From: an uncultured Lactobacillus sp.
Lineage (GTDB): Bacteria > Bacillota > Bacilli > Lactobacillales > Lactobacillaceae
Reading direction: 5' to 3'
Assembly (NCBI GenBank): GCA_910587695.1
Contig: CAJUNC010000011.1
Location: forward strand, 8,187 to 72,186
Length of the DNA: 64,000 nucleotides
The position numbers were made by a program, and so were the translations under genes. Under the pieces are notes generated by a model, which saw only the letters and a list, made by a program, of their open reading frames with translations, was not told the origin of the DNA and did not search any database. This document shows positions 1-64,000 of this stretch, one piece after another; positions within the stretch are counted from its first letter, which is position 1, and every line of letters starts with the position of its first letter.

Positions 1-1095
1 TATGAGAAAATTTTAGAAGAATTGAACAATAAAGGCAATACGACTTTAGCAACACGCAAAAAATTGGCGGCTAAAGCTTTTGAACACACAGCAAGCTATG
101 ATGCGATGATCGCACATTACTTCGCTGATCAATTACATGAAGTTACACCAGAAAAGTTGACATTGACCTATGAATTAGGATCTGAAATGCGCTATGGTGA
201 AAATTCTCATCAATCGGCTTGGTTCTATCGAGATACTTTACCTAAAAAATATGCGATCACTTCCGCTAAGCAATTAAATGGCAAGCAATTATCCTATAAC
301 AATATCAAGGATGCCGATGCTGCACTGCGGATCGCACGTGAATTTGAGAAGCCAACAGTGGTCGCTTTAAAACACATGAATCCATGTGGGATCGGACAAG
401 CAGACAACTTGGAAAAGGCTTGGGATCTAGCTTATGCGGCCGATCCGATCTCGATCTTTGGTGGTATTATCGTGTTGAATCGGCCAGTCGATGTCAAAAC
501 GGCTGAAAAAATGCATAAGCTATTCTTGGAGATCATTATCGCACCTAGCTTTGAGCCCGCTGCCCTAGAAGTTTTAAAACAAAAGAAGAATCTACGTTTA
601 TTAGAGTTAGATTTTAGTGCTAAGGATGAGACGCCAGCCTTTGAAACAGTTTCTGTCATGGGAGGATTGTTGGTCCAAGAACAAGATATGACTTTAGAAG
701 ATCTCACTGATTGGACTGTTGTTACGAAAAAAGCACCAACTAAAGCACAAGAAAAAGCATTGTTGCTTGCTTTAAAGGCTGTCAAGCATACTAAATCTAA
801 TGCGATCGTAGTAGCTAATACTGAACGTACATTAGGGATCGGGGCTGGTCAACCTAATCGGATCGACTCGACCAAGATCGCAGTGGGACATGCTAAAGAA
901 TTTATCGACGATGAAACAGTTTTGGCCTCAGATGCCTTTTTCCCAATGGATGACTGTGTTGAATATGCGGCTAAAAATGGGATCAAGGCGATCATTCAAC
1001 CGGGCGGATCGATCCGTGATGAAGATTCGATCAAAATGGCTGATAAGTATGGGATCGCAATGTTGACTACGGGCATCAGACACTTTAGACACTAA
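1..1095 (+). CDS. purH: Bifunctional AICAR formyltransferase/IMP cyclohydrolase PurH, C-terminal part (5' end lies upstream of the window)
   Basis: Frame 1 is open from nt 1. The translation carries conserved PurH segments ([26 protein letters not shown]). purD follows, as in pur operons. Confidence 0.9.
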
Positions 1096-1115
1096 GAGGC
1101 GAGGGTGAAACGCAA

Positions 1116-2411
1116 ATGAAAGATGATTTAAAGTTGTTAGTCGTTGGTTCTGGTGGACGTGAACATGCGATAGCTAAAAAATTATTAGCTAGTTCACATG
1201 TCAGTCAAGTTTATTGTGCTCCAGGTAATCCAGGGATGTCAGTGGATGGGATCATACCTGTTGCGATCTCTGAGCTTGATTTTTCGGCACTTAAAGGTTT
1301 TTGTTATGAAGAAGAGATCGCATGGACTTTTGTGGGACCCGAAAATGCATTAGTCGCTGGGATCGTGGATTCATTTGAAGCAGATGGTCTAAAGATCTTT
1401 GGTCCCACTAAGACAGCAGCTCAGTTGGAAGGTTCAAAAGACTTTGCGATGCGCTTTATGAATAAGTATGCTATTCCAACGGCAAGATTTGCTACCTTTT
1501 CTGATTCAGCTTCAGCTATTGAAGGGCTCGCAGAATTTAGTGAACCCGTCGTGATCAAAGCAGATGGGTTAGCAGCTGGAAAGGGGGTCGTGATCGCTCA
1601 AACAAAAGAACAGGCTAGAGAAGAGATCGCTTTGATGTTTAAAAAGGGGCAAAAGCGACTCGTGCTTTCGGAATTTTTGTCTGGGGCAGAATACTCACTC
1701 TTTGTTGTGGTGGGGCGTAAAGACTACCGGATACTCCCAATGGCTCAAGATCATAAGCGAGCTTTTGATTTTGATAAAGGTTTGAATACTGGAGGGATGG
1801 GGGCTTATAGTCCACTGCCACAATTGCCAGAAACAGATCATCAGCGGATGTTACGTGAAATTGTTGAACCAACGATCGCTGGCTTGCGGCAAGAGGAGTT
1901 TGATTACTGTGGGATCTTATATATCGGGTTGATCATGACTGAGCAAGGTCCTAAAGTCATTGAATATAATGTGCGTTTAGGCGATCCCGAGACGCAGGTC
2001 GTCTTACCAAAGATCACATCTGACTTTGCACAATTGATCGACTGTGCACTTAATGGTAACGCGTTGCCGGTGCTTAAAGTAACTGATAAAGCTTGCTTAG
2101 GCGTAGTCGTAGCGGCTGCTGGCTATCCTGGTGAGTATCTCAAAGGACAAGTTTTGCCCAAATTAAAAGCAACAGATGAGATCAAGATCGATTATGCTAA
2201 TGTCAGTGAAAAGACAGAGCAGTTTGTGGGTAATGGTGGTCGTTTACTGTGTGTTTTAGCGCTAGAAGATAACCTTGGGCTGGCACAAGCGAAAGTATAT
2301 AGTTATTTGGCTCAACATGAATTTGTGGATTGCTATTATCGGCATGATATCGGGGCTAAAGCCACAGGAAAGTTTGCTGGACCTGCTGGGAAACTCGAAA
2401 ATTTGAGCTAG
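1116..2411 (+). CDS. purD: Phosphoribosylamine-glycine ligase
   Basis: 431-aa ORF starting LKLLVVGSGGREHAI, with an ATP-grasp core and EYNVRLGDPETQ. It sits immediately after purH. Confidence 0.92.
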   Translation: MKDDLKLLVVGSGGREHAIAKKLLASSHVSQVYCAPGNPGMSVDGIIPVAISELDFSALKGFCYEEEIAWTFVGPENALVAGIVDSFEADGLKIFGPTKTAAQLEGSKDFAMRFMNKYAIPTARFATFSDSASAIEGLAEFSEPVVIKADGLAAGKGVVIAQTKEQAREEIALMFKKGQKRLVLSEFLSGAEYSLFVVVGRKDYRILPMAQDHKRAFDFDKGLNTGGMGAYSPLPQLPETDHQRMLREIVEPTIAGLRQEEFDYCGILYIGLIMTEQGPKVIEYNVRLGDPETQVVLPKITSDFAQLIDCALNGNALPVLKVTDKACLGVVVAAAGYPGEYLKGQVLPKLKATDEIKIDYANVSEKTEQFVGNGGRLLCVLALEDNLGLAQAKVYSYLAQHEFVDCYYRHDIGAKATGKFAGPAGKLENLS

Positions 2412-2574
2412 GATAAAGCGTGTGAGATAATTTTGGTCATCATGATGCATAGCGTTGTGGTGGCCTTTTGTTGTTTATTAGCTATGAAGGTCACTAAAAG
2501 CTTTTTTGACTTGTCTTATATTTTGAGAAATGGTATTTTTAGGGGGAAATAATTTGGACAAGGTAGGAAACTAG

Positions 2575-3462
2575 ATGAGTAATTTTATGTATCAAGCATT
2601 CAGCGAGGTCGCTAAGCAAAAAGCTTTTGTAACGGCAGCTAAAGTATTGAATGTGACACCATCAGCGATCAGTCATTCGATCAATGGCCTAGAAAAAGAG
2701 TTGGGTTTTGCACTATTTTTCCGTAATCGCAATGGAGTTCAATTGACCTCTGCTGGGGAAAAGATTTTACCGATCGTCCGTGAACTATTGAATACCGAAG
2801 ATAAGTTATTAGAAGAAGCCGCTCGGATCAACGGATTAGATCAGGGACGGTTGCGGATCGGGGCTTTCAGTAGTGTCTGTATCAATTGGCTCCCTGATAT
2901 GATCAACACCTTCAAGAAGAATTATCCCGAGATCGAAGTTTCAGTTTGGCAGGGAAACTTTAATGAAGTTATCCAACAGATCAAATTAGGTGAGATCGAT
3001 ATTGGTTTTTCCGCCCTACCGATCAAAGAGAATCTGGAAGTTTTACCGTTGTATCGAGATGAGATCTACTGTGTTGCGCCTGAAGGATTTACGCCACAGG
3101 ATAAAAAAGCCGTCGTGGCTAGTGATGTGGCGGATAAACCGTTTATTCTCCAAGAGATCGATTATGATCGTAATACTAAAGAAGCCTTGGATGATTATAA
3201 TGTTTCAGTCAATTCGATCCGATACAGTATCGATGATGCCTCGATCATTGCAATGGTCGAATCAGGACTTGGTTTTGGGATCTTACCGGAATTAGCTCTA
3301 CAAAAACTTTCAGGTAATGTCGTGCAGTATCCTTTTGCCAAGCGACATTTTCGGACAATTGCTCTAGTGACGCATAATAAAGCCCAGCAAACCCCTTCGA
3401 CAAGGGCTTTTATCCGAGTTATTATGGACTATTTAACAGAGCGTTATGGTGGTTTAGTGTAG
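2575..3462 (+). CDS. LysR-family transcriptional regulator
   Basis: N-terminal wHTH (VLNVTPSAISHSINGLEKELGFALFFRN) plus a LysR substrate-binding-length C-terminus. Confidence 0.85.
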   Translation: MSNFMYQAFSEVAKQKAFVTAAKVLNVTPSAISHSINGLEKELGFALFFRNRNGVQLTSAGEKILPIVRELLNTEDKLLEEAARINGLDQGRLRIGAFSSVCINWLPDMINTFKKNYPEIEVSVWQGNFNEVIQQIKLGEIDIGFSALPIKENLEVLPLYRDEIYCVAPEGFTPQDKKAVVASDVADKPFILQEIDYDRNTKEALDDYNVSVNSIRYSIDDASIIAMVESGLGFGILPELALQKLSGNVVQYPFAKRHFRTIALVTHNKAQQTPSTRAFIRVIMDYLTERYGGLV

Positions 3463-3591
3463 CGGATCACAGTAAGAATTGTTAAAATTTTTAAATAAAG
3501 TCAAATTTATGGACTAAGGTACTTGCATATAGCATTAAAGTTTGTTAATATTCATAGGACATTGCCAGGCAAAGTAGGTGAATATTAATCA

Positions 3592-3801
3592 ATGGAAACA
3601 AAATTAAAAGTTGGCGACAAAGTGACATGTGATAAATTTGCTTCATTGACGCATGATTTTGTCGGTGCGATCGAAAAGATCTATGAAAATTCTGCAGTTG
3701 TTGAGATCTTGGAACATCATAAAGATGATACCGTAGTTGTGAGCGATTTCCATAATCGTGCTGTAGTAGCTTTAGATCACATGAAAAAGAAGTCAGCATA
3801 A
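3592..3801 (+). CDS. Small YkvS-like (DUF2187-type) protein
   Basis: 69-aa ORF with a GTAGGTGA RBS. The KVGD...G.IEKIYENSAVVEI pattern resembles the YkvS family. Recalled from memory only. Confidence 0.5.
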   Translation: METKLKVGDKVTCDKFASLTHDFVGAIEKIYENSAVVEILEHHKDDTVVVSDFHNRAVVALDHMKKKSA

Positions 3802-3817
3802 AAATTCAAAAAAAAAG

Positions 3818-3846
3818 ATGACAAACGAAGATAAGGGTGCTATAAT
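3818..3846 (+). promoter_or_regulatory. Putative sigma-A promoter for tRNA-Gly (ATGACA - 17 nt - TGcTATAAT extended -10)
   Basis: ATGACA at 3818-3823, a 17-nt spacer, and TATAAT at 3841-3846 preceded by TGC. The tRNA 5' end is at 3860. Confidence 0.45.
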
Positions 3847-3859
3847 TATCTTTGTTGTT

Positions 3860-3930
3860 GCGGGTGTAGTTTAGTGGTAAAATCCCAGCTTCCCAAGCTG
3901 ATGTCGCGAGTTCGATTCTCGTCACCCGCT
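3860..3930 (+). tRNA. tRNA-Gly (anticodon CCC by my fold)
   Basis: Acceptor GCGGGTG pairs with CACCCGC. It has a GTTCGATTC T-arm and a TTCCCAA anticodon loop. No CCA is encoded. Confidence 0.85.
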
Positions 3931-3938
3931 TCAAAGAG

Positions 3939-3968
3939 CATCTTTGGTTTCGGCCGGAGATGTTTTTT
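3939..3968 (+). terminator. Rho-independent terminator after tRNA-Gly
   Basis: 9-bp stem (catctttgg / ccggagatg, two G-U pairs) followed by TTTTTT. Confidence 0.5.
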
Positions 3969-3974
3969 ATTTAA

Positions 3975-4190
3975 GTTAAGAAAACTCGATGATAGAAGAA
4001 AAGTAGCTTGTGGCAGCGTTAAGCGAGTCTGGGGTGGTGAAAGCCAGATCGTGTAAACAGGTGAAGCGCGCTTTTTAGAGTACAAGTGAATATTTGAGTG
4101 GATATTGATCAAATAGAGTGGTACCGCGGGAATTTCTCGTCTCTTGCAAAGTGTTATTTAACGCTATGCAAGGGACGTTTTTATTTTTAA
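3975..4190 (+). promoter_or_regulatory. T-box leader controlling argS
   Basis: Conserved T-box sequence AGAGTGGTACCGCGGGAA at about 4105-4125. A terminator hairpin (cgtctcttgca...tgcaagggacg plus a T-run) lies at 4137-4187. Stem I shows GGTGAAA and AGTA-like elements. The candidate specifier is CGC (Arg) at 4067-4069. Confidence 0.75.
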
Positions 4191-4201
4191 AGGAGGATAT
4201 A

Positions 4202-5902
4202 ATGATGAAGGACTACAAACAATTAGTGGCTCAAGCAGTATATGCAGCAGTTGATGGCCAATTAAGTGAAGAAGCGATCGTTGAAAAAATCGAACAACCA
4301 AAAGATCTCAAGCTAGGGGACTATGCTTTTCCAGCATTCGTATTGGCTAAGGTCTTGCGTAAAGCACCACAAATGATCGCGCAAGAATTGGTCGAAAAGA
4401 TCGATACGACTAATTTTGAAAAAGTTGAAGCTGTGGGACCTTACGTAAACTTTTTCCTAGATAAAGCAGCCTTTAGTGAGGATGTTTTGCATGATGTTTT
4501 GACTAAACAAGAACATTTTGGGGATGCAACGACTGGAAATGGCCGCCAAGTTCCGATCGATATGTCTTCGCCTAATATCGCTAAGCCAATGTCGATGGGC
4601 CACTTGCGTTCGACTGTGATCGGTAATTCGATCGCACTTTTAATGGAAAAATCTGGTTATAAACCGGTCAAGATCAACCACTTAGGTGACTGGGGCACAC
4701 AATTTGGTAAATTGATGCGCGCTTATGAACTTTGGGGAAGTGAAGAAGAAGTTAAAAATGATCCGATCAACTCCTTATTAGGCTATTATGTGCGTTTCCA
4801 CAAAGAAGACGTCGAAAATCCTCAATTAGACGATGAAGCCCGTGATTGGTTCAAACGTTTAGAAGATGGAGACAAAGAAGCGACTCGTCTTTGGAAATGG
4901 TTCCGTGAAGAATCACTTAAAGCTTTCACGACTGTCTATGATCGTCTAGGGATCGAATTTGATTCTTACAACGGTGAAGCTTTCTACAACGATAAGATGG
5001 ATGAAGTAGTCGAGATCTTAGAAGAAAAGGGATTATTAAAAGAAAGTCAAGGAGCTCAGATCGTGGATCTAGATGCCTACGATCTCAATCCAGCTTTGAT
5101 CAAAAAGACTGACGGAGCTACTCTTTATATCACGCGGGATCTAGCAGCGGCTATGTATCGTAAACGTACTTATGACTTTGCTCAATCCTTGTACGTCGTT
5201 GGTAATGAACAATCAAATCACTTCAAGCAATTGAAGGCAGTTTTAAAAGAAATGGGTTATGATTGGTCCGACGATATCCATCACATTCCATTTGGCTTGA
5301 TCACACAAGGTGGTAAGAAACTTTCTACACGTTCAGGCCGTGTCATTTTGTTAGAAAAAGTTTTGGATGATGCGGTCGCTTTGGCTAAAGCACAGATCGA
5401 AGCTAAAAATCCTAGCTTAGCCAATAAAGATCAAGTTGCTGAAGAAGTCGGTGTTGGTGCCGTAGTCTTCCATGACCTTAAGAATGAACGTTTGAATAAC
5501 TTTGACTTTGATTTAGAAGAAGTTGTGCGTTTTGAAGGCGAAACTGGTCCGTATGTTCAATACTCACATGCTCGTGCAATGAGCATTTTACGTAAAGCGG
5601 GTGTGACCAAGATCGATCCGGCTAAGGCATATGCAGTAACAGATGAAAATGCTTGGGAAACTTTGCGTCTATTAGGTGAATTCCCAGAAACTGTTGCCCG
5701 TGCAGTCACAGAATATGAACCATCTGTGATCGCTAAGTATGCGATCCATTTGGCAAAAGCCTTCAACAAGTACTATGCGCATTCTAAGATCTTGATCGAA
5801 GATGACCAATTAGAAGCACGTTTAGCTTTAGTAGCTAGCGTAGCTGATGTCTTAAAAGAAGCATTGCGCCTCTTAGGGGTAGCAGCTCCAGACGAAATGT
5901 AA
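4202..5902 (+). CDS. argS: Arginine-tRNA ligase
   Basis: Class I aaRS signatures ([16 protein letters not shown] = HIGH region) and an anticodon-binding C-terminus. The start was moved to the ATG at 4202 behind the AAAGGAGGA RBS, because the tracked 4118 start lies inside the T-box terminator. Confidence 0.93.
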
Positions 5903-5911
5903 TTTTTTAAA

Positions 5912-5944
5912 AGTCGATCGGCACAGTCTGATCGGCTTTTTTTA
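5912..5944 (+). terminator. Rho-independent terminator of argS
   Basis: 10-bp stem agtcgatcgg / ctgatcggct followed by a T-run. Confidence 0.6.
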
Positions 5945-6041
5945 TGAAATCACCGTTAGAAATAATTTATTGATAAATAAGTTTTGCTCTAGTTATTTAG
6001 TGATAAACTTGGTGCAACAAACAATAAGGGGGAGTTTCACG

Positions 6042-6776
6042 GTGAAGATCAACAATTATACCAAAAAAGAGGATTATGTTTTTGATCTGATTCAAAAAAT
6101 CGGAAATTTATCAGAAAAAGATCAAGAAAAATTTCGCACATCTTGTCGAGCAATGGTTTATGACTACAACGACATGTTGATGTTCAATGGATTTAAGGGT
6201 GAATTTGCTTGCTTTTTAGTCAGTGGGTTGGTGGCAAGCCGTTATTACAATTTTGAAAGTGATAAAGACCAATATATGACGTTTTACAAGCAACACGAGT
6301 TATTCTATCCCTCGCTTGAGGTATTTGATGAAGATCATACTGAAGAAGAACTGATCGTATTTTCGGATAAAGCGATCGTTATTGTCATTCCCGAAGGTAT
6401 TATGCATGAATATCGAGATAAGTCGCCTTGTTTCAATGAAATGTTACGCGAGCAGATGGCTTATCAATTGCAAAAAGAACGGATCTATAATATTTATTGT
6501 AATCTATCCTCGACAAGAGAACGGATCAAGAATACACTTTTCTACTTAGCTGTGCTCTATGGGAAGGTCACAGATGAGAACTGGGTCCGTTTGCCTCGGC
6601 GGATCGACCAAAATGTTTTAGCTTCTTATACCCGTGCATCTACGTCACTAGTCAACATGATCATCAAAGAATACTGCAATCAAGGATTGGCTAAACGGGG
6701 ACGGCGCAAATTACTGCTAGATCGTAAGCTAGTGATGGATTATGTCGCGAATACAGGTTTTAATGAGTTTAATTAA
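6042..6776 (+). CDS. Crp/Fnr-family transcriptional regulator (ArcR-like)
   Basis: C-terminal HTH region TRERIKNTLFYLAVLYG...VLASYTRASTSLVNMIIKEY is typical of Crp/Fnr. A GTG at 6042 behind AAGGGGGAG is preferred over the TTG at 5970. Confidence 0.7.
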   Translation: MKINNYTKKEDYVFDLIQKIGNLSEKDQEKFRTSCRAMVYDYNDMLMFNGFKGEFACFLVSGLVASRYYNFESDKDQYMTFYKQHELFYPSLEVFDEDHTEEELIVFSDKAIVIVIPEGIMHEYRDKSPCFNEMLREQMAYQLQKERIYNIYCNLSSTRERIKNTLFYLAVLYGKVTDENWVRLPRRIDQNVLASYTRASTSLVNMIIKEYCNQGLAKRGRRKLLLDRKLVMDYVANTGFNEFN

Positions 6777-6867
6777 ATTTTTGGTAGAGATCAAGTGAGC
6801 CTAATTTTGCTTGCTAGCAGAAGTTTGTTAAAATAGAGATACAATCTTTTATCTTGAGGTGATTTTT

Positions 6868-7335
6868 ATGAAAAAAGAAATGCGCCAAGGAAAGATCGAG
6901 CAGCTGATAAATCAGCAAATCATCTCTAATCAAGAAGAGTTGATGCAGGCATTGCAAGCGATCGGGATCAGTGCGACTCAAGCTACGATCTCACGAGACA
7001 TCCGTGAGATGCAGATCGTTAAACAGCAGGATGGTAATGGTAACTTGCGCTATGTGATCTTTAAAGCTAATAATCAATCTGAGCAAGATAAACTATATAA
7101 AGCTATTTCTGATGCAGTCACTGCGATCACGACTGTCGAGTTTATGAACGTGATCCATACGACACCACGAAATGCTAATGTTTTGGCAGCGATCTTGGAT
7201 GATTTAGCGCTACCTGAAGTTGCAGGTACTTTAGCTGGTTTTGACACGGTAGTTGTGATCAGTCCCTCACGCGAGTTAGCCATCAAACTGTATGAACTAT
7301 TTATGGAACATGTTGATCCAGATAATCTACTTTGA
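6868..7335 (+). CDS. argR: Arginine repressor
   Basis: The ArgR N-terminal wHTH is visible (R.GKIEQLI....I.NQEEL...L...GI.ATQATISRDI.E). ATG at 6868 behind GAGGTGA. Confidence 0.88.
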   Translation: MKKEMRQGKIEQLINQQIISNQEELMQALQAIGISATQATISRDIREMQIVKQQDGNGNLRYVIFKANNQSEQDKLYKAISDAVTAITTVEFMNVIHTTPRNANVLAAILDDLALPEVAGTLAGFDTVVVISPSRELAIKLYELFMEHVDPDNLL

Positions 7336-7477
7336 TAATTATTTCTTGAAAGGCCGTGACAGTTATGTTACGGTTTTTTAACTCGTTAAATAATATTAAA
7401 TTTTTTTCAAGTTTGGTGGAACTTAGTTGAGATGTGCTAAGATGATAATTAACGATAGTAGAAAAGGAATTTATGCG

Positions 7478-9592
7478 ATGAATGATTTTTTAGAAAAATT
7501 GCGCCATATCATAAGCCACTATGGTAAAAAATTTTGGACTTGGTTTTTGGCTAAGAGTCGACGTTATCAATTATGGCGGTGGTTGGTAGTTATTTTTTTA
7601 GCGAGTTTTTTATGCATGAGTATTTATCTGACCTTTGTAGCCAAAACTTCTAATGTTAAAGGTCTAAAGAACGCTTTAGAACAAGCAACTGAGATCTACG
7701 ATAAAAATGATCAAAAGGCGGGCTATCTTTACGCCCAAAAAGGTACTTGGACTTCGATCGATGATATTTCACCTAACGTTATCGATGCAGTATTATCGAC
7801 AGAAGATCGTAACTTCTATAAAGAATATGGTTTTTCTGTCAAAGGGATCGCCCGTGCCAGTTTGATGCATCTTAAAAATAAGTTAACTGGCGGTAATGCG
7901 GTTACCGGTGGTGGGAGTACTTTGACCCAACAATTAGTCAAAAACGCCTTCCTTTCACAAGAGCAGACGCTTTCTCGTAAAGCTAAAGAGATCTTTATTG
8001 CGATGCAAGTTGAAAATACCTATAGTAAAAAAGAGATCTTAGCAATGTATTTAAATCACGCTTATTTTGGCAATGGTGTCTGGGGTGTTGGAGATGCAGC
8101 CAAACGCTATTTTGGCACAACAGCTAGTCAATTGACGGTTCCGCAAGCAGCTACGTTAGCTGGGATGTTGACCAGTCCGAATGCCTATAATCCAGCCGAT
8201 CATCCTGAGGCCTCCAAAAAACGGCGGGATGTGGTCTTAAGTTTGATGGAAGATAACAATAAACTGACGGCAGCTCAAACTAAGGAATATCAAGCTACAC
8301 CAATGGTAACAAATAATACGTACACCTATAATTCAGGCTATAAGTATCCATATTATTTCGATGCAGTCATTTCAGAAGCGATCGATCGGTATGGTTTGAG
8401 TGAATCAGATATCATGAATCGTGGATATAAGATCTATACTTCGCTTGATCAAAATTACCAAGCGACATTTCAAGAAGATTTTGCTAATGATTACTTATTT
8501 CCAAACAACGCTACTAATGGGGCTAAAGCTCAAGGGGCTTCAGTGGCACTTGATCCCAAAACAGGTGGTGTAGCGGCGGTCATTGGTGGTCGGAGTGGGA
8601 CCCATGTCTTTCGTGGCTATAACCGAGGGACACAATTGGTGCGCTCACCAGGGTCAACGATCAAACCATTGGCCGTGTATGCTCCGGCACTGAATAAGGG
8701 TTACCATTATGATTCAAAATTACCTGACGAATTGAAAGCTTATGGAACTAATAAGTATACGCCGCATAATTGGAATAATGTTTATGGCGGTGATCTCCCG
8801 ATGTATAAAGCCTTAGCTGAAAGTAAAAATACTTCAGCGGTGTGGTTGTTAAATAAGATCGGAGTTAAAACTGGTTTTGATAGCGTTGAAAAATTTGGGA
8901 TAGCACTGGATCCTTCTGATGAAAACTTGAGCTTAGCACTAGGGGGACTTAAAAAAGGGGTCTCACCTTATCAGATCGCAAGTGCTTATACGGCCTTTGC
9001 TAATGATGGTGTACGCTATGATCCACATTTTATCACGAAGATCGTTGATGCTTCGGGCAAGACGATCGTTGACAATACCGAAGTCGATTCGACCCGAGTC
9101 CTTTCAGCTAAGAATGCTAATGAGATGACGAGTATGTTGATCGATGTATATACGATGGGGACAGGAACTAATGCTAAACCAGCTGGTTATACGATCGCTG
9201 GCAAAACGGGATCGACACAAGGTAATGGGGTCGATCCGATGGCAGCAGATACCGATCATTGGTATGTGGGCTATACACCAGATGTAGTTGTGGCTACCTG
9301 GGTCGGCTATGATTCTAGCAAAGATTCGATCGAAGACGCGGGTGATCGTGGTGGGGCTAGTCTTTTTAAGACCCAGATGGAAGGCATCTTACCATATACT
9401 AAGGAAACAAAATTCGAAGTCAAGGCAGCTTCAACGATGGCAGCTGAGAATAGTTCTGACGATGATAGTGCTGAAAGCTGGTGGGATAAGATCAAAAATG
9501 TTGGACAAGAGGGCACGAGTGATTGGAAACAAACTGCAGATTCATGGCTTCAAAAAGGAAAAGATGCATTAAATAGCCTATTTGGAAATTAG
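7478..9592 (+). CDS. Class A penicillin-binding protein (glycosyltransferase GT51 plus transpeptidase)
   Basis: GT51 motifs EDRNFYKEYG and GGSTLTQQLVKN are present. Transpeptidase motifs are STIKP, SKN and KTGS. There is one N-terminal TM helix. Confidence 0.88.
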   Translation: MNDFLEKLRHIISHYGKKFWTWFLAKSRRYQLWRWLVVIFLASFLCMSIYLTFVAKTSNVKGLKNALEQATEIYDKNDQKAGYLYAQKGTWTSIDDISPNVIDAVLSTEDRNFYKEYGFSVKGIARASLMHLKNKLTGGNAVTGGGSTLTQQLVKNAFLSQEQTLSRKAKEIFIAMQVENTYSKKEILAMYLNHAYFGNGVWGVGDAAKRYFGTTASQLTVPQAATLAGMLTSPNAYNPADHPEASKKRRDVVLSLMEDNNKLTAAQTKEYQATPMVTNNTYTYNSGYKYPYYFDAVISEAIDRYGLSESDIMNRGYKIYTSLDQNYQATFQEDFANDYLFPNNATNGAKAQGASVALDPKTGGVAAVIGGRSGTHVFRGYNRGTQLVRSPGSTIKPLAVYAPALNKGYHYDSKLPDELKAYGTNKYTPHNWNNVYGGDLPMYKALAESKNTSAVWLLNKIGVKTGFDSVEKFGIALDPSDENLSLALGGLKKGVSPYQIASAYTAFANDGVRYDPHFITKIVDASGKTIVDNTEVDSTRVLSAKNANEMTSMLIDVYTMGTGTNAKPAGYTIAGKTGSTQGNGVDPMAADTDHWYVGYTPDVVVATWVGYDSSKDSIEDAGDRGGASLFKTQMEGILPYTKETKFEVKAASTMAAENSSDDDSAESWWDKIKNVGQEGTSDWKQTADSWLQKGKDALNSLFGN

Positions 9593-9669
9593 CTTTTTAA
9601 GGCTTTAGATAAAACTTTTTTATCAAAGTGCGTTATAATAGATATATTAAGAATTAAAGGAGCGATATT

Positions 9670-10008
9670 ATGGTCAATATTTATGATACAGCTAATCAAA
9701 TGGAACAAGATTTGAAGCAAACACAACAATACCAAGAATTAAAAACAGCTTATGAAGCTTTGAAAGCTGATGAAAAAGCTTATGCTTGCTTCAAGGAATT
9801 GCAAGATCTTCAAGGTCAATTGCAACAAAAACAAATGCAAGGCAATATCACAGAAGACGATTTTAAAGAATTACAAGAAGCTGGTGCTAAAGCTAAGGAA
9901 TTTGAAACATTACAAACATTGATGTTGAAAGAACAAGCTTTGAGCATGTTGATGGATGAAGTAAGCAAGATCATCTTCCAACCAGTTCAAGAATTATACC
10001 AAGATTAA
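9670..10008 (+). CDS. UPF0342 / YheA-YmcA-YlbF-like protein
   Basis: 112-aa helical, Q/E-rich protein of typical family length and pattern. Confidence 0.6.
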   Translation: MVNIYDTANQMEQDLKQTQQYQELKTAYEALKADEKAYACFKELQDLQGQLQQKQMQGNITEDDFKELQEAGAKAKEFETLQTLMLKEQALSMLMDEVSKIIFQPVQELYQD

Positions 10009-10016
10009 AATGAACA

Positions 10017-10042
10017 AAAGAGCTCTGCGGGGCTCTTTTTTT
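10017..10042 (+). terminator. Rho-independent terminator
   Basis: aagagctc / gggctctt stem followed by a T-run. Confidence 0.55.
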
Positions 10043-10120
10043 AGTCCTACTAACTGGATCGAAAATGTGGTAAAGTTAGTACGAAACGGGGAAAAATAAA
10101 TGAATGGATAGGATAAGAGC

Positions 10121-11068
10121 GTGTTAAAAAAATTATTTGATTATAAAGTTGATGAAAATTTAGAATTATTTGTATTGATCAAGTCAGCTGAAACGCGGAT
10201 CGCTAAGAATGGTAAAAAGTTTATTGCTTTTAATTTTGCTGATACCTCTGGTGTGATCAGTGCTAAATTTTGGGATGCTTCAGATGATGATATCAAGCGA
10301 TTTGAGGCGGGCAAAGTAGTTTGTTTGAAAGGCAAACGTGAAAATTATCAAAATAATCCCCAGATCAAGATCTTCAAGCTCCGGTTAGCTAATGCTGAAG
10401 AGCCAAATGATCCAGCACTTTATCTTCAAGCAGCACCAGAAAAGACACTTGTGATGGAAGAAGAACTGAATCAATATGTTTTTGAGATCGTTAATCCAAC
10501 GTGGAATCGGATCGTGCGTTATTTACTCAAAGAATACCATGATGAGTTCTTTAAATTTCCGGCTGCTAAATCCAACCATCATGCCTATGCGGGTGGCTTA
10601 GCATTCCATACATTATCGATCTTACGCTTGGCTAGATCGGTAACGGAACAATATGAAGAAGTTGATAAAGCATTACTTTATGCGGGAACTATTTTACATG
10701 ACCTAGGTAAGGTTTTAGAGTTGTCAGGGCCTGTAGCAACGACTTATACGCTAGCTGGCAATTTGATCGGGCATATCGTTTTGGTCGATGAAGAGATCGT
10801 TAAAGCTTGCGCAGTGTTAAAGATCGAGCTTGAAAGTGAAGATGCGATCTTATTGCGACACATGATCTTAGCACACCATGGATTATTGGAGTATGGTTCT
10901 CCAGTGCAACCACATTTGTTAGAGGCTGACATTTTACATCAATTAGATAATCTTGATGCTTCGATCCAAATGCTAAAGAAAAGTTTAGATCATACCGAGC
11001 CAGGAAATTTTTCAGAGCGTATTTTTGGGATGGATGGACGCAATTTCTATCAGCCTAAACAAAAATAG
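10121..11068 (+). CDS. yhaM: 3'-5' exoribonuclease YhaM (OB-fold plus HD domain)
   Basis: N-terminal OB-fold followed by HD-domain residues (HHAYAGGLAFH, ILHDLGK, LAHHG). Confidence 0.85.
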   Translation: MLKKLFDYKVDENLELFVLIKSAETRIAKNGKKFIAFNFADTSGVISAKFWDASDDDIKRFEAGKVVCLKGKRENYQNNPQIKIFKLRLANAEEPNDPALYLQAAPEKTLVMEEELNQYVFEIVNPTWNRIVRYLLKEYHDEFFKFPAAKSNHHAYAGGLAFHTLSILRLARSVTEQYEEVDKALLYAGTILHDLGKVLELSGPVATTYTLAGNLIGHIVLVDEEIVKACAVLKIELESEDAILLRHMILAHHGLLEYGSPVQPHLLEADILHQLDNLDASIQMLKKSLDHTEPGNFSERIFGMDGRNFYQPKQK

Positions 11069-11099
11069 TTGCCTTATAGTTCACTTTAAGGTTTATAGT
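11069..11099 (+). promoter_or_regulatory. MerR-type promoter with a 19-nt spacer (TTGCCT-19-TATAGT)
   Basis: TTGCCT at 11069-11074, a 19-nt spacer containing a CCTTA...TAAGG dyad, and TATAGT at 11094-11099. It lies just upstream of the tandem MerR genes. Confidence 0.4.
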
Positions 11100-11133
11100 T
11101 ACGATGAGAACTATAGATCAGGAAGTGAATTTT

Positions 11134-11508
11134 ATGTTGATCACACAAGTTGCTAGAAAGTATGGTTTAACTACAGATCAGATCAGACATTGGGAGCAAG
11201 CTGGTCTGTTGCCCCCCGTCAAACGAGATGAACAGGGCATAAAGCACTATGATCAAAGTGCCCAGTTATGGATCGAGTATGTAGATATGGCTTTAAATGC
11301 ACATATGACAAAGGAGTTTTTACAAGAATATGTTAAATTGGCTCAACTCGGTAAAGCTGCTAAGCCAGCACGAAAGCAATTTTTGGAAAGTTCATTAGCT
11401 AAAATAACAGCTAGTTGTCGTGAGCTTGCTAAAAAAGCAAAGTTCTTAGAGCAAACTTTACAACAAACAGAGGGGGACAGAGATGATGAATATCGCACAG
11501 GTCAGTGA
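11134..11508 (+). CDS. MerR-family transcriptional regulator
   Basis: N-terminal MerR HTH (ITQVARKYGLTTDQIRHWEQAGLLPPVKRDEQG.KHY). The ATG at 11134 is preferred because the predicted TSS lies downstream of 11104. Confidence 0.75.
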   Translation: MLITQVARKYGLTTDQIRHWEQAGLLPPVKRDEQGIKHYDQSAQLWIEYVDMALNAHMTKEFLQEYVKLAQLGKAAKPARKQFLESSLAKITASCRELAKKAKFLEQTLQQTEGDRDDEYRTGQ

Positions 11509-11887
11509 AAAATTTGATATTACCAAAGAGACTTTGCGCTATTGGGAAAGATTGAGATTACTACCTGAGATCCCACGTAATGAGAGTGGTTATCGTGACT
11601 ATGGAGAGTATGAATTGAATTGGGTATTCTTTATTTTGGTCATGCGCAAAGCTGGAGTATCGATCGAAGCACTAGTTGAATTTGTTGAGCTATATCGCTT
11701 AAAAACTGATACGCGAGCTGCCCAAAAACAATTACTTGTCGAACAACGTGATAAATTGGAACAACAAAAGCGCGAGATCGAAAAAACTTTGAATTATTTA
11801 AATTACAAGTTAGATAATTTTGAAAGTCATGTGTTAAACTATGAAATTGAAAAATTACATTACAAAATAGATAAGAAAGATCAATGA
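11483..11887 (+). CDS. MerR-family transcriptional regulator (paralogue, overlaps the previous gene by 26 nt)
   Basis: MerR HTH (IAQVSEKFDITKETLRYWERLRLLPEIPRNESGYRDY) with a coiled-coil C-terminus. Confidence 0.75.
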   Translation: MMNIAQVSEKFDITKETLRYWERLRLLPEIPRNESGYRDYGEYELNWVFFILVMRKAGVSIEALVEFVELYRLKTDTRAAQKQLLVEQRDKLEQQKREIEKTLNYLNYKLDNFESHVLNYEIEKLHYKIDKKDQ

Positions 11888-11893
11888 GGTCAT

Positions 11894-12493
11894 ATGGCAA
11901 AAAAACATTTTTATGCAATAAAAAACACGGGTAAAATTTATCGCTCTTGGGCAAAATGCCAAACAGCACTTAAAAAAGTCAAAGCACCTGTATTCAAGGG
12001 CTTTGCCACTGAAGCGGAAGCCAAGGCATTTTTAGCGGGGCAAAGTCCAACTGAAAGTTTACCAAATGAAAGTATTTTTGTCGATGGTAGTTTTAATGCG
12101 GATAAGGCGATCGTAGGGGGCGCTTTTGTACTAGTAAAAGATGATAAAAGTGTTCATGAACAAATGATCCGAGATGATAAGCATACTGAGATCTTGCGTT
12201 TACGCAATGTCGGAGGCGAATTGTTAGCTACGATCTATGCATTAAAGTATGCATTATCGCTTGGAATGAAAGAAGTTACGATCTGTCATGATTACCAAGG
12301 GATCGCTAGCTGGGCAGATGGTTCTTGGCAAGCCAAACAAGATATTACTAAACGTTATGCTACATTTGTTAAGCAAGTTATCACAAAAGATGGATTGCAG
12401 GTCCATTTTCAAAAGATCTCAGCTCATACTGGAGTAAAATTCAACGAACGGGCTGATCAACTAGCTAAACAAGCTGCAGGGATAGCTGTTTGA
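11894..12493 (+). CDS. Type 1 RNase H with N-terminal hybrid-binding (caulimovirus VI-like) domain
   Basis: The N-terminus FYAIKNTGKIYRSWAKCQ...GFATEAEAKAFL matches the HBD pattern. Candidate catalytic residues are in VDGSF, GGELLA, HDYQG and NERADQLAK. Confidence 0.8.
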   Translation: MAKKHFYAIKNTGKIYRSWAKCQTALKKVKAPVFKGFATEAEAKAFLAGQSPTESLPNESIFVDGSFNADKAIVGGAFVLVKDDKSVHEQMIRDDKHTEILRLRNVGGELLATIYALKYALSLGMKEVTICHDYQGIASWADGSWQAKQDITKRYATFVKQVITKDGLQVHFQKISAHTGVKFNERADQLAKQAAGIAV

Positions 12494-12498
12494 GCGCA

Positions 12499-12527
12499 AA
12501 AGAAGCTATATCAGGCTTCTTTTTTTA
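12499..12527 (+). terminator. Rho-independent terminator (plus-strand unit)
   Basis: agaagc...gcttct stem followed by a T-run. Confidence 0.5.
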
Positions 12528-12531
12528 TACT

Positions 12532-12560
12532 AAAAAAGCTACCTACATTTCGTAGGTAGC
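12532..12560 (-). terminator. Rho-independent terminator of prsA
   Basis: gctacctac / gtaggtagc stem. The A-run on the plus strand is a T-run on the minus strand. Confidence 0.55.
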
Positions 12561-12575
12561 CGTGAAAATAAAAAC

Positions 12576-13472
12576 CTATTTTGAGCTTGAGCTAGATGAA
12601 GAAGAAATGTAATCGGATAAGACATCTTTCAAGTCACTGTCTTTGATGTTTACATTACCTTCTTTGAATTCTTTAGCAATGATCTTTTGTAATGCAGTTG
12701 AATCATTTAGTTTTTCATCAATGATTTGATCTTTCAATTCTTTTGTATGGTCAGCCATTTTGCCTTTACCAGGGTTCTTGATACTATAGATGACATGGTA
12801 ACCATAGCTTGTCTTAACAGGTTCTTGTGAGAATTCACCTTGTTTCAAAGCAAATGCAGCTTTCTTGAAGTCACTGTCAAGAGAAGTATCCATGTTATTG
12901 AATGAAGGTAACTTACCACCATCATTCTTAGTAGATTCATCGATCGATTTTTCTTTAGCTAACTTCTTGAAGTTGTCCCAAGAGCCATCTTTTTTCAATT
13001 CTTCAATGATCGCATCAGCGTCTTCTTTCTTAGATACTAAGATCTGTGCGACTGTGATCGTTGGTTCATAGCTCTTCCATTGTTTCTTTAAGTCGGCATT
13101 AGTGATCTTAGTATTAGCGATCACAGCTTGACGTAGCAGTAAGTTAGAACGAATGCTCTTCTTAAATGCTGAAGCTGTCATACCATTTTGCGCTAAAACA
13201 GTTGAGAAAGAAGAACCATATTGTTTTTTATACTTATTGTATTCTTTGTTAACGGCTTTATCAGTGACTTTATCACCATACTTGCCTTCTAAGATCTTAT
13301 CTAAGATCATTTGTTGTAAGACTTGCTTACCTGAAGTAGTCTTTTTCATGCTGTCGTAGTATTGGCTTTCGGTGATCTTACCACCTGATGTTGTTGCAAC
13401 TGTCTTAGATGAACAAGCTGCTAAGGTGAAAGTCAACAAGACGCCGGCTAAAGCGGCAAACCATTTTTTCAT
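12576..13472 (-). CDS. prsA: Foldase lipoprotein PrsA (parvulin-type PPIase)
   Basis: Signal peptide and lipobox [22 protein letters not shown], with the parvulin core (GYHVIY). The start is set at the ATG at 13472. The protein ends in a poly-Ser tail. Confidence 0.88.
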
Positions 13473-13553
13473 TATGTTACACATCCAATCGTGAAATTTA
13501 ATAATTCTAATATAACACAAGTCACACCTAAATTATCAATGTTTTAATAATTT

Positions 13554-13868
13554 TTAAGAAAATCTATTATTTTGCTGAGGCAATTTAGCTTGGATCTCTT
13601 TGGCTAAGGGTTCTACTTGGTCACGGTAGTTTTTTATCTCTTGGTTCAAACTGTTGATCACAGGCTCAGAAGCTTTTAGTTCTGCTGAAAATTTAGCTGC
13701 ATTTTCTTTGACTTTTTCGACTTTAGCAAGATAATCCGTTGTTTGCTCTACAGTTTGATCAAAATCGATCATTTTTTTGGTGAGATATTTTAAGATCTCA
13801 TCACGCTTACTATAAGCATAGGCACCAAGAGCGCCAGTAATGGTCAAAGTCCACAAAAATTTTTTCAT
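13554..13868 (-). CDS. YhaH/YtxH-like small membrane-anchored protein
   Basis: N-terminal TM helix plus a helical K/E-rich tail. Its position between hit and prsA matches Bacillus yhaH. Confidence 0.5.
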   Translation of the reverse strand: MKKFLWTLTITGALGAYAYSKRDEILKYLTKKMIDFDQTVEQTTDYLAKVEKVKENAAKFSAELKASEPVINSLNQEIKNYRDQVEPLAKEIQAKLPQQNNRFS

Positions 13869-13873
13869 TTTTT

Positions 13874-14302
13874 TCAGTCCTTTATCTGCTCTGCGATCTT
13901 ATTTGCGATCGCTTGTAATTTTTCTGGTGTGTAGTCAGCAGAATTATCGGCAAAGGTCATTTCAAATCCATCTTCATTGCTGTAACGTGGTAAGAGATGG
14001 ATATGTGAATGAAAGACCGTTTGATAAGCGACTTCACCGTTGTTATTGACGATGTTTAGTCCCTTGATCGTTGGGTCGGATGCTTTGACTGCACGCGCGA
14101 TCTTAGGTAAGCGACTAAAAACATCACTGGCTAATCGTTCATCGTATTCAAAGAGATCAGCGACGTGCTTTTTAGGCACTACCAATGTGTGACCTGGAGT
14201 TGCTTGTGAGATATCTAAAAAGGCTTTGACTTTATCGTCTTCATAGACGGTCACACTTGGGATCTCCCCGGTGATGATTTTGCAAAAGATACAGTCTGTC
14301 AT
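13874..14302 (-). CDS. hit: HIT-family (histidine triad) nucleotide hydrolase
   Basis: CIFCKII start and the triad HSHIHLLP. ATG at 14302. It is divergent from ecsA, as in Bacillus. Confidence 0.88.
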   Translation of the reverse strand: MTDCIFCKIITGEIPSVTVYEDDKVKAFLDISQATPGHTLVVPKKHVADLFEYDERLASDVFSRLPKIARAVKASDPTIKGLNIVNNNGEVAYQTVFHSHIHLLPRYSNEDGFEMTFADNSADYTPEKLQAIANKIAEQIKD

Positions 14303-14425
14303 ATAAAAACCTTCTTTCAAAAATTTTAAATCTGCTTTTAGTATACACTATCTGAGCCTAATTGTTGTAAACTAAATGTTAAAAGGAAATAATAAAGAAA
14401 GATCATATTGGGAAAAAACACATAA

Positions 14426-14671
14426 ATGCAAAGCGGTATAATGTATAATGATTTGGATCTTGAGTTGATGCAAGCACGCCAAAAGACCATGGCCTTGACC
14501 ACTGCGTATGATCAAAGTTACTCTCAAGATCAAGTAAAACTTTAGGCACGATCGGGTAGTGAGGTCACACATGATATTTTCGCTAATGTGATCGCATATG
14601 AAGCTCCTTGCCTGCGTGCACGTAAGATCACAGCAGCTGATAAAATAGGCTATGATCTCGCCAAAATTTAG
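14426..14671 (+). pseudogene. Remnant of a maltose/galactoside O-acetyltransferase (Maa/LacA-type) gene
   Basis: 14426-14545 encodes MQSGIMYNDLDLELMQARQKTMALTTAYDQSYSQDQVKL*, which matches the Mac N-terminal domain pattern (sGelY..D.eL...R......YN). A frame ending at 14671 reads ...PCLRARKITAADK..., like the C-terminal NPxRVIRKI motif. The hexapeptide-repeat core between them is missing. Confidence 0.5.
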
Positions 14672-14689
14672 ATAAAGTAGGTAATTTAG

Positions 14690-15430
14690 ATGACATTAGA
14701 AGTTGAAAAATTAGTCGGTGGTTATTCACGTGTTCCAGTTCTAAAAGATGTTTCATTCAAGGTCAAAGCCGGTGAATTAGTCGGTTTGATCGGCTTGAAC
14801 GGGGCTGGTAAATCTACGACCATCAAGCATATCATTGGATTGTTGCGACCACAGAAGGGAAAGATAACTTTAGATGGCGTGACACTAAAAACAGATCCTA
14901 AAACATACAAGCAAAAAATGGCTTATATTCCTGAGACACCGATCTTATATGAAGAATTGACTTTACGTGAGCATATCGAGTTAACGATCATGGCTTATGG
15001 ATTAGAAGCTAAAAGTGCTTGGCAACGCGCCAAAAAATTACTTGCGCTCTTTAGATTAGAAAATAAATTGGATTGGTTTCCAGCTAATTTCTCCAAGGGA
15101 ATGAAACAAAAGGTGATGATCGTTTGTGCCTTTATGACTGAGGCTAAACTTTATATCATCGACGAACCATTTTTGGGGCTTGATCCTTTAGCGACCCAAG
15201 ATCTCTTGGACTTGATCGATCAAAAAAAGCAAGCTGGAGCAGCCGTTTTGATGTCGACGCATGTTTTGAGCACAGCTCAGGAATACTGTGACCGTTTTGT
15301 AATGATCGACCAAGGGCAAGTAACTGCTAAGGGTGATCTAGCAAGTCTGCGGACACAGTTTGGTGATGAGACAGCTTCTTTAATGACGATCTATCTAAAG
15401 CTCACAGGGGCAGGTGAAAAGCATGCTTGA
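14690..15430 (+). CDS. ecsA: ABC transporter ATP-binding protein EcsA
   Basis: Walker A GLNGAGKST, signature FSKGMKQK, Walker B LYIIDEP. hit-ecsA-ecsB synteny. Confidence 0.82.
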   Translation: MTLEVEKLVGGYSRVPVLKDVSFKVKAGELVGLIGLNGAGKSTTIKHIIGLLRPQKGKITLDGVTLKTDPKTYKQKMAYIPETPILYEELTLREHIELTIMAYGLEAKSAWQRAKKLLALFRLENKLDWFPANFSKGMKQKVMIVCAFMTEAKLYIIDEPFLGLDPLATQDLLDLIDQKKQAGAAVLMSTHVLSTAQEYCDRFVMIDQGQVTAKGDLASLRTQFGDETASLMTIYLKLTGAGEKHA

Positions 15431-16637
15431 TCTGTGGAAAATGCGCCAAAAAACTCATCAAAAGCAGATGTTTAAGTATTTACGCTATGTATTAAATGAC
15501 CACTTCATCTTAGCGTTACTTTTCATCTTAGGTGGCTTGGCTTTGAGCTATTCAAATTATATCAAAGCCCTTCCGACCCAAGAAGAGATCTGGTATGCTA
15601 AACCGTTGGTGTTACTTATTTTAGTCATAAGCTTACAAGTTGGACGGCTGGCAACGTTGTTAAAATCAGCTGATATCGTATTTATTTCACCTCGACAAGC
15701 TGAAATGGGACAATATTTACAAAAAGCTTTACAGACATCGTTAGTTTTTGCTTGGATTTTTGATACGTTAGTGATGTTGGCTTTGATGCCATTCTTGCTT
15801 GTTGCGGCTAAATTGACAGTGGTCCAGCTCATCTTTTTATGGCTGTTACTATTAGTATTGAAATATTTACAACTAGATCGGCAACTATTAGGACTTTATC
15901 AAGCTCAATTTGCTAGTAGACGATGGAAATGGTCCTTAGATGTTGGCTTTTGTGGTCTTTTATTAGGAGTAAGTCTTTATTTAGATCCATTATATCTGTT
16001 ATTAGTGGCCGCGATTTTGACGGGTTATGTTGATAAGTCAAAAAAAGCCCTTACAACACAAGCTGTATTTAACTGGGAAGCGGCTATTCGGATCGAAAAT
16101 GCAAGAATGTTGCAGTTATATCGTTTCTTTGCGCTCTTTACCGATGTGCCTAATTTGCAAGTCGCGGCCAAACGGCGTCGCTATTTGGATCATCTGTTAC
16201 CACGAGCTAAGCCTGACGGAAGTTTTACTTACCTTTATTGGCGGGCCTTGGTACGTAATGGCGAAACAAGTGGCTTAGTATTACGGTTAACGGTGTTGGG
16301 TGCTGTTATCTTGTATTTCATCACTGAACCGTGGTTAGCCTTAGCTTTAGCAGTATTATTTATCTATTTACTTGGATTTCAATTGTTTTCTTTGTATCAT
16401 CACTATGATGAAGTAGTTTTTATGCATATCTATCCATTGGATCTAGAGGATAAACAAAAAGCATTTCAAAAAATGTTAGAGCAGTTGTTGTTTGCGATCG
16501 CGGTGATCTTTACTTTAGTTAGCTGGATACAGTTACAAAATAGTTTATTTAGTCTCGAATTTTTAGGTGTTTTAGTGCTTGTGATCGTATTATTGACTCG
16601 GCCTTATCTTAAGGGACGCTTAGCAAAAAGAGCTTGA
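15423..16637 (+). CDS. ecsB: ABC transporter permease EcsB
   Basis: Polytopic membrane protein following ecsA. The ATG at 15423 overlaps the ecsA stop by 8 nt. Confidence 0.7.
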   Translation: MLDLWKMRQKTHQKQMFKYLRYVLNDHFILALLFILGGLALSYSNYIKALPTQEEIWYAKPLVLLILVISLQVGRLATLLKSADIVFISPRQAEMGQYLQKALQTSLVFAWIFDTLVMLALMPFLLVAAKLTVVQLIFLWLLLLVLKYLQLDRQLLGLYQAQFASRRWKWSLDVGFCGLLLGVSLYLDPLYLLLVAAILTGYVDKSKKALTTQAVFNWEAAIRIENARMLQLYRFFALFTDVPNLQVAAKRRRYLDHLLPRAKPDGSFTYLYWRALVRNGETSGLVLRLTVLGAVILYFITEPWLALALAVLFIYLLGFQLFSLYHHYDEVVFMHIYPLDLEDKQKAFQKMLEQLLFAIAVIFTLVSWIQLQNSLFSLEFLGVLVLVIVLLTRPYLKGRLAKRA

Positions 16638-16700
16638 CACTGAGCCTAGTTCTTTGTAGACTTATTTTAGTTATCGATATTTTCAAAAGGAGAGCCCCAG

Positions 16701-17495
16701 ATGGATTTCAATTTGGAACATGGCTGGGAGATCTTACCGATCGATGGCGACACTGGCACTGCTTATATGGCGGTGAATAACGATGAACGCATCTTTATCA
16801 AGCGTAACACTTCGCCGTTTTTGGCGGCTCTTTCATTAGAAGAGATCGTTCCTCGCTTGATCTGGTCAAAGCGGACGGTCTCAGGTGATACTTTGACTGC
16901 TCAAGAGTGGTTGAATGGTCGTTCGCTAAAACGTGAAGAGATGTGTTCGCTCCAAGTCTCGGAATTATTAGCTCGGATGCATGGTTCTAAACTCTTAAAA
17001 AAGATGCTGTTACGGGTCGGAGGCAAGACGTACACGCCTGCTGATCTGTTAGCACAGTATTTTAATGGTTTGAGTTCTGAATTACGCGAGCATCCACTAT
17101 TATCCGAAGCAGCGTCGCGATTGAAGGCAAACCAGCCGCAACTTGAACGCTCGAATTACGAAGTATGTCATGGCGATTTAAATCATAAAAACTGGCTCTT
17201 ATCTGAGACAGGACAGCTATATCTAGTAGATTGGGAAGCCGTTAAGTTGGCTGATCCAGCTTTAGACCTTAGCATGTTAATGTGTCAATATGTCCCACGC
17301 AAAGACTGGAAGCAATGGTTGACGCGGTATGCAAAAAAAGAACCGTCACCAGATATGATGAAACGCATTTATTGGTATGCGGTCATGAATCTTTTGTTGG
17401 TTATCAAACACAACTACCAGCGTGGTCATTTCCATGAAATGAACCAAGACATTATCAAGCTTAATCAAGTAATCAAGAAGCAAAATCATATTTAA
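16701..17495 (+). CDS. YtmP-like phosphotransferase (APH/choline-kinase fold)
   Basis: Kinase-like catalytic segment VCHGDLNHKNWL and LVDWE. It sits upstream of trmB, as Bacillus ytmP does. Confidence 0.7.
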   Translation: MDFNLEHGWEILPIDGDTGTAYMAVNNDERIFIKRNTSPFLAALSLEEIVPRLIWSKRTVSGDTLTAQEWLNGRSLKREEMCSLQVSELLARMHGSKLLKKMLLRVGGKTYTPADLLAQYFNGLSSELREHPLLSEAASRLKANQPQLERSNYEVCHGDLNHKNWLLSETGQLYLVDWEAVKLADPALDLSMLMCQYVPRKDWKQWLTRYAKKEPSPDMMKRIYWYAVMNLLLVIKHNYQRGHFHEMNQDIIKLNQVIKKQNHI

Positions 17496-17502
17496 AATTG
17501 AT

Positions 17503-17540
17503 GGGGATAAAAGGCATCAAAAACCTTTTGTCCCTTATTT
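17503..17540 (+). terminator. Rho-independent terminator
   Basis: 11-bp stem gggataaaagg / ccttttgtccc followed by a T-rich tail. Confidence 0.5.
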
Positions 17541-17592
17541 AGTGAATTTTAGTTGAAAGGAAGTCTATGTATTAACTACATAGCAATTTATC

Positions 17593-18237
17593 ATGCGTTT
17601 ACGAAATAAAGCTTGGGCTAAGCCCTTGATCCAAGAAAACCCACAATATGTCGTAACTGATCCGGCAGCTTTACGTGGTAAATGGCAAAGTCGTTTTGAA
17701 AAAGAACGACCACTATATATCGAGATCGGGATGGGGAAGGGTCGTTTTATCGTTGAGATGGCCAAGAAATATCCTGAGCGTAATTTTATCGGTCTTGAAA
17801 TGCAAACAGTTGCTACAGGGATCGCTTTGAAAAAACAGATCGAGGCCAAATTGCCTAATCTTCAGTTAGTATGTGCTAACGGAAGTGGTTTGACTGAATT
17901 CTTTGAACCAAATGAAGTTAGTGGGATCTATTTGAATTTTTCTGATCCTTGGCCTAAGAACCGTAATGAAAAACGGCGCTTGACCTATAAGAGTTTTTTG
18001 GCTCAATATGAAGAAGTTATGCGAGCTGATGGTCATCTTGAATTCAAGACTGATAACCGTGGCTTGTTCGAATATTCACTTACGAGTCTGAACAATTATG
18101 GGATGGTATTTGATCAGGTGTGGCTAGATCTTCACCAGACACCAGATGTTGAAGATAATGTGATGACTGAATATGAAGAAAAATTCAGCCAAAAAGGCCA
18201 ACCGATCTATAAACTCGAAGCTCATTTCAAAGCTTAG
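17593..18237 (+). CDS. trmB: tRNA (guanine46-N7)-methyltransferase
   Basis: MRLRNK...[10 protein letters not shown]...NFSDPWPK...FKTDN are conserved TrmB blocks. Confidence 0.9.
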
Positions 18238-18313
18238 GCAAAAAAATTTTAAAAGCTAAGAGGATAAGTTATAATATACAAAAAGTAAGTAATTTATCTT
18301 GGAGGTATTTAAG

Positions 18314-18631
18314 ATGGAAAAATTAGCAAAGATGGATAAAAAAGCATTAGAAGAAAAGTTGAGCACAGGGAAATATGTATTATTCTTTACCGCTGACTGG
18401 TGCCCAGATTGCCGCTTTATCAAACCAGCAATGCCTGAGATCGAAGCAAAATTTTCACAATTTAAATTTATCTTAGTCGATCGTGATGAAAATATCGATC
18501 TTTGCCAAGAAATGATGATCATGGGGATCCCAAGTTTTGTCGTGTATGAAGATGGCAAAGAAAAAGCTCGTTTTGTAAATAAAGATCGTAAGACGAAAAA
18601 AGAAGTAGAAGACTTCTTGAACAATATCTAA
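18314..18631 (+). CDS. Thioredoxin-like protein (YtpP-like)
   Basis: WCPDC active site. ATG at 18314 behind GGAGG. Confidence 0.8.
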   Translation: MEKLAKMDKKALEEKLSTGKYVLFFTADWCPDCRFIKPAMPEIEAKFSQFKFILVDRDENIDLCQEMMIMGIPSFVVYEDGKEKARFVNKDRKTKKEVEDFLNNI

Positions 18632-18651
18632 AACAAAGGAAGTATCAAATA

Positions 18652-19293
18652 ATGTTAATTGCTAGCTATAATCCGACCCAAATGGGTGATGTATTATTGA
18701 CGATGGTGCGCCCTGAAGCAGCAGCGCAAGCAACTGAACAAAAAGGACGGATCGTTCGTATTTTTAATACCGAAAATAATGAAACTTTAGGGTTTAACTT
18801 TTTTGATGTCAGTGAGATCTTGAATGATCTAGCTGTTAAGGGTCAAGTCTTCTTGGATCAAGATCAAGTAGAAGCTTTGAATCAAGCTTTACAAACAGCT
18901 GGGTTTGAACCTGAATTGGTCTTTGATGATGAACCTAAATTTGTGGTGGGCCATGTAGCTGAATTGACAGAACATCCAGATTCAGATCATTTGCATATCG
19001 CTAAGATCGAAGTCGATAATGATCAAACGTTGCAGATCGTATGCGGTGCGCCTAATATTGAAGCTGGTCAAAATGTAGTCGTTGCTAAAGTTGGTGCGAT
19101 GATGCCAAATGGTGCGATGATCTGGCCAGGTAAATTGCGTGGCATAGATAGCTATGGGATGGTTTGTGCTGCTCGTGAGCTTGAATTGCCTAATGCTCCT
19201 AAAAAGCGCGGGATCTTAGTTCTTGATCCCGCTGAATTCGAAGCTAAGACAGCTTTTGATTTTGAAAAGGGAGCTAAGCTATTTACAGCTTAG
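18652..19293 (+). CDS. YtpR-type tRNA-binding domain protein
   Basis: The C-terminal half (HPDSDHLHIAKIEV...IVCGAPN...G..SYGM.C) is the CsaA/PheT-B2-type OB tRNA-binding domain. Confidence 0.8.
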   Translation: MLIASYNPTQMGDVLLTMVRPEAAAQATEQKGRIVRIFNTENNETLGFNFFDVSEILNDLAVKGQVFLDQDQVEALNQALQTAGFEPELVFDDEPKFVVGHVAELTEHPDSDHLHIAKIEVDNDQTLQIVCGAPNIEAGQNVVVAKVGAMMPNGAMIWPGKLRGIDSYGMVCAARELELPNAPKKRGILVLDPAEFEAKTAFDFEKGAKLFTA

Positions 19294-19304
19294 TTAGTAG
19301 ATCT

Positions 19305-19339
19305 CACCTGGGACTATGATAGGTCCTAGGTGTTTTTTT
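19305..19339 (+). terminator. Rho-independent terminator
   Basis: cacctgggac / gtcctaggtg stem followed by a T-run. Confidence 0.55.
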
Positions 19340-19431
19340 ACATAAAGTTTTATAAAAGTGGTAAAAAACCTTTTTTCTATTTTGAATAATTACTATAATA
19401 AATTTAGAAGTAAATTAGACAGACAGTTAGG

Positions 19432-21597
19432 ATGAACACCATGGAACATTATGATGGACCAGCCTTTTACAGAAATAATCGTCGCCCGGATATAAAAACG
19501 CGGGTTCAGACTAAAGTACCAGTCAAAACTGAAAAAGAGCCGACCAAAACAGCGACAAATAATCAAAGTAAACGTTTAAATGAAACTCCACGGGCTTTTA
19601 GTCCAAGACAAGTCCCGCGCTCTTTAGTTGTCGATCGTGTTGTAAAGAAACGCCCTGATTACGATAAATTAGTGCGCTCATTGAAGAAAGCTCCCGAGGA
19701 TTATTTACTCTTTGAAGGGACTGTTTTGCTAGGGACCCAGGCGATCGATCTGACGGTAAGTCGTCGGCTTGATAGTACGGATGCTAAATTGCCTAAACGC
19801 CCGACTATATCATCACAAATTAAAACACCGCCATTAGCTTCGGACAGTCAGACAACTAGCTCTAGTTTAGCGACTAGTGAAAGTTTGGTCGATACAACGA
19901 GCCAGATCCATTCGACAAGTTCGACTAGCTTGCTGCAAAGTTCAGTAAGTGATACGCGTGCTCAAAGTACGAGCAAAGCTAACAGTGAGGCAAAGAGCGT
20001 AAGCCAAAGTCAAGTGACTTCAGAGTTTGGTCCACAAGTCGACCTCACTAGTGAGGTCGCTACTGGATTTGTGTCTCAAAAAATGACTGGGCTCAAAGCA
20101 GCCTTGGCGCATGAGAGTTCTTTGACGCAAGAAGAACCAATTGTGGCGGCCAAACTGACATCACCTAAGTACGAACCTAAGCATTATCAATTTCCACCAC
20201 TCAGTTTATTACCTGCACCAGTGATCGATGATGATCCTGCATTAGATGATTGGGTCAAAAGTCAGGTCCAAACGTTAAATGAGACGCTCAAGGCTTTTCA
20301 TGTTGATGCAACTGTTAGTGATTGGACTATTGGTCCGACCGTTACGCAATTTGAATTGACTTTAGGGCGGGGAGTCAAGGTCAATAAGATCACCAATTTA
20401 AATGATGATCTCAAACTTGCATTGGCTGCTAAAGACATTCGGATCGAGGCACCGATCCCAGGTAAAAGTAGTGTTGGGATCGAGATCCCTAATAAAACTT
20501 CACGCCCAGTTATGTTATCTGAAGTCTTGCGTTCAGATAAATTCCAAGAAGCTTCTTCACCATTGACAGTAGCTCTAGGAGTCGATCTGTTTGGAAAGCC
20601 CCAGATCACAGACTTACAAAAAATGCCTCATGGCTTGATCGCAGGGGCTACCGGTTCGGGAAAATCGGTCTTTATCAATAGTCTGCTCGTTTCATTGCTC
20701 TATAAAGCTTCGCCTAGTGAAGTGAAGTTGGTCTTGATCGATCCTAAAGCAGTAGAGATGGCGCCTTACCATGATCTGCCCCATTTATTAGCGCCAGTGA
20801 TCTCTGACGCTAAAGCAGCTTCAGCCGCGTTGAAATGGCTCGTAAATGAGATGGAAGAGAGATATCAACGTTTGGCTGCTGCAGGAGCTCGCAACTTAGA
20901 GGCTTATAATGAAAAAGCTAGGGCAGCAGGTGAATATGCTCTGCAATTGCCATACATCGTGGTAGTGATCGATGAATTAGCTGACCTTATGATGGCAGCT
21001 TCGTCTGAGGTCCAAGATCATATTGCTCGGATCACTCAAAAAGCTAGAGCAGCTGGGATCCACTTATTAGTTGCGACACAACGACCAAGTGTAGATGTTT
21101 TGACGGGAACGATCAAAAATAATATTCCGACTCGGATCGCATTTATGGTCTCAAGTCAAGTCGATTCACGAACGATCCTGGATACTGCAGGAGCAGAACG
21201 CCTTTTAGGTCGTGGCGACATGCTCTATTTAGGCAATGGTTCGGGGCAACCGACTCGTTTGCAAGGGACTTATATTGAAGATGAGGTCGATGCGGTGACG
21301 GATTTTGTTAGACAGCAAGGTAAGCCTAAGTACGCTTTTGATCCCGATAGCTTGAAAAAGCATGCTGTAGAATCAGAAAAACAAGATGATCTTTTACCTC
21401 GAGTGCTAGACTATATCGTTAATGAAGAGACGATCTCAACGTCCAAGTTGCAACGAGTCTTTTCGATCGGCTATAATCGAGCTGCGGCGATCATCGATGA
21501 TCTTGAAGCTAAACAATATATTTCGCCAGCGCATGGTGCTAAGCCACGGAAGGTCTTTTTGACTCAAGAAGGCTTGGATAAATTGCGCAGTGTATAA
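19432..21597 (+). CDS. sftA: FtsK/SpoIIIE-family DNA translocase, SftA-like (no N-terminal TM segments visible)
   Basis: Motor domain with Walker A GATGSGKS, VVIDELADL and ATQRPS, plus a C-terminal gamma wHTH. The first 260 or so residues are hydrophilic and S/T-rich with no hydrophobic helices. ytpP-ytpR-sftA synteny. Confidence 0.8.
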   Translation: MNTMEHYDGPAFYRNNRRPDIKTRVQTKVPVKTEKEPTKTATNNQSKRLNETPRAFSPRQVPRSLVVDRVVKKRPDYDKLVRSLKKAPEDYLLFEGTVLLGTQAIDLTVSRRLDSTDAKLPKRPTISSQIKTPPLASDSQTTSSSLATSESLVDTTSQIHSTSSTSLLQSSVSDTRAQSTSKANSEAKSVSQSQVTSEFGPQVDLTSEVATGFVSQKMTGLKAALAHESSLTQEEPIVAAKLTSPKYEPKHYQFPPLSLLPAPVIDDDPALDDWVKSQVQTLNETLKAFHVDATVSDWTIGPTVTQFELTLGRGVKVNKITNLNDDLKLALAAKDIRIEAPIPGKSSVGIEIPNKTSRPVMLSEVLRSDKFQEASSPLTVALGVDLFGKPQITDLQKMPHGLIAGATGSGKSVFINSLLVSLLYKASPSEVKLVLIDPKAVEMAPYHDLPHLLAPVISDAKAASAALKWLVNEMEERYQRLAAAGARNLEAYNEKARAAGEYALQLPYIVVVIDELADLMMAASSEVQDHIARITQKARAAGIHLLVATQRPSVDVLTGTIKNNIPTRIAFMVSSQVDSRTILDTAGAERLLGRGDMLYLGNGSGQPTRLQGTYIEDEVDAVTDFVRQQGKPKYAFDPDSLKKHAVESEKQDDLLPRVLDYIVNEETISTSKLQRVFSIGYNRAAAIIDDLEAKQYISPAHGAKPRKVFLTQEGLDKLRSV

Positions 21598-21646
21598 TAA
21601 AAAGACAAACGCTCAGTAAATATAATGAGGTTTGCCTTTGTTCTGA

Positions 21647-21673
21647 GACTGAGGAATACTCAGTCTTTTTTTA
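21647..21673 (+). terminator. Rho-independent terminator
   Basis: agactgag / ctcagtct stem followed by a T-run. Confidence 0.6.
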
Positions 21674-21678
21674 TACTG

Positions 21679-22503
21679 TTATTCGTTAAATACAAAATTT
21701 AAAAATTCTGGGAAATGTTTAGCCCAGTAAAATTCACTATGGGATTCAGCTGCAAAAATATTTAGTGAGATATTATCCATCGAATGCCCTGTCCGTAAAA
21801 GCGTCTGATAGTAGCGCAAGGCCTCATTGATATAGGCTTGGGCCTGCTTTTCGGGCGCCAAAACTTCATCATCACCAGCATCATTTTCGCTAGCTCCTGT
21901 TTGAATATAGACCTTATTGCTAGGCAGCAAGGGATGAGAAGCGATAAACTGCGTGAATTTTGCTTGGTTCAACCAGGCGGCGCTAGAAAAAACACCTAAA
22001 TTGCCAAAGATCTCAGGGTATAGTGAGCCAGCATAGGCTGTGATATAGCCACCCATTGAACTTCCAGCTAGTAATGTGGTTTCACGTTGAGGTAATGTAC
22101 GATATTTTTTATCGATAAATGGCTTGACAGTATCTACTAGCCAGTCAACATAAGCTCGACCTATGCCTCCAAAATTACCTGTACCATCTGGTGTTTGAAA
22201 TTCAGTCTTCCAAGGTGAATATTCATCGAGGCGGTGTTCATCGCTATTGTCGATCCCGACAATGATCATTTGTGGTAGTTCGAGATGTTGTTTGATCAAG
22301 GGAATGACCTTCCACGAATAACCTGAAAATGCTTCGCGACTGTAGAAAACATTTTGCCCATCGTGCATATATAAAACAGGATAATGACGATCATTTTGAA
22401 AATAATCTCGGGGAAGTAGTACTCGGATCCTGCGCTCGTTTGAAAAATAAGGCACAAATAGATAGTGAGTCCGTAGCTCGAGATAGTAACTGTTTTGAGG
22501 CAT
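21679..22503 (-). CDS. Esterase-family alpha/beta hydrolase (putative-esterase/EstA type)
   Basis: GSSMGG nucleophile elbow with a late Asp/His region. ATG at 22503. Confidence 0.75.
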   Translation of the reverse strand: MPQNSYYLELRTHYLFVPYFSNERRIRVLLPRDYFQNDRHYPVLYMHDGQNVFYSREAFSGYSWKVIPLIKQHLELPQMIIVGIDNSDEHRLDEYSPWKTEFQTPDGTGNFGGIGRAYVDWLVDTVKPFIDKKYRTLPQRETTLLAGSSMGGYITAYAGSLYPEIFGNLGVFSSAAWLNQAKFTQFIASHPLLPSNKVYIQTGASENDAGDDEVLAPEKQAQAYINEALRYYQTLLRTGHSMDNISLNIFAAESHSEFYWAKHFPEFLNFVFNE

Positions 22504-22761
22504 GATATAGCTGTTCCTTTCCCAATTTCTTGCATATATGACCAAGATATACTGAAAAAAACTTTTTGTCCAGCTATGATCAAAATTTTATTTATATAAA
22601 AATAAAATGATAAAAACAGTATTCACATTAGTTAAAATTTGTGTTAATATTAACAAAAAATTAAATAAAAGTTAGTTAACACTGGGTAAAATGAAATTTA
22701 TTTTGGTGTCTTAAGTGATATTATCGCTTGAAGTGACTAAGGTAAAGTGGAGGAAAATTAC

Positions 22762-23508
22762 ATGCATTTTGAGGAATGTCAGTTACATAGTAAAGTTTTA
22801 GGACGTTCGATGAATTTTAATGTTTATGGTCATGCGGGGAGACCGATCTTAGTTTTTCCTGCTTCTGGTGGTAGTCATAATGAATATGGTGATTTTGGGA
22901 TGATCGCAGCGTGTCGTCCTTGGATAGATAGTGGTCAGGTGCGCTTTTTTACTCCAGATTCATTCGATAATGAAGCTTTTGAGGCTAATGAGAAGAGTCC
23001 TCATGATCGTGCCTTGGCGCATATGGCTTATGAGCGCTTTATCGTTGAAGAATTAGTACCACTGATCTATGACAAGACCCAATGGGACAAAAGTCTGATG
23101 GTAACTGGTTGTTCAATGGGGGCATATCATGCGATGAATTTTGGGCTCAAATTTCCTGAGATCTTTGATACCGTCATTTCGTTAAGTGGGCTATATGATC
23201 TGCGGTTTGTTGTAGGTGATTATGGTGCTGATGAACTAGTTTACTACAATTCACCGACTGATTATCTGTGGAATTTAGCTGATCCATGGTTTTTGGAAAA
23301 ATATCGTCAAAATACTTATATCATCTGTACAGGTCTAGGACCTTGGGAAGAAGTTGATGAGACCCGCAAACTTGAAGCAGTTTTTAAGGCTAAGCAGATC
23401 CCAGGCTGGTTTGATTACTGGGGAGAAGATGTTTCTCATGACTGGGTCTGGTGGAAAAAACAGATGCCATATTATTTAAGTAAATTATCCGAAACGGGCC
23501 AAATTTGA
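22762..23508 (+). CDS. Esterase-family alpha/beta hydrolase
   Basis: GCSMGA nucleophile elbow. ATG at 22762 behind GGAGGA. Confidence 0.75.
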   Translation: MHFEECQLHSKVLGRSMNFNVYGHAGRPILVFPASGGSHNEYGDFGMIAACRPWIDSGQVRFFTPDSFDNEAFEANEKSPHDRALAHMAYERFIVEELVPLIYDKTQWDKSLMVTGCSMGAYHAMNFGLKFPEIFDTVISLSGLYDLRFVVGDYGADELVYYNSPTDYLWNLADPWFLEKYRQNTYIICTGLGPWEEVDETRKLEAVFKAKQIPGWFDYWGEDVSHDWVWWKKQMPYYLSKLSETGQI

Positions 23509-23527
23509 GTAGAAGGGACAAGGTATA

Positions 23528-24700
23528 ATGAATTTTATTGTTATTTCGCCCCATTTTCCTGAAAATTTTGAGCAATTTTCAGTGAGTCTTAGCAATAATG
23601 GGATCACAACATTGGGGATCGGGGATAAAGCCTACGATGAGTTGACACCAAGTTTGCGCAATGCGTTGTGTGAGTACTACAGAGTCGATGATATGGAAGA
23701 CTATGATCAGATGTATCGAGCAGTAGCGTACTTTGCGTTTAAATACGGTAAGATCGATCGCTTGGAATCACATAATGAATATTGGCTATTTCAGGATGCT
23801 AAATTGCGGACAGATTTTAATATCCCAGGCTATAAGAGTGATGAGATGGATAAGATCAAGTATAAGTCAAAGATGAAACAAGTCTTTTTTGATCATGATA
23901 TTCCAGTTGCACTGGGAAAAGTTTTTCAGACCGCAGAGGAAGGCTGGCATTTGCTAGAACAATTCGGTTATCCAGTGATCGTTAAACCCGATTCTGGAGT
24001 CGGAGCTAGTGACACGTATAAGATCAATACTCCCGAAGACTTTGCTGATTTTTTGACCAAACGTACTCTTGATGTGACTTATTTTATGGAAGAATTCATC
24101 GAAGGCGACATCATAACTTTTGATGGTCTGACAGATCAAAATGGACGTGTTGTTTTTTATTCCTCACTCGTTTACCAAGAGCCTGCTTTAGATACGGTCC
24201 ATCGCACGGGTGACATGTATTTTTATGAGACACGTGACATTGACAAAGATCTTTATGAGTTAGGAATGAAAAGTGTGACTGCCTTTGATATCCGGGAAAG
24301 ATTTTTCCACTTCGAGTTCTTTAGAACAGCGGATAACAAGCTCTACGCCTTAGAGATCAATTGCCGTCCCCCGGGTGGGCCTTCGATCGATCTGATGAAC
24401 CATGCTCATCAGTTGAGCTTATTTGAAGAGTATGCTCATTTAGTTAAAGAAAATAAATTCTATGGAGATAGTACTTGTCCGTATTACAGTGTCTATATTT
24501 CGCGAAGTAACAAGCTAGATTATCGCCATGATCTAGCTGAGATCAAACAAAAATATGCAGATGAGTTAAAAGAGATCCAACATGTACCAGGAGTGTTTGC
24601 TGAGATCATGGGAGATGTTGGCTATATTTTCAATACGGAGACTAAAGAACAAATGCATGCGATAATCGAATTTGTCGGTGCACTCAAGGAACAAGCATAA
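23528..24700 (+). CDS. ATP-grasp domain protein (carboxylate-amine ligase type), substrate unknown
   Basis: YPVIVKPDSGVGASD and LEINCRPPGG are typical ATP-grasp segments. It starts 19 nt after the esterase gene. Confidence 0.7.
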   Translation: MNFIVISPHFPENFEQFSVSLSNNGITTLGIGDKAYDELTPSLRNALCEYYRVDDMEDYDQMYRAVAYFAFKYGKIDRLESHNEYWLFQDAKLRTDFNIPGYKSDEMDKIKYKSKMKQVFFDHDIPVALGKVFQTAEEGWHLLEQFGYPVIVKPDSGVGASDTYKINTPEDFADFLTKRTLDVTYFMEEFIEGDIITFDGLTDQNGRVVFYSSLVYQEPALDTVHRTGDMYFYETRDIDKDLYELGMKSVTAFDIRERFFHFEFFRTADNKLYALEINCRPPGGPSIDLMNHAHQLSLFEEYAHLVKENKFYGDSTCPYYSVYISRSNKLDYRHDLAEIKQKYADELKEIQHVPGVFAEIMGDVGYIFNTETKEQMHAIIEFVGALKEQA

Positions 24701-24706
24701 GAAATG

Positions 24707-24735
24707 AGCTGATCAAAATTTTGATCGGCTTTTTT
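24707..24735 (+). terminator. Rho-independent terminator
   Basis: agctgatcaaaa / ttttgatcggct stem followed by a T-run. Confidence 0.55.
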
Positions 24736-24815
24736 GTATGGCTATGACTTTAAAAAGGTTTGTGATCTATGGTAAACTTAGCTTAATTGTTAATTAAGAA
24801 AAGAGGATATTTACC

Positions 24816-26147
24816 ATGAATATGGACACCACATATTTTTTTGTAGGCATCAAGGGGACGGGGATGAGTGCGTTAGCCCTTATTTTAAACGACAAGGGTT
24901 GTAAAGTTGCCGGTTCAGATATTGAAAAATACACATTTACACAACGTGGCTTAGAACAGGCTGGAATTGAGATTTTCCCATTTGACGAAAAAAATATCCA
25001 TGACAAGATGACGATCGTTGCTGGTAATGCTTTTGGCGATGATCAAGAAGAGATCAAAAAAGCACATGAATTAGGCTTAAAAGTCATGCGTTATCCTGAA
25101 GTTGTCGAGATGTTGATCGAAGAGACGACAAGTATTGGGGTCGCTGGTGCCCATGGTAAGACGAGTACTTCAGGCTTGTTGGCACATGTTTTAAGTGGAG
25201 TCTCACCAACAAGTTATTTGGTCGGAGATGGTTCAGGTAAGGGGATCCCTGATGCACGTTTCTTCGTATTTGAAGCTGATGAATATCGTCGCCATTTTGT
25301 GGCATACCATCCAGACTACACGATCATGACCAATATCGACTTTGATCACCCTGATTATTTCACCGGGATCGAAGATGTTTGTGATGCCTTTGAAACATTG
25401 GCTAAGCAAACTAAAAAAGGACTCTTTGTCTGGGGTGAAGATAAATATCTTCGTAAACTAAAAGCAGATGTACCAGTATATTACTATGGGACTGAAGCTA
25501 ATGATGATGTGCGGGCTGAAAATATCAAACGTACGACTAAGGGCTCAACTTTTGATGTCTATTTACATGATGAATATCTAGGTAACTACGAGATCCCAAT
25601 GTTTGGTAAGCATAACATCTTGAACAGTCTAGCTGTTATCGCTGTTTCGCACATGGAAAAAGTCGATCAAGAAGAGATCAAAAAAGAATTATTGACTTTC
25701 AAAGGAGTCAAGCGTCGTTTTACTGAAAAGCGCGTTGCTGACATGGTGATCATTGATGACTATGCTCACCATCCATCTGAGATCACTGCGACTTTGGATG
25801 CTGCGCGACAACAGTATCCAGATAAGAAGATCATCGCAGTCTTTCAACCGCATACTTTCAGTCGGACAGTCGCATTGATGGATGAATTTGCTAAGAGTTT
25901 AGATCTAGCCGATAAAGTCTATTTGACCGATATTTTTAGTTCGATCCGTGAACATGACGGTAAAGTTTCTGCCAAAGATCTAGGTGAAAAGATCACTAAG
26001 GGTGGCGAAGTTTTAGCTTTAGATAACATGTCACCATTACTTGATTACCATGATGATGTCGTTGTCTTCATGGGTGCAGGTGATATTCAAAAGTATGAAT
26101 ATGCCTATGAAAAATTATTGAGCGATCTTAGCTTGAATAATAACTAA
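24816..26147 (+). CDS. murC: UDP-N-acetylmuramate-L-alanine ligase
   Basis: [26 protein letters not shown] and [10 protein letters not shown] are MurC/Mur-ligase signatures. Confidence 0.92.
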
Positions 26148-26182
26148 TAAAAGAGTGCAAGACAATAATAGTGCCGTATAAT

Positions 26183-26235
26183 GACAAAGGCCTCACTATG
26201 ATGCAAAAGATCGCATCATAGTGAGGCTTTTGTCA
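26183..26235. terminator. Long bidirectional hairpin between the convergent murC and GDPD genes
   Basis: tgacaaaggcctcactatgatgc / gcatcatagtgaggcttttgtca, with one mismatch. It overlaps the minus-strand stop codon. Confidence 0.6.
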
Positions 26236-27966
26236 TTCAGGTAAGAGAATGATAGAGTCTAACAAACGTTTAGCATAACTGGTATTAGCATTGAAGTCGT
26301 GGTAGACACGTTTTGCTTCAGTGACATTATCGGTGATGATCCCATCTACATCCAAAAAGGCTGCATTTTTTAGATCTTCTTCGCTATTGACAGTCCAAGA
26401 ATAAACTTGTTTAAAGCTGATTTTAGCTTGGGTGACAAAGGAGTCGTTTAAAGTTGTTTTTTCCATCGTGTATCCATTAGCTGGTGTTTGTGGAAAGATG
26501 AAATTATACGGTAGGATATAGTAGGCATTTAGCGTAGGAGCATATTTTTTAGCACTAGTGATAACTTTATAGTCAAGTGATTGTAGCTCATGTTTATTTT
26601 GTTTGAGAGTAGCACCATATGTGTCAAAGAAATTCTTTAACATATTTTTTGAATCACGTCTGGTTGTCTTGATCTCGACTAATAGTTTTTGCTCGTATTG
26701 TTTGGCAACGCTCAAATACTCATCAAAACTAGGGATCTTAGCTTGATAGCCATTTTCGTGTACGGTCAAATCAGTTAGTTGTGCTAGTGTCAACTCTTGA
26801 GGGCTAGTATCAAGATCGGCGAGTTGTTTTAGATTTTCATCGTGCATGACGACAAATTTATGGTCTTTGGTTTCTTGGATATCGATCTCGATGTAATTTG
26901 GTTTGGCTTGGGCAGTCTTACGTAGAGCAGGGATCGTATTTTGGACACCGTTTTGGGCATCGACTCCACGATGTGAGATGATCAATGGTGTTTGGCCTAA
27001 ATGAACTAAATAGACCCCGTTACCTAAAAGAGCTCCAAGTGCAAATAAAGCAAACAATGGCTTAGCTATCTTGCTTAACCAACTTTTTTTAGTGCTTTTG
27101 TAGGTCGCTAAAGTAACGTTAGCTGGTAAAATGAGTTGCAAAAGAGCCACGCTAGCCCAGACAGAGATCAAAAATGAGCCGATCTGCAGTAAGGTGACAT
27201 TGATACTTCCACCAATAAGTGCACTCAACGGAGAAGTCTGATCAAGTCCAAGCTGGATCGAATATAAAATACCGATCAGCCCTAAGTTGGTGATAAGCGC
27301 AATAAGTGAGATCTTTAGGAGTTTTAGCGTATAAGCCCAAAACTTGTTTTTAGTCAGTTGCCAACTCTGCACGAGAGCTGTTTTGATCTTGACTTTTTCA
27401 AAAAGCATCAGGGGTAAAACAAAGAGCAAGCGGATGCTAAAAATAAAGATCGCTAAATAAAAAATACTGATCAAAGTTGCATAAAGGGGCTTTTGTAAGA
27501 GAAAATCCAAGATAAATTCAGGGATGACTACTTTACTCAAAAGCGGCGAATTAAAGAAGATCCCACTAAAGGGCACGATCAATAAGAAATAGCCGGCAAA
27601 AAAGAAGATCCCTAGTGGGTCGAGCTGGCGTAGTTGCTGGGCAGTGTCTTTTAAGATCGCTCGAAAGCTGAATTCATCTTGTCTTATCCGAACAACACCG
27701 TTTAGGATGAGTGCAAATTGTCCAAAGACACAAATGATCAAAATGACCAATTCCAAAAGTAGACCTAAGGTGATATAAGGATGGCTCGTAACGAGTGAAA
27801 GAGCATTGGTATAAGATAAATAGGGGATCGCACCTAAATTCAATAGTAGCGAAGCCCACGCATTAAAGAGAGGGATAACACCGATTTCAAGTGAAAGTTC
27901 GACCACTAAAAAGAGGATCAAATAATTTTTCCAATGTATGCTAAAATCGCGTTTTAAACACATCAT
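26233..27966 (-). CDS. Membrane-anchored glycerophosphodiester phosphodiesterase family protein
   Basis: Polytopic N-terminal half plus a C-terminal GDPD domain (ISHRG, EIDIQETKD, VMHD). Confidence 0.8.
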   Translation of the reverse strand: MMCLKRDFSIHWKNYLILFLVVELSLEIGVIPLFNAWASLLLNLGAIPYLSYTNALSLVTSHPYITLGLLLELVILIICVFGQFALILNGVVRIRQDEFSFRAILKDTAQQLRQLDPLGIFFFAGYFLLIVPFSGIFFNSPLLSKVVIPEFILDFLLQKPLYATLISIFYLAIFIFSIRLLFVLPLMLFEKVKIKTALVQSWQLTKNKFWAYTLKLLKISLIALITNLGLIGILYSIQLGLDQTSPLSALIGGSINVTLLQIGSFLISVWASVALLQLILPANVTLATYKSTKKSWLSKIAKPLFALFALGALLGNGVYLVHLGQTPLIISHRGVDAQNGVQNTIPALRKTAQAKPNYIEIDIQETKDHKFVVMHDENLKQLADLDTSPQELTLAQLTDLTVHENGYQAKIPSFDEYLSVAKQYEQKLLVEIKTTRRDSKNMLKNFFDTYGATLKQNKHELQSLDYKVITSAKKYAPTLNAYYILPYNFIFPQTPANGYTMEKTTLNDSFVTQAKISFKQVYSWTVNSEEDLKNAAFLDVDGIITDNVTEAKRVYHDFNANTSYAKRLLDSIILLPE

Positions 27967-28127
27967 ATCACTCCAATTTTTAAATTTTTATTATATTGTA
28001 CCCAATATAGTACGTTGAAACAATAATTATTACTAAATCTAGGTATTTTGATCTAGACCTAACGATTGAGCAAAAAGAAGTGGTATGCTATCATTAAGGC
28101 AGACCACTTAGAGGAAGGTGAAGCTAT

Positions 28128-28571
28128 ATGCCTGATGATGTGCATCGGCAGGGCAAAACGATCGCTGAGATCAAAGAAGGCGATTCATTGACTGTAACGG
28201 AAAGTATCTCAGAACGAGATCTGTTGATCTATTTGGGACTGACTAACGATAATAACCCACTGTATATTCAAAATGAATATGCGCAAAAATTAGGACATGC
28301 TGGTCCAGTTGTACCCCCAGTGTTGTTGAGTGGGATCATTACGAGCTCGGTCTCAAAATTATTACCCGGACCTGGGAGTGAAGTGGTGAATTTTTCAGCT
28401 AACTTCATTCGACCAGTCTATCATGATGAGATCGTCACATTCAGTTTTGAAGTGATCAAAGTTGATATGATGAAAGAGGTTGTGATGATCTCAGTTGAGG
28501 GTAGTAACCGTCAAAATGAACGCGTTTTAGATTCAGTTGTCATGGCTCGGCCTCCGCGTCAGCAAGATTAG
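28128..28571 (+). CDS. MaoC-like (hotdog fold) dehydratase family protein
   Basis: GLTNDNNPLYIQ resembles the MaoC hydratase motif region. The length is right for a single hotdog fold. Confidence 0.7.
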   Translation: MPDDVHRQGKTIAEIKEGDSLTVTESISERDLLIYLGLTNDNNPLYIQNEYAQKLGHAGPVVPPVLLSGIITSSVSKLLPGPGSEVVNFSANFIRPVYHDEIVTFSFEVIKVDMMKEVVMISVEGSNRQNERVLDSVVMARPPRQQD

Positions 28572-28602
28572 CTACATTTATGATCGAAAGAAGGAGAATT
28601 TT

Positions 28603-29304
28603 ATGAATAACAATCCCGAAGTTTACGGTAATAGTAATGCCGGCTTGAATAGTTTTTTTACTAAGATGTATGGGTATATGAGTGCTGCAGTGGCAGTTTC
28701 GGCGCTAACGGCTTTCTTTGGTTCGTTTAGCCCAACTGTGATCCGATTTATGAGTAATCCGATCGCCTTATTTGCAGTCTTTGGGGTCCAATTAGTTTTG
28801 GCTTACTCCATGTCATCGCTTAAGTCACAACGTTCACCATTAGTCAGTGCTTTAGGTCTGTTTGTCTTTGCAGGCTTGGAAGGTCTACTCTTTAGTGGGA
28901 TCTTCATCGTCTATACTGCCCAAAACATTACAAGTGCTTTTGTTTCTGCCTTTGTGATGTTTGCTGTTTTATCCTTTATGGGATCAACAACTAAAAAAGA
29001 TCTCTCAGGGATCGGCCGTCAAGCTCGGGCTGCTTTGATCGCGTTTATCATCGTATCGTTGATCAACTTGTTCTTGCAAAGTCCAATGATCACTTATGTC
29101 TTTTCTTTTATCGGCCTAGTGATCTTTGCTGGCTTAACAGCTTGGGATACCCAACGTTTACGTCAAATGTATCTTCAAATGGGCTCACAAGTAAATGTTA
29201 ATAATTTGGCCTTGATGGGTGCTTTACAGCTCTACTTAGATTTTATCAACATCTTTATCTTCTTGTTGAATATCTTTACCGGTGCTGGTGGCAACCGCGA
29301 CTAG
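28603..29304 (+). CDS. Bax-inhibitor-1/YccA-family membrane protein
   Basis: Seven predicted TM helices and a typical C-terminal LYLDFINIF motif. ATG at 28603 behind AAGGAGA. Confidence 0.8.
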   Translation: MNNNPEVYGNSNAGLNSFFTKMYGYMSAAVAVSALTAFFGSFSPTVIRFMSNPIALFAVFGVQLVLAYSMSSLKSQRSPLVSALGLFVFAGLEGLLFSGIFIVYTAQNITSAFVSAFVMFAVLSFMGSTTKKDLSGIGRQARAALIAFIIVSLINLFLQSPMITYVFSFIGLVIFAGLTAWDTQRLRQMYLQMGSQVNVNNLALMGALQLYLDFINIFIFLLNIFTGAGGNRD

Positions 29305-29311
29305 TCAACCG

Positions 29312-29343
29312 AGTCTCTTCGACTTTTCGGAGAGGCTTTTTTT
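29312..29343 (+). terminator. Rho-independent terminator
   Basis: 11-bp stem agtctcttcga / tcggagaggct followed by a T-run. Confidence 0.55.
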
Positions 29344-29398
29344 ATTTCTATGCAAAATTTGTTAAAATAAAAGAAACTAGATAAGAGGACGGATCGAT

Positions 29399-32071
29399 AT
29401 GGCAGAAGATAAGAAAATGTTATTAGTGGATGGTAATAGTGTGGCTTTTAGAGCCTTCTTTGCTCTCCACAACCAATTAGAGCGCTTTGTCAATCATGCT
29501 GGGCTGCATACTAATGCGATCTATGGCTTTAAATTGATGTTAGACAAGATCTTGGGTGATGTTTTACCGAGTAATGTTTTAGTTGCTTTCGATGCTGGTA
29601 AAGTGACTTTTAGAACGAAAGCTTATGCTGATTACAAAGGTGGACGTTCCAAGACCCCGACTGAATTGTCAGAACAGTTTCCTTACATTAGAGAATTGCT
29701 CGATGCTTATGGGATCAAACACTATGAATTACCAGAATATGAAGCTGATGATATTATCGGGACGATGGCAGCTCAAGCAGAGAAAGCGGGGTATCAAGTC
29801 ACGATCGTAACGGGTGACCGAGATCTGACCCAGTTGACAACTGACAAGACGACGGTTGCGGTGACGATCAAAGGGGTAACTGAGATCGAAGAGTATACGC
29901 CAGCTCATGTGGTCGAAAAATACGGCTTGCAACCAGCACAGATCGTTGATATGAAGGGGTTGACGGGTGATAGCTCAGATAACTACCCTGGGGTGACTAA
30001 AGTCGGTGAAAAGACAGCGATCAAACTTTTAAAACAATACGACACGATCGAAGGGATCTATGAAAACATTGAAGCGATGAAAAAGTCCAAGTTAAAGGAA
30101 AACTTGATCAATGATAAAGAGATCGCATTTCAGTGTAAAGATCTTGCAACGATCAGAAAAGATGCTCCAGTAGCACTCACTTTAGCACAGACAGCTTGGC
30201 CAGGCGCTAAAAAAGAAGATCAGCTCAAGTTCTTTGAAGAGATGGATTTTAAGAGTTTTATCGCTCAATTACAAGCTAATTCGAACGACGATATCAGTGC
30301 AGGATCTACTTTGAGTAAATTAAAGGTCGAGACTTTGGATGAAGCTAAAGTCGAAAAGTTAGTTTATGATAAAGATTCTGATATCAGCTTTTATCTTGAA
30401 CTAAGCGATGATAATTACCATACGGCTGACTTTTGGGGCTTTGGTCTTAAGATCGACGACCGATACTACGCAGCTAGAGATGTTGAGCTTTTGAAGTTAC
30501 CCAAACTAAAGCAGTTGCTGGAAGATCCAGCGATCGAAGTTGATGTGTTTGATGGTAAACAGACCTATGTAGCTCTAGAGCGTCTAGATATTGAACTAAA
30601 AAATATCAATTTTGACTTACTTTTAGTCTCATATCTGCTAAATACAAGTGATAACAGCAATGATCTGGGTAATTTAGCCAAGCGCCATGATCACTTCGAT
30701 GTTTTGACTGATGAAGAAGTCTATGGAAAAGGGGCCAAGCGCAAAGTCCCAGCCGATGATACGACATATTTTGAGCATTTAGCGCATAAACTAAAAGCTA
30801 TCTCAGATCTAGAAGATAAGTTGATGAAAGAGCTAGCTGAAAATGAGCAAGAAGATCTTTATTTTGAGATCGAACGCCCACTTTCTTTAGTCTTAGCGCA
30901 GATGGAGATCGCTGGGATCAAAGTCGACCGTGAACGCTTAGATATCATGCAAAGTGAATTTAAGGAACGTTTGAGTGAGTTAGAACAACAGATCTATAAC
31001 GAAGCTGGTGAGAAATTCAATATCAATTCACCTAAGCAACTTGGGGTGATCTTGTTTGAAAAATTAAAATTGCCGGTCGTCAAAAAGACTAAAACAGGTT
31101 ACTCAACGGCTGTAGATGTCTTAGAAAAATTACGTGGGATGTCACCGATCATCGATGATATTTTAGCTTACCGTCAATTAGCTAAATTACAATCGACCTA
31201 TGTTGAAGGCTTATTAAAAGTTATCGCAGCTGATGGTAAGGTCCACACACGTTATACACAAACTTTAACGGCAACGGGTCGTTTATCATCAGTTGATCCT
31301 AATTTGCAAAACATCCCCGTTCGTTTAGAAGAAGGGCGTAAGATCCGGCAAGCTTTTGTACCAAGTCATCCAGATTGGGAGATCTTTGCTTCTGACTATT
31401 CTCAGATCGAGTTACGGGTCTTAGCCCATATTTCAAAGGATCCACATATGCAACAAGCTTTCAAGGATGATTTTGATATTCACGCTAATACTGCGATGCG
31501 TATTTTTGGACTAGACGATCCAAGTGAAGTTACGGCTAATATGCGTCGCCAAGCTAAAGCGGTCAACTTCGGGATCGTTTATGGGATCAGTGATTTTGGT
31601 TTGGCCCAAAGTATCGGAAGTACGCGTAAGCAGGCAAAAGAATTTATGGAGACGTATCTAGCCTCATTTCCTGGAGTCCATCGATACATGCAAGATATCA
31701 TTGAGAGCGCGCGCCAAAAAGGCTATGTTGAAACACTTTTCCATCGTCGGCGGTATCTTCCAGATATCAAGAGCAGAAATTACAACTTGCGCTCATTTGC
31801 GGAACGGACTGCGATGAATACTCCGATCCAAGGGAGTGCAGCTGATATCATCAAAGTTGCAATGATCAATATGCAACAAGCCTTAAAAGATGCGGGCTTA
31901 GAAGCCAAGATGTTGTTACAAGTACACGATGAGTTGATCTTTGAAGCACCTAAAGCAGAGATCCCTAAATTAAAAGAGTTGGTACCAAAGATCATGGATT
32001 CGGCTGTTGAACTTTCGGTCCCATTGAAGGTCGAAAGTGCTAGTGGTAAGACGTGGTTTGAAACTAAATAA
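29399..32071 (+). CDS. polA: DNA polymerase I
   Basis: 5'-nuclease N-terminus, then pol motifs A (DYSQIELR), B (RRQAKAVNFGIVYG) and C (QVHDEL). Confidence 0.95.
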   Translation: MAEDKKMLLVDGNSVAFRAFFALHNQLERFVNHAGLHTNAIYGFKLMLDKILGDVLPSNVLVAFDAGKVTFRTKAYADYKGGRSKTPTELSEQFPYIRELLDAYGIKHYELPEYEADDIIGTMAAQAEKAGYQVTIVTGDRDLTQLTTDKTTVAVTIKGVTEIEEYTPAHVVEKYGLQPAQIVDMKGLTGDSSDNYPGVTKVGEKTAIKLLKQYDTIEGIYENIEAMKKSKLKENLINDKEIAFQCKDLATIRKDAPVALTLAQTAWPGAKKEDQLKFFEEMDFKSFIAQLQANSNDDISAGSTLSKLKVETLDEAKVEKLVYDKDSDISFYLELSDDNYHTADFWGFGLKIDDRYYAARDVELLKLPKLKQLLEDPAIEVDVFDGKQTYVALERLDIELKNINFDLLLVSYLLNTSDNSNDLGNLAKRHDHFDVLTDEEVYGKGAKRKVPADDTTYFEHLAHKLKAISDLEDKLMKELAENEQEDLYFEIERPLSLVLAQMEIAGIKVDRERLDIMQSEFKERLSELEQQIYNEAGEKFNINSPKQLGVILFEKLKLPVVKKTKTGYSTAVDVLEKLRGMSPIIDDILAYRQLAKLQSTYVEGLLKVIAADGKVHTRYTQTLTATGRLSSVDPNLQNIPVRLEEGRKIRQAFVPSHPDWEIFASDYSQIELRVLAHISKDPHMQQAFKDDFDIHANTAMRIFGLDDPSEVTANMRRQAKAVNFGIVYGISDFGLAQSIGSTRKQAKEFMETYLASFPGVHRYMQDIIESARQKGYVETLFHRRRYLPDIKSRNYNLRSFAERTAMNTPIQGSAADIIKVAMINMQQALKDAGLEAKMLLQVHDELIFEAPKAEIPKLKELVPKIMDSAVELSVPLKVESASGKTWFETK

Positions 32072-32090
32072 TATAAGATGAGGTGAAAAA

Positions 32091-32921
32091 ATGCCAGAGT
32101 TACCAGAAGTAGAGACAGTTCGTCGCGGTTTGGAAAAATTAGTTTTAGGCCAAAAGATCGCACGAGTCGAAGTTTTATATCCTAAGATGATCGTTGGTGA
32201 TGCTGACGATTTTAGAGATAAATTAAAAGATCAAACACTTGAAAAGATCCAACGTCGGGGGAAGTATTTGCTCTTTAGATTTTCAAATGATCTTACCGTC
32301 GTCTCCCATTTGCGCATGGAAGGTAAGTTTTATGTCAAAGAAGCGATTGATCCAGTCGATAAGCACACACATGTCATCTTTTATCTAGCCGATGGCCGTC
32401 AGTTGCGCTATAACGATGTCCGTAAATTTGGGCGGATGCAATTAGTCAAAACGGGCAGTGAAGAAAAGCTGCCTGGTTTGGCCAAATTGGGGCCTGAGCC
32501 AGTAGATGAAACTTTTAAAGTTGCTGATTTTTATCAAAAGCTACAAAAAAAGAAGAAAAATATCAAGACTGCCTTACTTGATCAGACCTTGGTCACTGGG
32601 CTAGGCAATATCTATGTTGATGAGGTATTGTGGCAAAGTAAGATCCATCCTGAGACGTCATGTCAAAAATTGACCTTAGAACAAGCATCGACACTGCATG
32701 ATAATATCATCACTGAATTAGCTAAAGCGATCAAAGCTGGTGGAACAACGATCAGAAGTTACACGGATGCTTTCCAAAAAACGGGCGCTTTTCAATTTGA
32801 ACTAGATGTTTATGGGCGAACCAATGAGCCGTGCAAACGTTGTGGTACAAAGATCCAAAAGATCATTGTGGGACAACGGGGCACGCATTTTTGTCCGCAT
32901 TGCCAGCAGGTGGTAAAATGA
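32091..32921 (+). CDS. mutM: Formamidopyrimidine-DNA glycosylase
   Basis: MPELPEVETVRRGL N-terminus and a C-terminal zinc finger CKRCG...CPHCQ. Confidence 0.93.
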   Translation: MPELPEVETVRRGLEKLVLGQKIARVEVLYPKMIVGDADDFRDKLKDQTLEKIQRRGKYLLFRFSNDLTVVSHLRMEGKFYVKEAIDPVDKHTHVIFYLADGRQLRYNDVRKFGRMQLVKTGSEEKLPGLAKLGPEPVDETFKVADFYQKLQKKKKNIKTALLDQTLVTGLGNIYVDEVLWQSKIHPETSCQKLTLEQASTLHDNIITELAKAIKAGGTTIRSYTDAFQKTGAFQFELDVYGRTNEPCKRCGTKIQKIIVGQRGTHFCPHCQQVVK

Positions 32922-33523
32922 CATATATTTTAGGCTTGACTGGCGGGATCGGAATGGGCAAAACGACGATCAGCAATTTTTTACAAACATTAGGTTTTAA
33001 GATCCTCGATGCTGATGTGATCGCCCGAAAAGTCGTTGAACCAGCGACTCCTGGTCTAGCTGAACTACAAAAAACATTTGGACCTCAGATCATCCAAACT
33101 GATCAGACTTTAGATCGGGCTAAGCTCGGTAAGATAGTCTTTAGTGATCCTAAGAAATTAGCTCAACTAGACCAGATCATGCAGCCATTGATCAGAGCTG
33201 AATATGAAAAACAGCTGACCTTAGCTGAGCAAAAAGGCTGTAAAGTAGTTGTGATCGATGCCGCTTTATTATTTGAAAATGGTTATGCAGATCATTGTGA
33301 TGCAGTTATCAATGTTGAAGTTCCTAAAGCAGTCCAATTAAAACGGATCATAGAACGCGATCATTTGAGTGAAGAGGCGGCACTTGAGCGGATCACTAGT
33401 CAGATGTCTGCTGAAAAAAGGCGAAAATTGGCTACAATTACAGTAGATAGTTCGGGAACAGTTGAAGAAACGCAAGCGCAAGTGATAAAATGGCTAGAGA
33501 TAAATAATTTAATCGAAAATTAG
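32918..33523 (+). CDS. coaE: Dephospho-CoA kinase
   Basis: [15 protein letters not shown]-loop. The ATG at 32918 overlaps the mutM TGA (ATGA). Confidence 0.9.
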
Positions 33524-33540
33524 GCAGCGAGGTAAAGATT

Positions 33541-34011
33541 ATGAAGTGTCCAAATTGTCATCAAAATGGATCACGTGTAGTGGATAGCCGTCCCGCCGAC
33601 AATGGACATGCCATTCGGCGCCGGCGGGAATGTGAAAATTGTGGTTTCCGTTTTACTACATTTGAAAGAGTAGAAGCAGCGCCACTATTAGTTATTAAGA
33701 AAAATGGTGCCAGAGAAGAATTTAATCGTGAAAAAGTTTTGCGGGGTGTCATGCGAGCGGCTGAAAAACGACCCGTTGCAATGGATGAGATCCAAAATAT
33801 CGTCGATCAAGTCGAAACAAAGATCCGTGCCGTCGGAGGTAATGAAGTTTCCAGCCAATTGATCGGTGAATATGTGATGGAGATCTTAGCAAATGTCGAT
33901 GATATCGCCTATATCAGATTTGCTAGCGTCTATCGTGAATTTAAAGATATGGCATCTTTTGCAAAGGAATTGCAAGACTTGATGGCACGTGACAACGAAA
34001 AAAGTAAGTAG
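33541..34011 (+). CDS. nrdR: Transcriptional repressor NrdR
   Basis: MKCPNC...VVDSR...RRRREC..CG.RFTTFE zinc ribbon plus an ATP-cone. Confidence 0.93.
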
Positions 34012-34028
34012 TAGGGGGATGTTAGGCG

Positions 34029-35399
34029 ATGAGTGAAGGATTAAGGCAGATGTCGCCTAAGGATGGTTACGTTGTCAATACTAAAGCCCATATCGGTTCG
34101 ACAGAGTTCAAAGTCATTTTAAAGCTCTACCAGCCGTTGATGGGCGTCAATGCTTATGGTATTTATTCACTATTAGCGACTAAAGTAGCTCAAACACCAG
34201 ATCTGTTAGCGCGCCGGATGCATAAAGAGCTATTGGATATTTTGAGTTTAGGTTTACGTGACTTTTACGAAGCCCGGATCAGATTAGAAGCACTTGGACT
34301 ATTGAAGACATTCGTTCAAAAAGATGAACTTGGTCAAGTGTTTATCTATGAGTTACAAGCCCCTTTGAGTGCCGAAGATTTCTTTAAAGATGATCTCTTG
34401 AGCATGCTTTTAGCCGATTCATTAGGGCAGATCCAATATGATGAGTTGAAACAAGAATTTGTCAAACCAGCTTTCACATATGCTAATGCTAAAGAGGTCA
34501 CCAAGTCGCTTCTAGATGTTTTTACCGTGAAAAAAGATACGTTGCTCAAAAATTCACAGGTAAAAGCGCCAGCTAAACCGACTAAAAATTTTGTCGATTC
34601 AGTCGAAGTTGATCTTGATGTGGAATACTTAAAAGAGCTTTTAGCCCAGTCTTTTGTGCCTGCAACTGAGATCAGCCGTTCACTTGAGACCTTAAAGTCG
34701 ATTGCTTTATTGTATGGTCTAAATGAACTAGAACTCGTCAAATTGCTTGAACAAGCGCTAAATGTCAAGGACGATAAAGTTGATCTTGAACTTGTCAAAA
34801 AATTAGCCACACAGCAATTTGATCGGCAATTTAAAGAGATAACCCCTAAAGAGTCTAAAGTGACTGCATCGATCGATCCGGAGGTAAGTGCGGAATTGAC
34901 GCAAACTGACTTAGCACTGATCGCTGTTTCAAAACAATATCTGCCACTTGAATTTATCGAAGAACTCAAACGGCAAAAGAACAGTTTTGTGACTAATCTA
35001 GAGCGTTATACGGTCAAAAATTTGGTGGAAAAACAAGTGTTGCCAAATGCAGTGATCAATGTCTTGTTACACTATTATTTGATCGCGCAAAATAACACGA
35101 TGCTAGAAGATAAAGTCGCTAATCGTTTTACTAAAGCCGCAGCAAAATTGGCAGAAAAAAAGATAACAGCTCCAGAAGAAGCCATGCTTTATATGCGTAA
35201 GGCTAACCAGAAAGCACGAAAAGAACAGCAACAAAAGCCATATTATGCGCGAAAGCAACAGATCGTACAAAAAGAAACGCTCCCTGAATGGGCAAAAGAT
35301 AAAAAAGAAGGATCGAAAGCTAAGCCAACTAAAGAAGATAAACAGGTATTAAATGCCCAGATCGACGAATTATTGGCACAACTAGAACAAAGTGAATAG
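34029..35399 (+). CDS. dnaB: Replication initiation and membrane attachment protein DnaB (Firmicute helicase co-loader)
   Basis: 456 aa. The nrdR-dnaB-dnaI synteny and the N-terminal DnaB_2-like region (YQPLMGVNAYGIYSLL) support the call. Confidence 0.8.
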   Translation: MSEGLRQMSPKDGYVVNTKAHIGSTEFKVILKLYQPLMGVNAYGIYSLLATKVAQTPDLLARRMHKELLDILSLGLRDFYEARIRLEALGLLKTFVQKDELGQVFIYELQAPLSAEDFFKDDLLSMLLADSLGQIQYDELKQEFVKPAFTYANAKEVTKSLLDVFTVKKDTLLKNSQVKAPAKPTKNFVDSVEVDLDVEYLKELLAQSFVPATEISRSLETLKSIALLYGLNELELVKLLEQALNVKDDKVDLELVKKLATQQFDRQFKEITPKESKVTASIDPEVSAELTQTDLALIAVSKQYLPLEFIEELKRQKNSFVTNLERYTVKNLVEKQVLPNAVINVLLHYYLIAQNNTMLEDKVANRFTKAAAKLAEKKITAPEEAMLYMRKANQKARKEQQQKPYYARKQQIVQKETLPEWAKDKKEGSKAKPTKEDKQVLNAQIDELLAQLEQSE

Positions 35400-35416
35400 A
35401 AAGGTAGGTGGCTAGG

Positions 35417-36346
35417 ATGGAAGATCTAGGTAAAAATTTGACTGAGCAGATGCAAAGAAATAATTGGAATGAGCGCTATCAAAAACTGATCACTGAGATC
35501 TTACAAGATACCGAGGTGCGTACTTTTTTGGCTGAGAACAGTCAAACTTTGACACAAGAAGATGTGATGAAAAGTGCGAGTAAACTATATGAATTTGTAA
35601 CTTTAAAAAAGCAGATAGCTCAAGGTAAACAGACTTTTGCGCCAGGTTATCTACCAACACTTGCGATCAGCAATCATCGGATCGAAGTCGTGTATGTCCC
35701 TACAGCTGAACTCAAAGCTAAACGAGAACAAAAAGCCTTGGAAGCGCGCGTTAAGACGATCAATTTACCGCGTAGTGTTCGGAAAGCACAATTAAAAGAT
35801 TATGAGCGCAGTGATGAACGCATGGAAGCTTTAAAAGCTGCCTTATCTTTTATCACTAGTTATACAAAAGATCCTAAAGAATTTCACAAGGGCTTGTATC
35901 TAGAAGGAAGTTTTGGTGTAGGTAAGACCTATCTTTTAGCAGCGATCGCTAACGATCTAGCTAAGAGGGGTTATCAAACGACTTTGGTGCATTTCCCATC
36001 GTTTGCAGTTGAGATCAAAAGTTCGATCGGTAAAAATCAAACGACAGAGTATATCGATAGTTTAAAAAAGGCACAAGTCTTGATGATCGATGATATCGGT
36101 GCTGATTCTTTGAGCAGTTGGCTAAGAGATGATGTTTTAGGTGTCATCTTACAATACCGGATGCAAGAAGAACTACCGACCTTTTTTAGCTCTAATCTCT
36201 CATTGGCACAGCTAGAACAGCAGTATTTGACGGTCAATAATCGTGGCGAGGCTGAACCATTGAAAGCTAAGCGCATTATGGAACGGATCAAGTTTTTGGC
36301 CGATGAGTACCATGTTGTAGGAAAAAATCGCCGAAATCCGGAATAA
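35417..36346 (+). CDS. dnaI: Primosomal protein / helicase loader DnaI
   Basis: AAA+ Walker A GSFGVGKTYLL and Walker B LMIDDIG. ATG at 35417. Confidence 0.88.
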   Translation: MEDLGKNLTEQMQRNNWNERYQKLITEILQDTEVRTFLAENSQTLTQEDVMKSASKLYEFVTLKKQIAQGKQTFAPGYLPTLAISNHRIEVVYVPTAELKAKREQKALEARVKTINLPRSVRKAQLKDYERSDERMEALKAALSFITSYTKDPKEFHKGLYLEGSFGVGKTYLLAAIANDLAKRGYQTTLVHFPSFAVEIKSSIGKNQTTEYIDSLKKAQVLMIDDIGADSLSSWLRDDVLGVILQYRMQEELPTFFSSNLSLAQLEQQYLTVNNRGEAEPLKAKRIMERIKFLADEYHVVGKNRRNPE

Positions 36347-36350
36347 TGAC

Positions 36351-36379
36351 TTGAAATTGAAGAAGTTTCGTGCTTAAAT
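36351..36379 (+). promoter_or_regulatory. Putative promoter of the thrS leader (TTGAAA-17-TTAAAT)
   Basis: Hexamers at 36351-36356 and 36374-36379 with a 17-nt spacer. Confidence 0.35.
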
Positions 36380-36612
36380 AGGAATTACATTAAGTAAAAG
36401 ACAAACGGCAAATCAATTCAGGGAAAGAGACCCTTGACTGCAAGTCTCTTAAAGAGGAGCTTACCACTTTTATCACGATAGCCTACTGCAAAGGTAGGAC
36501 GGCTCGTTTCCGTTATCGACGATCAAGAGAGGGTCAACTGACCTTGAAATTGGGTGGAACCGCGTTAAAGACGCCCCTAGTGTTAAATGTAGCACTAGGG
36601 GCGTCTTTTATG
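36380..36612 (+). promoter_or_regulatory. T-box leader controlling thrS
   Basis: T-box sequence AAATTGGGTGGAACCGCG at 36547-36563. Strong terminator agacgcccctagtg / cactaggggcgtct plus a T-run at 36569-36610. The candidate specifier is ACC (Thr) at 36463-36465, followed by A. Confidence 0.8.
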
Positions 36613-36641
36613 TCTTGGTAAAAATCAAGGAGGATCATATA

Positions 36642-38594
36642 ATGTCAGAGATCAATGTTAAGTTTCCAGATGGTGCTGTAAAACAATTTGCAGCTGGAAC
36701 AACAACACAAGATATCGCAAAATCTATCAGTATCAGCTTAGCTAAGAAGTCTGTTGCAGGTAAATTTAATGGTAAATTAGTGGATTACAACGAACCTTTA
36801 AACGAAGATGGTGAGATCGAGATCATCACTAAAGATTCTGATGAAGGGATGAACGTGTTATGGCAAACAGCTGCTAATGTTTTAGCTAGTGCTTTGCATA
36901 GCCTTTATCCAGAAATGAAGTTTGGTCAAGGTGAAGCCTTAGAACACGGTTTCTTCTTTGATACAGACAATGCAAGTGGTCAAGTGGCCGAAGTTGATTT
37001 TGAAAAGATCGAACAAAAGATGCAAGAGATCATCAAGCAAAACTTACCGATCGAACGTGTTGAATATACAAAAGAAGAAGCTTTGCAATTAGTTGCTGGT
37101 GATCAATACCAGACTGAATTAGTCGAAGAGATCGCTGCCGATAACGCTGGTAAAGTCGTAGCTCATAAGTTGGGTGATTTCAATGACTTCTCATTTGGAC
37201 CACAATTGGCTTCAACTGGTGCGATCAAGGTGTTCCAACTGCTTTCAGTGGCCGGTGCTTACTGGAAAGGTGCTTCAAGCAATCCAATGTTACAACGTAT
37301 CTATGGGACAGCATTTTACAAGCAAAAAGATCTTGATGCTGAATTACAACGCCGTAAAGAAGCACGTGAACGTGACCACCGTGTGATCGGTAACAATTTA
37401 GATCTCTTCTTTGTTGATCCTAAAGTTGGTGCAGGTCTACCATACTGGATGCCAAATGGGGCTACGATCCGTCGTACGATCGAACGCTATATCATCGATA
37501 AAGAAGTTGCTCGTGGTTACGAACATGTTTATACACCAATTTTAGCTAACGTTGATCTTTATAAACAATCAGGTCACTGGGATCACTACCGCGAAGATAT
37601 GTTTCCACCAATGGACATGGGTGATGGCGAATTACTTGAATTGCGTCCGATGAACTGCCCATCTCATATTCAAGTTTACAACCACCATATTCGTTCATAT
37701 CGTGATCTTCCATTGCGGATCGCTGAACTTGGGATGATGCACCGTTACGAAAAATCAGGTGCCTTGACAGGTCTTTCTCGTGTACGTGAAATGACATTAA
37801 ATGACGGGCATACTTTCGTGACACCAGATCAGATCGAAGAAGAATTCAAACGCACTTTACAATTGATGGTCGATGTCTATAATGACTTTGATATCAAAGA
37901 TTATCGTTTCCGTTTGAGCTACCGTGATCCTGAAAACACACATAAGTACTATGATGATGATGAAATGTGGGAAAAATCACAACGCATGCTCAAAGCTGCG
38001 ATGGATGATCTTGGCTTGGAATATTTTGAAGCTGAAGGCGAAGCTGCTTTCTACGGTCCTAAATTAGATGTTCAAACCAAGACAGCTCTCGGTGGGGAAG
38101 AAACACTTTCAACGATCCAATTGGACTTCTTGTTGCCAGAACGTTTCGACCTCAAATATACAGGGGCTGATGGTGAAGAACACCGTCCAGTTATGATCCA
38201 CCGTGGGATCGTATCAACGATGGAACGTTTCACAGCCTACTTGACAGAAATGTATAAGGGTGCTTTCCCAACTTGGTTAGCTCCAAAGCAAGTTGAGATC
38301 ATTCCAGTCAAGAATGAACTTCACTTAGATTATGCACGTCAATTGAGCTCAAAATTGGGTGCACATCAGATCCGTGTAAGCATCGATGATCGTAATGAAA
38401 AGATGGGTTACAAGATCCGTCAAGCTCAAGTGATGAAGACACCATATACTTTAGTTGTTGGTGACCAAGAAGTGGCTGACGGTACTGTGACCGTTCGTAA
38501 ATACGGTAGTGAAAAGACTGAAACAATGACCCAAGATGAATTCAGAAATCTTATCTTACACGATATCGAGACCTACAGCCGTAAAGAAGACTAG
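36642..38594 (+). CDS. thrS: Threonine-tRNA ligase
   Basis: TGS domain N-terminus, class II core ([20 protein letters not shown]) and an anticodon-binding C-terminus. ATG at 36642 behind AAGGAGGA. Confidence 0.95.
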
Positions 38595-38603
38595 TATAGC
38601 CCT

Positions 38604-38639
38604 AAAAAGGCGAACGGAAAAGATCCGTTCGCCTTTTTT
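38604..38639. terminator. Bidirectional Rho-independent terminator
   Basis: ggcgaacgg / ccgttcgcc stem flanked by an A-run and a T-run. Confidence 0.6.
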
Positions 38640-38649
38640 GTCTACACTT

Positions 38650-39321
38650 TTACTTTTGGGCTTTCCATTCAAATTTGGTCAATTGATCGTTGTCAGAACT
38701 ACCGATCTTATGTCCATTTTCGTAAAATTCAAGGTCAAAGTCTTTTTTATTATAGTGATGTAAAAAGGATCTTCCCAAGTCGGCGATCTTTTTAGCGATC
38801 ACATCTTTTTCATGTGCTGGAGTGGTGTTAAAGCCATCAACAGTAGTGACCTTTAGTTCATCATCACCATCAAAAGTGACTTTTTGGACCATCGTGCTCC
38901 AAGCAAATTCTGTTTGACCAGCTTTGGCATATTCTTTTGCTTGCTTGAAATAATTGCTAAAAGCGGTATTGATATTTTGTTTTATGGTCTTCTTAGTTGC
39001 TTTTTTGACGACACTGTTTTTAGAACTGATCACGGTTCGATCACTGATATTTTCTAAAGTGTCTTTTTTAAAGATCAAAGAAACACTTTTTTGATCTTTG
39101 AGCGGATAAGTCCAGACACTATCTTCATATTTATCGTGTGCTGGTTTACCTAAAGTATCGATCATCTGGCGTTTGTTCATGCCAAGTTTGACCTGTTTGA
39201 AATTTTTTTTAGTCATCGTATCAGCTTGGATAGTTTGAGTCGTTGTTTGATAAGTGACAGTTTCTACAAGTCCTAAGCTCAGACAAGTCAACCCAAGCAT
39301 CAGTCCATGATTTAATTTCAT
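38650..39321 (-). CDS. Secreted hypothetical protein with a BamE/SmpA-OmlA (DUF3862-like) segment
   Basis: N-terminal signal-like helix. The segment FKQVKLGMNKRQMIDTLGKP resembles the BLIP/BamE-like fold pattern. ATG at 39321 behind AGAGGTG. Confidence 0.5.
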   Translation of the reverse strand: MKLNHGLMLGLTCLSLGLVETVTYQTTTQTIQADTMTKKNFKQVKLGMNKRQMIDTLGKPAHDKYEDSVWTYPLKDQKSVSLIFKKDTLENISDRTVISSKNSVVKKATKKTIKQNINTAFSNYFKQAKEYAKAGQTEFAWSTMVQKVTFDGDDELKVTTVDGFNTTPAHEKDVIAKKIADLGRSFLHHYNKKDFDLEFYENGHKIGSSDNDQLTKFEWKAQK

Positions 39322-39448
39322 AACGCTCACCTCTAGCTTTTATCTTAATCCTCTTAAATAAAAGTCGCAAAGATTTTAACCTGTTTTTGTCATATTAGAC
39401 AAATTGAATAGTTGAAAATCATCTCATAAGGTATTTTAGAAAAAGTTT

Positions 39449-39466
39449 ATTGTCAATTTTGACAAT
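39449..39466. promoter_or_regulatory. Perfect 8+8 palindrome ATTGTCAA-TT-TTGACAAT (operator-like, overlaps a TTGACA hexamer)
   Basis: Read directly from the sequence. It lies 89 nt upstream of the 39555 ORF in an AT-rich, GATC-free spacer. Confidence 0.4.
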
Positions 39467-39554
39467 TCTATGTGTGTAACAAAAAAGATGGTAGTATGTA
39501 ATCTATCCATAGAGGATATGGGTAAAATATTATCAATGACTAGGGGGAATACTC

Positions 39555-40268
39555 ATGGTTTTTACTTACTCTGATGGAACAAAAGTTGGTGAGCATGAAA
39601 AGCATTTACGTAAAGTAGGAAGTTTTTTGTTTGAAAATCCGTATATGGTTACTTTTGTATCAAAAGAAGATACCGTAGAATTTTTAAACTATGAAACAAC
39701 AGAGAGAGTTTTTTTAAATGAAGGAATGATTCTGAGTACCTGTGGTCTATTAAAAACAAATAGTGCACGAGTAGAAATTCGTAATAGAGATGGGGATTTA
39801 TATCGATTAGCAAGTAATAGCGAATTTAGTATTGAATATACGGTTGAAGGAATAAGACCAGTTTTTTATGGTAAAGTTCTATATGCTTCCGAAGATACTA
39901 TTACCTATTCTCCAGAAAAGAATAGAGGACCTATCAAACATGATTACAAAAGAAGTGGTGGTGGAAAATATCGAACTAGCTGTTATATGTTCAACTTTGG
40001 AAAAGGAATTGTGGTTATTGACAGTTTAGGGCCGAGTGAAGATGTATATTACAATTTAAGTGGTCCATTAGCTGTATATGAATATGATGAAATGGGCAGA
40101 CAGTTTACTATTTTTACAGCAGAACCTTTTCAAAAGATACGACTTAGATTTGACAACGGTAAGAAATTGCGTGAACGTTATCAAGTCTTAGAAAAGTCTC
40201 GAATTAGTAATTCTAGATTAAGTTCGCTATATCAACATTTTATTTTTCAAAATTCATGGGGATCATAA
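39555..40268 (+). CDS. Hypothetical protein, no family recognised (237 aa, predicted cytoplasmic, beta-rich)
   Basis: Clean ORF with a GGGGGA RBS. Its composition is atypical (AT-rich, no GATC). The stop lies 1 nt before the ABC exporter start. Confidence 0.6.
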   Translation: MVFTYSDGTKVGEHEKHLRKVGSFLFENPYMVTFVSKEDTVEFLNYETTERVFLNEGMILSTCGLLKTNSARVEIRNRDGDLYRLASNSEFSIEYTVEGIRPVFYGKVLYASEDTITYSPEKNRGPIKHDYKRSGGGKYRTSCYMFNFGKGIVVIDSLGPSEDVYYNLSGPLAVYEYDEMGRQFTIFTAEPFQKIRLRFDNGKKLRERYQVLEKSRISNSRLSSLYQHFIFQNSWGS

Positions 40269-40269
40269 G

Positions 40270-42012
40270 ATGGAAAAGGTAGTTAGTTATTTCAAGCTGT
40301 TATTTCAAACTTATAAGATGTTTTTTAAGGCAACTTTGACGATCGCCTTGGTCGTAGTGTTTTTGACACCATTAGAAGCTTTGGCACCGGTCTTAGGAGT
40401 ACGTTCGGGACAACAGTTGATCGACAATTTGAGCTTGCAAAAACCGTATCTGTATTTTTTCATCATTTGGACACTTGCGACCTTATTGAGTCAAATTTTG
40501 CCAGTCGTAGGTACTAATTTTCAAGGGATGTTGACTGATAAGTTGACTGGCTTTATCAAGTTATCTTTGATGCGTTGTTCACAACAGTTGCGTTCGTTAG
40601 AATTGTTTGATGATAGTGATTTTTTTGATGAACTTGAGATCCTAAACGATGGTGCAAGTTGGCGACCAGTCAATTTGATCGTTTTTGGGGTCGCAATATT
40701 GCGTGAAGTGGTCACTTTAGTAGGGATGTTATGGCTTTTAGGAAAATACAATTTTTGGTTGGCTTTATTATTACTGCTAGCGTTAGTCCCTCAAACTTTA
40801 GTTGCATATCGGATCCAACAAGAAGCTTTTGAAACGATGGTGACGCGGAGCAAGCAAGCTCGTAAGTTGAATTATTTGAGTTCACTTTTATTAGAGCGAG
40901 CTGACGCAAAAGAAGTTCGATTATTTGATATGTTTTCTCCTGTGATCAAGCGCTATCAAAAATTATTTCAGCTAGCTCAAAAAAATGTCGATCGTATTCG
41001 CCGAAAGCAGATGTTGTTGGCGTTGATCTTTTTGAGCATAACGGTCGCTGTGAGTGCTGGAGGTTTTTTATGGTTCATTGTTCAGGTCAAACAGCATACA
41101 CTTGGGGTCGGGAGCTTATTGTTATATATCTCAGTGATCGCCTATCTAGTCGAAGGAATGGCTCGTTTAGTCGAAGATTCGAGTTTATTATATGATTCGC
41201 TGTTGTGGGTCGAGAAATATCAGCATTTCTTAGCGTTTAAGGAAAAGCAAGTTTCAGGTACGTTGGATTTTAGTGGGGATTTTGAACGGATAAGATTTGA
41301 AAATGTTTCTTTTACTTATCCATTTTCGACTACTGAGGTTTTAAGTGATCTAAATTTTGAGATCAAAGCTGGTGAAAAGATCGCGATCGTTGGCGAAAAT
41401 GGTTCAGGCAAATCGACATTGGTGAAATTATTACTGCGTTTTTATGATCCCACTAAAGGTCATATCTTGCTCGATGGGACTGATCTATGTGAATATCGCT
41501 GTGAAAGTTATCGTCAAAAACTCAGTGCAGCTTTTCAAGATTTTAGTCGTTTTAAACTAAGTGTCAAAGATAATGTATCAGCTTTAGCGCAGACATCGGA
41601 TAAAAAGGTCCAAACTTGTTTGGAGCAAGTCGGCTTCGCAGAGCTAAACGATAAATTGCAACAAAATTTGAGCAAAGAGTTTGATCATGGGATCGAACTT
41701 TCTGGTGGTCAATGGCAAAAGATCGCGTTAGCACGATGTTTGCACAAAAAAAGTGTCATGTACTTCTTAGATGAACCGACGTCAGCTTTAGATGCGCGCA
41801 GTGAACAAGAGATGTACCACACTTTTTTGACTAAAGATCAACTTCAAACAGTTTTATTCGTGACTCATCGGATGTCTTCAGTGACCTTGGCTGATCGGGT
41901 ATTGTTCTTACAAGCAGGGAAGATCTCTGGATTAGCTTCACATGAGCAGTTATTGCAAGATAATAAAGATTATCGCGAATTGTATGAATTACAAAAGAAT
42001 GCTTATTGCTAA
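40270..42012 (+). CDS. ABC exporter, fused permease/ATPase (type 1 exporter fold)
   Basis: Six-TM N-terminal half. NBD with Walker A GENGSGKST, signature LSGGQWQK and Walker B YFLDEP. Confidence 0.85.
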   Translation: MEKVVSYFKLLFQTYKMFFKATLTIALVVVFLTPLEALAPVLGVRSGQQLIDNLSLQKPYLYFFIIWTLATLLSQILPVVGTNFQGMLTDKLTGFIKLSLMRCSQQLRSLELFDDSDFFDELEILNDGASWRPVNLIVFGVAILREVVTLVGMLWLLGKYNFWLALLLLLALVPQTLVAYRIQQEAFETMVTRSKQARKLNYLSSLLLERADAKEVRLFDMFSPVIKRYQKLFQLAQKNVDRIRRKQMLLALIFLSITVAVSAGGFLWFIVQVKQHTLGVGSLLLYISVIAYLVEGMARLVEDSSLLYDSLLWVEKYQHFLAFKEKQVSGTLDFSGDFERIRFENVSFTYPFSTTEVLSDLNFEIKAGEKIAIVGENGSGKSTLVKLLLRFYDPTKGHILLDGTDLCEYRCESYRQKLSAAFQDFSRFKLSVKDNVSALAQTSDKKVQTCLEQVGFAELNDKLQQNLSKEFDHGIELSGGQWQKIALARCLHKKSVMYFLDEPTSALDARSEQEMYHTFLTKDQLQTVLFVTHRMSSVTLADRVLFLQAGKISGLASHEQLLQDNKDYRELYELQKNAYC

Positions 42013-42051
42013 AAAGCAAGTCACAGAGCTCAAAGAATGAGTTTTGTTGAT

Positions 42052-42065
42052 TGGTAACGCTATCA
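42052..42065. promoter_or_regulatory. Candidate CcpA cre site TGGTAACGCTATCA
   Basis: Matches TGWNANCGNTNWCA at 13 of 14 positions. It lies about 100 nt upstream of the alpha-galactosidase gene. Confidence 0.45.
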
Positions 42066-42163
42066 TTTGTCCGCGTTATGCGTTGTTTAAGTCGCAAATA
42101 GCGGAGTATCGGTGGATAAATTTCGTTATGCTTAAAACAGTTAAGTCATAAGGAGGAATTTAA

Positions 42164-44392
42164 ATGCCGATCACATATAATAAACAAAGTCGTGAGTTTC
42201 ATCTCTATAATGATGAGATAAGTTATCTGATCAAGATCTTAGCCAATGAACAGTTAGGTCAATTGTATTTTGGAAAACAGATCCCCGATCGAGCTGACCA
42301 CGATTATTTGGTAGAAAATAAGTATCGTCCGGTCACATCCTATGTTTTTGATGATGAATATTCGTTTTCATTAGGGAATTTAAAGCAAGAATATCCATCG
42401 TATGGAACGACTGATCCACGGCACCCTGCATTTACGCTACAACAACCAAATGGCAGTAAGATCACAGATTTTAAGTATGTCTCACATGAGATCTATGCTG
42501 GTAAAAAAGCATTAGTCGGCTTGCCGGCAACTTATGTCGAAAATAATGCAGAGGCGACGACACTTGAAGTCACCTTGTATGATGAAGTTATCGAAGTATA
42601 TATGTATTTAAAATACACTATTTTTGAAAAATATGCTGCGATCGCGCGAAGTGTGAGTTTTAAAAACGTGGGTAAACATGAGCATAAACTACAATCGGCG
42701 TTGAGTTTGAACTTAGATCTGCCAGATGCTGATTATGAATGGTTACAATTTTCAGGTGCATGGGGGAGAGAAAGATACTTGCATAAATCTCCCTTAAGAC
42801 CTGGGATCCAAGCGATCGACAGTACTCGTGGAGCCTCCAGTCATATGCAAAATCCATTTGTGATCTTAAAACGTCCGCATACGACCGAGGAGATGGGTGA
42901 AGCTTTAGGCATCAGTTTGGTGTATAGTGGTAATTTTTTAGCACGAGCAGAAGTCGATGAATATGCAGTAACACGTTTGCAGATCGGCTTGAACCCATTT
43001 CAGTTCAGTTGGTGTTTGAAACCAAACGAGACATTTCAAACCCCTGAAGCGGTCTTGGTGTATAGTGACGCTGGCTTAAATGATCTGAGCCAGACCTTTC
43101 AACGTTTATTTGCGACAAGGCTAGCACGTGGATACTGGCGTGAGCGCAAACGCCCGATCTTGATCAATAATTGGGAAGCAACGTATTTTGATTTTACAGA
43201 AGAAAAGTTATTGGCAATCGCAAAAAGTGCTAAAAAACTAGGGATCGAGCTATTTGTATTAGATGATGGTTGGTTTGGGAAAAGGACCAAAGAAACTGCT
43301 GGCTTAGGTGATTGGTATGTTAATCATGAGCGCTTAAAAGATGGGATCACCGGGTTAGCTAAAAAGATCCATGATATGGGCTTGATGTTTGGCTTGTGGT
43401 TTGAACCCGAAATGGTCAATAAAGACAGTGACTTGTATCGACAACATCCTGATTACATCATTGAAACTCCAAAGCGACATGCATCACACGGGCGGAAACA
43501 ATATGTTTTAGATTTTTCTAGAAAAGAAGTCGTAGACAACATCTACGAACAGATGGTCAAGATTTTAGCTGAAAGTGAGATCGATTATATCAAGTGGGAT
43601 ATGAATCGCAATATCACAGAATGCTATTCCAAAGCATATCCAGCAGAACAACAAGGCGAGATCATGCACCGCTATATGCTTGGCGTGTATGACCTTTATG
43701 AACGTTTGATCACGCGTTTTCCTAAGATCTTATTTGAATCTTGTGCAAGTGGTGGAGGTAGATTTGATGCTGGGATGTTGTATTACGCTCCACAAGCTTG
43801 GACAAGTGATGATACCGATGCGATCGAACGGCTAAAGATCCAATATGGTACAAGTTTTGGTTATCCCCAAAGTATGATGGGAGCTCATGTCTCTGCTTCT
43901 CCAAATGAACAATTAGGGCGTACTACGCCACTAAAAATCAGAGGTGATGTTGCCTTTTTTGGTGCATTTGGTTATGAGCTTGATCTGGCTACTTTATCAC
44001 CAACAGAGATGACAGAGGTCAAAAAGCAAGTCGCTTTTATGAAAAAATATCGAGAAACTTTCCAATATGGAACATTTTACCGGTTAAAGAGCCCATTTGA
44101 GGGCAACATTGTCTCTTGGATGGTAGTCTCTCATGATAAGACACAAGCTTTGGTAGGTTATTATAAGATCTTAAATGATGTCAATTGTGAATTTAGACGT
44201 TTGAAATTGCCAGGCTTAGCAGCTACTAAAAGTTATCATGTCAGCGAAGAAAATGGCGCAGATCTAGGTGATTTTACTGGTAGTGAATTGGCAAATATCG
44301 GTTTGGTCACAACTGATGCTTCAGCTGGTGAAAATCGAGAGACGACAGATTTTTATGGGAAGATATTTGTTTTAGAAGAACGAGATAATTGA
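42164..44392 (+). CDS. Alpha-galactosidase, GH36 family
   Basis: 742 aa. Blocks NNWEATYFDF, LFVLDDGWFG, IKWDMNR and ESCASGGGRFD are characteristic of GH36 AgaA/MelA-type enzymes. Confidence 0.92.
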   Translation: MPITYNKQSREFHLYNDEISYLIKILANEQLGQLYFGKQIPDRADHDYLVENKYRPVTSYVFDDEYSFSLGNLKQEYPSYGTTDPRHPAFTLQQPNGSKITDFKYVSHEIYAGKKALVGLPATYVENNAEATTLEVTLYDEVIEVYMYLKYTIFEKYAAIARSVSFKNVGKHEHKLQSALSLNLDLPDADYEWLQFSGAWGRERYLHKSPLRPGIQAIDSTRGASSHMQNPFVILKRPHTTEEMGEALGISLVYSGNFLARAEVDEYAVTRLQIGLNPFQFSWCLKPNETFQTPEAVLVYSDAGLNDLSQTFQRLFATRLARGYWRERKRPILINNWEATYFDFTEEKLLAIAKSAKKLGIELFVLDDGWFGKRTKETAGLGDWYVNHERLKDGITGLAKKIHDMGLMFGLWFEPEMVNKDSDLYRQHPDYIIETPKRHASHGRKQYVLDFSRKEVVDNIYEQMVKILAESEIDYIKWDMNRNITECYSKAYPAEQQGEIMHRYMLGVYDLYERLITRFPKILFESCASGGGRFDAGMLYYAPQAWTSDDTDAIERLKIQYGTSFGYPQSMMGAHVSASPNEQLGRTTPLKIRGDVAFFGAFGYELDLATLSPTEMTEVKKQVAFMKKYRETFQYGTFYRLKSPFEGNIVSWMVVSHDKTQALVGYYKILNDVNCEFRRLKLPGLAATKSYHVSEENGADLGDFTGSELANIGLVTTDASAGENRETTDFYGKIFVLEERDN

Positions 44393-44393
44393 T

Positions 44394-44999
44394 ATGTTAA
44401 AAGAACGAAAAAAGAGTTTGATGGCAGTTAGTGGTGTGATCTTATGCGGCCTTTGTGTTGGTATATTGCAAAAAGCTGATCTAGGGCTTGATCCATTCAG
44501 TTGCTTTGTGACTGGGATCGCCAATATCTTTGATAGTAGCTATGGTAGTTTTTACTTGGTGGTAACATTGTTGCTGTTATTAGTGGGAGCAAAGATCAAA
44601 AAAAGTTACTTTGGTCTTACTACATTAGCTAACTTATTACTGACAGGCTTTATCGCAGATTTTGCAGTAGCTATGTTGGATCATTTGTTCATTGAGCCTA
44701 CGTATCTTGTGAGGGTGGTCTTGTTATCAGTAGGATTGATACTGATGTGTTTAGCTGCTTCGTTATATTTTACAGCGGATCTAGGTGTTTCTGCTTATGA
44801 TGCGTTAGCGTTGATCTTAACTAATGAGTATCGATTGGCATCGTTTAAGTGGTGTCGGATATTTACCGATGGGTCATGTGTTGTGATCGGTGTATTATTA
44901 GACGCTACAGTGGGGATCGGTACACTACTGACAGCCTTTTTCATGGGGCCTTTGATCCAATTATTCAACGTAAAGATCTCACGCCCACTATTGGGATAA
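44394..44999 (+). CDS. YczE/YitT-like integral membrane protein
   Basis: Five or six TM helices. The start lies 1 nt after the alpha-galactosidase stop. Confidence 0.6.
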   Translation: MLKERKKSLMAVSGVILCGLCVGILQKADLGLDPFSCFVTGIANIFDSSYGSFYLVVTLLLLLVGAKIKKSYFGLTTLANLLLTGFIADFAVAMLDHLFIEPTYLVRVVLLSVGLILMCLAASLYFTADLGVSAYDALALILTNEYRLASFKWCRIFTDGSCVVIGVLLDATVGIGTLLTAFFMGPLIQLFNVKISRPLLG

Positions 45000-45002
45000 A
45001 TA

Positions 45003-45041
45003 AAGAGAGTTAATAGTCTTAACTAGACATTAACTCTCTTT
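45003..45041. terminator. Bidirectional hairpin terminator
   Basis: aaagagagttaat / attaactctcttt stem. It overlaps the 3' end of the AraC-family gene. Confidence 0.5.
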
Positions 45042-45855
45042 GTTGTTGTTTGAAATTACTTGGTGTTAGACCATAAGTTTGTTTGAAAGCACGTGTCAGT
45101 GAATCAGGACGTTCATAGCCACAAGCTTGGGCGATCTGTAGTAATGAAAGATCAGTTGATTCGATGAGATGGCGTGCTTGCGTTATTCGATAATTTTTTA
45201 GATACGCTTGGATCGTCATGCCAGTTGCACGCTTGAACCTTTTTCCTAAGTAGCTACGATCAAGTCCGATCTGGTCAGCTAAAAAATTTGCTGAGACTTG
45301 TGGGAAACTTTGTGATATCAAATAGATGGCTTGTTCAACGTATGGATCCAACGTATGTGTCGGTATTTTAGAAATAACAGTCTTAGCAGTGGAAATAATA
45401 CTCAAATATTCTAAGAGATAACTGAGATCTAGCAATTTTTGCGTGTTTGAAGTTTCTTTTTGTGTAAGCAAAAGATTGCTCAAAGTGAGCAAGCGTTTAG
45501 CATTAGGCAAGCTAAAGATCGGATCATGTTGATTTATCGGAAGCTGTTGCATCAGTTGATCAGCGAAACTTCCTGCAAATCCGATCCAAATATAAGACCA
45601 GGGTGTATTTTTATCGGCGATGTAGGTAGTCTCTTGACCAGGCTCGATCAAAAAACCTTGCCCGGCGTGTAAGCGATAAGTCAGCTGTTCAGTTTGAAAA
45701 GTACCTAAACCAGCTAAGATATAATGAATGAGATAGTAATTTCTGACTGCAGGACCGTATTTATGGGAGCTCAAAGTATCCGAACGTCCAACGCTCAACA
45801 GGCGTAATTGATCATTTTTTGGAGGGATAAAATTCATTGTTACTGCTTTTTCCAT
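45019..45855 (-). CDS. AraC-family transcriptional regulator (cupin sensor plus HTH; MsmR/RafR-like)
   Basis: C-terminal AraC HTH (IAQACGYERPDSLTRAFKQTYGLTPSNF) and an N-terminal cupin-like region. ATG at 45855 behind AGGTG. Confidence 0.8.
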   Translation of the reverse strand: MEKAVTMNFIPPKNDQLRLLSVGRSDTLSSHKYGPAVRNYYLIHYILAGLGTFQTEQLTYRLHAGQGFLIEPGQETTYIADKNTPWSYIWIGFAGSFADQLMQQLPINQHDPIFSLPNAKRLLTLSNLLLTQKETSNTQKLLDLSYLLEYLSIISTAKTVISKIPTHTLDPYVEQAIYLISQSFPQVSANFLADQIGLDRSYLGKRFKRATGMTIQAYLKNYRITQARHLIESTDLSLLQIAQACGYERPDSLTRAFKQTYGLTPSNFKQQQRELMSS

Positions 45856-45893
45856 ATGAACACCTACTAAAAAGTTACTATGATCAGCTATAG

Positions 45894-46331
45894 TCAAATA
45901 TCAGGGAGATATCTTTTTGCATCATCCAAGACTTGAGCTAAGGTGATCTTCTTTAATTCATTTTCCATTGCTTGTTGAACACGAAGCAATTTGTCATCTA
46001 AGATATTATGGATATTTTTACCTACAGGACAAGCGGGATTTGGTGAATCGTGGAAGCTAAATAAAGCTCCATTTTTAACACTATCGACCGCTTGATAGAC
46101 GTCAAATAAGCTGAGTTGCTCGTATGGTTTGGTGATCGATGCCCCACCTTGTCCGCGCTTGACTGTGATGAGATCAGCTTTTTTGAGCTGGGATAAGATA
46201 TTGCGGATGATCACAGGGTTGACCTGGATACTTTTGGCTAAAACATCACTAGTTACTTTTTCTTTTGGACTAGCAGTAGCGATATAAGTCAAGATGTGCA
46301 TAGCGATCGTAAAACGGCTTGAGATCTGCAT
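45894..46331 (-). CDS. Rrf2-family transcriptional regulator
   Basis: MQISSRFTIAMHILTYIA... is a typical Rrf2 wHTH N-terminus. ATG at 46331. Confidence 0.85.
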   Translation of the reverse strand: MQISSRFTIAMHILTYIATASPKEKVTSDVLAKSIQVNPVIIRNILSQLKKADLITVKRGQGGASITKPYEQLSLFDVYQAVDSVKNGALFSFHDSPNPACPVGKNIHNILDDKLLRVQQAMENELKKITLAQVLDDAKRYLPDI

Positions 46332-46474
46332 GAATATCACCTCTTTAAATATAACTTCAATATAGTCAACTATACTTTGTGGGAGTTGTGATGTCAATGG
46401 TTACAACATTACAGTCAATAATTATGTTATAATAAGATTAGAATTGGATGCGTTATCACGATGAGGAGAAAACT

Positions 46475-46666
46475 ATGAAAACTGAAAATGATATCTTATA
46501 TAATGTGATCGGTTATATCATTTGTGATCTATTTTTGTTTTGGTATTTACCTAATGATACCTGGCTTGAGATCGGGATAAACATAGTTATAATAGTTGTG
46601 GCGATGTTTGGTGTATATGCGATCTTAGATGTTATTTTAAAATGCCTGCGAGGTAGGGAAAATTAA
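46475..46666 (+). CDS. Small two-TM membrane protein (hypothetical)
   Basis: GAGGAG RBS 6 nt upstream of the ATG. Two hydrophobic helices. Confidence 0.45.
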   Translation: MKTENDILYNVIGYIICDLFLFWYLPNDTWLEIGINIVIIVVAMFGVYAILDVILKCLRGREN

Positions 46667-46771
46667 GTGAGCTAGGTGCTTGTCAGAAGCGCCTTTTTTG
46701 ATTGACAACGAAAAATATATTAAATATACTTTAGAAAAAAATGAAATGATCTTCTAAAGGAAGTGAGTAAC

Positions 46772-48103
46772 ATGAAAGAAAATTTACGTGAATTTGCGTT
46801 AAAACATTTGCCTGACTATTTTGAGCTGTTGCGTTTGCGTTCGATCTCAGCTCAGCAAAGAGATATTCCTGAGACGGCAGAGTATCTGGTGAAAATTTTT
46901 AACGAGTTAGGGGCAACTCGAGTGGAGAAATTAGGGAGCACAGAGCACGCACCAGCTATTTTTGCTGAATTTGCTGGTAATGATCCGACAAAAACGATCT
47001 TGTTTTATCAGCACTATGATGTTCAGCCACCAGAGCCTTTGGAAAAATGGGAAAGTGATCCTTTTGAACCGACGATCAGAGATGAAAAACTTTATGCCAG
47101 AGGAGCTTCCGATAATAAAGGAGAGCTCATTTCACGTCTAGTTTTAGTGGAGTATTTTAAAGCAAACGGTGGTCTGCCTGTCAATGTGAAGTTTTTTGTC
47201 GAAGGTGAAGAAGAGATCGGCAGTCCGCATGTAGCGCAGATAGTTCAGGAAAATAGAGAAAAATTAGCTGCTGATGCTTGTATCTGGGAAGGCGGTGGTA
47301 AAAACTACGTCGACAATTACCAGATCGTCGGTGGGATGCGAGGGATCACCGTCTTTGATGTTGAAACGACAACAGCTGATATCGATCTACATTCATCGTT
47401 AGCTTCATATGCAGAAAATGCTGCTTGGCGCTTAGTTCGTGGCTTAGCTACTTTACGTGATGATACCGGCAAAGTTTTAGTCGAAGGCTTTTATGATGAT
47501 GTCGAACCGTTGAGCAAGGCAGAAGAAGAAGCGGTTTTTGCCTATGATTTTGACTTAGATGTGGCGATCAGTCGGGCAGGTTTGAGGCGGACCGTCAAAG
47601 CTGAGCACAAATTAGCTTTAGTCAATGAACCAACGATGACGATCAATGGTTTGACCGCTGGCTACCAAGGTAAGGGTGTCAAAACGGTAATCCCTCATAT
47701 GGCTTCGGCAAAATTAGATTGTCGATTGACGCCTTCACAAGATCCTAAAAAGATCGCACAGTTGATCCAAGTACATTTAGATAAAAATGGCTTTTCTGAT
47801 CTGAAAGTCAAATATCGTTTAGGTGAAAATGGCTATCGTTCACCGATGAGCGATCCATTCATCCAATTAGTCCTTGCTAAGGCCAAAGAGTACTATGGAA
47901 AACAGACCAAATATCTCCCCAATTCAGCTGGTGGTGGTCCAGCTGAGGTCTTTGGTAATGAACTGAATTTGCCGATCGTGATCTTAGGGGTCTCTTATGC
48001 CGGAAGCCAAGTGCACAGTCCCAATGAGCATATTCGGCTCCAAGATTTTGGGGATGGAACTCAACTTTTAGGGGATATTTTGGTAGAATTTGGTAAAAAT
48101 TAA
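46772..48103 (+). CDS. M20-family metallopeptidase (ArgE/DapE/dipeptidase type)
   Basis: Metal-binding blocks HYDVQP, RGASDNKG and EGEEEIGS. Confidence 0.85.
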   Translation: MKENLREFALKHLPDYFELLRLRSISAQQRDIPETAEYLVKIFNELGATRVEKLGSTEHAPAIFAEFAGNDPTKTILFYQHYDVQPPEPLEKWESDPFEPTIRDEKLYARGASDNKGELISRLVLVEYFKANGGLPVNVKFFVEGEEEIGSPHVAQIVQENREKLAADACIWEGGGKNYVDNYQIVGGMRGITVFDVETTTADIDLHSSLASYAENAAWRLVRGLATLRDDTGKVLVEGFYDDVEPLSKAEEEAVFAYDFDLDVAISRAGLRRTVKAEHKLALVNEPTMTINGLTAGYQGKGVKTVIPHMASAKLDCRLTPSQDPKKIAQLIQVHLDKNGFSDLKVKYRLGENGYRSPMSDPFIQLVLAKAKEYYGKQTKYLPNSAGGGPAEVFGNELNLPIVILGVSYAGSQVHSPNEHIRLQDFGDGTQLLGDILVEFGKN

Positions 48104-48131
48104 ATTATTTTTTGAGCTAAATGGTTTATTT

Positions 48132-48161
48132 GCGACAAAATAAGATTTTTGTCGCTTTTTT
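48132..48161 (+). terminator. Rho-independent terminator
   Basis: gcgacaaaa / ttttgtcgc stem followed by a T-run. Confidence 0.6.
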
Positions 48162-48235
48162 AAGTGTCTTTATCTGTATTTTTGTCTCAAGAGAACTATA
48201 ATGGAGGTGAAATTTGATAGATGGGGTGATAGGAT

Positions 48236-49930
48236 ATGTTAAAAAGTAAAGCAGTTATGGTCGGTGCTGGGATCGCAAATATGGCAGCGGCTGTTTATTT
48301 GATCCAAGAAGGACATTGGAAAGGCGAAGACATTACCTTCTATGCCCTCGATCTACATGGAGCAAATGATGGTGCAGCAGCTTCTGTTGCCGCCGAACAA
48401 TATTGGAATAAGAACCATCCAATGGAAAACACCAAAGGCTATGTTGCACGTGGTGGTCGGATGTTGAATTATCGGACGTATGTTGATCTGATGGATCTGT
48501 TAGATCGGATCCCTTCAGTAACAGAGCCTGGTATGACGGCGGCTGAAGATACGCGTGATTTTGATAGCAAGCACCGAACATTTGATAAAGCACGGTTGAT
48601 GCAAGGTGGTAAAGGGATCATTGATGGTCACAAACTAGGCCTGAATAATTTAGACCGCATGCTGTTGACCCGTTTGATCATGTTGCCTGATGATAAGGAA
48701 GAAGAATTGGACAATGTTTCGATCGCAGAATACTTTAAAGATGATCCACATATGTTCCAAACGAATTTCTGGTACATGTGGGAAACGACATTTGCCTTTC
48801 GTGTCGAATCATCGGCACAAGAATTACGGCGTTATATGCACCAAATGATCTATGAATTTACTCAGATCGAACACTTAGTTGGGGTCAATCGGACACGCTA
48901 TAATCAATTTGAAAGCATCATGTTGCCTTTGATCAAGTACCTCGAAGGACAAGGATGCAAGTTTGTAATGAACAGTCGGGTCGAAGCTTTTGATTTCAAA
49001 GAGACTTCGATGCAAGATGAGATCACTGTTACTGGTTTAGAGATCTTAGATACAGCTACAAACGAAAAGAAGCATGTTGCGATCGATAGTGATACAGCTG
49101 TCTTCTTTACAAATGGATCGATCACTGATTCAGCAAGTCTAGGTGACTTCAACACGCCAGCACCAGAAAATATGGACTATGGTGCAGCTTCATCATTGTG
49201 GAAACAAGCAACTGAGCATTTTTATAACTTAGGTAATCCAGATAAGTTCTTTGCTGATCGTAATGCTTCTGAGTGGGTCAGTTTTACTTTAACGACTAAA
49301 GATCACTTATTATTAAATGAGATCACCCGGATCACGACCCAATTACCAGGGAATGCGCTCAATTCATTTCTATCGACTGAACCGATCACACCTCTAGGAC
49401 AAGAAGACGTCAACATGTCGATCGTCGTTCATCACCAACCACACTTCACGACGCAAAAACCAAACGAAACTGTTTTGTGGGGCTATTTCCTCTATCCAAG
49501 ACGGAGAGGTGAATTTGTCGATAAGCAATATATCAAGATGACTGGTAAAGAGATGTTGCAAGAATTGCTCGGGCAACTTTCTAAAGTCGATCCCGGTCCT
49601 GTCAATATCAAAGAAAAAGAAGCAGCGATCATGGATAGTGTGGTAAATTGTATCCCAGTTTATATGCCATATGCTTCTGCTTTGTTCAATAATCGGGCTA
49701 AGAGCGATCGGCCAGAAGTCATCCCAGAACATTCGACAAATCTGGCCTTTACGGGTGAATTTGTGGAACAACCATATCAGATGGTCTTTACTGAACAAAG
49801 TGCTGTTCGTTCCGGTGAGATCGCCGCTTTCCACTTTGCGGGCGTACCGATGAGCAAATTGGTCAAAACACCACGTTATGATAAAGATCCACGTGTCTTG
49901 ATGCGGGCAGCTAAACGGATGTTTGAATAA
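48236..49930 (+). CDS. ohyA: Oleate hydratase (MCRA family, FAD-dependent)
   Basis: N-terminal GAGIANMAAAVYLI Rossmann motif. Length and the RGGRMLN block match the MCRA/oleate hydratase family. Confidence 0.88.
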   Translation: MLKSKAVMVGAGIANMAAAVYLIQEGHWKGEDITFYALDLHGANDGAAASVAAEQYWNKNHPMENTKGYVARGGRMLNYRTYVDLMDLLDRIPSVTEPGMTAAEDTRDFDSKHRTFDKARLMQGGKGIIDGHKLGLNNLDRMLLTRLIMLPDDKEEELDNVSIAEYFKDDPHMFQTNFWYMWETTFAFRVESSAQELRRYMHQMIYEFTQIEHLVGVNRTRYNQFESIMLPLIKYLEGQGCKFVMNSRVEAFDFKETSMQDEITVTGLEILDTATNEKKHVAIDSDTAVFFTNGSITDSASLGDFNTPAPENMDYGAASSLWKQATEHFYNLGNPDKFFADRNASEWVSFTLTTKDHLLLNEITRITTQLPGNALNSFLSTEPITPLGQEDVNMSIVVHHQPHFTTQKPNETVLWGYFLYPRRRGEFVDKQYIKMTGKEMLQELLGQLSKVDPGPVNIKEKEAAIMDSVVNCIPVYMPYASALFNNRAKSDRPEVIPEHSTNLAFTGEFVEQPYQMVFTEQSAVRSGEIAAFHFAGVPMSKLVKTPRYDKDPRVLMRAAKRMFE

Positions 49931-49951
49931 GCTTAGCGCCTAGTAAATAAT

Positions 49952-49994
49952 AAAAGAGCACCATGATGAAGATACATCAGGGTGCTCTTTTTTG
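49952..49994 (+). terminator. Rho-independent terminator
   Basis: aaaagagcacc...ggtgctctttt stem followed by a T-run. Confidence 0.6.
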
Positions 49995-50344
49995 CTCTGC
50001 ATATGGCATGGACTGTATTTCAAAAAGTCGGGATCATTGTAGCACTAGCATTTTTAATGGTTTTATCCGTTAGTGTGATGTTAGACGTTTTTTGGCTGAA
50101 GCGATCGGCGATTATGCTATATCCATTGCGCTGGATCTTGGATAGAAGAAATACTGGATCTATTTATAAAAAAGATAAGATATTTAGGTAAATTAGTGCA
50201 ATATAAAAAACAGAAAATATATTACGTAAATAAATTTAAAATCGTAGCCAATGTGGTTACGACTGTTGTTTAAGCCTATTTGCTAGTAATTCAAAAAGAA
50301 AAGGGTTACAATATAATTGATCTAGACCAATAGGAGGCGTGTTT

Positions 50345-53026
50345 TTGAGATCTAGAAAAGAAGAAGTATTAGAAATATTAATTAAAAACCATAATAAATT
50401 TACCGCAAAAGAATTGGCGGATGAATTACAGATCGATCGGACCAATGTCAGTCGTTATCTCAATGAGTTGACCAAAGAAGGCGTGGTCCAAAAAATTGAC
50501 GGTCGTCCCGTAAAGTTTCAAAGTACAACGGTAGTGGTCAAAAAACATATTGATTTTGATAACTTGATCGGTCGCAAAGATTCGTTAAAGAGTCAGATCC
50601 AAAAGGCTAAGGCGGCTATCTTATATCCGCCGCGAGGATTGCATACTCTTATTTTTGGTGAGACGGGGACTGGCAAGACGATGTTTGCGGAATGTATGTA
50701 TCGTTTTGCGCTCACGGCACAGGTATTAACTAAAGATGCTCCGTTTATCACATTTAACTGTGCTGACTATGCGCAGAATCCACAATTACTTTACGGACAT
50801 ATTTTCGGGGTCAAGCGTGGAGCCTTTACGGGTGCTGAAGAGACACGCAAGGGTTTGTTAGAGCAGGCTGATGGCGGGATCTTATTTTTAGATGAGATCC
50901 ACCGCTTACCCCCCGAAGGTCAAGAGATGTTGTTCACCTTTATCGATAAGGGGACTTTTCGGTCGTTAGGTGATGAGAAAGAAAAACAAGCGTCAGTTCA
51001 GATCATTGGAGCAACGACAGAGACCAGCTCGCTTTTTTTGAAGACCTTCAATCGTCGGATCCCGATGCAGATCGAATTACCTGCTTTAGCTGAGCGCTCA
51101 CTTGATGAACGACTAGCGATCATCAAGGAATTTTTACAGCAAGAAGCCAATCGTTTAGTCCAAGAGATCACGATCGATCGGCGCAGTCTATTGGCGTTTT
51201 TGTTGTATCGAGCTGAGGGTAATATCGGACAGTTGAAACGTGATCTAAAATTAGTCTGTGCGAAAGCTTTCTTGCACTACCAGACAAGTGATACGAGTGA
51301 AAAACTAGCGATCACAGAAGATGATCTTCCGTTGATCGTACAAAAGGGGCTTTTACGTCTCGCTGAAGTTCGTGAAAAGGTCTTGCCACTTTTAGATAAT
51401 AAGCAATTGGCCTTGACATTACGCCCTGGAAAACAAGAGGTAGTCTGGGAACAAGATCCTAATCAAAATATGGAAGTCTATGATTCGATCACCTATAAGT
51501 TAGAAAAATTGAGTCGTGAAAATCTATCTGAGATCGATCTAGGTGAATTGATCGCTAAAGATGTCGAGCGCTATTTTGAGACTTATATTGAAGAATTAGC
51601 CCACACCAATGTTTACCGTGAGATAATCTCAGATGATCTTTGGAACTTAGTCAATGAACTTTATGATCTAGCTGCTAAGAAGCTAAAGCGAAAATATGAT
51701 GAAAAAGAGCGGTTCACCTTTGCGTTACACCTCAATTCGACGATCGAGCGCATTTTGAATGGGCGGTTTATCTCGCATCCTAATCTTAATGATGTCCGAC
51801 GTAACTATTCCAAAGAATTTCAGCTTGCGATCGAATTTTCTGCGCGGATCGAAGAAGCTTATGATATCACGATGCCATTAGATGAGATCGGTTTTATCAC
51901 GCTGTTTTTGACTAATGATAATACTATAAATGCGACTCCTACAGCTGATCAAGTGGAAGTCTTTGTGGTGATGCATGGGCGTTCCACTGCTTCTAGTATG
52001 CTCGAAACAGTCCAAGAACTTCTAGGAACGACTAAAGGCAAGGCGTTTAACATGCCGTTGACATTAAAAAGTGAAGCAATGTATCGCCAGATCAAAAAAT
52101 ATATTCAAGCAGACCAAGCTAGATTTTCAGCAGGGGTCATTTTGTTGACCGATATGGGGTCTCCCAATGATTTTGGTAAATTGGTCGAACATGAATTGGG
52201 AGTTCGAACAAAAGTGATCTCGATGACAAGCACGATGATCGTCTTGGAGAGTTTACGCTTAGCTATTCTAGGAAGATCGTTAGCTGAGATCTATAACAGT
52301 GTAACAGCAATGTTAAAAAATGTTGGACAACTAGAAGCTCCCCAGCTTAAAGCAAATAAAAAGAAAGCGATCATTGTGGCTTGCTTTACCGGTGAGGGTG
52401 TATCTAAGCGACTAAATGAGATCGTTTCACAAGTTGTTGATCTGAATGAATTTGAGGTCATTCAGCTACAGTCACTCGAGCGCGAAGGGTTTAAACAACG
52501 TATCGATCAGATCATGTTACACCAAGAGATCGTAGCGATCGTTGGGACGCTCAAGTTGGATTATCAAAATATTCCCTTTATCCCTGCTACCGATCTGTTT
52601 GAGCAGGGCAAGATCTTAGAATTTCAAAAACTTCTGGGAACTAAGATCAGTTTACAAGAGATGGCGACTTCATTGACTCAAGAATTTTCAAAAAATATAG
52701 ATCCTAAGTTGCTTTTAGAGCTGAGTACTAAAGCGTTGCAAGCGCTGTGTCGCGATGAAGGGATCGTGATCGAAAATAATGCTTTACAGGCTTTGAGTTT
52801 GCATATCGCTTTTTTGGTCGACAAGTTAAAGAAAAATGAGCCACGCCCCTTATTTAAAGATGTCACATTTTATCGTCAAAAACAACGTCGATTATTTGAA
52901 CAGGTAACTTCACACTTGAAAGTTTTGGAAGAGACTTTTGCTGTTTATTTTGATGAAAATGATATCGCATACATTGTAAAGACGATCGCAGATGATCGGC
53001 TCGATCTAAAGTTACACAGTGTGTAG
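50345..53026 (+). CDS. Sigma-54-dependent PTS regulator, LevR/CelR type (wHTH, AAA+, PRD, EIIA-Man-like, EIIB-Gat-like, PRD)
   Basis: Walker A GETGTGKT, an intact GAFTGA loop at nt 50819-50836 and Walker B GILFLDEIH. PRD regions and EII-like modules follow (VVMHGRSTASSM, IIVACFTGEG). A TTG start at 50345 sits 7 nt after AGGAGG. Confidence 0.88.
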   Translation: MRSRKEEVLEILIKNHNKFTAKELADELQIDRTNVSRYLNELTKEGVVQKIDGRPVKFQSTTVVVKKHIDFDNLIGRKDSLKSQIQKAKAAILYPPRGLHTLIFGETGTGKTMFAECMYRFALTAQVLTKDAPFITFNCADYAQNPQLLYGHIFGVKRGAFTGAEETRKGLLEQADGGILFLDEIHRLPPEGQEMLFTFIDKGTFRSLGDEKEKQASVQIIGATTETSSLFLKTFNRRIPMQIELPALAERSLDERLAIIKEFLQQEANRLVQEITIDRRSLLAFLLYRAEGNIGQLKRDLKLVCAKAFLHYQTSDTSEKLAITEDDLPLIVQKGLLRLAEVREKVLPLLDNKQLALTLRPGKQEVVWEQDPNQNMEVYDSITYKLEKLSRENLSEIDLGELIAKDVERYFETYIEELAHTNVYREIISDDLWNLVNELYDLAAKKLKRKYDEKERFTFALHLNSTIERILNGRFISHPNLNDVRRNYSKEFQLAIEFSARIEEAYDITMPLDEIGFITLFLTNDNTINATPTADQVEVFVVMHGRSTASSMLETVQELLGTTKGKAFNMPLTLKSEAMYRQIKKYIQADQARFSAGVILLTDMGSPNDFGKLVEHELGVRTKVISMTSTMIVLESLRLAILGRSLAEIYNSVTAMLKNVGQLEAPQLKANKKKAIIVACFTGEGVSKRLNEIVSQVVDLNEFEVIQLQSLEREGFKQRIDQIMLHQEIVAIVGTLKLDYQNIPFIPATDLFEQGKILEFQKLLGTKISLQEMATSLTQEFSKNIDPKLLLELSTKALQALCRDEGIVIENNALQALSLHIAFLVDKLKKNEPRPLFKDVTFYRQKQRRLFEQVTSHLKVLEETFAVYFDENDIAYIVKTIADDRLDLKLHSV

Positions 53027-53089
53027 ATCTAAGTTTTTTGTGTGTAACGCAAAAAGCCTATCATATCGCGCTTTTTTAACATAAAAAGT

Positions 53090-53105
53090 TGGCACAGAAA
53101 TTGCT
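53090..53105 (+). promoter_or_regulatory. Sigma-54 (-24/-12) promoter TGGCAC-N5-TTGCT
   Basis: Exact TGGCACagaaaTTGCT, 44 nt upstream of the PTS IIB start and directly downstream of the LevR-type activator gene. Confidence 0.8.
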
Positions 53106-53148
53106 ATATATAAAGTGTACAGTAAAAAATTTATGAGAGGTGTTTAAA

Positions 53149-53457
53149 ATGAAAAGAATCATGTTAGTTTGTGCAGCGGGAATGAGTACGAGTTTGTTAG
53201 TGACGAAGATGCAAGCAGCGGCAAAAGAAAAAGACCTGGAAGCTGAGATCTTTGCGGTTTCAGCTACTGAAGCTGACGAACGCTTAGCCGATACTAATGC
53301 CCCCGTTGATGTCTTATTGTTAGGACCACAAGTGCGGTATATGCAAAATGAATTTGAAAATAAATTAACGATCCCAGTTGCTGTTATCGACATGCGTGAT
53401 TACGGGACGATGAATGGAGAAGCTGTTTTAAAGACTGCGCTTGGACTGATGGAATAG
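53149..53457 (+). CDS. PTS lactose/cellobiose-family EIIB
   Basis: MKRIMLVCAAGMSTSLLV contains the catalytic Cys motif of EIIB(Cel). Confidence 0.88.
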   Translation: MKRIMLVCAAGMSTSLLVTKMQAAAKEKDLEAEIFAVSATEADERLADTNAPVDVLLLGPQVRYMQNEFENKLTIPVAVIDMRDYGTMNGEAVLKTALGLME

Positions 53458-53468
53458 GGGGAGCATAG

Positions 53469-53798
53469 ATGGAAATGCAATTAGAAACGCTGATGGGCTT
53501 GATCATTAATGCTGGCAATGCTAAAAGTGATGCGATGGAAGCGATCCAAGCAGCTAAGGCAAATGACTTTTCAAAAGCCAAAGAAAAATTAGCTGCAGCT
53601 GATCAAGCTTTATTAAAAGCACACCATTCACAAACAGAATTATTAAAAGATGAAGCTAGTGGTAAGGAGATGACGGTCACATTGCTTACGGTCCACAGCC
53701 AGGATCATTTGATGACAGCGATCACTTTTAATGATCTGGCCAAAGAGATCGTTGAAGTCTATCAGCATTTGGCAGCTAAAGAAGGTGATGGAAAGTGA
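53469..53798 (+). CDS. PTS lactose/cellobiose-family EIIA
   Basis: About 109-aa three-helix-bundle type with the conserved AH.SQT and HSQDHLM region. Confidence 0.88.
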   Translation: MEMQLETLMGLIINAGNAKSDAMEAIQAAKANDFSKAKEKLAAADQALLKAHHSQTELLKDEASGKEMTVTLLTVHSQDHLMTAITFNDLAKEIVEVYQHLAAKEGDGK

Positions 53799-54931
53799 AA
53801 TTAGCGCGCGATCAAGCTACTTTGGCTAAGATCACAGCTTTGATCGAGTATGCTTTTCAAAAGAAACATTCACTCAATACTGATCCAGTGTTTTTGGCTC
53901 GGTATGAACATGCGGATGCCTATGGAGCGTACCAAGCTGATGAATTGGCAAATTTGGTCATGGCAAATCAGTTTGAGGTCCAGTGTTTTTCTAAAAGTCT
54001 CAAAATGGCAGGTGTGGGTTATGTGGCGAGCTATCCTGAGTATCGCGGTCAAGGTACGATCGCTAAGCTTATGGGTGAACTTTTGTGCGACCTATATGAA
54101 AATGGAGTAGCTATTTCTCAGCTGGCACCATTTTCAGAAAAATTTTATCGTCAGTTTGGCTATGAAAATACGAGCCAAAAGAAGAACTATCAGATCCCCG
54201 CAACTGCTTTTGCTCATTTCAAAAGTGAGCGCCAGGGTTTTGTCAAACGTGGAACTTGGCAGCAACTTGGAAAGTCGATCAAGGATATCTATCAAAGCTT
54301 GCTACCAGGACAAAGCGGGACCTTGATCCGTGAAAATTGGTGGTGGGAACGCTTGGCTGCATATTACCCCGATCGATTTTATGCGGTAGCATTTGACGAT
54401 GAAAAAAGAGCTGTGGGTTATCTTATTTATCGTATGCAGGGGGAGACCCTAGTCTTAGATGAGCTGGCATATCAAAACGACTTTGCTGTGCGGAAATTGT
54501 TGACTTATGTAAAAGCGCATACATCGTCGTTTGAAAAGGTCATTTATTCTGGTCCAGTACAAGCACTACTTGAAAACTACTTTGGTGAGCAACAAGAACT
54601 TTTGACCACGCTAAGACCATATATGATGAGCAGGATCATCGATATCAAGCAAGTCTTGCAGGCTCTACCGTTACAGCAAAAAGTGATCGTTGAAGTGACA
54701 GAAGATAGCTATTGTCCATGGAACGTGGGAAGCTGGCTGATCGATCAAAGAACATGTCAAAAAGTCAAATGTACTGGTGATGTGCAGGGCTCGATACAGA
54801 GCCTGAGTGAGTTGCTGTTAGGGGGCTTGACCTTAGCTGAAGCTGTTTTTTTAGGAAAAGTAAATGTGACAAAGCAATTTGCCAGTGATCCTTTTCCTAA
54901 AGGGCAACAAAGTTTTTATGATTATTTTTAA
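53795..54931 (+). CDS. Eis-like GNAT N-acetyltransferase with C-terminal SCP2-like domain
   Basis: GNAT motif A region (VASYPEYRGQGTIAKLM). The length and tripartite layout resemble Eis-family enzymes. The GTG start overlaps the EIIA stop. Confidence 0.7.
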   Translation: MKLARDQATLAKITALIEYAFQKKHSLNTDPVFLARYEHADAYGAYQADELANLVMANQFEVQCFSKSLKMAGVGYVASYPEYRGQGTIAKLMGELLCDLYENGVAISQLAPFSEKFYRQFGYENTSQKKNYQIPATAFAHFKSERQGFVKRGTWQQLGKSIKDIYQSLLPGQSGTLIRENWWWERLAAYYPDRFYAVAFDDEKRAVGYLIYRMQGETLVLDELAYQNDFAVRKLLTYVKAHTSSFEKVIYSGPVQALLENYFGEQQELLTTLRPYMMSRIIDIKQVLQALPLQQKVIVEVTEDSYCPWNVGSWLIDQRTCQKVKCTGDVQGSIQSLSELLLGGLTLAEAVFLGKVNVTKQFASDPFPKGQQSFYDYF

Positions 54932-54964
54932 AGCAATTATTAAAAGAAATGAGAGGGATTTCAG

Positions 54965-56227
54965 ATGGATAAATTCATTAATTTCATGGAAAAACATTTC
55001 ATTCCATATGCATCAAAGATCGGTAATCAAAGACATTTGATCGCGATCCGGGATGCGTTTACAGTTACGATGCCATTGATGATCTTGGGTGCTTTAGCGG
55101 TAATGATCAATAATTTACCGATCCCAGCATTCCAAAACTTCATGAAGAGCATTTTTGGTGGATCATGGACCGGTTTTGGAGCCGCTGTTTGGAACGGGAC
55201 CTTTGGAGTCTTGTCAGTCTTTATCGCCTTTTTGGTCGCTTATAATTTGGCTAAGGGCTACGGCAAAGATCCGATCGGTGCTGGCGTTGTCTCAGTTGCA
55301 TCATTTTTCACATTAGGTGCTGCTACAAGCGGGATGAACTCATCTGGTCTGTTTATCGCCTTGCTTGTCGGGATCGCTGTTGCTGAGATCTTTACCCGTT
55401 TAGTTGGTAATAAAAAATTGATCATCAAAATGCCTGATGGAGTACCACCGGCTGTTGCAACTTCATTTGCTTCACTCTTTCCAGCCATGATCACGATCGC
55501 ACTCTTTGGATTGATCGCAGCGATCGTAGCTGCCTTTGGGGTAAAAGATATGTTTGCTGCTTTCTATGCAGCTGTTCAAGAACCATTTATGGGGTTGGCT
55601 AATTCTTATGGTTCAGCCTTGTTTATCGCTTTTATCACCCCATTCTTGTGGTTCTTTGGGCTACATGGTGCCAATATGATCGATCCTTTTATGCAAGCGA
55701 TCAATGCGCCAGCGATCGCAGCCAACGCCGATGCCTTAGCTGCTGGGAAAACTGCACCTTATATCGTAAATAAACCTTTTATCGATTCATTTGTAAATAT
55801 GGGTGGTACTGGGGTAACGATCGGGTTGATCATTGCGATCTATTTAGTTGGACGTAAAAATAAACCATACATGGTGGTCAATAACTTGGCTGCGGCACCA
55901 GGGATCTTTAATATCAATGAGCCTTTGATGTTTGGTTTGCCACTGGTCTTGAATCCGATCATGTTCATTCCATTTATTTTGACACCAATGGTCTGCGTTA
56001 CAACAGCTTATTTTGCAACAAGTTTTGGTTGGGTCCCAGTGGCTACGGTAATGCCACCTTGGGTCACACCACCGATCATCGGCGGTTTCTTGGCAACACA
56101 AAGTTTTACGGGCGGTCTTTTGGCAGCGGTCAACTTGGTGATCGCAGTCTTGATCTATATGCCATTTGTATCATTAGCAACACGTCAAGAACAAAAGAAA
56201 GTCAAAGCAGCTGAAGCTAAAGCTTAA
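54965..56227 (+). CDS. PTS lactose/cellobiose-family EIIC
   Basis: 420-aa polytopic protein. The N-terminal F.E..F.P.A.KIG.QRHL.AIRD motif is typical of EIIC(Cel). Confidence 0.9.
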   Translation: MDKFINFMEKHFIPYASKIGNQRHLIAIRDAFTVTMPLMILGALAVMINNLPIPAFQNFMKSIFGGSWTGFGAAVWNGTFGVLSVFIAFLVAYNLAKGYGKDPIGAGVVSVASFFTLGAATSGMNSSGLFIALLVGIAVAEIFTRLVGNKKLIIKMPDGVPPAVATSFASLFPAMITIALFGLIAAIVAAFGVKDMFAAFYAAVQEPFMGLANSYGSALFIAFITPFLWFFGLHGANMIDPFMQAINAPAIAANADALAAGKTAPYIVNKPFIDSFVNMGGTGVTIGLIIAIYLVGRKNKPYMVVNNLAAAPGIFNINEPLMFGLPLVLNPIMFIPFILTPMVCVTTAYFATSFGWVPVATVMPPWVTPPIIGGFLATQSFTGGLLAAVNLVIAVLIYMPFVSLATRQEQKKVKAAEAKA

Positions 56228-56243
56228 GAAAAGAGGCAAAAAC

Positions 56244-57332
56244 TTGAAACGTGAAATCGGAATTTCGGTCTATCCAGACCACAGTGATCCTAAAAAAGAC
56301 CGTGAATATATCAAAAAGGCCGCTGAATTAGGCTATACGCGGATCTTTATGAGTATGCTCGAAGTAAAGGATAAAGCAAAGGCCAGCCAAAAGTTCAGTG
56401 AGATCATAGGGTATGCTAAAGACAAGGGCTTTGAAGTGATCTTAGATATTGCGCCAGCGATCTTTGATAAATTAGGCATTTCATACGATGATCTGAGCTT
56501 TTTTGCCAAATTAGGTGCTGATGGGATCAGACTAGATGAAGGATTTGATGGCAATAAAGAAGCAATGCTGAGTTATAACCCTGAAGGTCTAGCGATCGAG
56601 TTGAATATGAGCAATAATGTAGCGTATTTGGAAAATATCTTGTCATATGAAGCTAATGAACCCTTTATTTATGGATGTCATAATTTCTATCCGCAGGAAG
56701 GTTCGGCTTTGCCATATGATTTCTTTGTCAGTTGCAGTCAACGTTTCAAGCGTCATGGGATCAAAACTGCAGCTTTTGTGACAAGCCAAAGTGCTAAAGT
56801 GGGGCCGTGGGATGTCAATGATGGATTACCTACGCTTGAGATGCACCGCCACTTACCACTTGATCTGCAAGCACGTCACATGTTTGCTACGGGTCTGATC
56901 GATGTGGTGATCATCGGTAATGCCTATGCTTCAGATGAAGAATTAGAAGCACTAGCAGCGATCGATCGGTATAAATTGAGTTTAGGGATCGAATTTGTCG
57001 CCAATGCAACTGAGCTTGAGAAAAAGATCGTGACTGATCCCAAGCATTTTCGCCGTGGAGATATCACTGCCCAAGCGATCCGCTCGACGATGGTGCGGGT
57101 AAAATACGCCGATGAGCCTAATCCTGCGCATGATAACATGAGAGAATTTCAAGTAGGTGATGTTGTAGTTGGAAATGATGGCTTTGGTAAATATAAAAAT
57201 GAGTTGCAGATCGTTTTAGAACCACATCAAGATCCACGTAAGAATCTCGTAGGTAAGATCTTGCCAGAAGAATTGATATTACTTGATTTTGTCAAGCCTT
57301 GGACTAAATTTTGTTTTGTTCCCAAAAACTGA
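56244..57332 (+). CDS. DUF871 / MupG-family TIM-barrel 6-phospho-glycosidase-like protein
   Basis: GISVYP...YIKKAAELGYTRIFMSM and the overall length match DUF871, the family of the 6-phospho-N-acetylmuramidase MupG. Confidence 0.78.
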   Translation: MKREIGISVYPDHSDPKKDREYIKKAAELGYTRIFMSMLEVKDKAKASQKFSEIIGYAKDKGFEVILDIAPAIFDKLGISYDDLSFFAKLGADGIRLDEGFDGNKEAMLSYNPEGLAIELNMSNNVAYLENILSYEANEPFIYGCHNFYPQEGSALPYDFFVSCSQRFKRHGIKTAAFVTSQSAKVGPWDVNDGLPTLEMHRHLPLDLQARHMFATGLIDVVIIGNAYASDEELEALAAIDRYKLSLGIEFVANATELEKKIVTDPKHFRRGDITAQAIRSTMVRVKYADEPNPAHDNMREFQVGDVVVGNDGFGKYKNELQIVLEPHQDPRKNLVGKILPEELILLDFVKPWTKFCFVPKN

Positions 57333-57417
57333 GCGTTTGAGGTGCAAGTGATCGATAAACTATGTGTGAAATAGCTGGGAAGTAATAAAAATTTAAAATA
57401 TCTATAATATATTTATT

Positions 57418-57446
57418 GCCGTAGCTGATCTAGCTGCGGCTTTTTT
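57418..57446 (+). terminator. Rho-independent terminator of the PTS operon
   Basis: gccgtagct / agctgcggc stem followed by TTTTTT. Confidence 0.6.
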
Positions 57447-57480
57447 AAAAAAGGCGTCATTTTCAACTTTTGACGCCTAA
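57445..57480 (-). terminator. Hairpin terminator downstream of the recombinase gene (contains the left inverted repeat)
   Basis: aggcgtca / tgacgcct stem. The A-run on the plus strand is a T-run on the minus strand. Confidence 0.5.
57452..57468. repeat. Left copy of the 17-bp perfect inverted repeat AGGCGTCATTTTCAACT
   Basis: It is the exact reverse complement of 58167-58183. Confidence 0.9.
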
Positions 57481-57509
57481 TGATTCACCCCATATTATAC
57501 ATAATAAAG

Positions 57510-58106
57510 CTAGTCAAAATCAATTTTATCTAGGATGTTTTCACGGGTAGTTTGATCGATCCCTAGATAATGTAAAGTTGATTGTTGGCTACTATGATTT
57601 AATAATTGCATAACAAAACCGATATCAAAGTTAGTTTGTTGGTAGACAAAATACGCACCTGTTTTCCGCATTGTATGTGTACCTAAGTAATCGATACCTA
57701 AGAGATCGCCTGTTTTAGCCATGATCTTATAGTATTGTTTACGTGTCAAATGTTTGGCTGGGTCAGTAAAAGATGGGAAAAGCCAGACTGATTCGATCTG
57801 TTGGTCTTTTAACCAGAGGCGATAATCTTTAAGATCTTGTGTTACTGGCTTTAAATAAATAGTATTTGGCTTATTAGTTTTCTGATCATAGATATGAGTT
57901 CTCATCTTTACTTGTCCATTTTTGTTATAAACATCTGAATATTTTAGTGATAAAACATCACTTACTCGTAATAATGTAGCTTTACCTACTTGAAAAATAG
58001 TATAGTTACGACGCCCTGCTCGGAAATGCTCAAGTAGGGTCTTTTTTACTTGAGAAAGTACGATTTTATTTTTGATCGGTTGTACAGTATAGAATTTGTG
58101 TTCCAT
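57510..58106 (-). CDS. Short tyrosine recombinase (catalytic domain only, 198 aa)
   Basis: Catalytic residues are recognisable: R in ATLLRVSDVL, HxxR in GTHTMRKTG, H in LLNHSS and the Y nucleophile in TLHYLG. There is no N-terminal core-binding domain. Confidence 0.85.
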   Translation of the reverse strand: MEHKFYTVQPIKNKIVLSQVKKTLLEHFRAGRRNYTIFQVGKATLLRVSDVLSLKYSDVYNKNGQVKMRTHIYDQKTNKPNTIYLKPVTQDLKDYRLWLKDQQIESVWLFPSFTDPAKHLTRKQYYKIMAKTGDLLGIDYLGTHTMRKTGAYFVYQQTNFDIGFVMQLLNHSSQQSTLHYLGIDQTTRENILDKIDFD

Positions 58107-58166
58107 AGCTCAGTCCCCCTCATTCATAGGATTTAGATAGTTATCGTACCATTTTTATAACCATTA

Positions 58167-58183
58167 GTTGAAAATGACGCCTG
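58167..58183. repeat. Right copy of the 17-bp perfect inverted repeat (AGTTGAAAATGACGCCT)
   Basis: It is the exact reverse complement of 57452-57468. Confidence 0.9.
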
Positions 58184-58197
58184 TAATAAGTATTAAA
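58169..58197 (+). promoter_or_regulatory. Putative promoter of the RM-like operon (TTGAAA-17-TATTAA), with the -35 inside the right inverted repeat
   Basis: Hexamers at 58169-58174 and 58192-58197 with a 17-nt spacer. Confidence 0.3.
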
Positions 58198-58227
58198 TGA
58201 TGATCTAAAAGTGATGGAGGAACTTAA

Positions 58228-59103
58228 GTGGATGATTTTTATGAGAGAAATAGTATACGAGAAAAATTCCCGAAGATCTTAGATATTTTATTACTAGATA
58301 GAACTAGATCAACTACTAGATCTCATCAAAATATAATTTGGGCAAATAGTAATTATCGAAGTAAAGGTAAAGCATATTCTCAAACTTCTCAGATAAAATC
58401 GAGTCTAATAACGGGAAAAATGAAAGACGTTATTAGATCAAGAGCATTTAAATCAAAAGATATTCAAAAAGCTAGGACAAAGCAAAAGGCTGAGGTTTTT
58501 ACACCTACTTGGGTGATCAAACAACAGATCGATGAAGTAAGTACTGCTCAGCGAGATGATCTAGATAGTCATATAAAAATAAAGTGGTTAGAAATAGCTT
58601 GTGGTGAAGCGCCTTATATCACTACTAGATATGATATGAAAACAGGAAAATTTATTGAAGTATCTAAACGAGTAGGTGTCTTAGATCGAAAACTGAAGAT
58701 GGTAAATGAAAAGATAGCTGGATTTTTAGCTTGGCAAAATGCTGTTGAATTGGCATATAAAACGATTTATGGCTTTGAGTGGAATGGTGATTCATTGCTA
58801 CTTGCTCGTGAAAATTTACTGTATACATATATCGAAAATTATGTATTTAAGTGGCAAGTTTATCCTGATGAAAAATCTCTTGAGAAGATAGCAGTCATTA
58901 TCAGCTATAACATCTTTCAAATGGATGGTCTGAAATATATTATTCCACTTTCTGAAAAGAAAGAAAAAATTCACAGTGGTCAGCTATCATTATTCGATGA
59001 TCCAGAGCCAACACAATGGATCATTAAAAAAGGGATCAGGGTAAAAGTTATGAACTGGGAAAAAAATAAAATGGAATTTTTTGATAAAGGGATCGGTGAA
59101 TAA
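58228..59103 (+). CDS. N6-adenine-methyltransferase-like protein lacking a recognisable (D/N)PP(Y/F) motif
   Basis: AEVFTPTWVIKQ resembles motif X (xxFxTP). WLEIACGEAPYI resembles a degenerate motif I (EPxCGxGxF). YGFEWNGDSLLLAREN resembles motif II/III. The position where NPPY is expected reads IISYNIFQMD. GTG start 6 nt after GGAGGA. Confidence 0.6.
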   Translation: MDDFYERNSIREKFPKILDILLLDRTRSTTRSHQNIIWANSNYRSKGKAYSQTSQIKSSLITGKMKDVIRSRAFKSKDIQKARTKQKAEVFTPTWVIKQQIDEVSTAQRDDLDSHIKIKWLEIACGEAPYITTRYDMKTGKFIEVSKRVGVLDRKLKMVNEKIAGFLAWQNAVELAYKTIYGFEWNGDSLLLARENLLYTYIENYVFKWQVYPDEKSLEKIAVIISYNIFQMDGLKYIIPLSEKKEKIHSGQLSLFDDPEPTQWIIKKGIRVKVMNWEKNKMEFFDKGIGE

Positions 59104-59104
59104 G

Positions 59105-62100
59105 ATGGACAAGACAAAAGTGCAAACGACAAAGACGATATATCCACAAATTTACGCTTATATTTTACCTGAGATCAAACGTAAACGAGGATGGATAAAA
59201 ATCGGGTACACTGAAAAGAAAAATGTAGATGAGAGAATACAAGAACAAACCAAGACAGCAGATGTGGAATATCAAAAACTTTGGTCAGCTCCTGCAAAAT
59301 TCAATCAAAAAGATAGGTGGTTCAAAGACCATCAATTTCATGCATATTTAGAAAAATATAAGCATATAAGAAAACAAACTGGACATGAATGGTTTTATTA
59401 CAACGGGACCCCGACTAGATCTTGGGAAGATTACAAAGATTACATCGATCTGGATCTTGAACAAGCAAAAGAAGAATTAACATACACTCTTAGGTCTGAG
59501 CAAAAAAGAGCCGTTGAAAAGACATTAAAATATGCAAAAGAGCATCCACAAGGAGAATTTTTGTGGAATGCTAAACCAAGATTTGGAAAGACATTGACCA
59601 CATATGATCTGGCTTTGAGATTAAAAGCAAAGACTGTTTTAGTGGTGACCAATCGACCGGCGATAGCAACGTCATGGTTTGATGATTTTGAAAGATTTAT
59701 TGCCTGGCAGACAGATTATAAATTTATTTCCAACTCAAGTAGTTTAAAACATCGAGCGATCATGAGTAGAGAGGACTATCTTGCTAGTTTGGGGGATGAA
59801 AAAGGCGCTCAGATAACATTTGTTTCCCTTCAGGATCTAAAAGGGGCTAAAAGTTTTGGGGGTGTCCATGAAAAACTTGATTGGATCGCAGATCTAAAAT
59901 GGGATATGTTAGTGATAGATGAAAGTCATGAAGGCATTGCTACGTTAAAAACAGATATTGCTTTTGATAATATCAAGCGCAAGTTCACGTTGTATTTGTC
60001 AGGGACTCCTTTTAAGGCACTCGCATCTGGAAAGTTTAAAGACGATCAGATCTACAATTGGACATATGCCGATGAACAAAAAGCAAAAGCAAACTGGCAA
60101 GATGTTGAGCAAAATAATCCATATTCAGATCTGCCTCGGCTGAATCTTTTTTCATATCAAATGAGCCCGATGATCACAGAAAAAATTGAGCAAGGGGCAC
60201 AAATAGATGGTAAAAATATGGATTATGCTTTTGATTTAAATGAGTTCTTTGCAACTAAAGATAATGGAGATCTTGTCTATAAAAAACAAGTGCTGAAATG
60301 GTTAGATACTCTGGCAAAAAACGAAAAGTACCCATTTTCAACGCCTGAATTGCGGACCGAGTTAAAGCACACATTTTGGATCTTGGATCGGGTAGCGAGT
60401 GCTAAAGCTTTAATGAAACTACTAAAAAAGCATGAAGTATTTAAAGATTATAAGATCGTTTTGGCAGCTGGTGATGGTAAAGTGACAGACGACCAAAAAA
60501 TAAATGAGAGCTCCTTAACTAGGGTAAAAGAAGCTATTCGTAAAAATGATAAAACGATCACATTATCAGTGGGACAATTAACAACTGGGATAACTGTACC
60601 AGAGTGGACTGCTGTATTGATGCTCTCGAATATGAGATCACCTAGTCTTTATATGCAGGCCGCTTTTAGGGCACAAAATGCGTGGCGTTACGAAGAAAAT
60701 GGTTTGTCCAAACGTAAAGAAAATGCCTATGTCTTTGATTTTTCACCAGAACGTACGTTGATGATCTATGATGAATTTGCTAACAACTTATCTAATAGAT
60801 CATCTGAGGTTTTAGATGTTGATAAACGCCAAAGGAAGATCAGACAATTATTGAATTTCTTTCCTGTGATCGCTGAAGATAGTACAGGTAAGATGACAGA
60901 ACTCGATGCAAAACAGGTGCTGACGATGCCTAAAGTACTGAAAGCAAAAGAAGTTGTAAAACGAGGCTTTATGTCCAATTTCTTGTTTAAAAATATATCG
61001 GGTATTTTTTCTTCCCCAGAGGCTAAAGAGATCTTAGAAGACCTAAATCCACTACCTAAAAATAAAAATGTTCCTCAAAATAATCGTGTAAAAGTCGACA
61101 CAAAAGAAATTGAGTTGGATGAAAATGGAGCAGTAAAGATTCGTCCGGAGATAGTCATTGGTGAAAATAAAGCACACTTTGGAGAAAAGGTATATAAAGA
61201 AATGGAAGAAGAGATCGAGAATTCGGAAAGTGCCAAACTCCAAACGTTAGCTAGTCAGATATTTAAAAAGCGTACATTAGAAGCAACTAAAGCTCTAGCA
61301 AAAGAAAAGGGATTGACGACTAAACAAGCAGAGAAGATCACAAACTTAGGAGCTAAAGCAGTGGCGCGTGAGGTAGAAGAGATCCAAATAAAAAATAATA
61401 TCAGAAAAAATAAGGTGAAAAAAGAATTTGAATTACGCAAAGCTGAGGCACAGCTGGATAGCAAAGCCTTGCAAAAGATCGAAGAGCAGTTACAACAAAA
61501 AATTCAAAAAGTAGAAAGCGAAGTTGTTACACAAGTTAAAGAGACTTTACAAAAGTATACGCTAAATTCTACTGAGAAGATCATGCAAAAGGTGCAAAAA
61601 AAAGATAAACAGCAAGTAGAAGACGATGTGCGCTCACGTTTGCGCGGTTTTGCTAGAACGATCCCTTCATTTTTGATGGCTTATGGGACAGAGAATACCA
61701 CATTAGCTAATTTTGATAAAAATATCTCAGATACAGTATTCAAGGAAGTGACAGGGATCTCACTTGAACAATTTAGAGTATTACGGGATAAGTATCGCTT
61801 TTTTGACGAAATCGTGTTTGATGAGTCGATCCAAGCTTTTTTAGCTAAGAGAAAGGAGTTAGCTAACTACTTTGATGAAAATTTAAAGGAAGATATCTTT
61901 AGCTATATTCCCCCACAAAAGACTAATCAGATCTTTACGCCAAAAGAGACAGTCAAACTGATGGTAGCTGAATTGCAAAAAGAAGAGCCAAACATTTTTA
62001 GTGATCCTGATAAAACATTTGCGGATCTATATATGAAATCTGGGTCATATATTACTGAGATCGTCAAACGCTTATATATTGGGTTGGCAGATGTAATACC

Positions 62101-62338
62101 AGATCAAAACAAGCGGATCAAGCATATCTTAGAAGAGCAAGTTTATGGTTTTGCTCCAACGGAGATCATTTATCGGATAGCTCACAATTATATCTTTGGT
62201 TTTTATGATGAAGTTGATAAGATCGATGATTCACATATCGTTTTACTAGATACGACTTCATTTGCTTGCAATGAAGCTAGCGGTAGTTTAGCTGAAAAAT
62301 GTGATGAATTATTTGGAGGAAGTAAAGATGAAATTTGA
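59105..62338 (+). CDS. Fusion protein: T5orf172/GIY-YIG-like head, SF2 helicase (type III-res/DEAH-like), K/E-rich helical spacer, methyltransferase N-lobe (motifs X, I, II/III)
   Basis: Head: YAYILPE...GWIKIGYTE...DERI...GHEWFY. Helicase: motif I AKPRFGKT (59570-59593), motif II MLVIDESHEG (about 59903-59935), motif III LSGTP and a motif VI-like QAAFRAQN. The C-terminus has IFTPKETVKLMV (motif X), FADLYMKSGSY (motif I-like) and VYGFAPTEI. The ORF stops before any NPPY. Confidence 0.75.
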   Translation: MDKTKVQTTKTIYPQIYAYILPEIKRKRGWIKIGYTEKKNVDERIQEQTKTADVEYQKLWSAPAKFNQKDRWFKDHQFHAYLEKYKHIRKQTGHEWFYYNGTPTRSWEDYKDYIDLDLEQAKEELTYTLRSEQKRAVEKTLKYAKEHPQGEFLWNAKPRFGKTLTTYDLALRLKAKTVLVVTNRPAIATSWFDDFERFIAWQTDYKFISNSSSLKHRAIMSREDYLASLGDEKGAQITFVSLQDLKGAKSFGGVHEKLDWIADLKWDMLVIDESHEGIATLKTDIAFDNIKRKFTLYLSGTPFKALASGKFKDDQIYNWTYADEQKAKANWQDVEQNNPYSDLPRLNLFSYQMSPMITEKIEQGAQIDGKNMDYAFDLNEFFATKDNGDLVYKKQVLKWLDTLAKNEKYPFSTPELRTELKHTFWILDRVASAKALMKLLKKHEVFKDYKIVLAAGDGKVTDDQKINESSLTRVKEAIRKNDKTITLSVGQLTTGITVPEWTAVLMLSNMRSPSLYMQAAFRAQNAWRYEENGLSKRKENAYVFDFSPERTLMIYDEFANNLSNRSSEVLDVDKRQRKIRQLLNFFPVIAEDSTGKMTELDAKQVLTMPKVLKAKEVVKRGFMSNFLFKNISGIFSSPEAKEILEDLNPLPKNKNVPQNNRVKVDTKEIELDENGAVKIRPEIVIGENKAHFGEKVYKEMEEEIENSESAKLQTLASQIFKKRTLEATKALAKEKGLTTKQAEKITNLGAKAVAREVEEIQIKNNIRKNKVKKEFELRKAEAQLDSKALQKIEEQLQQKIQKVESEVVTQVKETLQKYTLNSTEKIMQKVQKKDKQQVEDDVRSRLRGFARTIPSFLMAYGTENTTLANFDKNISDTVFKEVTGISLEQFRVLRDKYRFFDEIVFDESIQAFLAKRKELANYFDENLKEDIFSYIPPQKTNQIFTPKETVKLMVAELQKEEPNIFSDPDKTFADLYMKSGSYITEIVKRLYIGLADVIPDQNKRIKHILEEQVYGFAPTEIIYRIAHNYIFGFYDEVDKIDDSHIVLLDTTSFACNEASGSLAEKCDELFGGSKDEI

Positions 62339-63392
62339 TATAGTTATTGGAAATCCGCCTTATCAAGAAAATGACAATGGAAAGCGCGATGATGGAGCAG
62401 CTAATGCATCTGCAAGCCCGATATATAACCATTTCTTTTATTTAGCAAGAGAAGTGGCACTAAAAAAAGTGAATCTTATTTTTCCAGCAAGATGGCTCAA
62501 TGGGGCAGGAAAAGGCTTAGGTGATTTTAGGCGAGATATGTTACAAGATCAACATATTAGATCCATGTCAGTATTTAAAAATGCAAGTATGTTATTTCCA
62601 AATACCGATATAAAAGGTGGAGTCTTGTATTTGACTTATGACAAAGAATATATCGGACCTGCCGATATCAGTGTTATCGATCATGACAAACAGCGATACG
62701 AGTTTAAGAGTTATTTAAATTCGGCTGGTTCAGGCGTATTTATTCCTTATGGTGAATTGGTAAGCATTTTTGAAAAGGTCTCGAAAGTAGCAGATATAGA
62801 TAAAAATAACATTCAATCTATAACTTCAGGATTAAAACCATATGGATTAAGAACAGATTTTTTTAAAGATCCATATAAATATAATCTCCCACCAATTTTT
62901 GGTACACCACAAAGCGCAGATGATATTGAAATTATAGGTTTGGATAGAATGAAAAGGATGAGTAGATATATATCAAAAGATTATCCACTTCCTAAAGGTA
63001 AAGAAACTATTGCTGAGTGGAAAGTATTTGGACCGTACGCCTATGGTTCAGGAGAATTTGGCGAATGCGTATCAGAGTTACTTATAGGGAGACCTGGTCA
63101 AATTTCGACCGAAACGTTCTTAGTGTTTGGACCGTTTGATTCGGAATATGAAGCAAACGCATTTAAAAAATATTTTTATACCAAATTTTTTAGAGCATTG
63201 GTGGGAATTTTAAAAACTACTCAGCATAGTACTACAACGTATGGCTTTGTACCACTTCAAGACTTTACCAAAAATTCAGATATAGATTGGTCGCTGAGTA
63301 TTTCAAAGATCGATCAACAATTATATGAAAAATATGGACTAGATCAAGAAGAGGTCGATTTCATCGAAAGTAAGGTCAGATCTATGGAATAG
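62328..63392 (+). CDS. Methyltransferase C-lobe starting at motif IV (FDIVIGNPPYQ) plus a specificity (TRD)-like C-terminal domain; Eco57I-type
   Basis: MKFDIVIGNPPYQ lies at the extreme N-terminus. The ATG at 62328 sits 7 nt after GGAGGA and overlaps the upstream ORF by 11 nt. The C-terminal LYEKYGLDQEEVDFIE tail is typical of Eco57I/TaqI-like TRD ends. Confidence 0.75.
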   Translation: MKFDIVIGNPPYQENDNGKRDDGAANASASPIYNHFFYLAREVALKKVNLIFPARWLNGAGKGLGDFRRDMLQDQHIRSMSVFKNASMLFPNTDIKGGVLYLTYDKEYIGPADISVIDHDKQRYEFKSYLNSAGSGVFIPYGELVSIFEKVSKVADIDKNNIQSITSGLKPYGLRTDFFKDPYKYNLPPIFGTPQSADDIEIIGLDRMKRMSRYISKDYPLPKGKETIAEWKVFGPYAYGSGEFGECVSELLIGRPGQISTETFLVFGPFDSEYEANAFKKYFYTKFFRALVGILKTTQHSTTTYGFVPLQDFTKNSDIDWSLSISKIDQQLYEKYGLDQEEVDFIESKVRSME

Positions 63393-63523
63393 TGAGCTTC
63401 TTCAGGCAAAATATCTTGGTGAAGGCTACTTGATCCTAGTTATTTTATTCTCCAGTTCAAATTTCTGATAAATTACTGACAAAGTAAAATAGTTCTATGA
63501 TCAATGTTGCCTGAGGATAGGAT

Positions 63524-63572
63524 TTTATCGCTCGTTTATCGCTAATTTATCGCTCGTAAAATGAGCGATAAA
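63524..63572. repeat. Three 11-bp-phased direct copies of TTTATCGCT plus one inverted copy (AGCGATAAA)
   Basis: Direct copies at 63524-63532, 63535-63543 and 63546-63554. The inverted copy is at 63564-63572. Confidence 0.8.
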
Positions 63573-63729
63573 CTGTTCCTTGGAGCATGAAAATATAAAT
63601 ACTACAGTAACTGCTAAACTGATCCAAAAGTCAATAGCAACAGCACGCAAGCATTTAGCTAAATTTGTAAGTTTAGGTCTTTTAGTGGCACAAGGAAGTA
63701 ATAAAAATCGCAGTTATCATAAGGTGTAG
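63565..63729 (+). pseudogene. Startless remnant of a C-terminal winged-helix domain gene (Fic/ATPase-associated wHTH-like)
   Basis: The frame reads ...TAKLIQKSIATARKHLAKFVSLGLLVAQGSNKNRSYHKV*, with no start codon after the upstream in-frame stop at 63562-63564. Confidence 0.35.
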
Positions 63730-63826
63730 AAGTACCCAGTTCAAATTTTAGAATTTCTGATAAATTAATGTTATAGTAAATAATGTAGAAACATTCTAAT
63801 TTATTTTGTCTTGGGAGGAATTTTAC

Positions 63827-64000
63827 ATGAAGTATGGAGAAACAAAGAAAGTTTTGAACCAACTTGTAGCAGATTTGAGCCAAATGTCGATGGTCATTCA
63901 TCAAACACATTGGTATATGCGTGGCACCAACTTTTTGAAGTTACACCCATTGATGGATGAATTTATGGATGAGATCAATGATCAACTCGATGTGATCTCA
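63827..64000 (+). CDS. dps: Dps-family DNA-protecting ferritin-like protein (3' end beyond the window)
   Basis: [46 protein letters not shown]... is the conserved Dps helix A/B region. GGGAGGA RBS. The ORF runs off the window, so it is absent from the ORF track. Confidence 0.88.

What the first reader, a model, noticed from the sequence alone, without database searches (positions are those of the whole stretch)
57378..63708. Candidate new defence islet: Type ISP-like motor-methyltransferase with a T5orf172/GIY-YIG-like head, split methyltransferase, extra methyltransferase-like subunit and a dedicated tyrosine recombinase
Three tightly coupled genes (1-nt gap, then an 11-nt overlap) encode the following. 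(a) A 291-aa methyltransferase-fold protein with no catalytic NPPY. (b) A 1077-aa protein with a T5orf172/GIY-YIG-like head (GWIKIGYT...ERI...HEWFY), SF2 helicase motifs I, II, III and VI, a roughly 150-residue K/E-rich helical spacer, and methyltransferase motifs X and I. (c) A 354-aa protein that begins at methyltransferase motif IV (IGNPPYQ) and ends in a TRD-like domain. Read through (b) and (c), the domain order is nuclease, SF2 motor, coupler, gamma-class N6-A methyltransferase, TRD. That is the order in the single-chain Type ISP enzymes LlaGI and LlaBIII. Those enzymes use a PD-(D/E)xK Mrr-like nuclease and are one polypeptide. A GIY-YIG-superfamily head, a physically split methyltransferase and an accessory pseudo-methyltransferase are not, to my knowledge, part of the described Type ISP, IIG or III layouts. 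The unit sits next to a recombinase, is bounded by direct repeats and lies between housekeeping-type loci (a PTS operon and dps).
Basis: partly seen in the sequence, partly recalled or inferred. Interest (0 to 1): 0.85.

Follow-up and report, generated by a model that had tools for sequence, protein, structure and literature searches.

The report
Phase-variable three-part motor restriction–modification system
This is a restriction–modification defence system of a widespread but never-characterised family, built from three proteins that share one catalytic and DNA-reading module, and probably switched on and off by a small flippable DNA segment that carries its own recombinase.

Summary
They encode an ATP-dependent restriction–modification (RM) system of the "RFGKT" branch of LlaGI-like (Type ISP-like) enzymes. 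Smith et al. listed this branch from REBASE in 2009; it includes PpeRS5ORF3P, which is 60% identical to ORF2. PADLOC models it as Type IIG. More than 8000 database proteins across many phyla belong to it. I found no characterised member.

1. The head is a T5orf172 (GIY-YIG superfamily) domain.
2. ORF1 is not a spare pseudo-methyltransferase. It is the N-terminal half of an Eco57I-class methyltransferase whose C-terminal half plus TRD is ORF3. Relatives occur as ORF1|ORF2|ORF3, ORF1|ORF2::ORF3 and ORF1::ORF3|ORF2. Each locus has two N-halves and one catalytic/TRD module (one locus carries two extra cassettes).
3. The recombinase is an invertase, not an islet integrase. Its gene lies in a 697-bp segment between inverted repeats. 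Other assemblies of the same locus carry that segment perfectly inverted. An outward promoter in the segment would read into ORF1 only in the orientation opposite to the window's.

Verdict: a known kind and an uncharacterised family, with a new subunit logic and a portable switch.

The parts
57378..57392 (.). Left copy of the 15-nt direct repeat GGAAGTAATAAAAAT
   Evidence: Exact repeat. Chance P about 2e-4. It lies about 55 nt outside the conserved unit. It is absent from the related lineage L104.
57418..57440 (+). Terminator-like hairpin closing the PTS/MupG operon
   Evidence: 10-bp stem with 6 G-C pairs, followed by T6.
57445..57468 (.). Left inverted repeat (IR-L); exact 17-nt core at 57452-57468
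   Evidence: I1: 24 nt, 88% complementary. The crossover maps inside the core. The core AGGCGTCATTTT is conserved in L096 and L104.
57446..57478 (-). Hairpin AGGCGTCA...TGACGCCT, followed by U6 only in the window's orientation
   Evidence: -17.2 kcal/mol. The tail is UUUUUU in the window and GUAAUAAG in L005. The stem is conserved in L096 and L104.
57469..58165 (.). 697-bp invertible segment holding the recombinase gene and two promoters
   Evidence: L005 and L007 carry its exact reverse complement (0 mismatches) in an otherwise identical locus. The gene strand differs among assemblies.
57494..57523 (-). Outward promoter candidate: TTGATT, 18 nt, TATAAT
   Evidence: In the inverted form (L005) it faces ORF1, 88 nt upstream. 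TTGATT and TGTATAAT are conserved in L096 and L104 while the neighbouring non-coding DNA has diverged.
57510..58106 (-). 198-aa tyrosine recombinase acting as the invertase
   Evidence: PF00589, 1.7e-18. It has only a weak similarity to FimB/E-type invertase models. It is 62% identical to the pRS5 integrase.
58143..58151 (-). Candidate recombinase promoter: extended -10 TGnTACGAT, inside the segment
   Evidence: Read from the sequence. The block is conserved in L096 and L104. This is an inference.
58166..58189 (.). Right inverted repeat (IR-R), ending 39 nt before ORF1
58228..59103 (+). ORF1: N-terminal (AdoMet-binding, motifs X, I, II, III) half of an Eco57I-class methyltransferase; no motif IV
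   Evidence: PADLOC MTase_II, 3e-75. Its homologues in pL8 and p1196B hit Pfam N6_Mtase profile positions 20-120. It is fused to an ORF3-like module in 41 of 150 representatives. It is present upstream in 54 of 54 loci.
59105..62338 (+). ORF2: head, motor, spacer and a second methyltransferase N-half
   Evidence: It is 60% identical to PpeRS5ORF3P.
59153..59404 (+). T5orf172 (GIY-YIG superfamily) head, aa 17-100
   Evidence: PF10544 hits 19 of 19 heads. AF2 model pLDDT 84.7. BFVD matches to T5orf172, MUG113 and nuclease proteins at probability 1.0. Y17, Y19, Y35, R44, H79 and E95 are invariant.
59483..61024 (+). SF2 helicase-like motor: Walker A AKPRFGKT at 59570-59593, DESH at 59918-59929
   Evidence: ResIII, 2.1e-16. 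The motifs are invariant.
61172..61624 (+). K/E-rich, poorly conserved helical spacer (about aa 690-840)
   Evidence: Alignment.
61892..62323 (+). Methyltransferase N-half in ORF2 (QIFTP, DLYMKSGSY, YGFAPTE)
   Evidence: Joined to ORF3, the Pfam Eco57I match spans profile positions 1-169 across the junction, at 81.5 bits.
62328..63392 (+). ORF3: methyltransferase C-half (NPPY at 62352-62363), variable TRD and conserved C-terminus
   Evidence: Eco57I, 1.5e-19. PADLOC IIG model positions 1011-1359. The middle is variable. Only 41% identical in L104, where ORF2 is 73% identical.
63524..63572 (+). Three direct copies and one inverted copy of TTATCGCT (hairpin or binding site)
   Evidence: In L104 it follows the ORF3 stop directly.
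63694..63708 (.). Right copy of the 15-nt direct repeat
   Evidence: 12 of its 15 nt are native dps-upstream sequence in L104.

Best explanation
This is a three-subunit, ATP-dependent restriction–modification system of the 'RFGKT' Type ISP-like lineage. A recombinase-borne invertible promoter probably places it under ON/OFF control.

Shown:
- ORF2 carries a T5orf172/GIY-YIG-type head, an SF2 motor, a spacer and an N-terminal methyltransferase half.
- ORF3 is the C-terminal catalytic half (NPPY) plus the TRD.
- ORF1 is a second N-terminal methyltransferase half.
- Relatives fuse ORF3 either to ORF2 or to ORF1. Each locus has one C-half/TRD for two N-halves (one locus, L031, carries two extra ORF3-like cassettes).
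- The 697-bp segment between the inverted repeats inverts in nature.

Inferred:
- ORF1 and ORF3 reconstitute a Mod-like N6-adenine methyltransferase that reads an asymmetric site through the TRD and protects host DNA.
- ORF2 is the Res-like subunit. It docks on the same ORF3 module through its own, probably degenerate, N-half. On unmethylated DNA it translocates with ATP and cuts with the GIY-YIG-type head.
- ORF3 is therefore an exchangeable specificity cassette.
- The invertible segment carries its invertase gene and an outward promoter. In the window's orientation that promoter runs into a hairpin followed by U6, which should leave RM off or low. After inversion it reads into ORF1-3, which should turn RM on.
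For: Family identity:
- Walker A is AKPRFGKT.
- ORF2 is 60% identical over 98% of its length to pRS5 PpeRS5ORF3P.
- That protein is listed in the RFGKT subgroup (PMC2790903; PMC2790908).
- PADLOC REase_MTase_IIG, MTase_II and Pfam hits.

Head:
- 19 of 19 heads hit T5orf172.
- The AF2 model matches viral T5orf172 and nuclease folds.
- The GIY-YIG-position residues are invariant.
- A T5orf172 protein is an active nuclease (PMC8263062).

Split methyltransferase:
- The Eco57I profile runs 1-169 across the ORF2/ORF3 junction.
- The split point is the same in all split homologues.
- Of 80 genome loci, 26 are split, 39 fused and 15 incomplete. Most split junctions overlap by 1 or 4 nt.

ORF1:
- It is upstream in 54 of 54 loci that have upstream DNA. 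Weaker copies occur in Saccharibacteria.
- Its homologues hit the N-terminal third of Pfam N6_Mtase.
- ORF1::ORF3 fusions make up 41 of 150 representatives.
- In four such loci the ORF2 homologue still ends at the split point, has no NPPY and has no ORF3 downstream.
- ORF1 keeps the acidic motif II residue (YGFE). ORF2 has YGFAP there.

Switch:
- Perfect inversion in L005 and L007.
- Contigs break at the inverted repeats.
- The repeats, the recombinase and the -10 box are conserved with the RM genes in a different genomic context (L096) and in the L104 lineage, where the recombinase gene points the same way as ORF1.
- Promoter and hairpin geometry.
Against: - No enzymology, methylome or phage data exist for any member that I could find.
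- ORF1's own model gave no significant fold match. The best were DrdV (E 0.73) and BrxX (E 1.8). The ORF1-versus-ORF2 profile comparison aligned only motif X.
- In fused ORF2::ORF3 relatives it is unclear how free ORF1 would reach a C-half.
- Which N-half binds AdoMet is inferred from motifs only.
- Promoter, terminator and ON/OFF polarity are consensus-level predictions. A weak constant promoter-like site (TTGAAA, 17 nt, TATTAA) spans IR-R in the window.
- The T5orf172 head's match to a solved GIY-YIG nuclease was not significant (7wme, E 2.3).
Confidence: 0.6

Rival explanations
1. ORF2 and ORF3 alone form the complete Type ISP-like enzyme, with ORF2's own N-half binding AdoMet. ORF1 is a non-catalytic accessory, for example a regulator, an AdoMet sensor or an inhibitor.
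For: The Pfam Eco57I profile is continuous across ORF2C and ORF3. In 39 of 65 complete loci the two are one polypeptide. ORF1 lacks motif IV, and its model has no significant methyltransferase fold match.
Against: ORF1::ORF3 fusions are common. In those loci ORF2 has no C-half of its own. ORF1 is universally retained. ORF2 lacks the acidic motif II residue that ORF1 keeps.
Confidence: 0.2
2. This is a phase-variable epigenetic regulator (phasevarion) rather than a restriction system. The methyltransferase is active, while the T5orf172 head only binds DNA and the motor remodels. The comparison is with the B. subtilis DnmA operon, for which no restriction role has been shown.
For: Pfam describes T5orf172 as DNA-binding. 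The DnmA-YeeB-YeeC operon has the same domain set without a demonstrated restriction role (PMC9973331). The locus has an ON/OFF switch.
Against: Residues at the GIY-YIG catalytic positions and all motor motifs are invariant across phyla. The family spreads on plasmids and by horizontal transfer, like RM systems. The TRD module diversifies.
Confidence: 0.1
3. The recombinase is the islet's integrase, and the 15-nt direct repeats are its att sites. The inversion is incidental.
For: The direct repeat is unlikely by chance. G+C is low across the islet. Relatives of the recombinase are plasmid-associated.
Against: Inversion occurs exactly between inverted repeats that flank the recombinase gene itself. 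The conserved unit ends at IR-L and the ORF3 stop, not at the direct repeats. L104 lacks the left repeat copy. None of 80 other loci has a homologue within 6 kb. No empty site was found.
Confidence: 0.05
4. The ORF2/ORF3 split is a frameshift pseudogene of a single-chain enzyme.
For: Fused homologues read in frame through the same point.
Against: 26 of 65 complete loci are split at the same residue with translational coupling. The islet downstream of the switch, including the junction, is 100% identical in L005. A Shine-Dalgarno sequence precedes the ORF3 ATG. ORF1::ORF3 loci keep ORF2 ending at the same point.
Confidence: 0.02

Closest known systems
REBASE 'RFGKT subgroup' of LlaGI-like enzymes (e.g. 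PpeRS5ORF3P of Pediococcus plasmid pRS5; also LlaBIIP, Lbr367ORF22P, Sth1066ORF1376P)
   Same: Direct homologue: 60% identity over 98% of ORF2. It has the same Walker A and the same upstream ORF1-like gene. pRS5 also encodes a 62%-identical small recombinase.
   Different: PpeRS5ORF3P is the fused form (1417 aa). In pRS5 the recombinase has no flanking inverted repeats. The literature records only the Walker A motif of this subgroup and reports no experiments on it.
Type ISP enzymes LlaGI and LlaBIII
   Same: The domain order is nuclease, SF2 motor, coupler, gamma-class N6-adenine methyltransferase, TRD. Both are plasmid-borne in lactic acid bacteria.
   Different: LlaGI and LlaBIII have an Mrr-type PD-(D/E)xK nuclease, GTGKT Walker A and a single chain with no partner. 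Here the head is T5orf172, Walker A is RFGKT, there are two or three chains, and ORF1 is obligatory. No PDB chain, LlaBIII included by my own knowledge, matched by sequence at E<=10.
Type III RM (Mod plus Res, e.g. EcoP15I; own knowledge)
   Same: In the ORF1::ORF3 | ORF2 permutation, a complete methyltransferase with TRD (Mod-like) is paired with a helicase-nuclease subunit that has no TRD of its own (Res-like).
   Different: In Type III Res the nuclease is a C-terminal PD-(D/E)xK domain. Type III Mod is beta-class. Res carries no methyltransferase half-domain.
Eco57I-type systems (an RM fusion enzyme plus a separate M; own knowledge)
   Same: The methyltransferase is Eco57I-family (PF07669). 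The two-gene logic is the same: a methyltransferase plus a nuclease-methyltransferase fusion.
   Different: Eco57I has no ATPase motor, and each of its proteins has a complete methyltransferase and TRD. Here a single C-half/TRD serves two N-halves.
B. subtilis DnmA (YeeA) - YeeB - YeeC operon
   Same: The domain set is the same: an m6A methyltransferase, an SF2 helicase and a T5orf172 protein (PMC9973331).
   Different: There the domains are three separate whole proteins in a different order. Homology to the window's proteins was not tested here.
Salmonella Hin/H segment and E. coli FimB/FimE-fimS (own knowledge)
   Same: As with Hin, the recombinase gene rides inside the invertible segment together with an outward promoter. 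As with FimB/E, it is a tyrosine recombinase of about 200 aa.
   Different: Hin is a serine recombinase. FimB/E are encoded outside fimS. The target here is an RM operon, whereas most known invertible RM switches shuffle Type I hsdS genes (PMC7672463, PMC9881135).
Two-polypeptide methyltransferases M.AquI and M.EcoHK31I (own knowledge)
   Same: The catalytic domain is assembled from two separately encoded chains.
   Different: Those are C5-cytosine methyltransferases with a single pair of halves and no alternative partners.

Membership tests
RFGKT subgroup of LlaGI-like RM enzymes (REBASE; Smith et al. 2009) | RFGKT Walker A box in the helicase domain | tested here: met
   AKPRFGKT at aa 156-163, invariant in 18 homologues. 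Definition taken.
RFGKT subgroup of LlaGI-like RM enzymes (REBASE; Smith et al. 2009) | Homology to a named member | tested here: met
   60.3% identity over 98% of ORF2 to the pRS5 CDS 3111-7364, which is PpeRS5ORF3P.
RFGKT subgroup of LlaGI-like RM enzymes (REBASE; Smith et al. 2009) | Single polypeptide larger than 150 kDa | tested here: not met
   The window encodes 1077-aa and 354-aa chains. 26 of 65 complete relatives are split in the same way.
Type ISP (LlaGI/LlaBIII) | Mrr-like PD-(D/E)xK nuclease at the N-terminus | tested here: not met
   The head is T5orf172/MUG113.
Type ISP (LlaGI/LlaBIII) | One chain that needs no partner protein | tested here: not met
   The methyltransferase is split. 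The ORF1 gene is conserved in 54 of 54 loci.
Type ISP (LlaGI/LlaBIII) | Sequence relationship of the motor and methyltransferase to LlaBIII or LlaGI | tested here: not met
   No PDB chain matched at E<=10 by phmmer, or at E<=1 with the profile.
Type ISP (LlaGI/LlaBIII) | Domain order nuclease, SF2, methyltransferase, TRD | tested here: met
Type ISP (LlaGI/LlaBIII) | ATP-driven translocation and collision-dependent cleavage | not testable with these tools
   Needs biochemistry.
Type IIG (PADLOC REase_MTase_IIG PDLC03626) | Match to the model | tested here: met
   ORF2 aa 289-607 match model positions 336-675 (3.2e-17). ORF3 matches model positions 1011-1359 (6.6e-40).
Type IIG (classical sense: Eco57I, MmeI) | Nuclease-methyltransferase fusion that works without an NTPase motor | tested here: not met
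   The SF2 motor has intact motifs I, II, III and VI.
T5orf172 (PF10544, GIY-YIG clan) | Score above the Pfam gathering threshold | tested here: met
   26.8 bits against 20 for the head alone. 19 of 19 homologous heads hit.
T5orf172 (PF10544, GIY-YIG clan) | GIY-YIG-type fold | tested here: inconclusive
   Against BFVD: T5orf172 and nuclease models at probability 1.0, TM 0.5-0.59. Against PDB: the best hit is the GIY-YIG domain 7wme, but only at E 2.3.
Gamma-class N6-adenine methyltransferase (Eco57I PF07669) | Complete catalytic domain, motifs X and I-VIII with NPPY | tested here: met
   Met only when ORF2's C-terminus (or ORF1 in fused relatives) is joined to ORF3: profile positions 1-169 and 5-171 in P0366.
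Tyrosine recombinase acting as a DNA invertase | PF00589 catalytic domain | tested here: met
   1.7e-18.
Tyrosine recombinase acting as a DNA invertase | Inverted-repeat-bounded segment found in both orientations | tested here: met
Tyrosine recombinase acting as a DNA invertase | Membership of the FimB/FimE invertase subfamily (NCBIfam NF007370/NF007371) | tested here: not met
   28 and 23 bits against cut-offs of 221 and 222.

The most novel reading that the evidence does not exclude
The T5orf172/RFGKT enzymes are a distinct class of ATP-dependent restriction–modification system, intermediate between Type ISP and Type III. One exchangeable catalytic-half-plus-TRD cassette (ORF3) is completed by the true AdoMet-binding half (ORF1). 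A pseudo-half on the nuclease-motor subunit (ORF2) holds the same cassette. Methylation and restriction therefore always share one specificity, and swapping one small gene re-targets both. In some Lactobacillus genomes the whole unit travels with a self-contained invertase and promoter switch, as a portable phase-variable defence cassette.
Probability: 0.35. Interest if true: 0.75.

Novelty: new variant of a known kind. Interest (0 to 1): 0.6.

Why it matters
The family is very common: more than 8000 relatives from lactic acid bacteria to Moraxella, Saccharibacteria and Planctomycetes, many of them on plasmids. Yet the only record I could find in the literature is a 2009 remark that it "will be considered elsewhere".

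Its three gene permutations give a ready-made genetic argument for how the subunits fit together. They also suggest a compact way to keep methylation and restriction on the same specificity.

The nuclease would be the first GIY-YIG-type head on a translocating RM enzyme.

The invertase-in-inverton switch is small (about 0.75 kb), moves with the RM genes and could be tested directly as an ON/OFF controller. It also affects how methylomes and phage resistance of gut lactobacilli should be read, because a culture may be a mixture of ON and OFF cells.

Tried and rejected
- Sequence searches of ORF1, ORF2, ORF3, the motor alone, the joined methyltransferase, and family profiles against all PDB chains found nothing meaningful.
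- Foldseek of the ORF1 model against PDB found no significant hit.
- The ORF1-versus-ORF2 profile comparison aligned only 20 columns at motif X, at probability 0.3%.
- I looked for an empty insertion site through contigs that encode the identical MupG protein. All of them carried the islet.
- I looked for the recombinase next to 80 other loci of the family and found none. A general recombinase-RM partnership is therefore rejected. The link holds only in the Lactobacillus lineages L004-L015, L096 and L104.
- Inverted repeats around the homologous recombinases of pRS5 and the E. faecalis chromosome are absent.
- Literature searches for LlaBII/pJW565 returned nothing. Searches for RFGKT returned only the 2009 and 2018 mentions.
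- A frameshift-pseudogene reading of the split is rejected.
- The direct repeats as islet boundaries are not supported.
- There are no tRNA genes or Rfam families in 56000-64000.
- NCBI's name 'restriction endonuclease' for ORF1 homologues has no support in any profile or fold result here.

Full report
**Observation**

- Tyrosine recombinase: 57510-58106, minus strand, 198 aa.
- ORF1: 58228-59103, 291 aa.
- ORF2: 59105-62338, 1077 aa from the ATG. There is a 1-nt gap after the ORF1 stop.
- ORF3: 62328-63392, 354 aa. It overlaps ORF2 by 11 nt and has a GGAGG box 8 nt before its ATG.

Pfam finds Phage_integrase, ResIII, T5orf172 and Eco57I/N6_Mtase where expected. G+C drops from 0.40-0.45 to 0.32-0.37 across the islet. 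The 15-nt direct repeat is exact. A match that long between the two flanking intergenic regions arose in 0.02% of shuffles. Upstream lies a sigma-54-regulated PTS/MupG operon; downstream, dps starts at 63829.

**What family it is**

All three proteins hit PADLOC restriction–modification models.
- ORF1 hits MTase_II at 3e-75.
- ORF2 and ORF3 hit two parts of one 1359-position Type IIG model.

ORF2 has at least 8000 relatives. On plasmids the best matches include Pediococcus pentosaceus pRS5, at 60% identity over 98% of ORF2, where the protein is one 1417-aa chain preceded by an ORF1-like gene.

That pRS5 protein, PpeRS5ORF3P, appears in Table 1 of Smith et al. 2009. The table lists 14 'LlaGI-like' helicase-containing RM enzymes from REBASE set apart by an RFGKT Walker A box (PMC2790903). 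The companion paper says this group 'will be considered elsewhere' (PMC2790908). The window's Walker A is AKPRFGKT. The only later mention I found is one sentence from 2018 (PMC5861437). Searches for LlaBII/pJW565 returned nothing.

So the family is catalogued but, as far as I can see, uncharacterised. By sequence it is not detectably related to any solved structure, including at E<=10. It is therefore an analogue of LlaGI/LlaBIII in layout, not a close relative.

**The head**

- All 19 heads tested match PF10544 (T5orf172). The window's head scores 26.8 bits against a threshold of 20. Thirteen also match MUG113.
- An AlphaFold model of aa 1-125 (pLDDT 84.7) has a beta-beta-alpha-beta-alpha-beta-alpha order.
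- That model matches many viral T5orf172, MUG113 and 'nuclease' models at probability 1.0 and TM 0.5-0.59.
- Against PDB the top hit is a GIY-YIG catalytic domain (7wme), but it is not significant.
- Y17, Y19, Y35, R44, H79 and E95 are invariant across phyla.
- T5orf172 belongs to the GIY-YIG superfamily, and ICP1 Gp88 is an active nuclease (PMC8263062).

Nuclease function here is an inference.

**The split methyltransferase**

Joining the last 237 residues of ORF2 to ORF3 extends the Pfam Eco57I match from profile positions 73-169 to 1-169. The score rises from 71 to 81.5 bits. The break therefore lies inside one catalytic domain, just before motif IV.

In an 18-sequence alignment every split protein ends at the same residue, and fused proteins read through it. 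Among 80 loci from one-genome-per-species contigs, 39 are fused, 26 split and 15 incomplete. Split junctions mostly overlap by 1 or 4 nt. The split is a stable gene arrangement, not decay.

The middle of ORF3 varies, as a TRD would. A sister lineage at the same chromosomal site shows this clearly: its recombinase is 84%, ORF2 73% and ORF1 65% identical to the window's, but ORF3 only 41%. That pattern suggests cassette replacement.

**ORF1**

ORF1 has no Pfam hit, and NCBI calls its relatives 'restriction endonuclease'. Its own model gave no significant fold match. Four other observations place it.

1. An ORF1-like gene sits immediately upstream in 54 of 54 non-Saccharibacteria loci that have upstream DNA. 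A weaker copy with canonical EVFTP and FEPTCGNGNFL motifs occurs in Saccharibacteria.
2. The shorter upstream proteins of more distant branches (E. faecalis pL8, L. cremoris p1196B) align with ORF1 aa 81-229 (E 2e-11 and 5e-17). They match only the first third of Pfam N6_Mtase and MmeI_Mtase, which covers motifs X and I-III.
3. A profile search of 1.84 billion cluster representatives found 1714 relatives. Of the best 150:
   - 98 are ORF1 alone.
   - 41 are ORF1 fused directly to an ORF3-like module, with NPPY at the junction.
   - 11 carry other fusions.
   
   For example, P0365 (651 aa) aligns with all of ORF3 at 2e-51, and the Eco57I profile spans the junction.
4. In four such loci the next gene is a full ORF2 homologue (AKPRFGKT, DEAH, QIFTP). 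It still ends at the split point, has no NPPY and has no ORF3 after it.

The family therefore exists in three permutations:
- ORF1|ORF2|ORF3
- ORF1|ORF2::ORF3
- ORF1::ORF3|ORF2

In every locus examined there are two N-halves and one C-half/TRD. The one exception, L031, has two extra ORF3-like cassettes. This is gene-fusion evidence that ORF3 works with both partners.

ORF1 keeps the acidic residue of motif II (YG[FY][ED] in about 125 of 150), while ORF2 has YGFAP there. From general knowledge of gamma-class methyltransferases, this favours ORF1 as the AdoMet-binding half and ORF2's half as a docking module. That step is inference.

**The recombinase**

Its gene is flanked by inverted repeats at 57445-57468 and 58166-58189, with a 17-nt exact core. 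An exact inverted match that long arose in 0.8% of shuffles.

Contigs that encode the identical MupG protein carry the gene on either strand. In L005 and L007 the 697 bp from 57469 to 58165 are the exact reverse complement of the window. In L005 the islet downstream of the switch is 100% identical. Three other contigs end at or just inside the invertible segment.

The unit from IR-L to the ORF3 stop (57448-63391) recurs at 71% identity in a different genomic context, L096. There the inverted repeats are conserved, with core AGGCGTCATTTT. In the L104 lineage the repeats are 26 nt and 96% complementary, and the recombinase gene points towards ORF1 in all seven contigs.

No homologue lies within 6 kb of the 80 other loci. 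Homologous recombinases in pRS5 and E. faecalis lack such repeats. The recombinase is therefore a locally recruited invertase, not a family component or an islet integrase.

**How the switch may work (inferred)**

Near the 3' end of the recombinase gene lies TTGATT-18-TATAAT, facing outwards. TTGATT and TGTATAAT are conserved in L096 and L104, while the surrounding non-coding DNA is not.

In the window's orientation, transcripts from this promoter meet a -17 kcal/mol hairpin followed by U6. In the inverted form the promoter lies 88 nt upstream of ORF1, and the same hairpin is followed by GUAAUAAG. The window would then be the OFF or low state.

**Direct repeats**

They are real, but they lie outside the conserved unit. 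The left copy is missing in L104, and most of the right copy is native dps-upstream sequence there. Their origin is unresolved.

**Verdict**

This is an RM system of a catalogued but unstudied family, so it is not a new defence system. Its subunit logic, its head domain and its self-contained invertible switch are not described in anything I could find.

Noticed in passing
window 63524-63572; L104 11833-11880: Three direct copies and one inverted copy of TTATCGCT form a 12-bp hairpin. In the L104 lineage this follows the ORF3 stop directly. In the window about 130 bp are inserted in between. It may be the operon terminator or a protein-binding site.
   Followed up: partly
window 63460-63488 and 63752-63780: A 29-nt direct repeat (86% identical) duplicates part of the dps upstream region just after ORF3. 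This points to a more complex insertion history at the right end.
   Followed up: partly
window 63598-63729 (+): A short open frame ends ...TAKLIQKSIATARKHLAKFVSLGLLVAQGSNKNRSYHKV*. It looks like the C-terminal helix-turn-helix of a lost gene. The right direct-repeat copy lies inside it.
   Followed up: no
L031 10363-11442 and 11626-12672: A Holophagaceae MAG has a fused ORF2::ORF3 gene followed by two further ORF3-like cassettes. These may be spare specificity modules.
   Followed up: no
L105 7574-10811: In one sample of the L104 lineage the ORF2 homologue is broken into 831-aa and 242-aa pieces, while its neighbours are intact.
   Followed up: no
L102 2730-7100 (L. cremoris p1196B): A distant branch (33% identity) has a 1456-aa fused enzyme whose N-terminus matches DUF4145 rather than T5orf172 at the very start. 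It still has an upstream 230-aa N-half methyltransferase gene.
   Followed up: partly
P0368 (819 aa): An ORF1-like domain is fused behind a McrBC-family region (PF10117). The half-methyltransferase module therefore also occurs in other restriction contexts.
   Followed up: no
L103 2157-6971 (Variovorax plasmid): A 31-33% identical relative has a different gene order: a small hypothetical gene, a 498-aa Eco57I methyltransferase gene, then an 834-aa 'GIY-YIG nuclease family protein'. A 405-aa integrase lies next door.
   Followed up: no
window 58168-58196 (+): A weak promoter-like site (TTGAAA, 17 nt, TATTAA) spans IR-R and is present in both orientations. It is not conserved in L096, so it may or may not give basal RM expression.
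   Followed up: partly
L004 18181-18788 (beyond the window's end): Just downstream of dps in the same genome lies a PemK-family toxin gene with a small upstream partner, followed by further small ORFs. This may be more accessory DNA.
   Followed up: no

What the first reader, a model, noticed from the sequence alone, without database searches (positions are those of the whole stretch)
57452..58183. Perfect 17-bp inverted repeats bracket the recombinase gene, giving a possible 698-bp invertible or excisable cassette next to the RM-like operon promoter
AGGCGTCATTTTCAACT (57452-57468) is the exact reverse complement of 58167-58183. The two copies enclose only the 198-aa tyrosine recombinase gene and its upstream region. 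The left copy is embedded in the hairpin terminator downstream of the recombinase. The right copy contains the putative -35 (TTGAAA) of the operon promoter and possibly the recombinase's own -35 (TTCAAC) on the other strand. The arrangement resembles fim-type or Type I hsdS-type phase-variation switches. Here, however, inversion would flip the recombinase gene itself, placing it and its terminator in line with, or divergent from, the defence operon.
Basis: seen in the sequence. Interest (0 to 1): 0.65.

Follow-up and report, generated by a model that had tools for sequence, protein, structure and literature searches.

The report
Invertible recombinase switch beside restriction operon
A 0.7-kb DNA segment that carries its own small recombinase gene really does flip in bacterial populations (both orientations are present in public sequencing runs), and it most likely turns the neighbouring restriction-modification operon on and off because the segment carries the promoter that reads into that operon.

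Summary
The repeat is real. The arms enclose 697 bp holding only a 198-aa tyrosine recombinase gene. Public runs show precise inversion. One deep, apparently single-strain run holds all four junction types, about 30% inverted at both ends. Three rat-gut runs are fully inverted with no sequence differences. Seven runs, one at about 450x, show only the window's orientation. Twelve runs in total are mixed. Related recombinase-plus-RM modules have different repeat sequences that still match within each locus, and one lineage is assembled in the opposite orientation.

A TATAAT promoter just after the recombinase stop reads outward and is conserved. In the window's orientation it meets a hairpin plus a U-tract supplied by the fixed flank. 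After inversion the same hairpin has no U-tract and ORF1 follows. In one relative only 26 nt separate the repeat from ORF1, leaving no room for a fixed promoter.

I read this as a Hin-like ON/OFF switch built around a tyrosine recombinase, with the window in the OFF state. Inversion is shown; the effect on expression is inferred. It is a new variant of a known kind.

The parts
57452..57468 (+). Left inverted repeat (IR-L), AGGCGTCATTTTCAACT. It is also the outer arm plus loop of the hairpin.
   Evidence: Unitigs and contigs of public runs break or switch strand exactly here.
58166..58182 (-). Right inverted repeat (IR-R), the exact reverse complement of IR-L.
57469..58165. The 697-bp invertible segment.
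   Evidence: X10 has a 2667-nt contig and X11 a 4707-nt contig with no sequence differences in which exactly this block is inverted. X12 holds all four junction unitigs, at depths 150.4 and 125 for the reference form and 61.5 and 55 for the inverted form.
57510..58106 (-). 198-aa tyrosine recombinase with a catalytic domain only and no N-terminal core-binding domain.
   Evidence: PF00589 scores 67.4 bits against a cut-off of 27.1. R47, K76/K79, H144, R147, H171 and Y180 are invariant in alignment A1.
58143..58151 (-). Putative recombinase promoter P_rec, an extended -10 element (TGGTACGAT) inside the segment.
   Evidence: TGnTA(C/T)(G/T)AT followed by AAC is conserved in the window, L027, L003 and L007 (alignment A3). 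Promoter function is inferred.
57494..57523 (-). Putative outward promoter P_out: -35 TTGATT (57523-57518), an 18-nt spacer, then -10 TATAAT (57499-57494). It overlaps the recombinase stop and reads out through IR-L.
   Evidence: It scores 10 of 12, the joint top score in the region scanned. TGTATAAT is invariant in four lineages while the neighbouring bases vary (alignment A2). An analogous site is the only 10-of-12 site in L003, L023 and L001. Function is inferred.
57447..57479 (-). Hairpin with stems 57472-57479 and 57452-57459, followed on the - strand by a U-tract (57451-57447) that lies outside the repeat. It would act as an intrinsic terminator only in the window's orientation.
   Evidence: The fold gives -11.6 kcal/mol. 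After inversion the same hairpin is followed by GUAAUAAG, with no U-tract. The natural co-directional form in L003 has GUAAACAA after its hairpin. Terminator activity is inferred.
57418..57446 (+). Intrinsic terminator of the upstream mupG-like gene, back to back with the hairpin above. It is fixed flank and not part of the switch.
58183..58227 (+). 45-nt fixed leader between IR-R and the ORF1 start (GTG), with the ribosome-binding site GGAGGA. It is too short to hold a complete promoter.
   Evidence: No + strand promoter-like site was found between 57976 and 58228. The equivalent spacer is about 38 nt in L003 and 26 nt in L007.
58228..59103 (+). ORF1 (291 aa), the first gene of the controlled operon. 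It is methyltransferase-like, and its family is annotated 'restriction endonuclease'.
   Evidence: PADLOC MTase_II PDLC03390, E = 3e-75. More than 7600 homologues were found.
59081..62338 (+). ORF2 (1085 aa by the longest ORF): T5orf172 nuclease-like head, ResIII SF2 helicase, and the N-terminal part of a methyltransferase.
62301..63392 (+). ORF3 (363 aa by the longest ORF): Eco57I-family N6-adenine methyltransferase half (NPPY) plus a C-terminal region.
   Evidence: The protein is fused to the helicase (1424 aa) in the L. murinus homologue.

Best explanation
The 697-bp segment 57469-58165 is a self-contained invertible switch. It encodes a small tyrosine recombinase that recombines the two 17-bp inverted repeats and so flips its own gene.

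The segment also carries an outward-facing promoter, P_out (TTGATT, 18 nt, TATAAT), directly after the recombinase stop. In the window's orientation the recombinase gene is divergent from the operon. P_out then points away from the operon into a hairpin whose U-tract is supplied by the fixed left flank, so transcripts terminate. The RM operon has no complete promoter of its own, so this is the OFF state.

After inversion the recombinase gene is co-directional with the operon. P_out, and read-through from the recombinase promoter, cross the same hairpin, which now lacks a U-tract, and run into ORF1-ORF3. This is the ON state.

What is shown: the repeats, precise reciprocal inversion in populations, both orientations in several lineages, concerted evolution of the repeats, and conservation of the promoter-like motifs. 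What is inferred: that the encoded recombinase is the enzyme responsible, that P_out is active, that the hairpin terminates only in one orientation, and which orientation is ON.
For: 1. Inversion occurs.
- In X12 the four 43-nt junction unitigs have depths 150.4 (reference left), 61.5 (inverted left), 55 (inverted right) and 125 (reference right). That is 29% and 31% inverted at the two ends. The flanks show no other variants and include an unbranched 7.9-kb unitig.
- X10, X11 and X16 carry only the inverted form, with no differences from the window.
- X1-X5, X7 and X17 carry only the window's form, X2 at about 450x.
- A second strain lineage with an 18-nt repeat also shows both junction types (X29, X33; X40 at 5.2 versus 4.7).

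2. Comparative evidence.
- The rec-plus-RM module recurs with recombinases 96%, 84% and 77% identical (L027/L028, L003/L004/L006, L007).
- L003, L004 and L006 are assembled co-directional; the others are divergent.
- The repeat core differs between lineages (TTTTCAACT, TTTTTACCCAGTGAC, TTTTGAACCAAT) yet matches within each locus.
- Among about 100 homologue loci, only this clade and a Liquorilactobacillus clade have flanking repeats. In the rest the longest inverted match is 6-10 nt, the same as the direct-repeat control.

3. Promoter logic.
- TGTATAAT after the stop codon is invariant in four lineages.
- The outward site scores 10 of 12, the top score in the window (joint), L003, L023 and L001.
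- The spacer between repeat and cargo start is 45, about 38, 26 and about 27 nt in the window, L003, L007 and L023.
- No + strand promoter-like site lies upstream of ORF1 in the window's orientation.

4. RNA evidence. RNA-Seq cDNA runs X36, X37 and X39 each contain a unitig reading recombinase sense, then repeat, then ORF1 sense.

5. Contrast within the RM family. Other members have a small upstream gene (an HTH_26 domain in E. faecalis, no domain hit in L. murinus) and no recombinase.
Against: - No measurement links orientation to operon RNA or to methylation. Contig depths cannot give transcription start sites.
- Promoter-like hexamers are common in this AT-rich DNA: 7 were found against 6.2 expected.
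- In L007 the -35 spacing of P_out is poor, and the scan tool did not call it.
- A hybrid promoter, TTGAAA (in IR-R), 17 nt, TATTAA, is possible in this particular strain.
- X2 at about 450x, with an identical recombinase gene, shows no minority orientation. Switching is therefore not constitutively frequent, or selection is strong.
- The homologous Liquorilactobacillus satsumensis cassette shows no inversion at 147x and 315x.
- In the RNA-Seq strain, ORF1 is interrupted by an IS-like insertion, which clouds any reading of expression.
Confidence: 0.62

Rival explanations
1. Inversion is real but has no regulatory effect on the RM operon. The operon is driven in both orientations by a hybrid promoter whose -35 (TTGAAA, 58168-58173) lies in the unchanging repeat and whose -10 (TATTAA, 58191-58196) lies in the fixed leader. 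On this reading the cassette is a relic or a selfish recombinase module.
For: The hexamers and their 17-nt spacing exist in the window. The family is otherwise plasmid- or IME-borne and has no flanking repeats.
Against: The -10 reads AATTAG in L027, and 58197 is polymorphic. The equivalent positions in L003 and L007 are poor matches, and in L007 the transcription start would fall inside the ribosome-binding site. The site fails the scan tool's requirement for T at position 6 of the -10. The recombinase cassette and the RM operon stay linked in three lineages and two genomic contexts.
Confidence: 0.15
2. Both orientations exist only as fixed strain variants produced by rare past inversions. The mixtures in public runs are strain mixtures, so this is not phase variation within clones.
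For: Orientation is uniform within studies: the mouse-gut study P1 is all reference, up to 450x, and the rat-gut study P4 is all inverted. Most of the mixed runs are metagenomes holding several strain variants.
Against: X12 has no other variant across 2.1 kb and has long unbranched flanks, yet it shows about 30% inverted junctions at matching ratios at both ends. Reference and inverted forms with no sequence differences occur in different samples. Two strain lineages each show both forms. The recombinase gene is intact and its repeats are perfect in every lineage.
Confidence: 0.1
3. The polarity is the opposite. The divergent orientation, as in the window, is the expressing state. The co-directional orientation silences or attenuates the operon, for example because the hairpin or the bound recombinase blocks incoming transcription.
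For: Most assemblies (window, L027, L028, L007) and the most abundant populations (X2-X4) are divergent. That would be the natural default if the RM system is normally on.
Against: No promoter-like site faces ORF1 in this orientation. In L007, 26 nt leaves no room for one. RNA-Seq unitigs run from the recombinase gene through the repeat into ORF1 in the co-directional form. The hairpin has no U-tract in that form.
Confidence: 0.1
4. The repeat is a chance match or a duplicated terminator fragment with no recombination.
For: Exact inverted repeats of at least 14 nt are fairly common in shuffled sequence (65 of 200 shuffles).
Against: Precise inversion junctions were found in at least 15 public runs.
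Confidence: 0.01

Closest known systems
Salmonella Hin / hixL-hixR / fljBA flagellar switch
   Same: The recombinase gene and an outward-reading promoter both sit inside an invertible segment of about 1 kb bounded by short inverted repeats. One orientation drives the adjacent operon and the other points the promoter away. This comparison rests on established knowledge.
   Different: Hin is a serine invertase that needs Fis and an enhancer. Here the enzyme is a tyrosine recombinase (PF00589). The cargo is an RM operon, not a flagellin gene. Here a hairpin built partly from the repeat appears to become a terminator only in the OFF orientation.
E. coli fimS switch with FimB/FimE
   Same: The recombinases are tyrosine recombinases of about 200 aa without an N-terminal core-binding domain. 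A promoter-bearing element is flanked by short inverted repeats and gives ON/OFF control.
   Different: fimB and fimE lie outside the 314-bp element, whereas here the gene is inside it. NCBIfam models for the FimB/E-type invertases score only 28.1 and 22.8 bits against cut-offs of 221 and 222, so this protein is not a member of that subfamily.
Type I hsdS shufflons (S. pneumoniae SpnIII PsrA/CreX; Listeria; L. salivarius; PMC7672463, PMC4948785)
   Same: A tyrosine recombinase gene is embedded in an RM locus and is itself flipped by some of the inversions. The result is phase-variable restriction and methylation.
   Different: Those inversions recombine repeats inside hsdS coding sequences and change specificity. 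Here the repeats are intergenic, no hsdS is present, the RM system is Type IIG/ISP-like, and the predicted outcome is ON/OFF rather than a change of specificity.
195-199-aa 'integrase/recombinase, plasmid associated' proteins of lactobacilli, enterococci, Listeria and Brochothrix
   Same: These are the closest sequence relatives, at 63-68% identity with the same length and the same catalytic residues.
   Different: They sit on plasmids (translationally coupled to an Mrr_N gene) or in small integrative elements (next to DUF3173 plus an integrase). They have no flanking inverted repeats.
Clostridioides difficile flgB switch (RecV; PMC5386303, PMC7446863)
   Same: Control acts on the leader transcript: in one orientation of the invertible element the transcript is terminated after initiation.
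   Different: In C. difficile the recombinase is encoded elsewhere, the promoter lies outside the element, and termination depends on Rho. Here the predicted terminator is intrinsic and is assembled from the repeat plus a flank-encoded U-tract.

Membership tests
Tyrosine recombinase superfamily (Pfam PF00589) | The catalytic domain matches above the curated threshold. | tested here: met
   67.4 bits against a cut-off of 27.1, covering residues 27-182.
Tyrosine recombinase superfamily (Pfam PF00589) | The catalytic residues R-K-H-x-x-R-H/W-Y are present. | tested here: met
   R47, K76/K79, H144, R147, H171 and Y180 are invariant in a 10-sequence alignment. Assignment to catalytic roles is by motif context (LLRVSD, HTMRKTG, NHS, LHYLG), not by structure.
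FimB/FimE-type tyrosine DNA invertases (NCBIfam NF007370 / NF007371) | The score reaches the family cut-off. | tested here: not met
   28.1 and 22.8 bits against cut-offs of 221 and 222.
Xer recombinases (XerC/XerD/XerS/XerA) | The score reaches the family cut-off, and an N-terminal core-binding domain is present. | tested here: not met
   The best score is 53.1 bits against 220 (XerA). Only the C-terminal half of the models is matched, and the protein has 198 aa.
Invertible promoter switch (inverton) | Inverted repeats flank a short segment. | tested here: met
Invertible promoter switch (inverton) | Both orientations occur in natural populations, with breakpoints in the repeats. | tested here: met
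Invertible promoter switch (inverton) | A promoter inside the segment reads outward toward the regulated gene in one orientation. | tested here: inconclusive
   A conserved TTGATT-18-TATAAT site exists, with analogues in L023 and L001. No transcription-start data are available.
Invertible promoter switch (inverton) | Expression of the neighbouring genes depends on orientation. | not testable with these tools
   The only evidence is an RNA-Seq unitig that crosses the junction in the co-directional form. No comparison between orientations is possible from contigs.
Invertible promoter switch (inverton) | Inversion depends on the adjacent recombinase. | not testable with these tools
   This needs a knockout or an in vitro reaction.
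Type I hsdS shufflon | Repeats lie inside paralogous hsdS target-recognition coding sequences. | tested here: not met
   The repeats are intergenic and no hsdS or hsdM domain appears in the locus.
Type IIG / Type ISP-like RM system (the cargo) | Nuclease, SF2 helicase and gamma-class N6-adenine methyltransferase modules are all present. | tested here: met
   T5orf172 (marginal, 20.4 bits), ResIII at 60.7 bits and Eco57I at 74.1 bits. PADLOC REase_MTase_IIG matches ORF2 and ORF3. Enzymatic activity was not tested.

The most novel reading that the evidence does not exclude
This may be a portable, self-contained phase-variation cassette: repeat, recombinase promoter, minimal tyrosine recombinase, outward promoter, repeat. 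It would derive from plasmid or integrative-element recombinases and can be placed in front of unrelated cargo. In rodent-gut lactobacilli the cargo is a Type IIG/ISP-like RM operon, where the cassette sits where other members of this RM family have a small upstream gene (an HTH domain in E. faecalis). In Liquorilactobacillus the cargo is large surface-protein genes. The cassette would use a split terminator: the hairpin is made of the recombination site and the U-tract is supplied only by one fixed flank. This makes transcriptional read-out depend on orientation, and it would give whole-system ON/OFF restriction and methylome heterogeneity in gut populations.
Probability: 0.4. Interest if true: 0.75.

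Novelty: new variant of a known kind. Interest (0 to 1): 0.62.

Why it matters
Phase-variable restriction-modification is known through simple-sequence repeats (Type III, some Type IIG) and hsdS shuffling (Type I). I found no description of a promoter inversion that switches a whole helicase-methyltransferase RM operon, driven by a tyrosine recombinase carried inside the invertible element itself (literature searches).

If the mechanism holds, gut lactobacilli can toggle a defence barrier and a genome-wide methylation mark. That has consequences for phage sensitivity, DNA uptake, strain engineering and possibly epigenetic gene regulation. Orientation already differs sharply between host cohorts: all reference orientation (predicted OFF) in one mouse study and all inverted (predicted ON) in one rat study. 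This is a ready-made natural experiment.

The cassette is compact (731 bp) and apparently self-sufficient, so it is also of interest as a genetic switch part for Gram-positive bacteria.

Tried and rejected
Other targets of the recombinase are therefore unknown.
I could not test whether the 84% lineage or the L. sucicola cassette flips.
- The L. satsumensis cassette (L001, imperfect repeats) was tested and shows no inverted junctions at 147x, 22x and 315x. I do not claim that the Liquorilactobacillus cassettes are active switches.
- Sequence searches of the PDB with the recombinase, ORF1 and ORF2 found nothing.
- RNA runs were available only as contigs, so neither transcription starts nor strand could be read.
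- I first called P_out an extended -10 promoter and then rejected that. The TG abuts TATAAT directly, without the one-base gap. P_rec, by contrast, does fit TGnTAnnAT.
- An excision or mobile-element reading was rejected. No deletion or circle junctions appear in any run, and the recombinase stays linked to the RM operon across lineages.
- An hsdS-shufflon remnant was rejected. There is no hsdS-like sequence at the locus.

Full report
**Observation.** The 17-mer AGGCGTCATTTTCAACT lies at 57452-57468.
- The arms enclose 697 bp (57469-58165). This holds one gene, a 198-aa protein on the - strand (57510-58106) that matches the Pfam Phage_integrase catalytic domain at 67.4 bits against a cut-off of 27.1.
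- The R, K, HxxR, H and Y residues are invariant among relatives.
- These are the only exact copies in the window and form the longest exact inverted repeat with arms up to 1 kb apart.
- Shuffling shows that inverted repeats of at least 14 nt are not rare (65 of 200 shuffles). The repeat alone would therefore be only suggestive.

**Does it invert?** Logan unitigs and contigs of public runs were laid on the region. Every run available was held as contigs, not raw reads.
- In run X12 (about 200x, no other variant over 2.1 kb, an unbranched 7.9-kb flank unitig) the assembly graph breaks exactly at both repeats.
  - It contains four 43-nt junction unitigs. That is the length expected for k = 31 across a 17-nt repeat.
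  - Depths are 150.4 (reference left), 125 (reference right), 61.5 (left flank + repeat + reverse complement of 58153-58165) and 55 (reverse complement of 58183-58195 + repeat + 57469-57481).
  - The fractions are 29% and 31% inverted, concordant at both ends, as expected for reciprocal conservative inversion.
- Runs X10, X11 and X16 (one rat-gut study) carry contigs with no differences from the window in which exactly 57469-58165 is inverted.
- Runs X1-X5, X7 and X17 carry only the window's orientation, X2 at about 450x.
- Inverted junction unitigs are also present in X9, X13, X14, X15, X18, X19, X20 and X43.
- For a second strain lineage with an 18-nt repeat, they are present in X29, X33 and X40.
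- No deletion or circle junction was seen.
- The inversion is therefore real. Its frequency differs strongly between samples.

**Relatives.** The recombinase belongs to a large family of 195-199-aa proteins (1663 hits).
- Its nearest members recur with the same RM operon.
  - L027 and L028 (96% identity) and L007 (77%, different genomic neighbours) have the recombinase gene divergent from the operon.
  - L003, L004 and L006 (84%, same PTS-mupG / dps synteny as the window) have it co-directional. That is the opposite orientation.
- Several contigs end at the repeats, as expected when an assembler meets a flipping segment.
- The repeat differs between lineages yet the two arms match within each locus (96% in L003; exact over the 20-nt core in L007): AGGCGTCATTTTCAACT(T), AGGCGTCATTTTTACCCAGTGAC, AGGCGTCATTTTGAACCAAT. 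This is concerted evolution of the two arms.
- In a survey of about 100 homologue loci, only this clade and a Liquorilactobacillus clade (L001, L023, L025) have flanking repeats.
  - All the others (63-68% identity; plasmids with a coupled Mrr_N gene, or small integrative elements with DUF3173 plus an integrase) have a longest inverted match of 6-10 nt. That equals the direct-repeat control.

**Anatomy and likely mechanism.** Two promoter-like elements inside the segment are conserved.
- Upstream of the recombinase gene there is an extended -10 element, TGnTA(C/T)(G/T)AT followed by AAC (window - strand, 58151-58143; alignment A3).
- Directly after the recombinase stop there is TTGATT, 18 nt, TATAAT (57523-57494, - strand). 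It reads outward through the distal repeat.
  - TGTATAAT is invariant in four lineages while the surrounding bases vary (alignment A2).
  - The site scores 10 of 12: joint top in the window's scan and the only 10-of-12 site in L003.
  - The Liquorilactobacillus cassettes carry a different but equally placed site, TTGACT-17-GATAAT or AATAAT.
- The distal repeat is half of a hairpin, AGGCGTCA-loop-TGACGCCT, whose arms are invariant and whose loop varies.
  - In the window's orientation the hairpin is followed on the recombinase strand by UUUUU, contributed by the fixed flank (57451-57447). This looks like an intrinsic terminator, back to back with the mupG terminator.
  - After inversion the same hairpin is followed by GUAAUAAG, then the ORF1 ribosome-binding site and start. 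The natural co-directional locus L003 has the homologous arrangement.
- The fixed spacer between the repeat and the cargo start codon is 45 nt in the window, about 38 nt in L003, 26 nt in L007 and about 27 nt in L023. This is too short for a complete promoter.
- The scan finds no + strand promoter-like site upstream of ORF1 in the window's orientation.
It reads AATTAG in L027, and 58197 is polymorphic.
- In true RNA-Seq cDNA runs (X36, X37, X39) of a related strain, a unitig reads recombinase sense, stop, repeat, then ORF1 sense. RNA therefore crosses the junction in the co-directional form.
- I conclude that the most likely mechanism is a Hin-like promoter inversion, with the window in the OFF state. 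Promoter activity, terminator activity, polarity and dependence on this recombinase are all inferred.

**Cargo.**
- ORF1 (291 aa) matches a PADLOC Type II methyltransferase model (E = 3e-75). It belongs to a family of more than 7600 proteins annotated as restriction endonuclease.
- ORF2 combines a marginal T5orf172 match with a ResIII helicase. ORF3 is an Eco57I-family methyltransferase half. Together they match a 1359-position Type IIG model.
- In L. murinus the homologous system is a 309-aa protein plus a fused 1424-aa protein, preceded by an 81-aa gene. In E. faecalis it is preceded by an HTH_26 gene. Neither has a recombinase.
- Here the recombinase cassette sits where those systems have a small upstream gene.

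**Limits and contrary data.**
- Promoter-like hexamers are near chance frequency in this AT-rich DNA.
- P_out has poor -35 spacing in L007.
- No inversion is visible in L. satsumensis at up to 315x.
- No minority orientation is seen at about 450x in X2, even though its recombinase gene is identical.
- Most mixed runs are metagenomes with several strains.

**Comparison with known systems.**
- The architecture (recombinase plus outward promoter inside the element) is that of Salmonella Hin, but with a tyrosine recombinase.
- The enzyme is FimB/FimE-sized but fails their NCBIfam models (28 bits against 221).
- Unlike hsdS shufflons (PMC7672463, PMC4948785), no coding sequence is rearranged.
- Full-text searches found no description of such a cassette, or of promoter inversion controlling a Type IIG/ISP-like RM operon, in lactobacilli.

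**Verdict.** This is a real and active invertible element, and a new variant of a known kind. The ON/OFF mechanism is plausible, conserved and directly testable.

Noticed in passing
window 58294-58296 (in runs X36, X37, X39): In the RNA-Seq strain, unitigs break inside ORF1 with loose ends that are imperfect inverted copies of each other: CCTGAATTGTCAAATTAAGTTAGAAAAA and TATTTTTCTAACTTAATTTTACAAACTGCG. There is a 3-bp overlap of the flanks. This looks like an IS insertion with a 3-bp target duplication that disrupts ORF1 in a strain whose switch is in the co-directional orientation.
   Followed up: partly
window 57360 to 58171 (run X42), and 58170 (run X2, minor branch): A metatranscriptome contig joins the mupG end to the outer hairpin arm, with 519 unrelated letters in place of the 810 nt of the window. 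X2 has a branch at about 1% depth with foreign sequence ending at the same place. There may be a strain variant with a shorter or different insert in place of the recombinase cassette.
   Followed up: no
window 57470-57498, + strand: An inward-facing promoter-like site, TTGACG-17-TATTAT (10 of 12), has its -35 in the inner hairpin arm. It would make RNA antisense to the recombinase gene. It is weaker in L003 (9 of 12) and not evident in L007.
   Followed up: partly
window 59081-63392; L003, L007, L107-L109: The helicase and methyltransferase split into two overlapping ORFs (ORF2 and ORF3) is conserved in L003 and L007. The L. murinus homologue is one fused 1424-aa protein. The split is therefore an inherited gene arrangement and not a fresh frameshift.
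   Followed up: partly
L001 5856-6670; L023 4878-5695; L025: Liquorilactobacillus genomes carry a homologous cassette (repeat, recombinase, outward promoter, repeat) divergent from large surface-protein genes: FIVAR 808 aa, or 282 aa plus 930 aa. In L. satsumensis no inversion is visible at up to 315x.
   Followed up: partly
L011-L016, L020-L022, L026; L017-L019: More distant family members sit in small integrative elements, between a gene for an uncharacterised protein (566-630 aa in L011-L016 and L020-L022; a 259-aa peptidase-like gene in L026) and a DUF3173 plus integrase pair. On L. reuteri plasmids they are translationally coupled to a 119-aa Mrr_N protein near Type ISP or Type III RM genes.
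   Followed up: no
window 27556-27571 and 28892-28907: A 16-nt exact inverted repeat (GAAGATCCCACTAAAG) lies inside two coding regions 1.3 kb apart. It is probably chance, given the shuffle control.
   Followed up: partly
window 57167-57183, - strand: A 14-of-17 match to the repeat (AGCCATCATTTCCAACT) lies inside the mupG-like gene. It is probably chance, and no junctions involving it were seen.
   Followed up: partly
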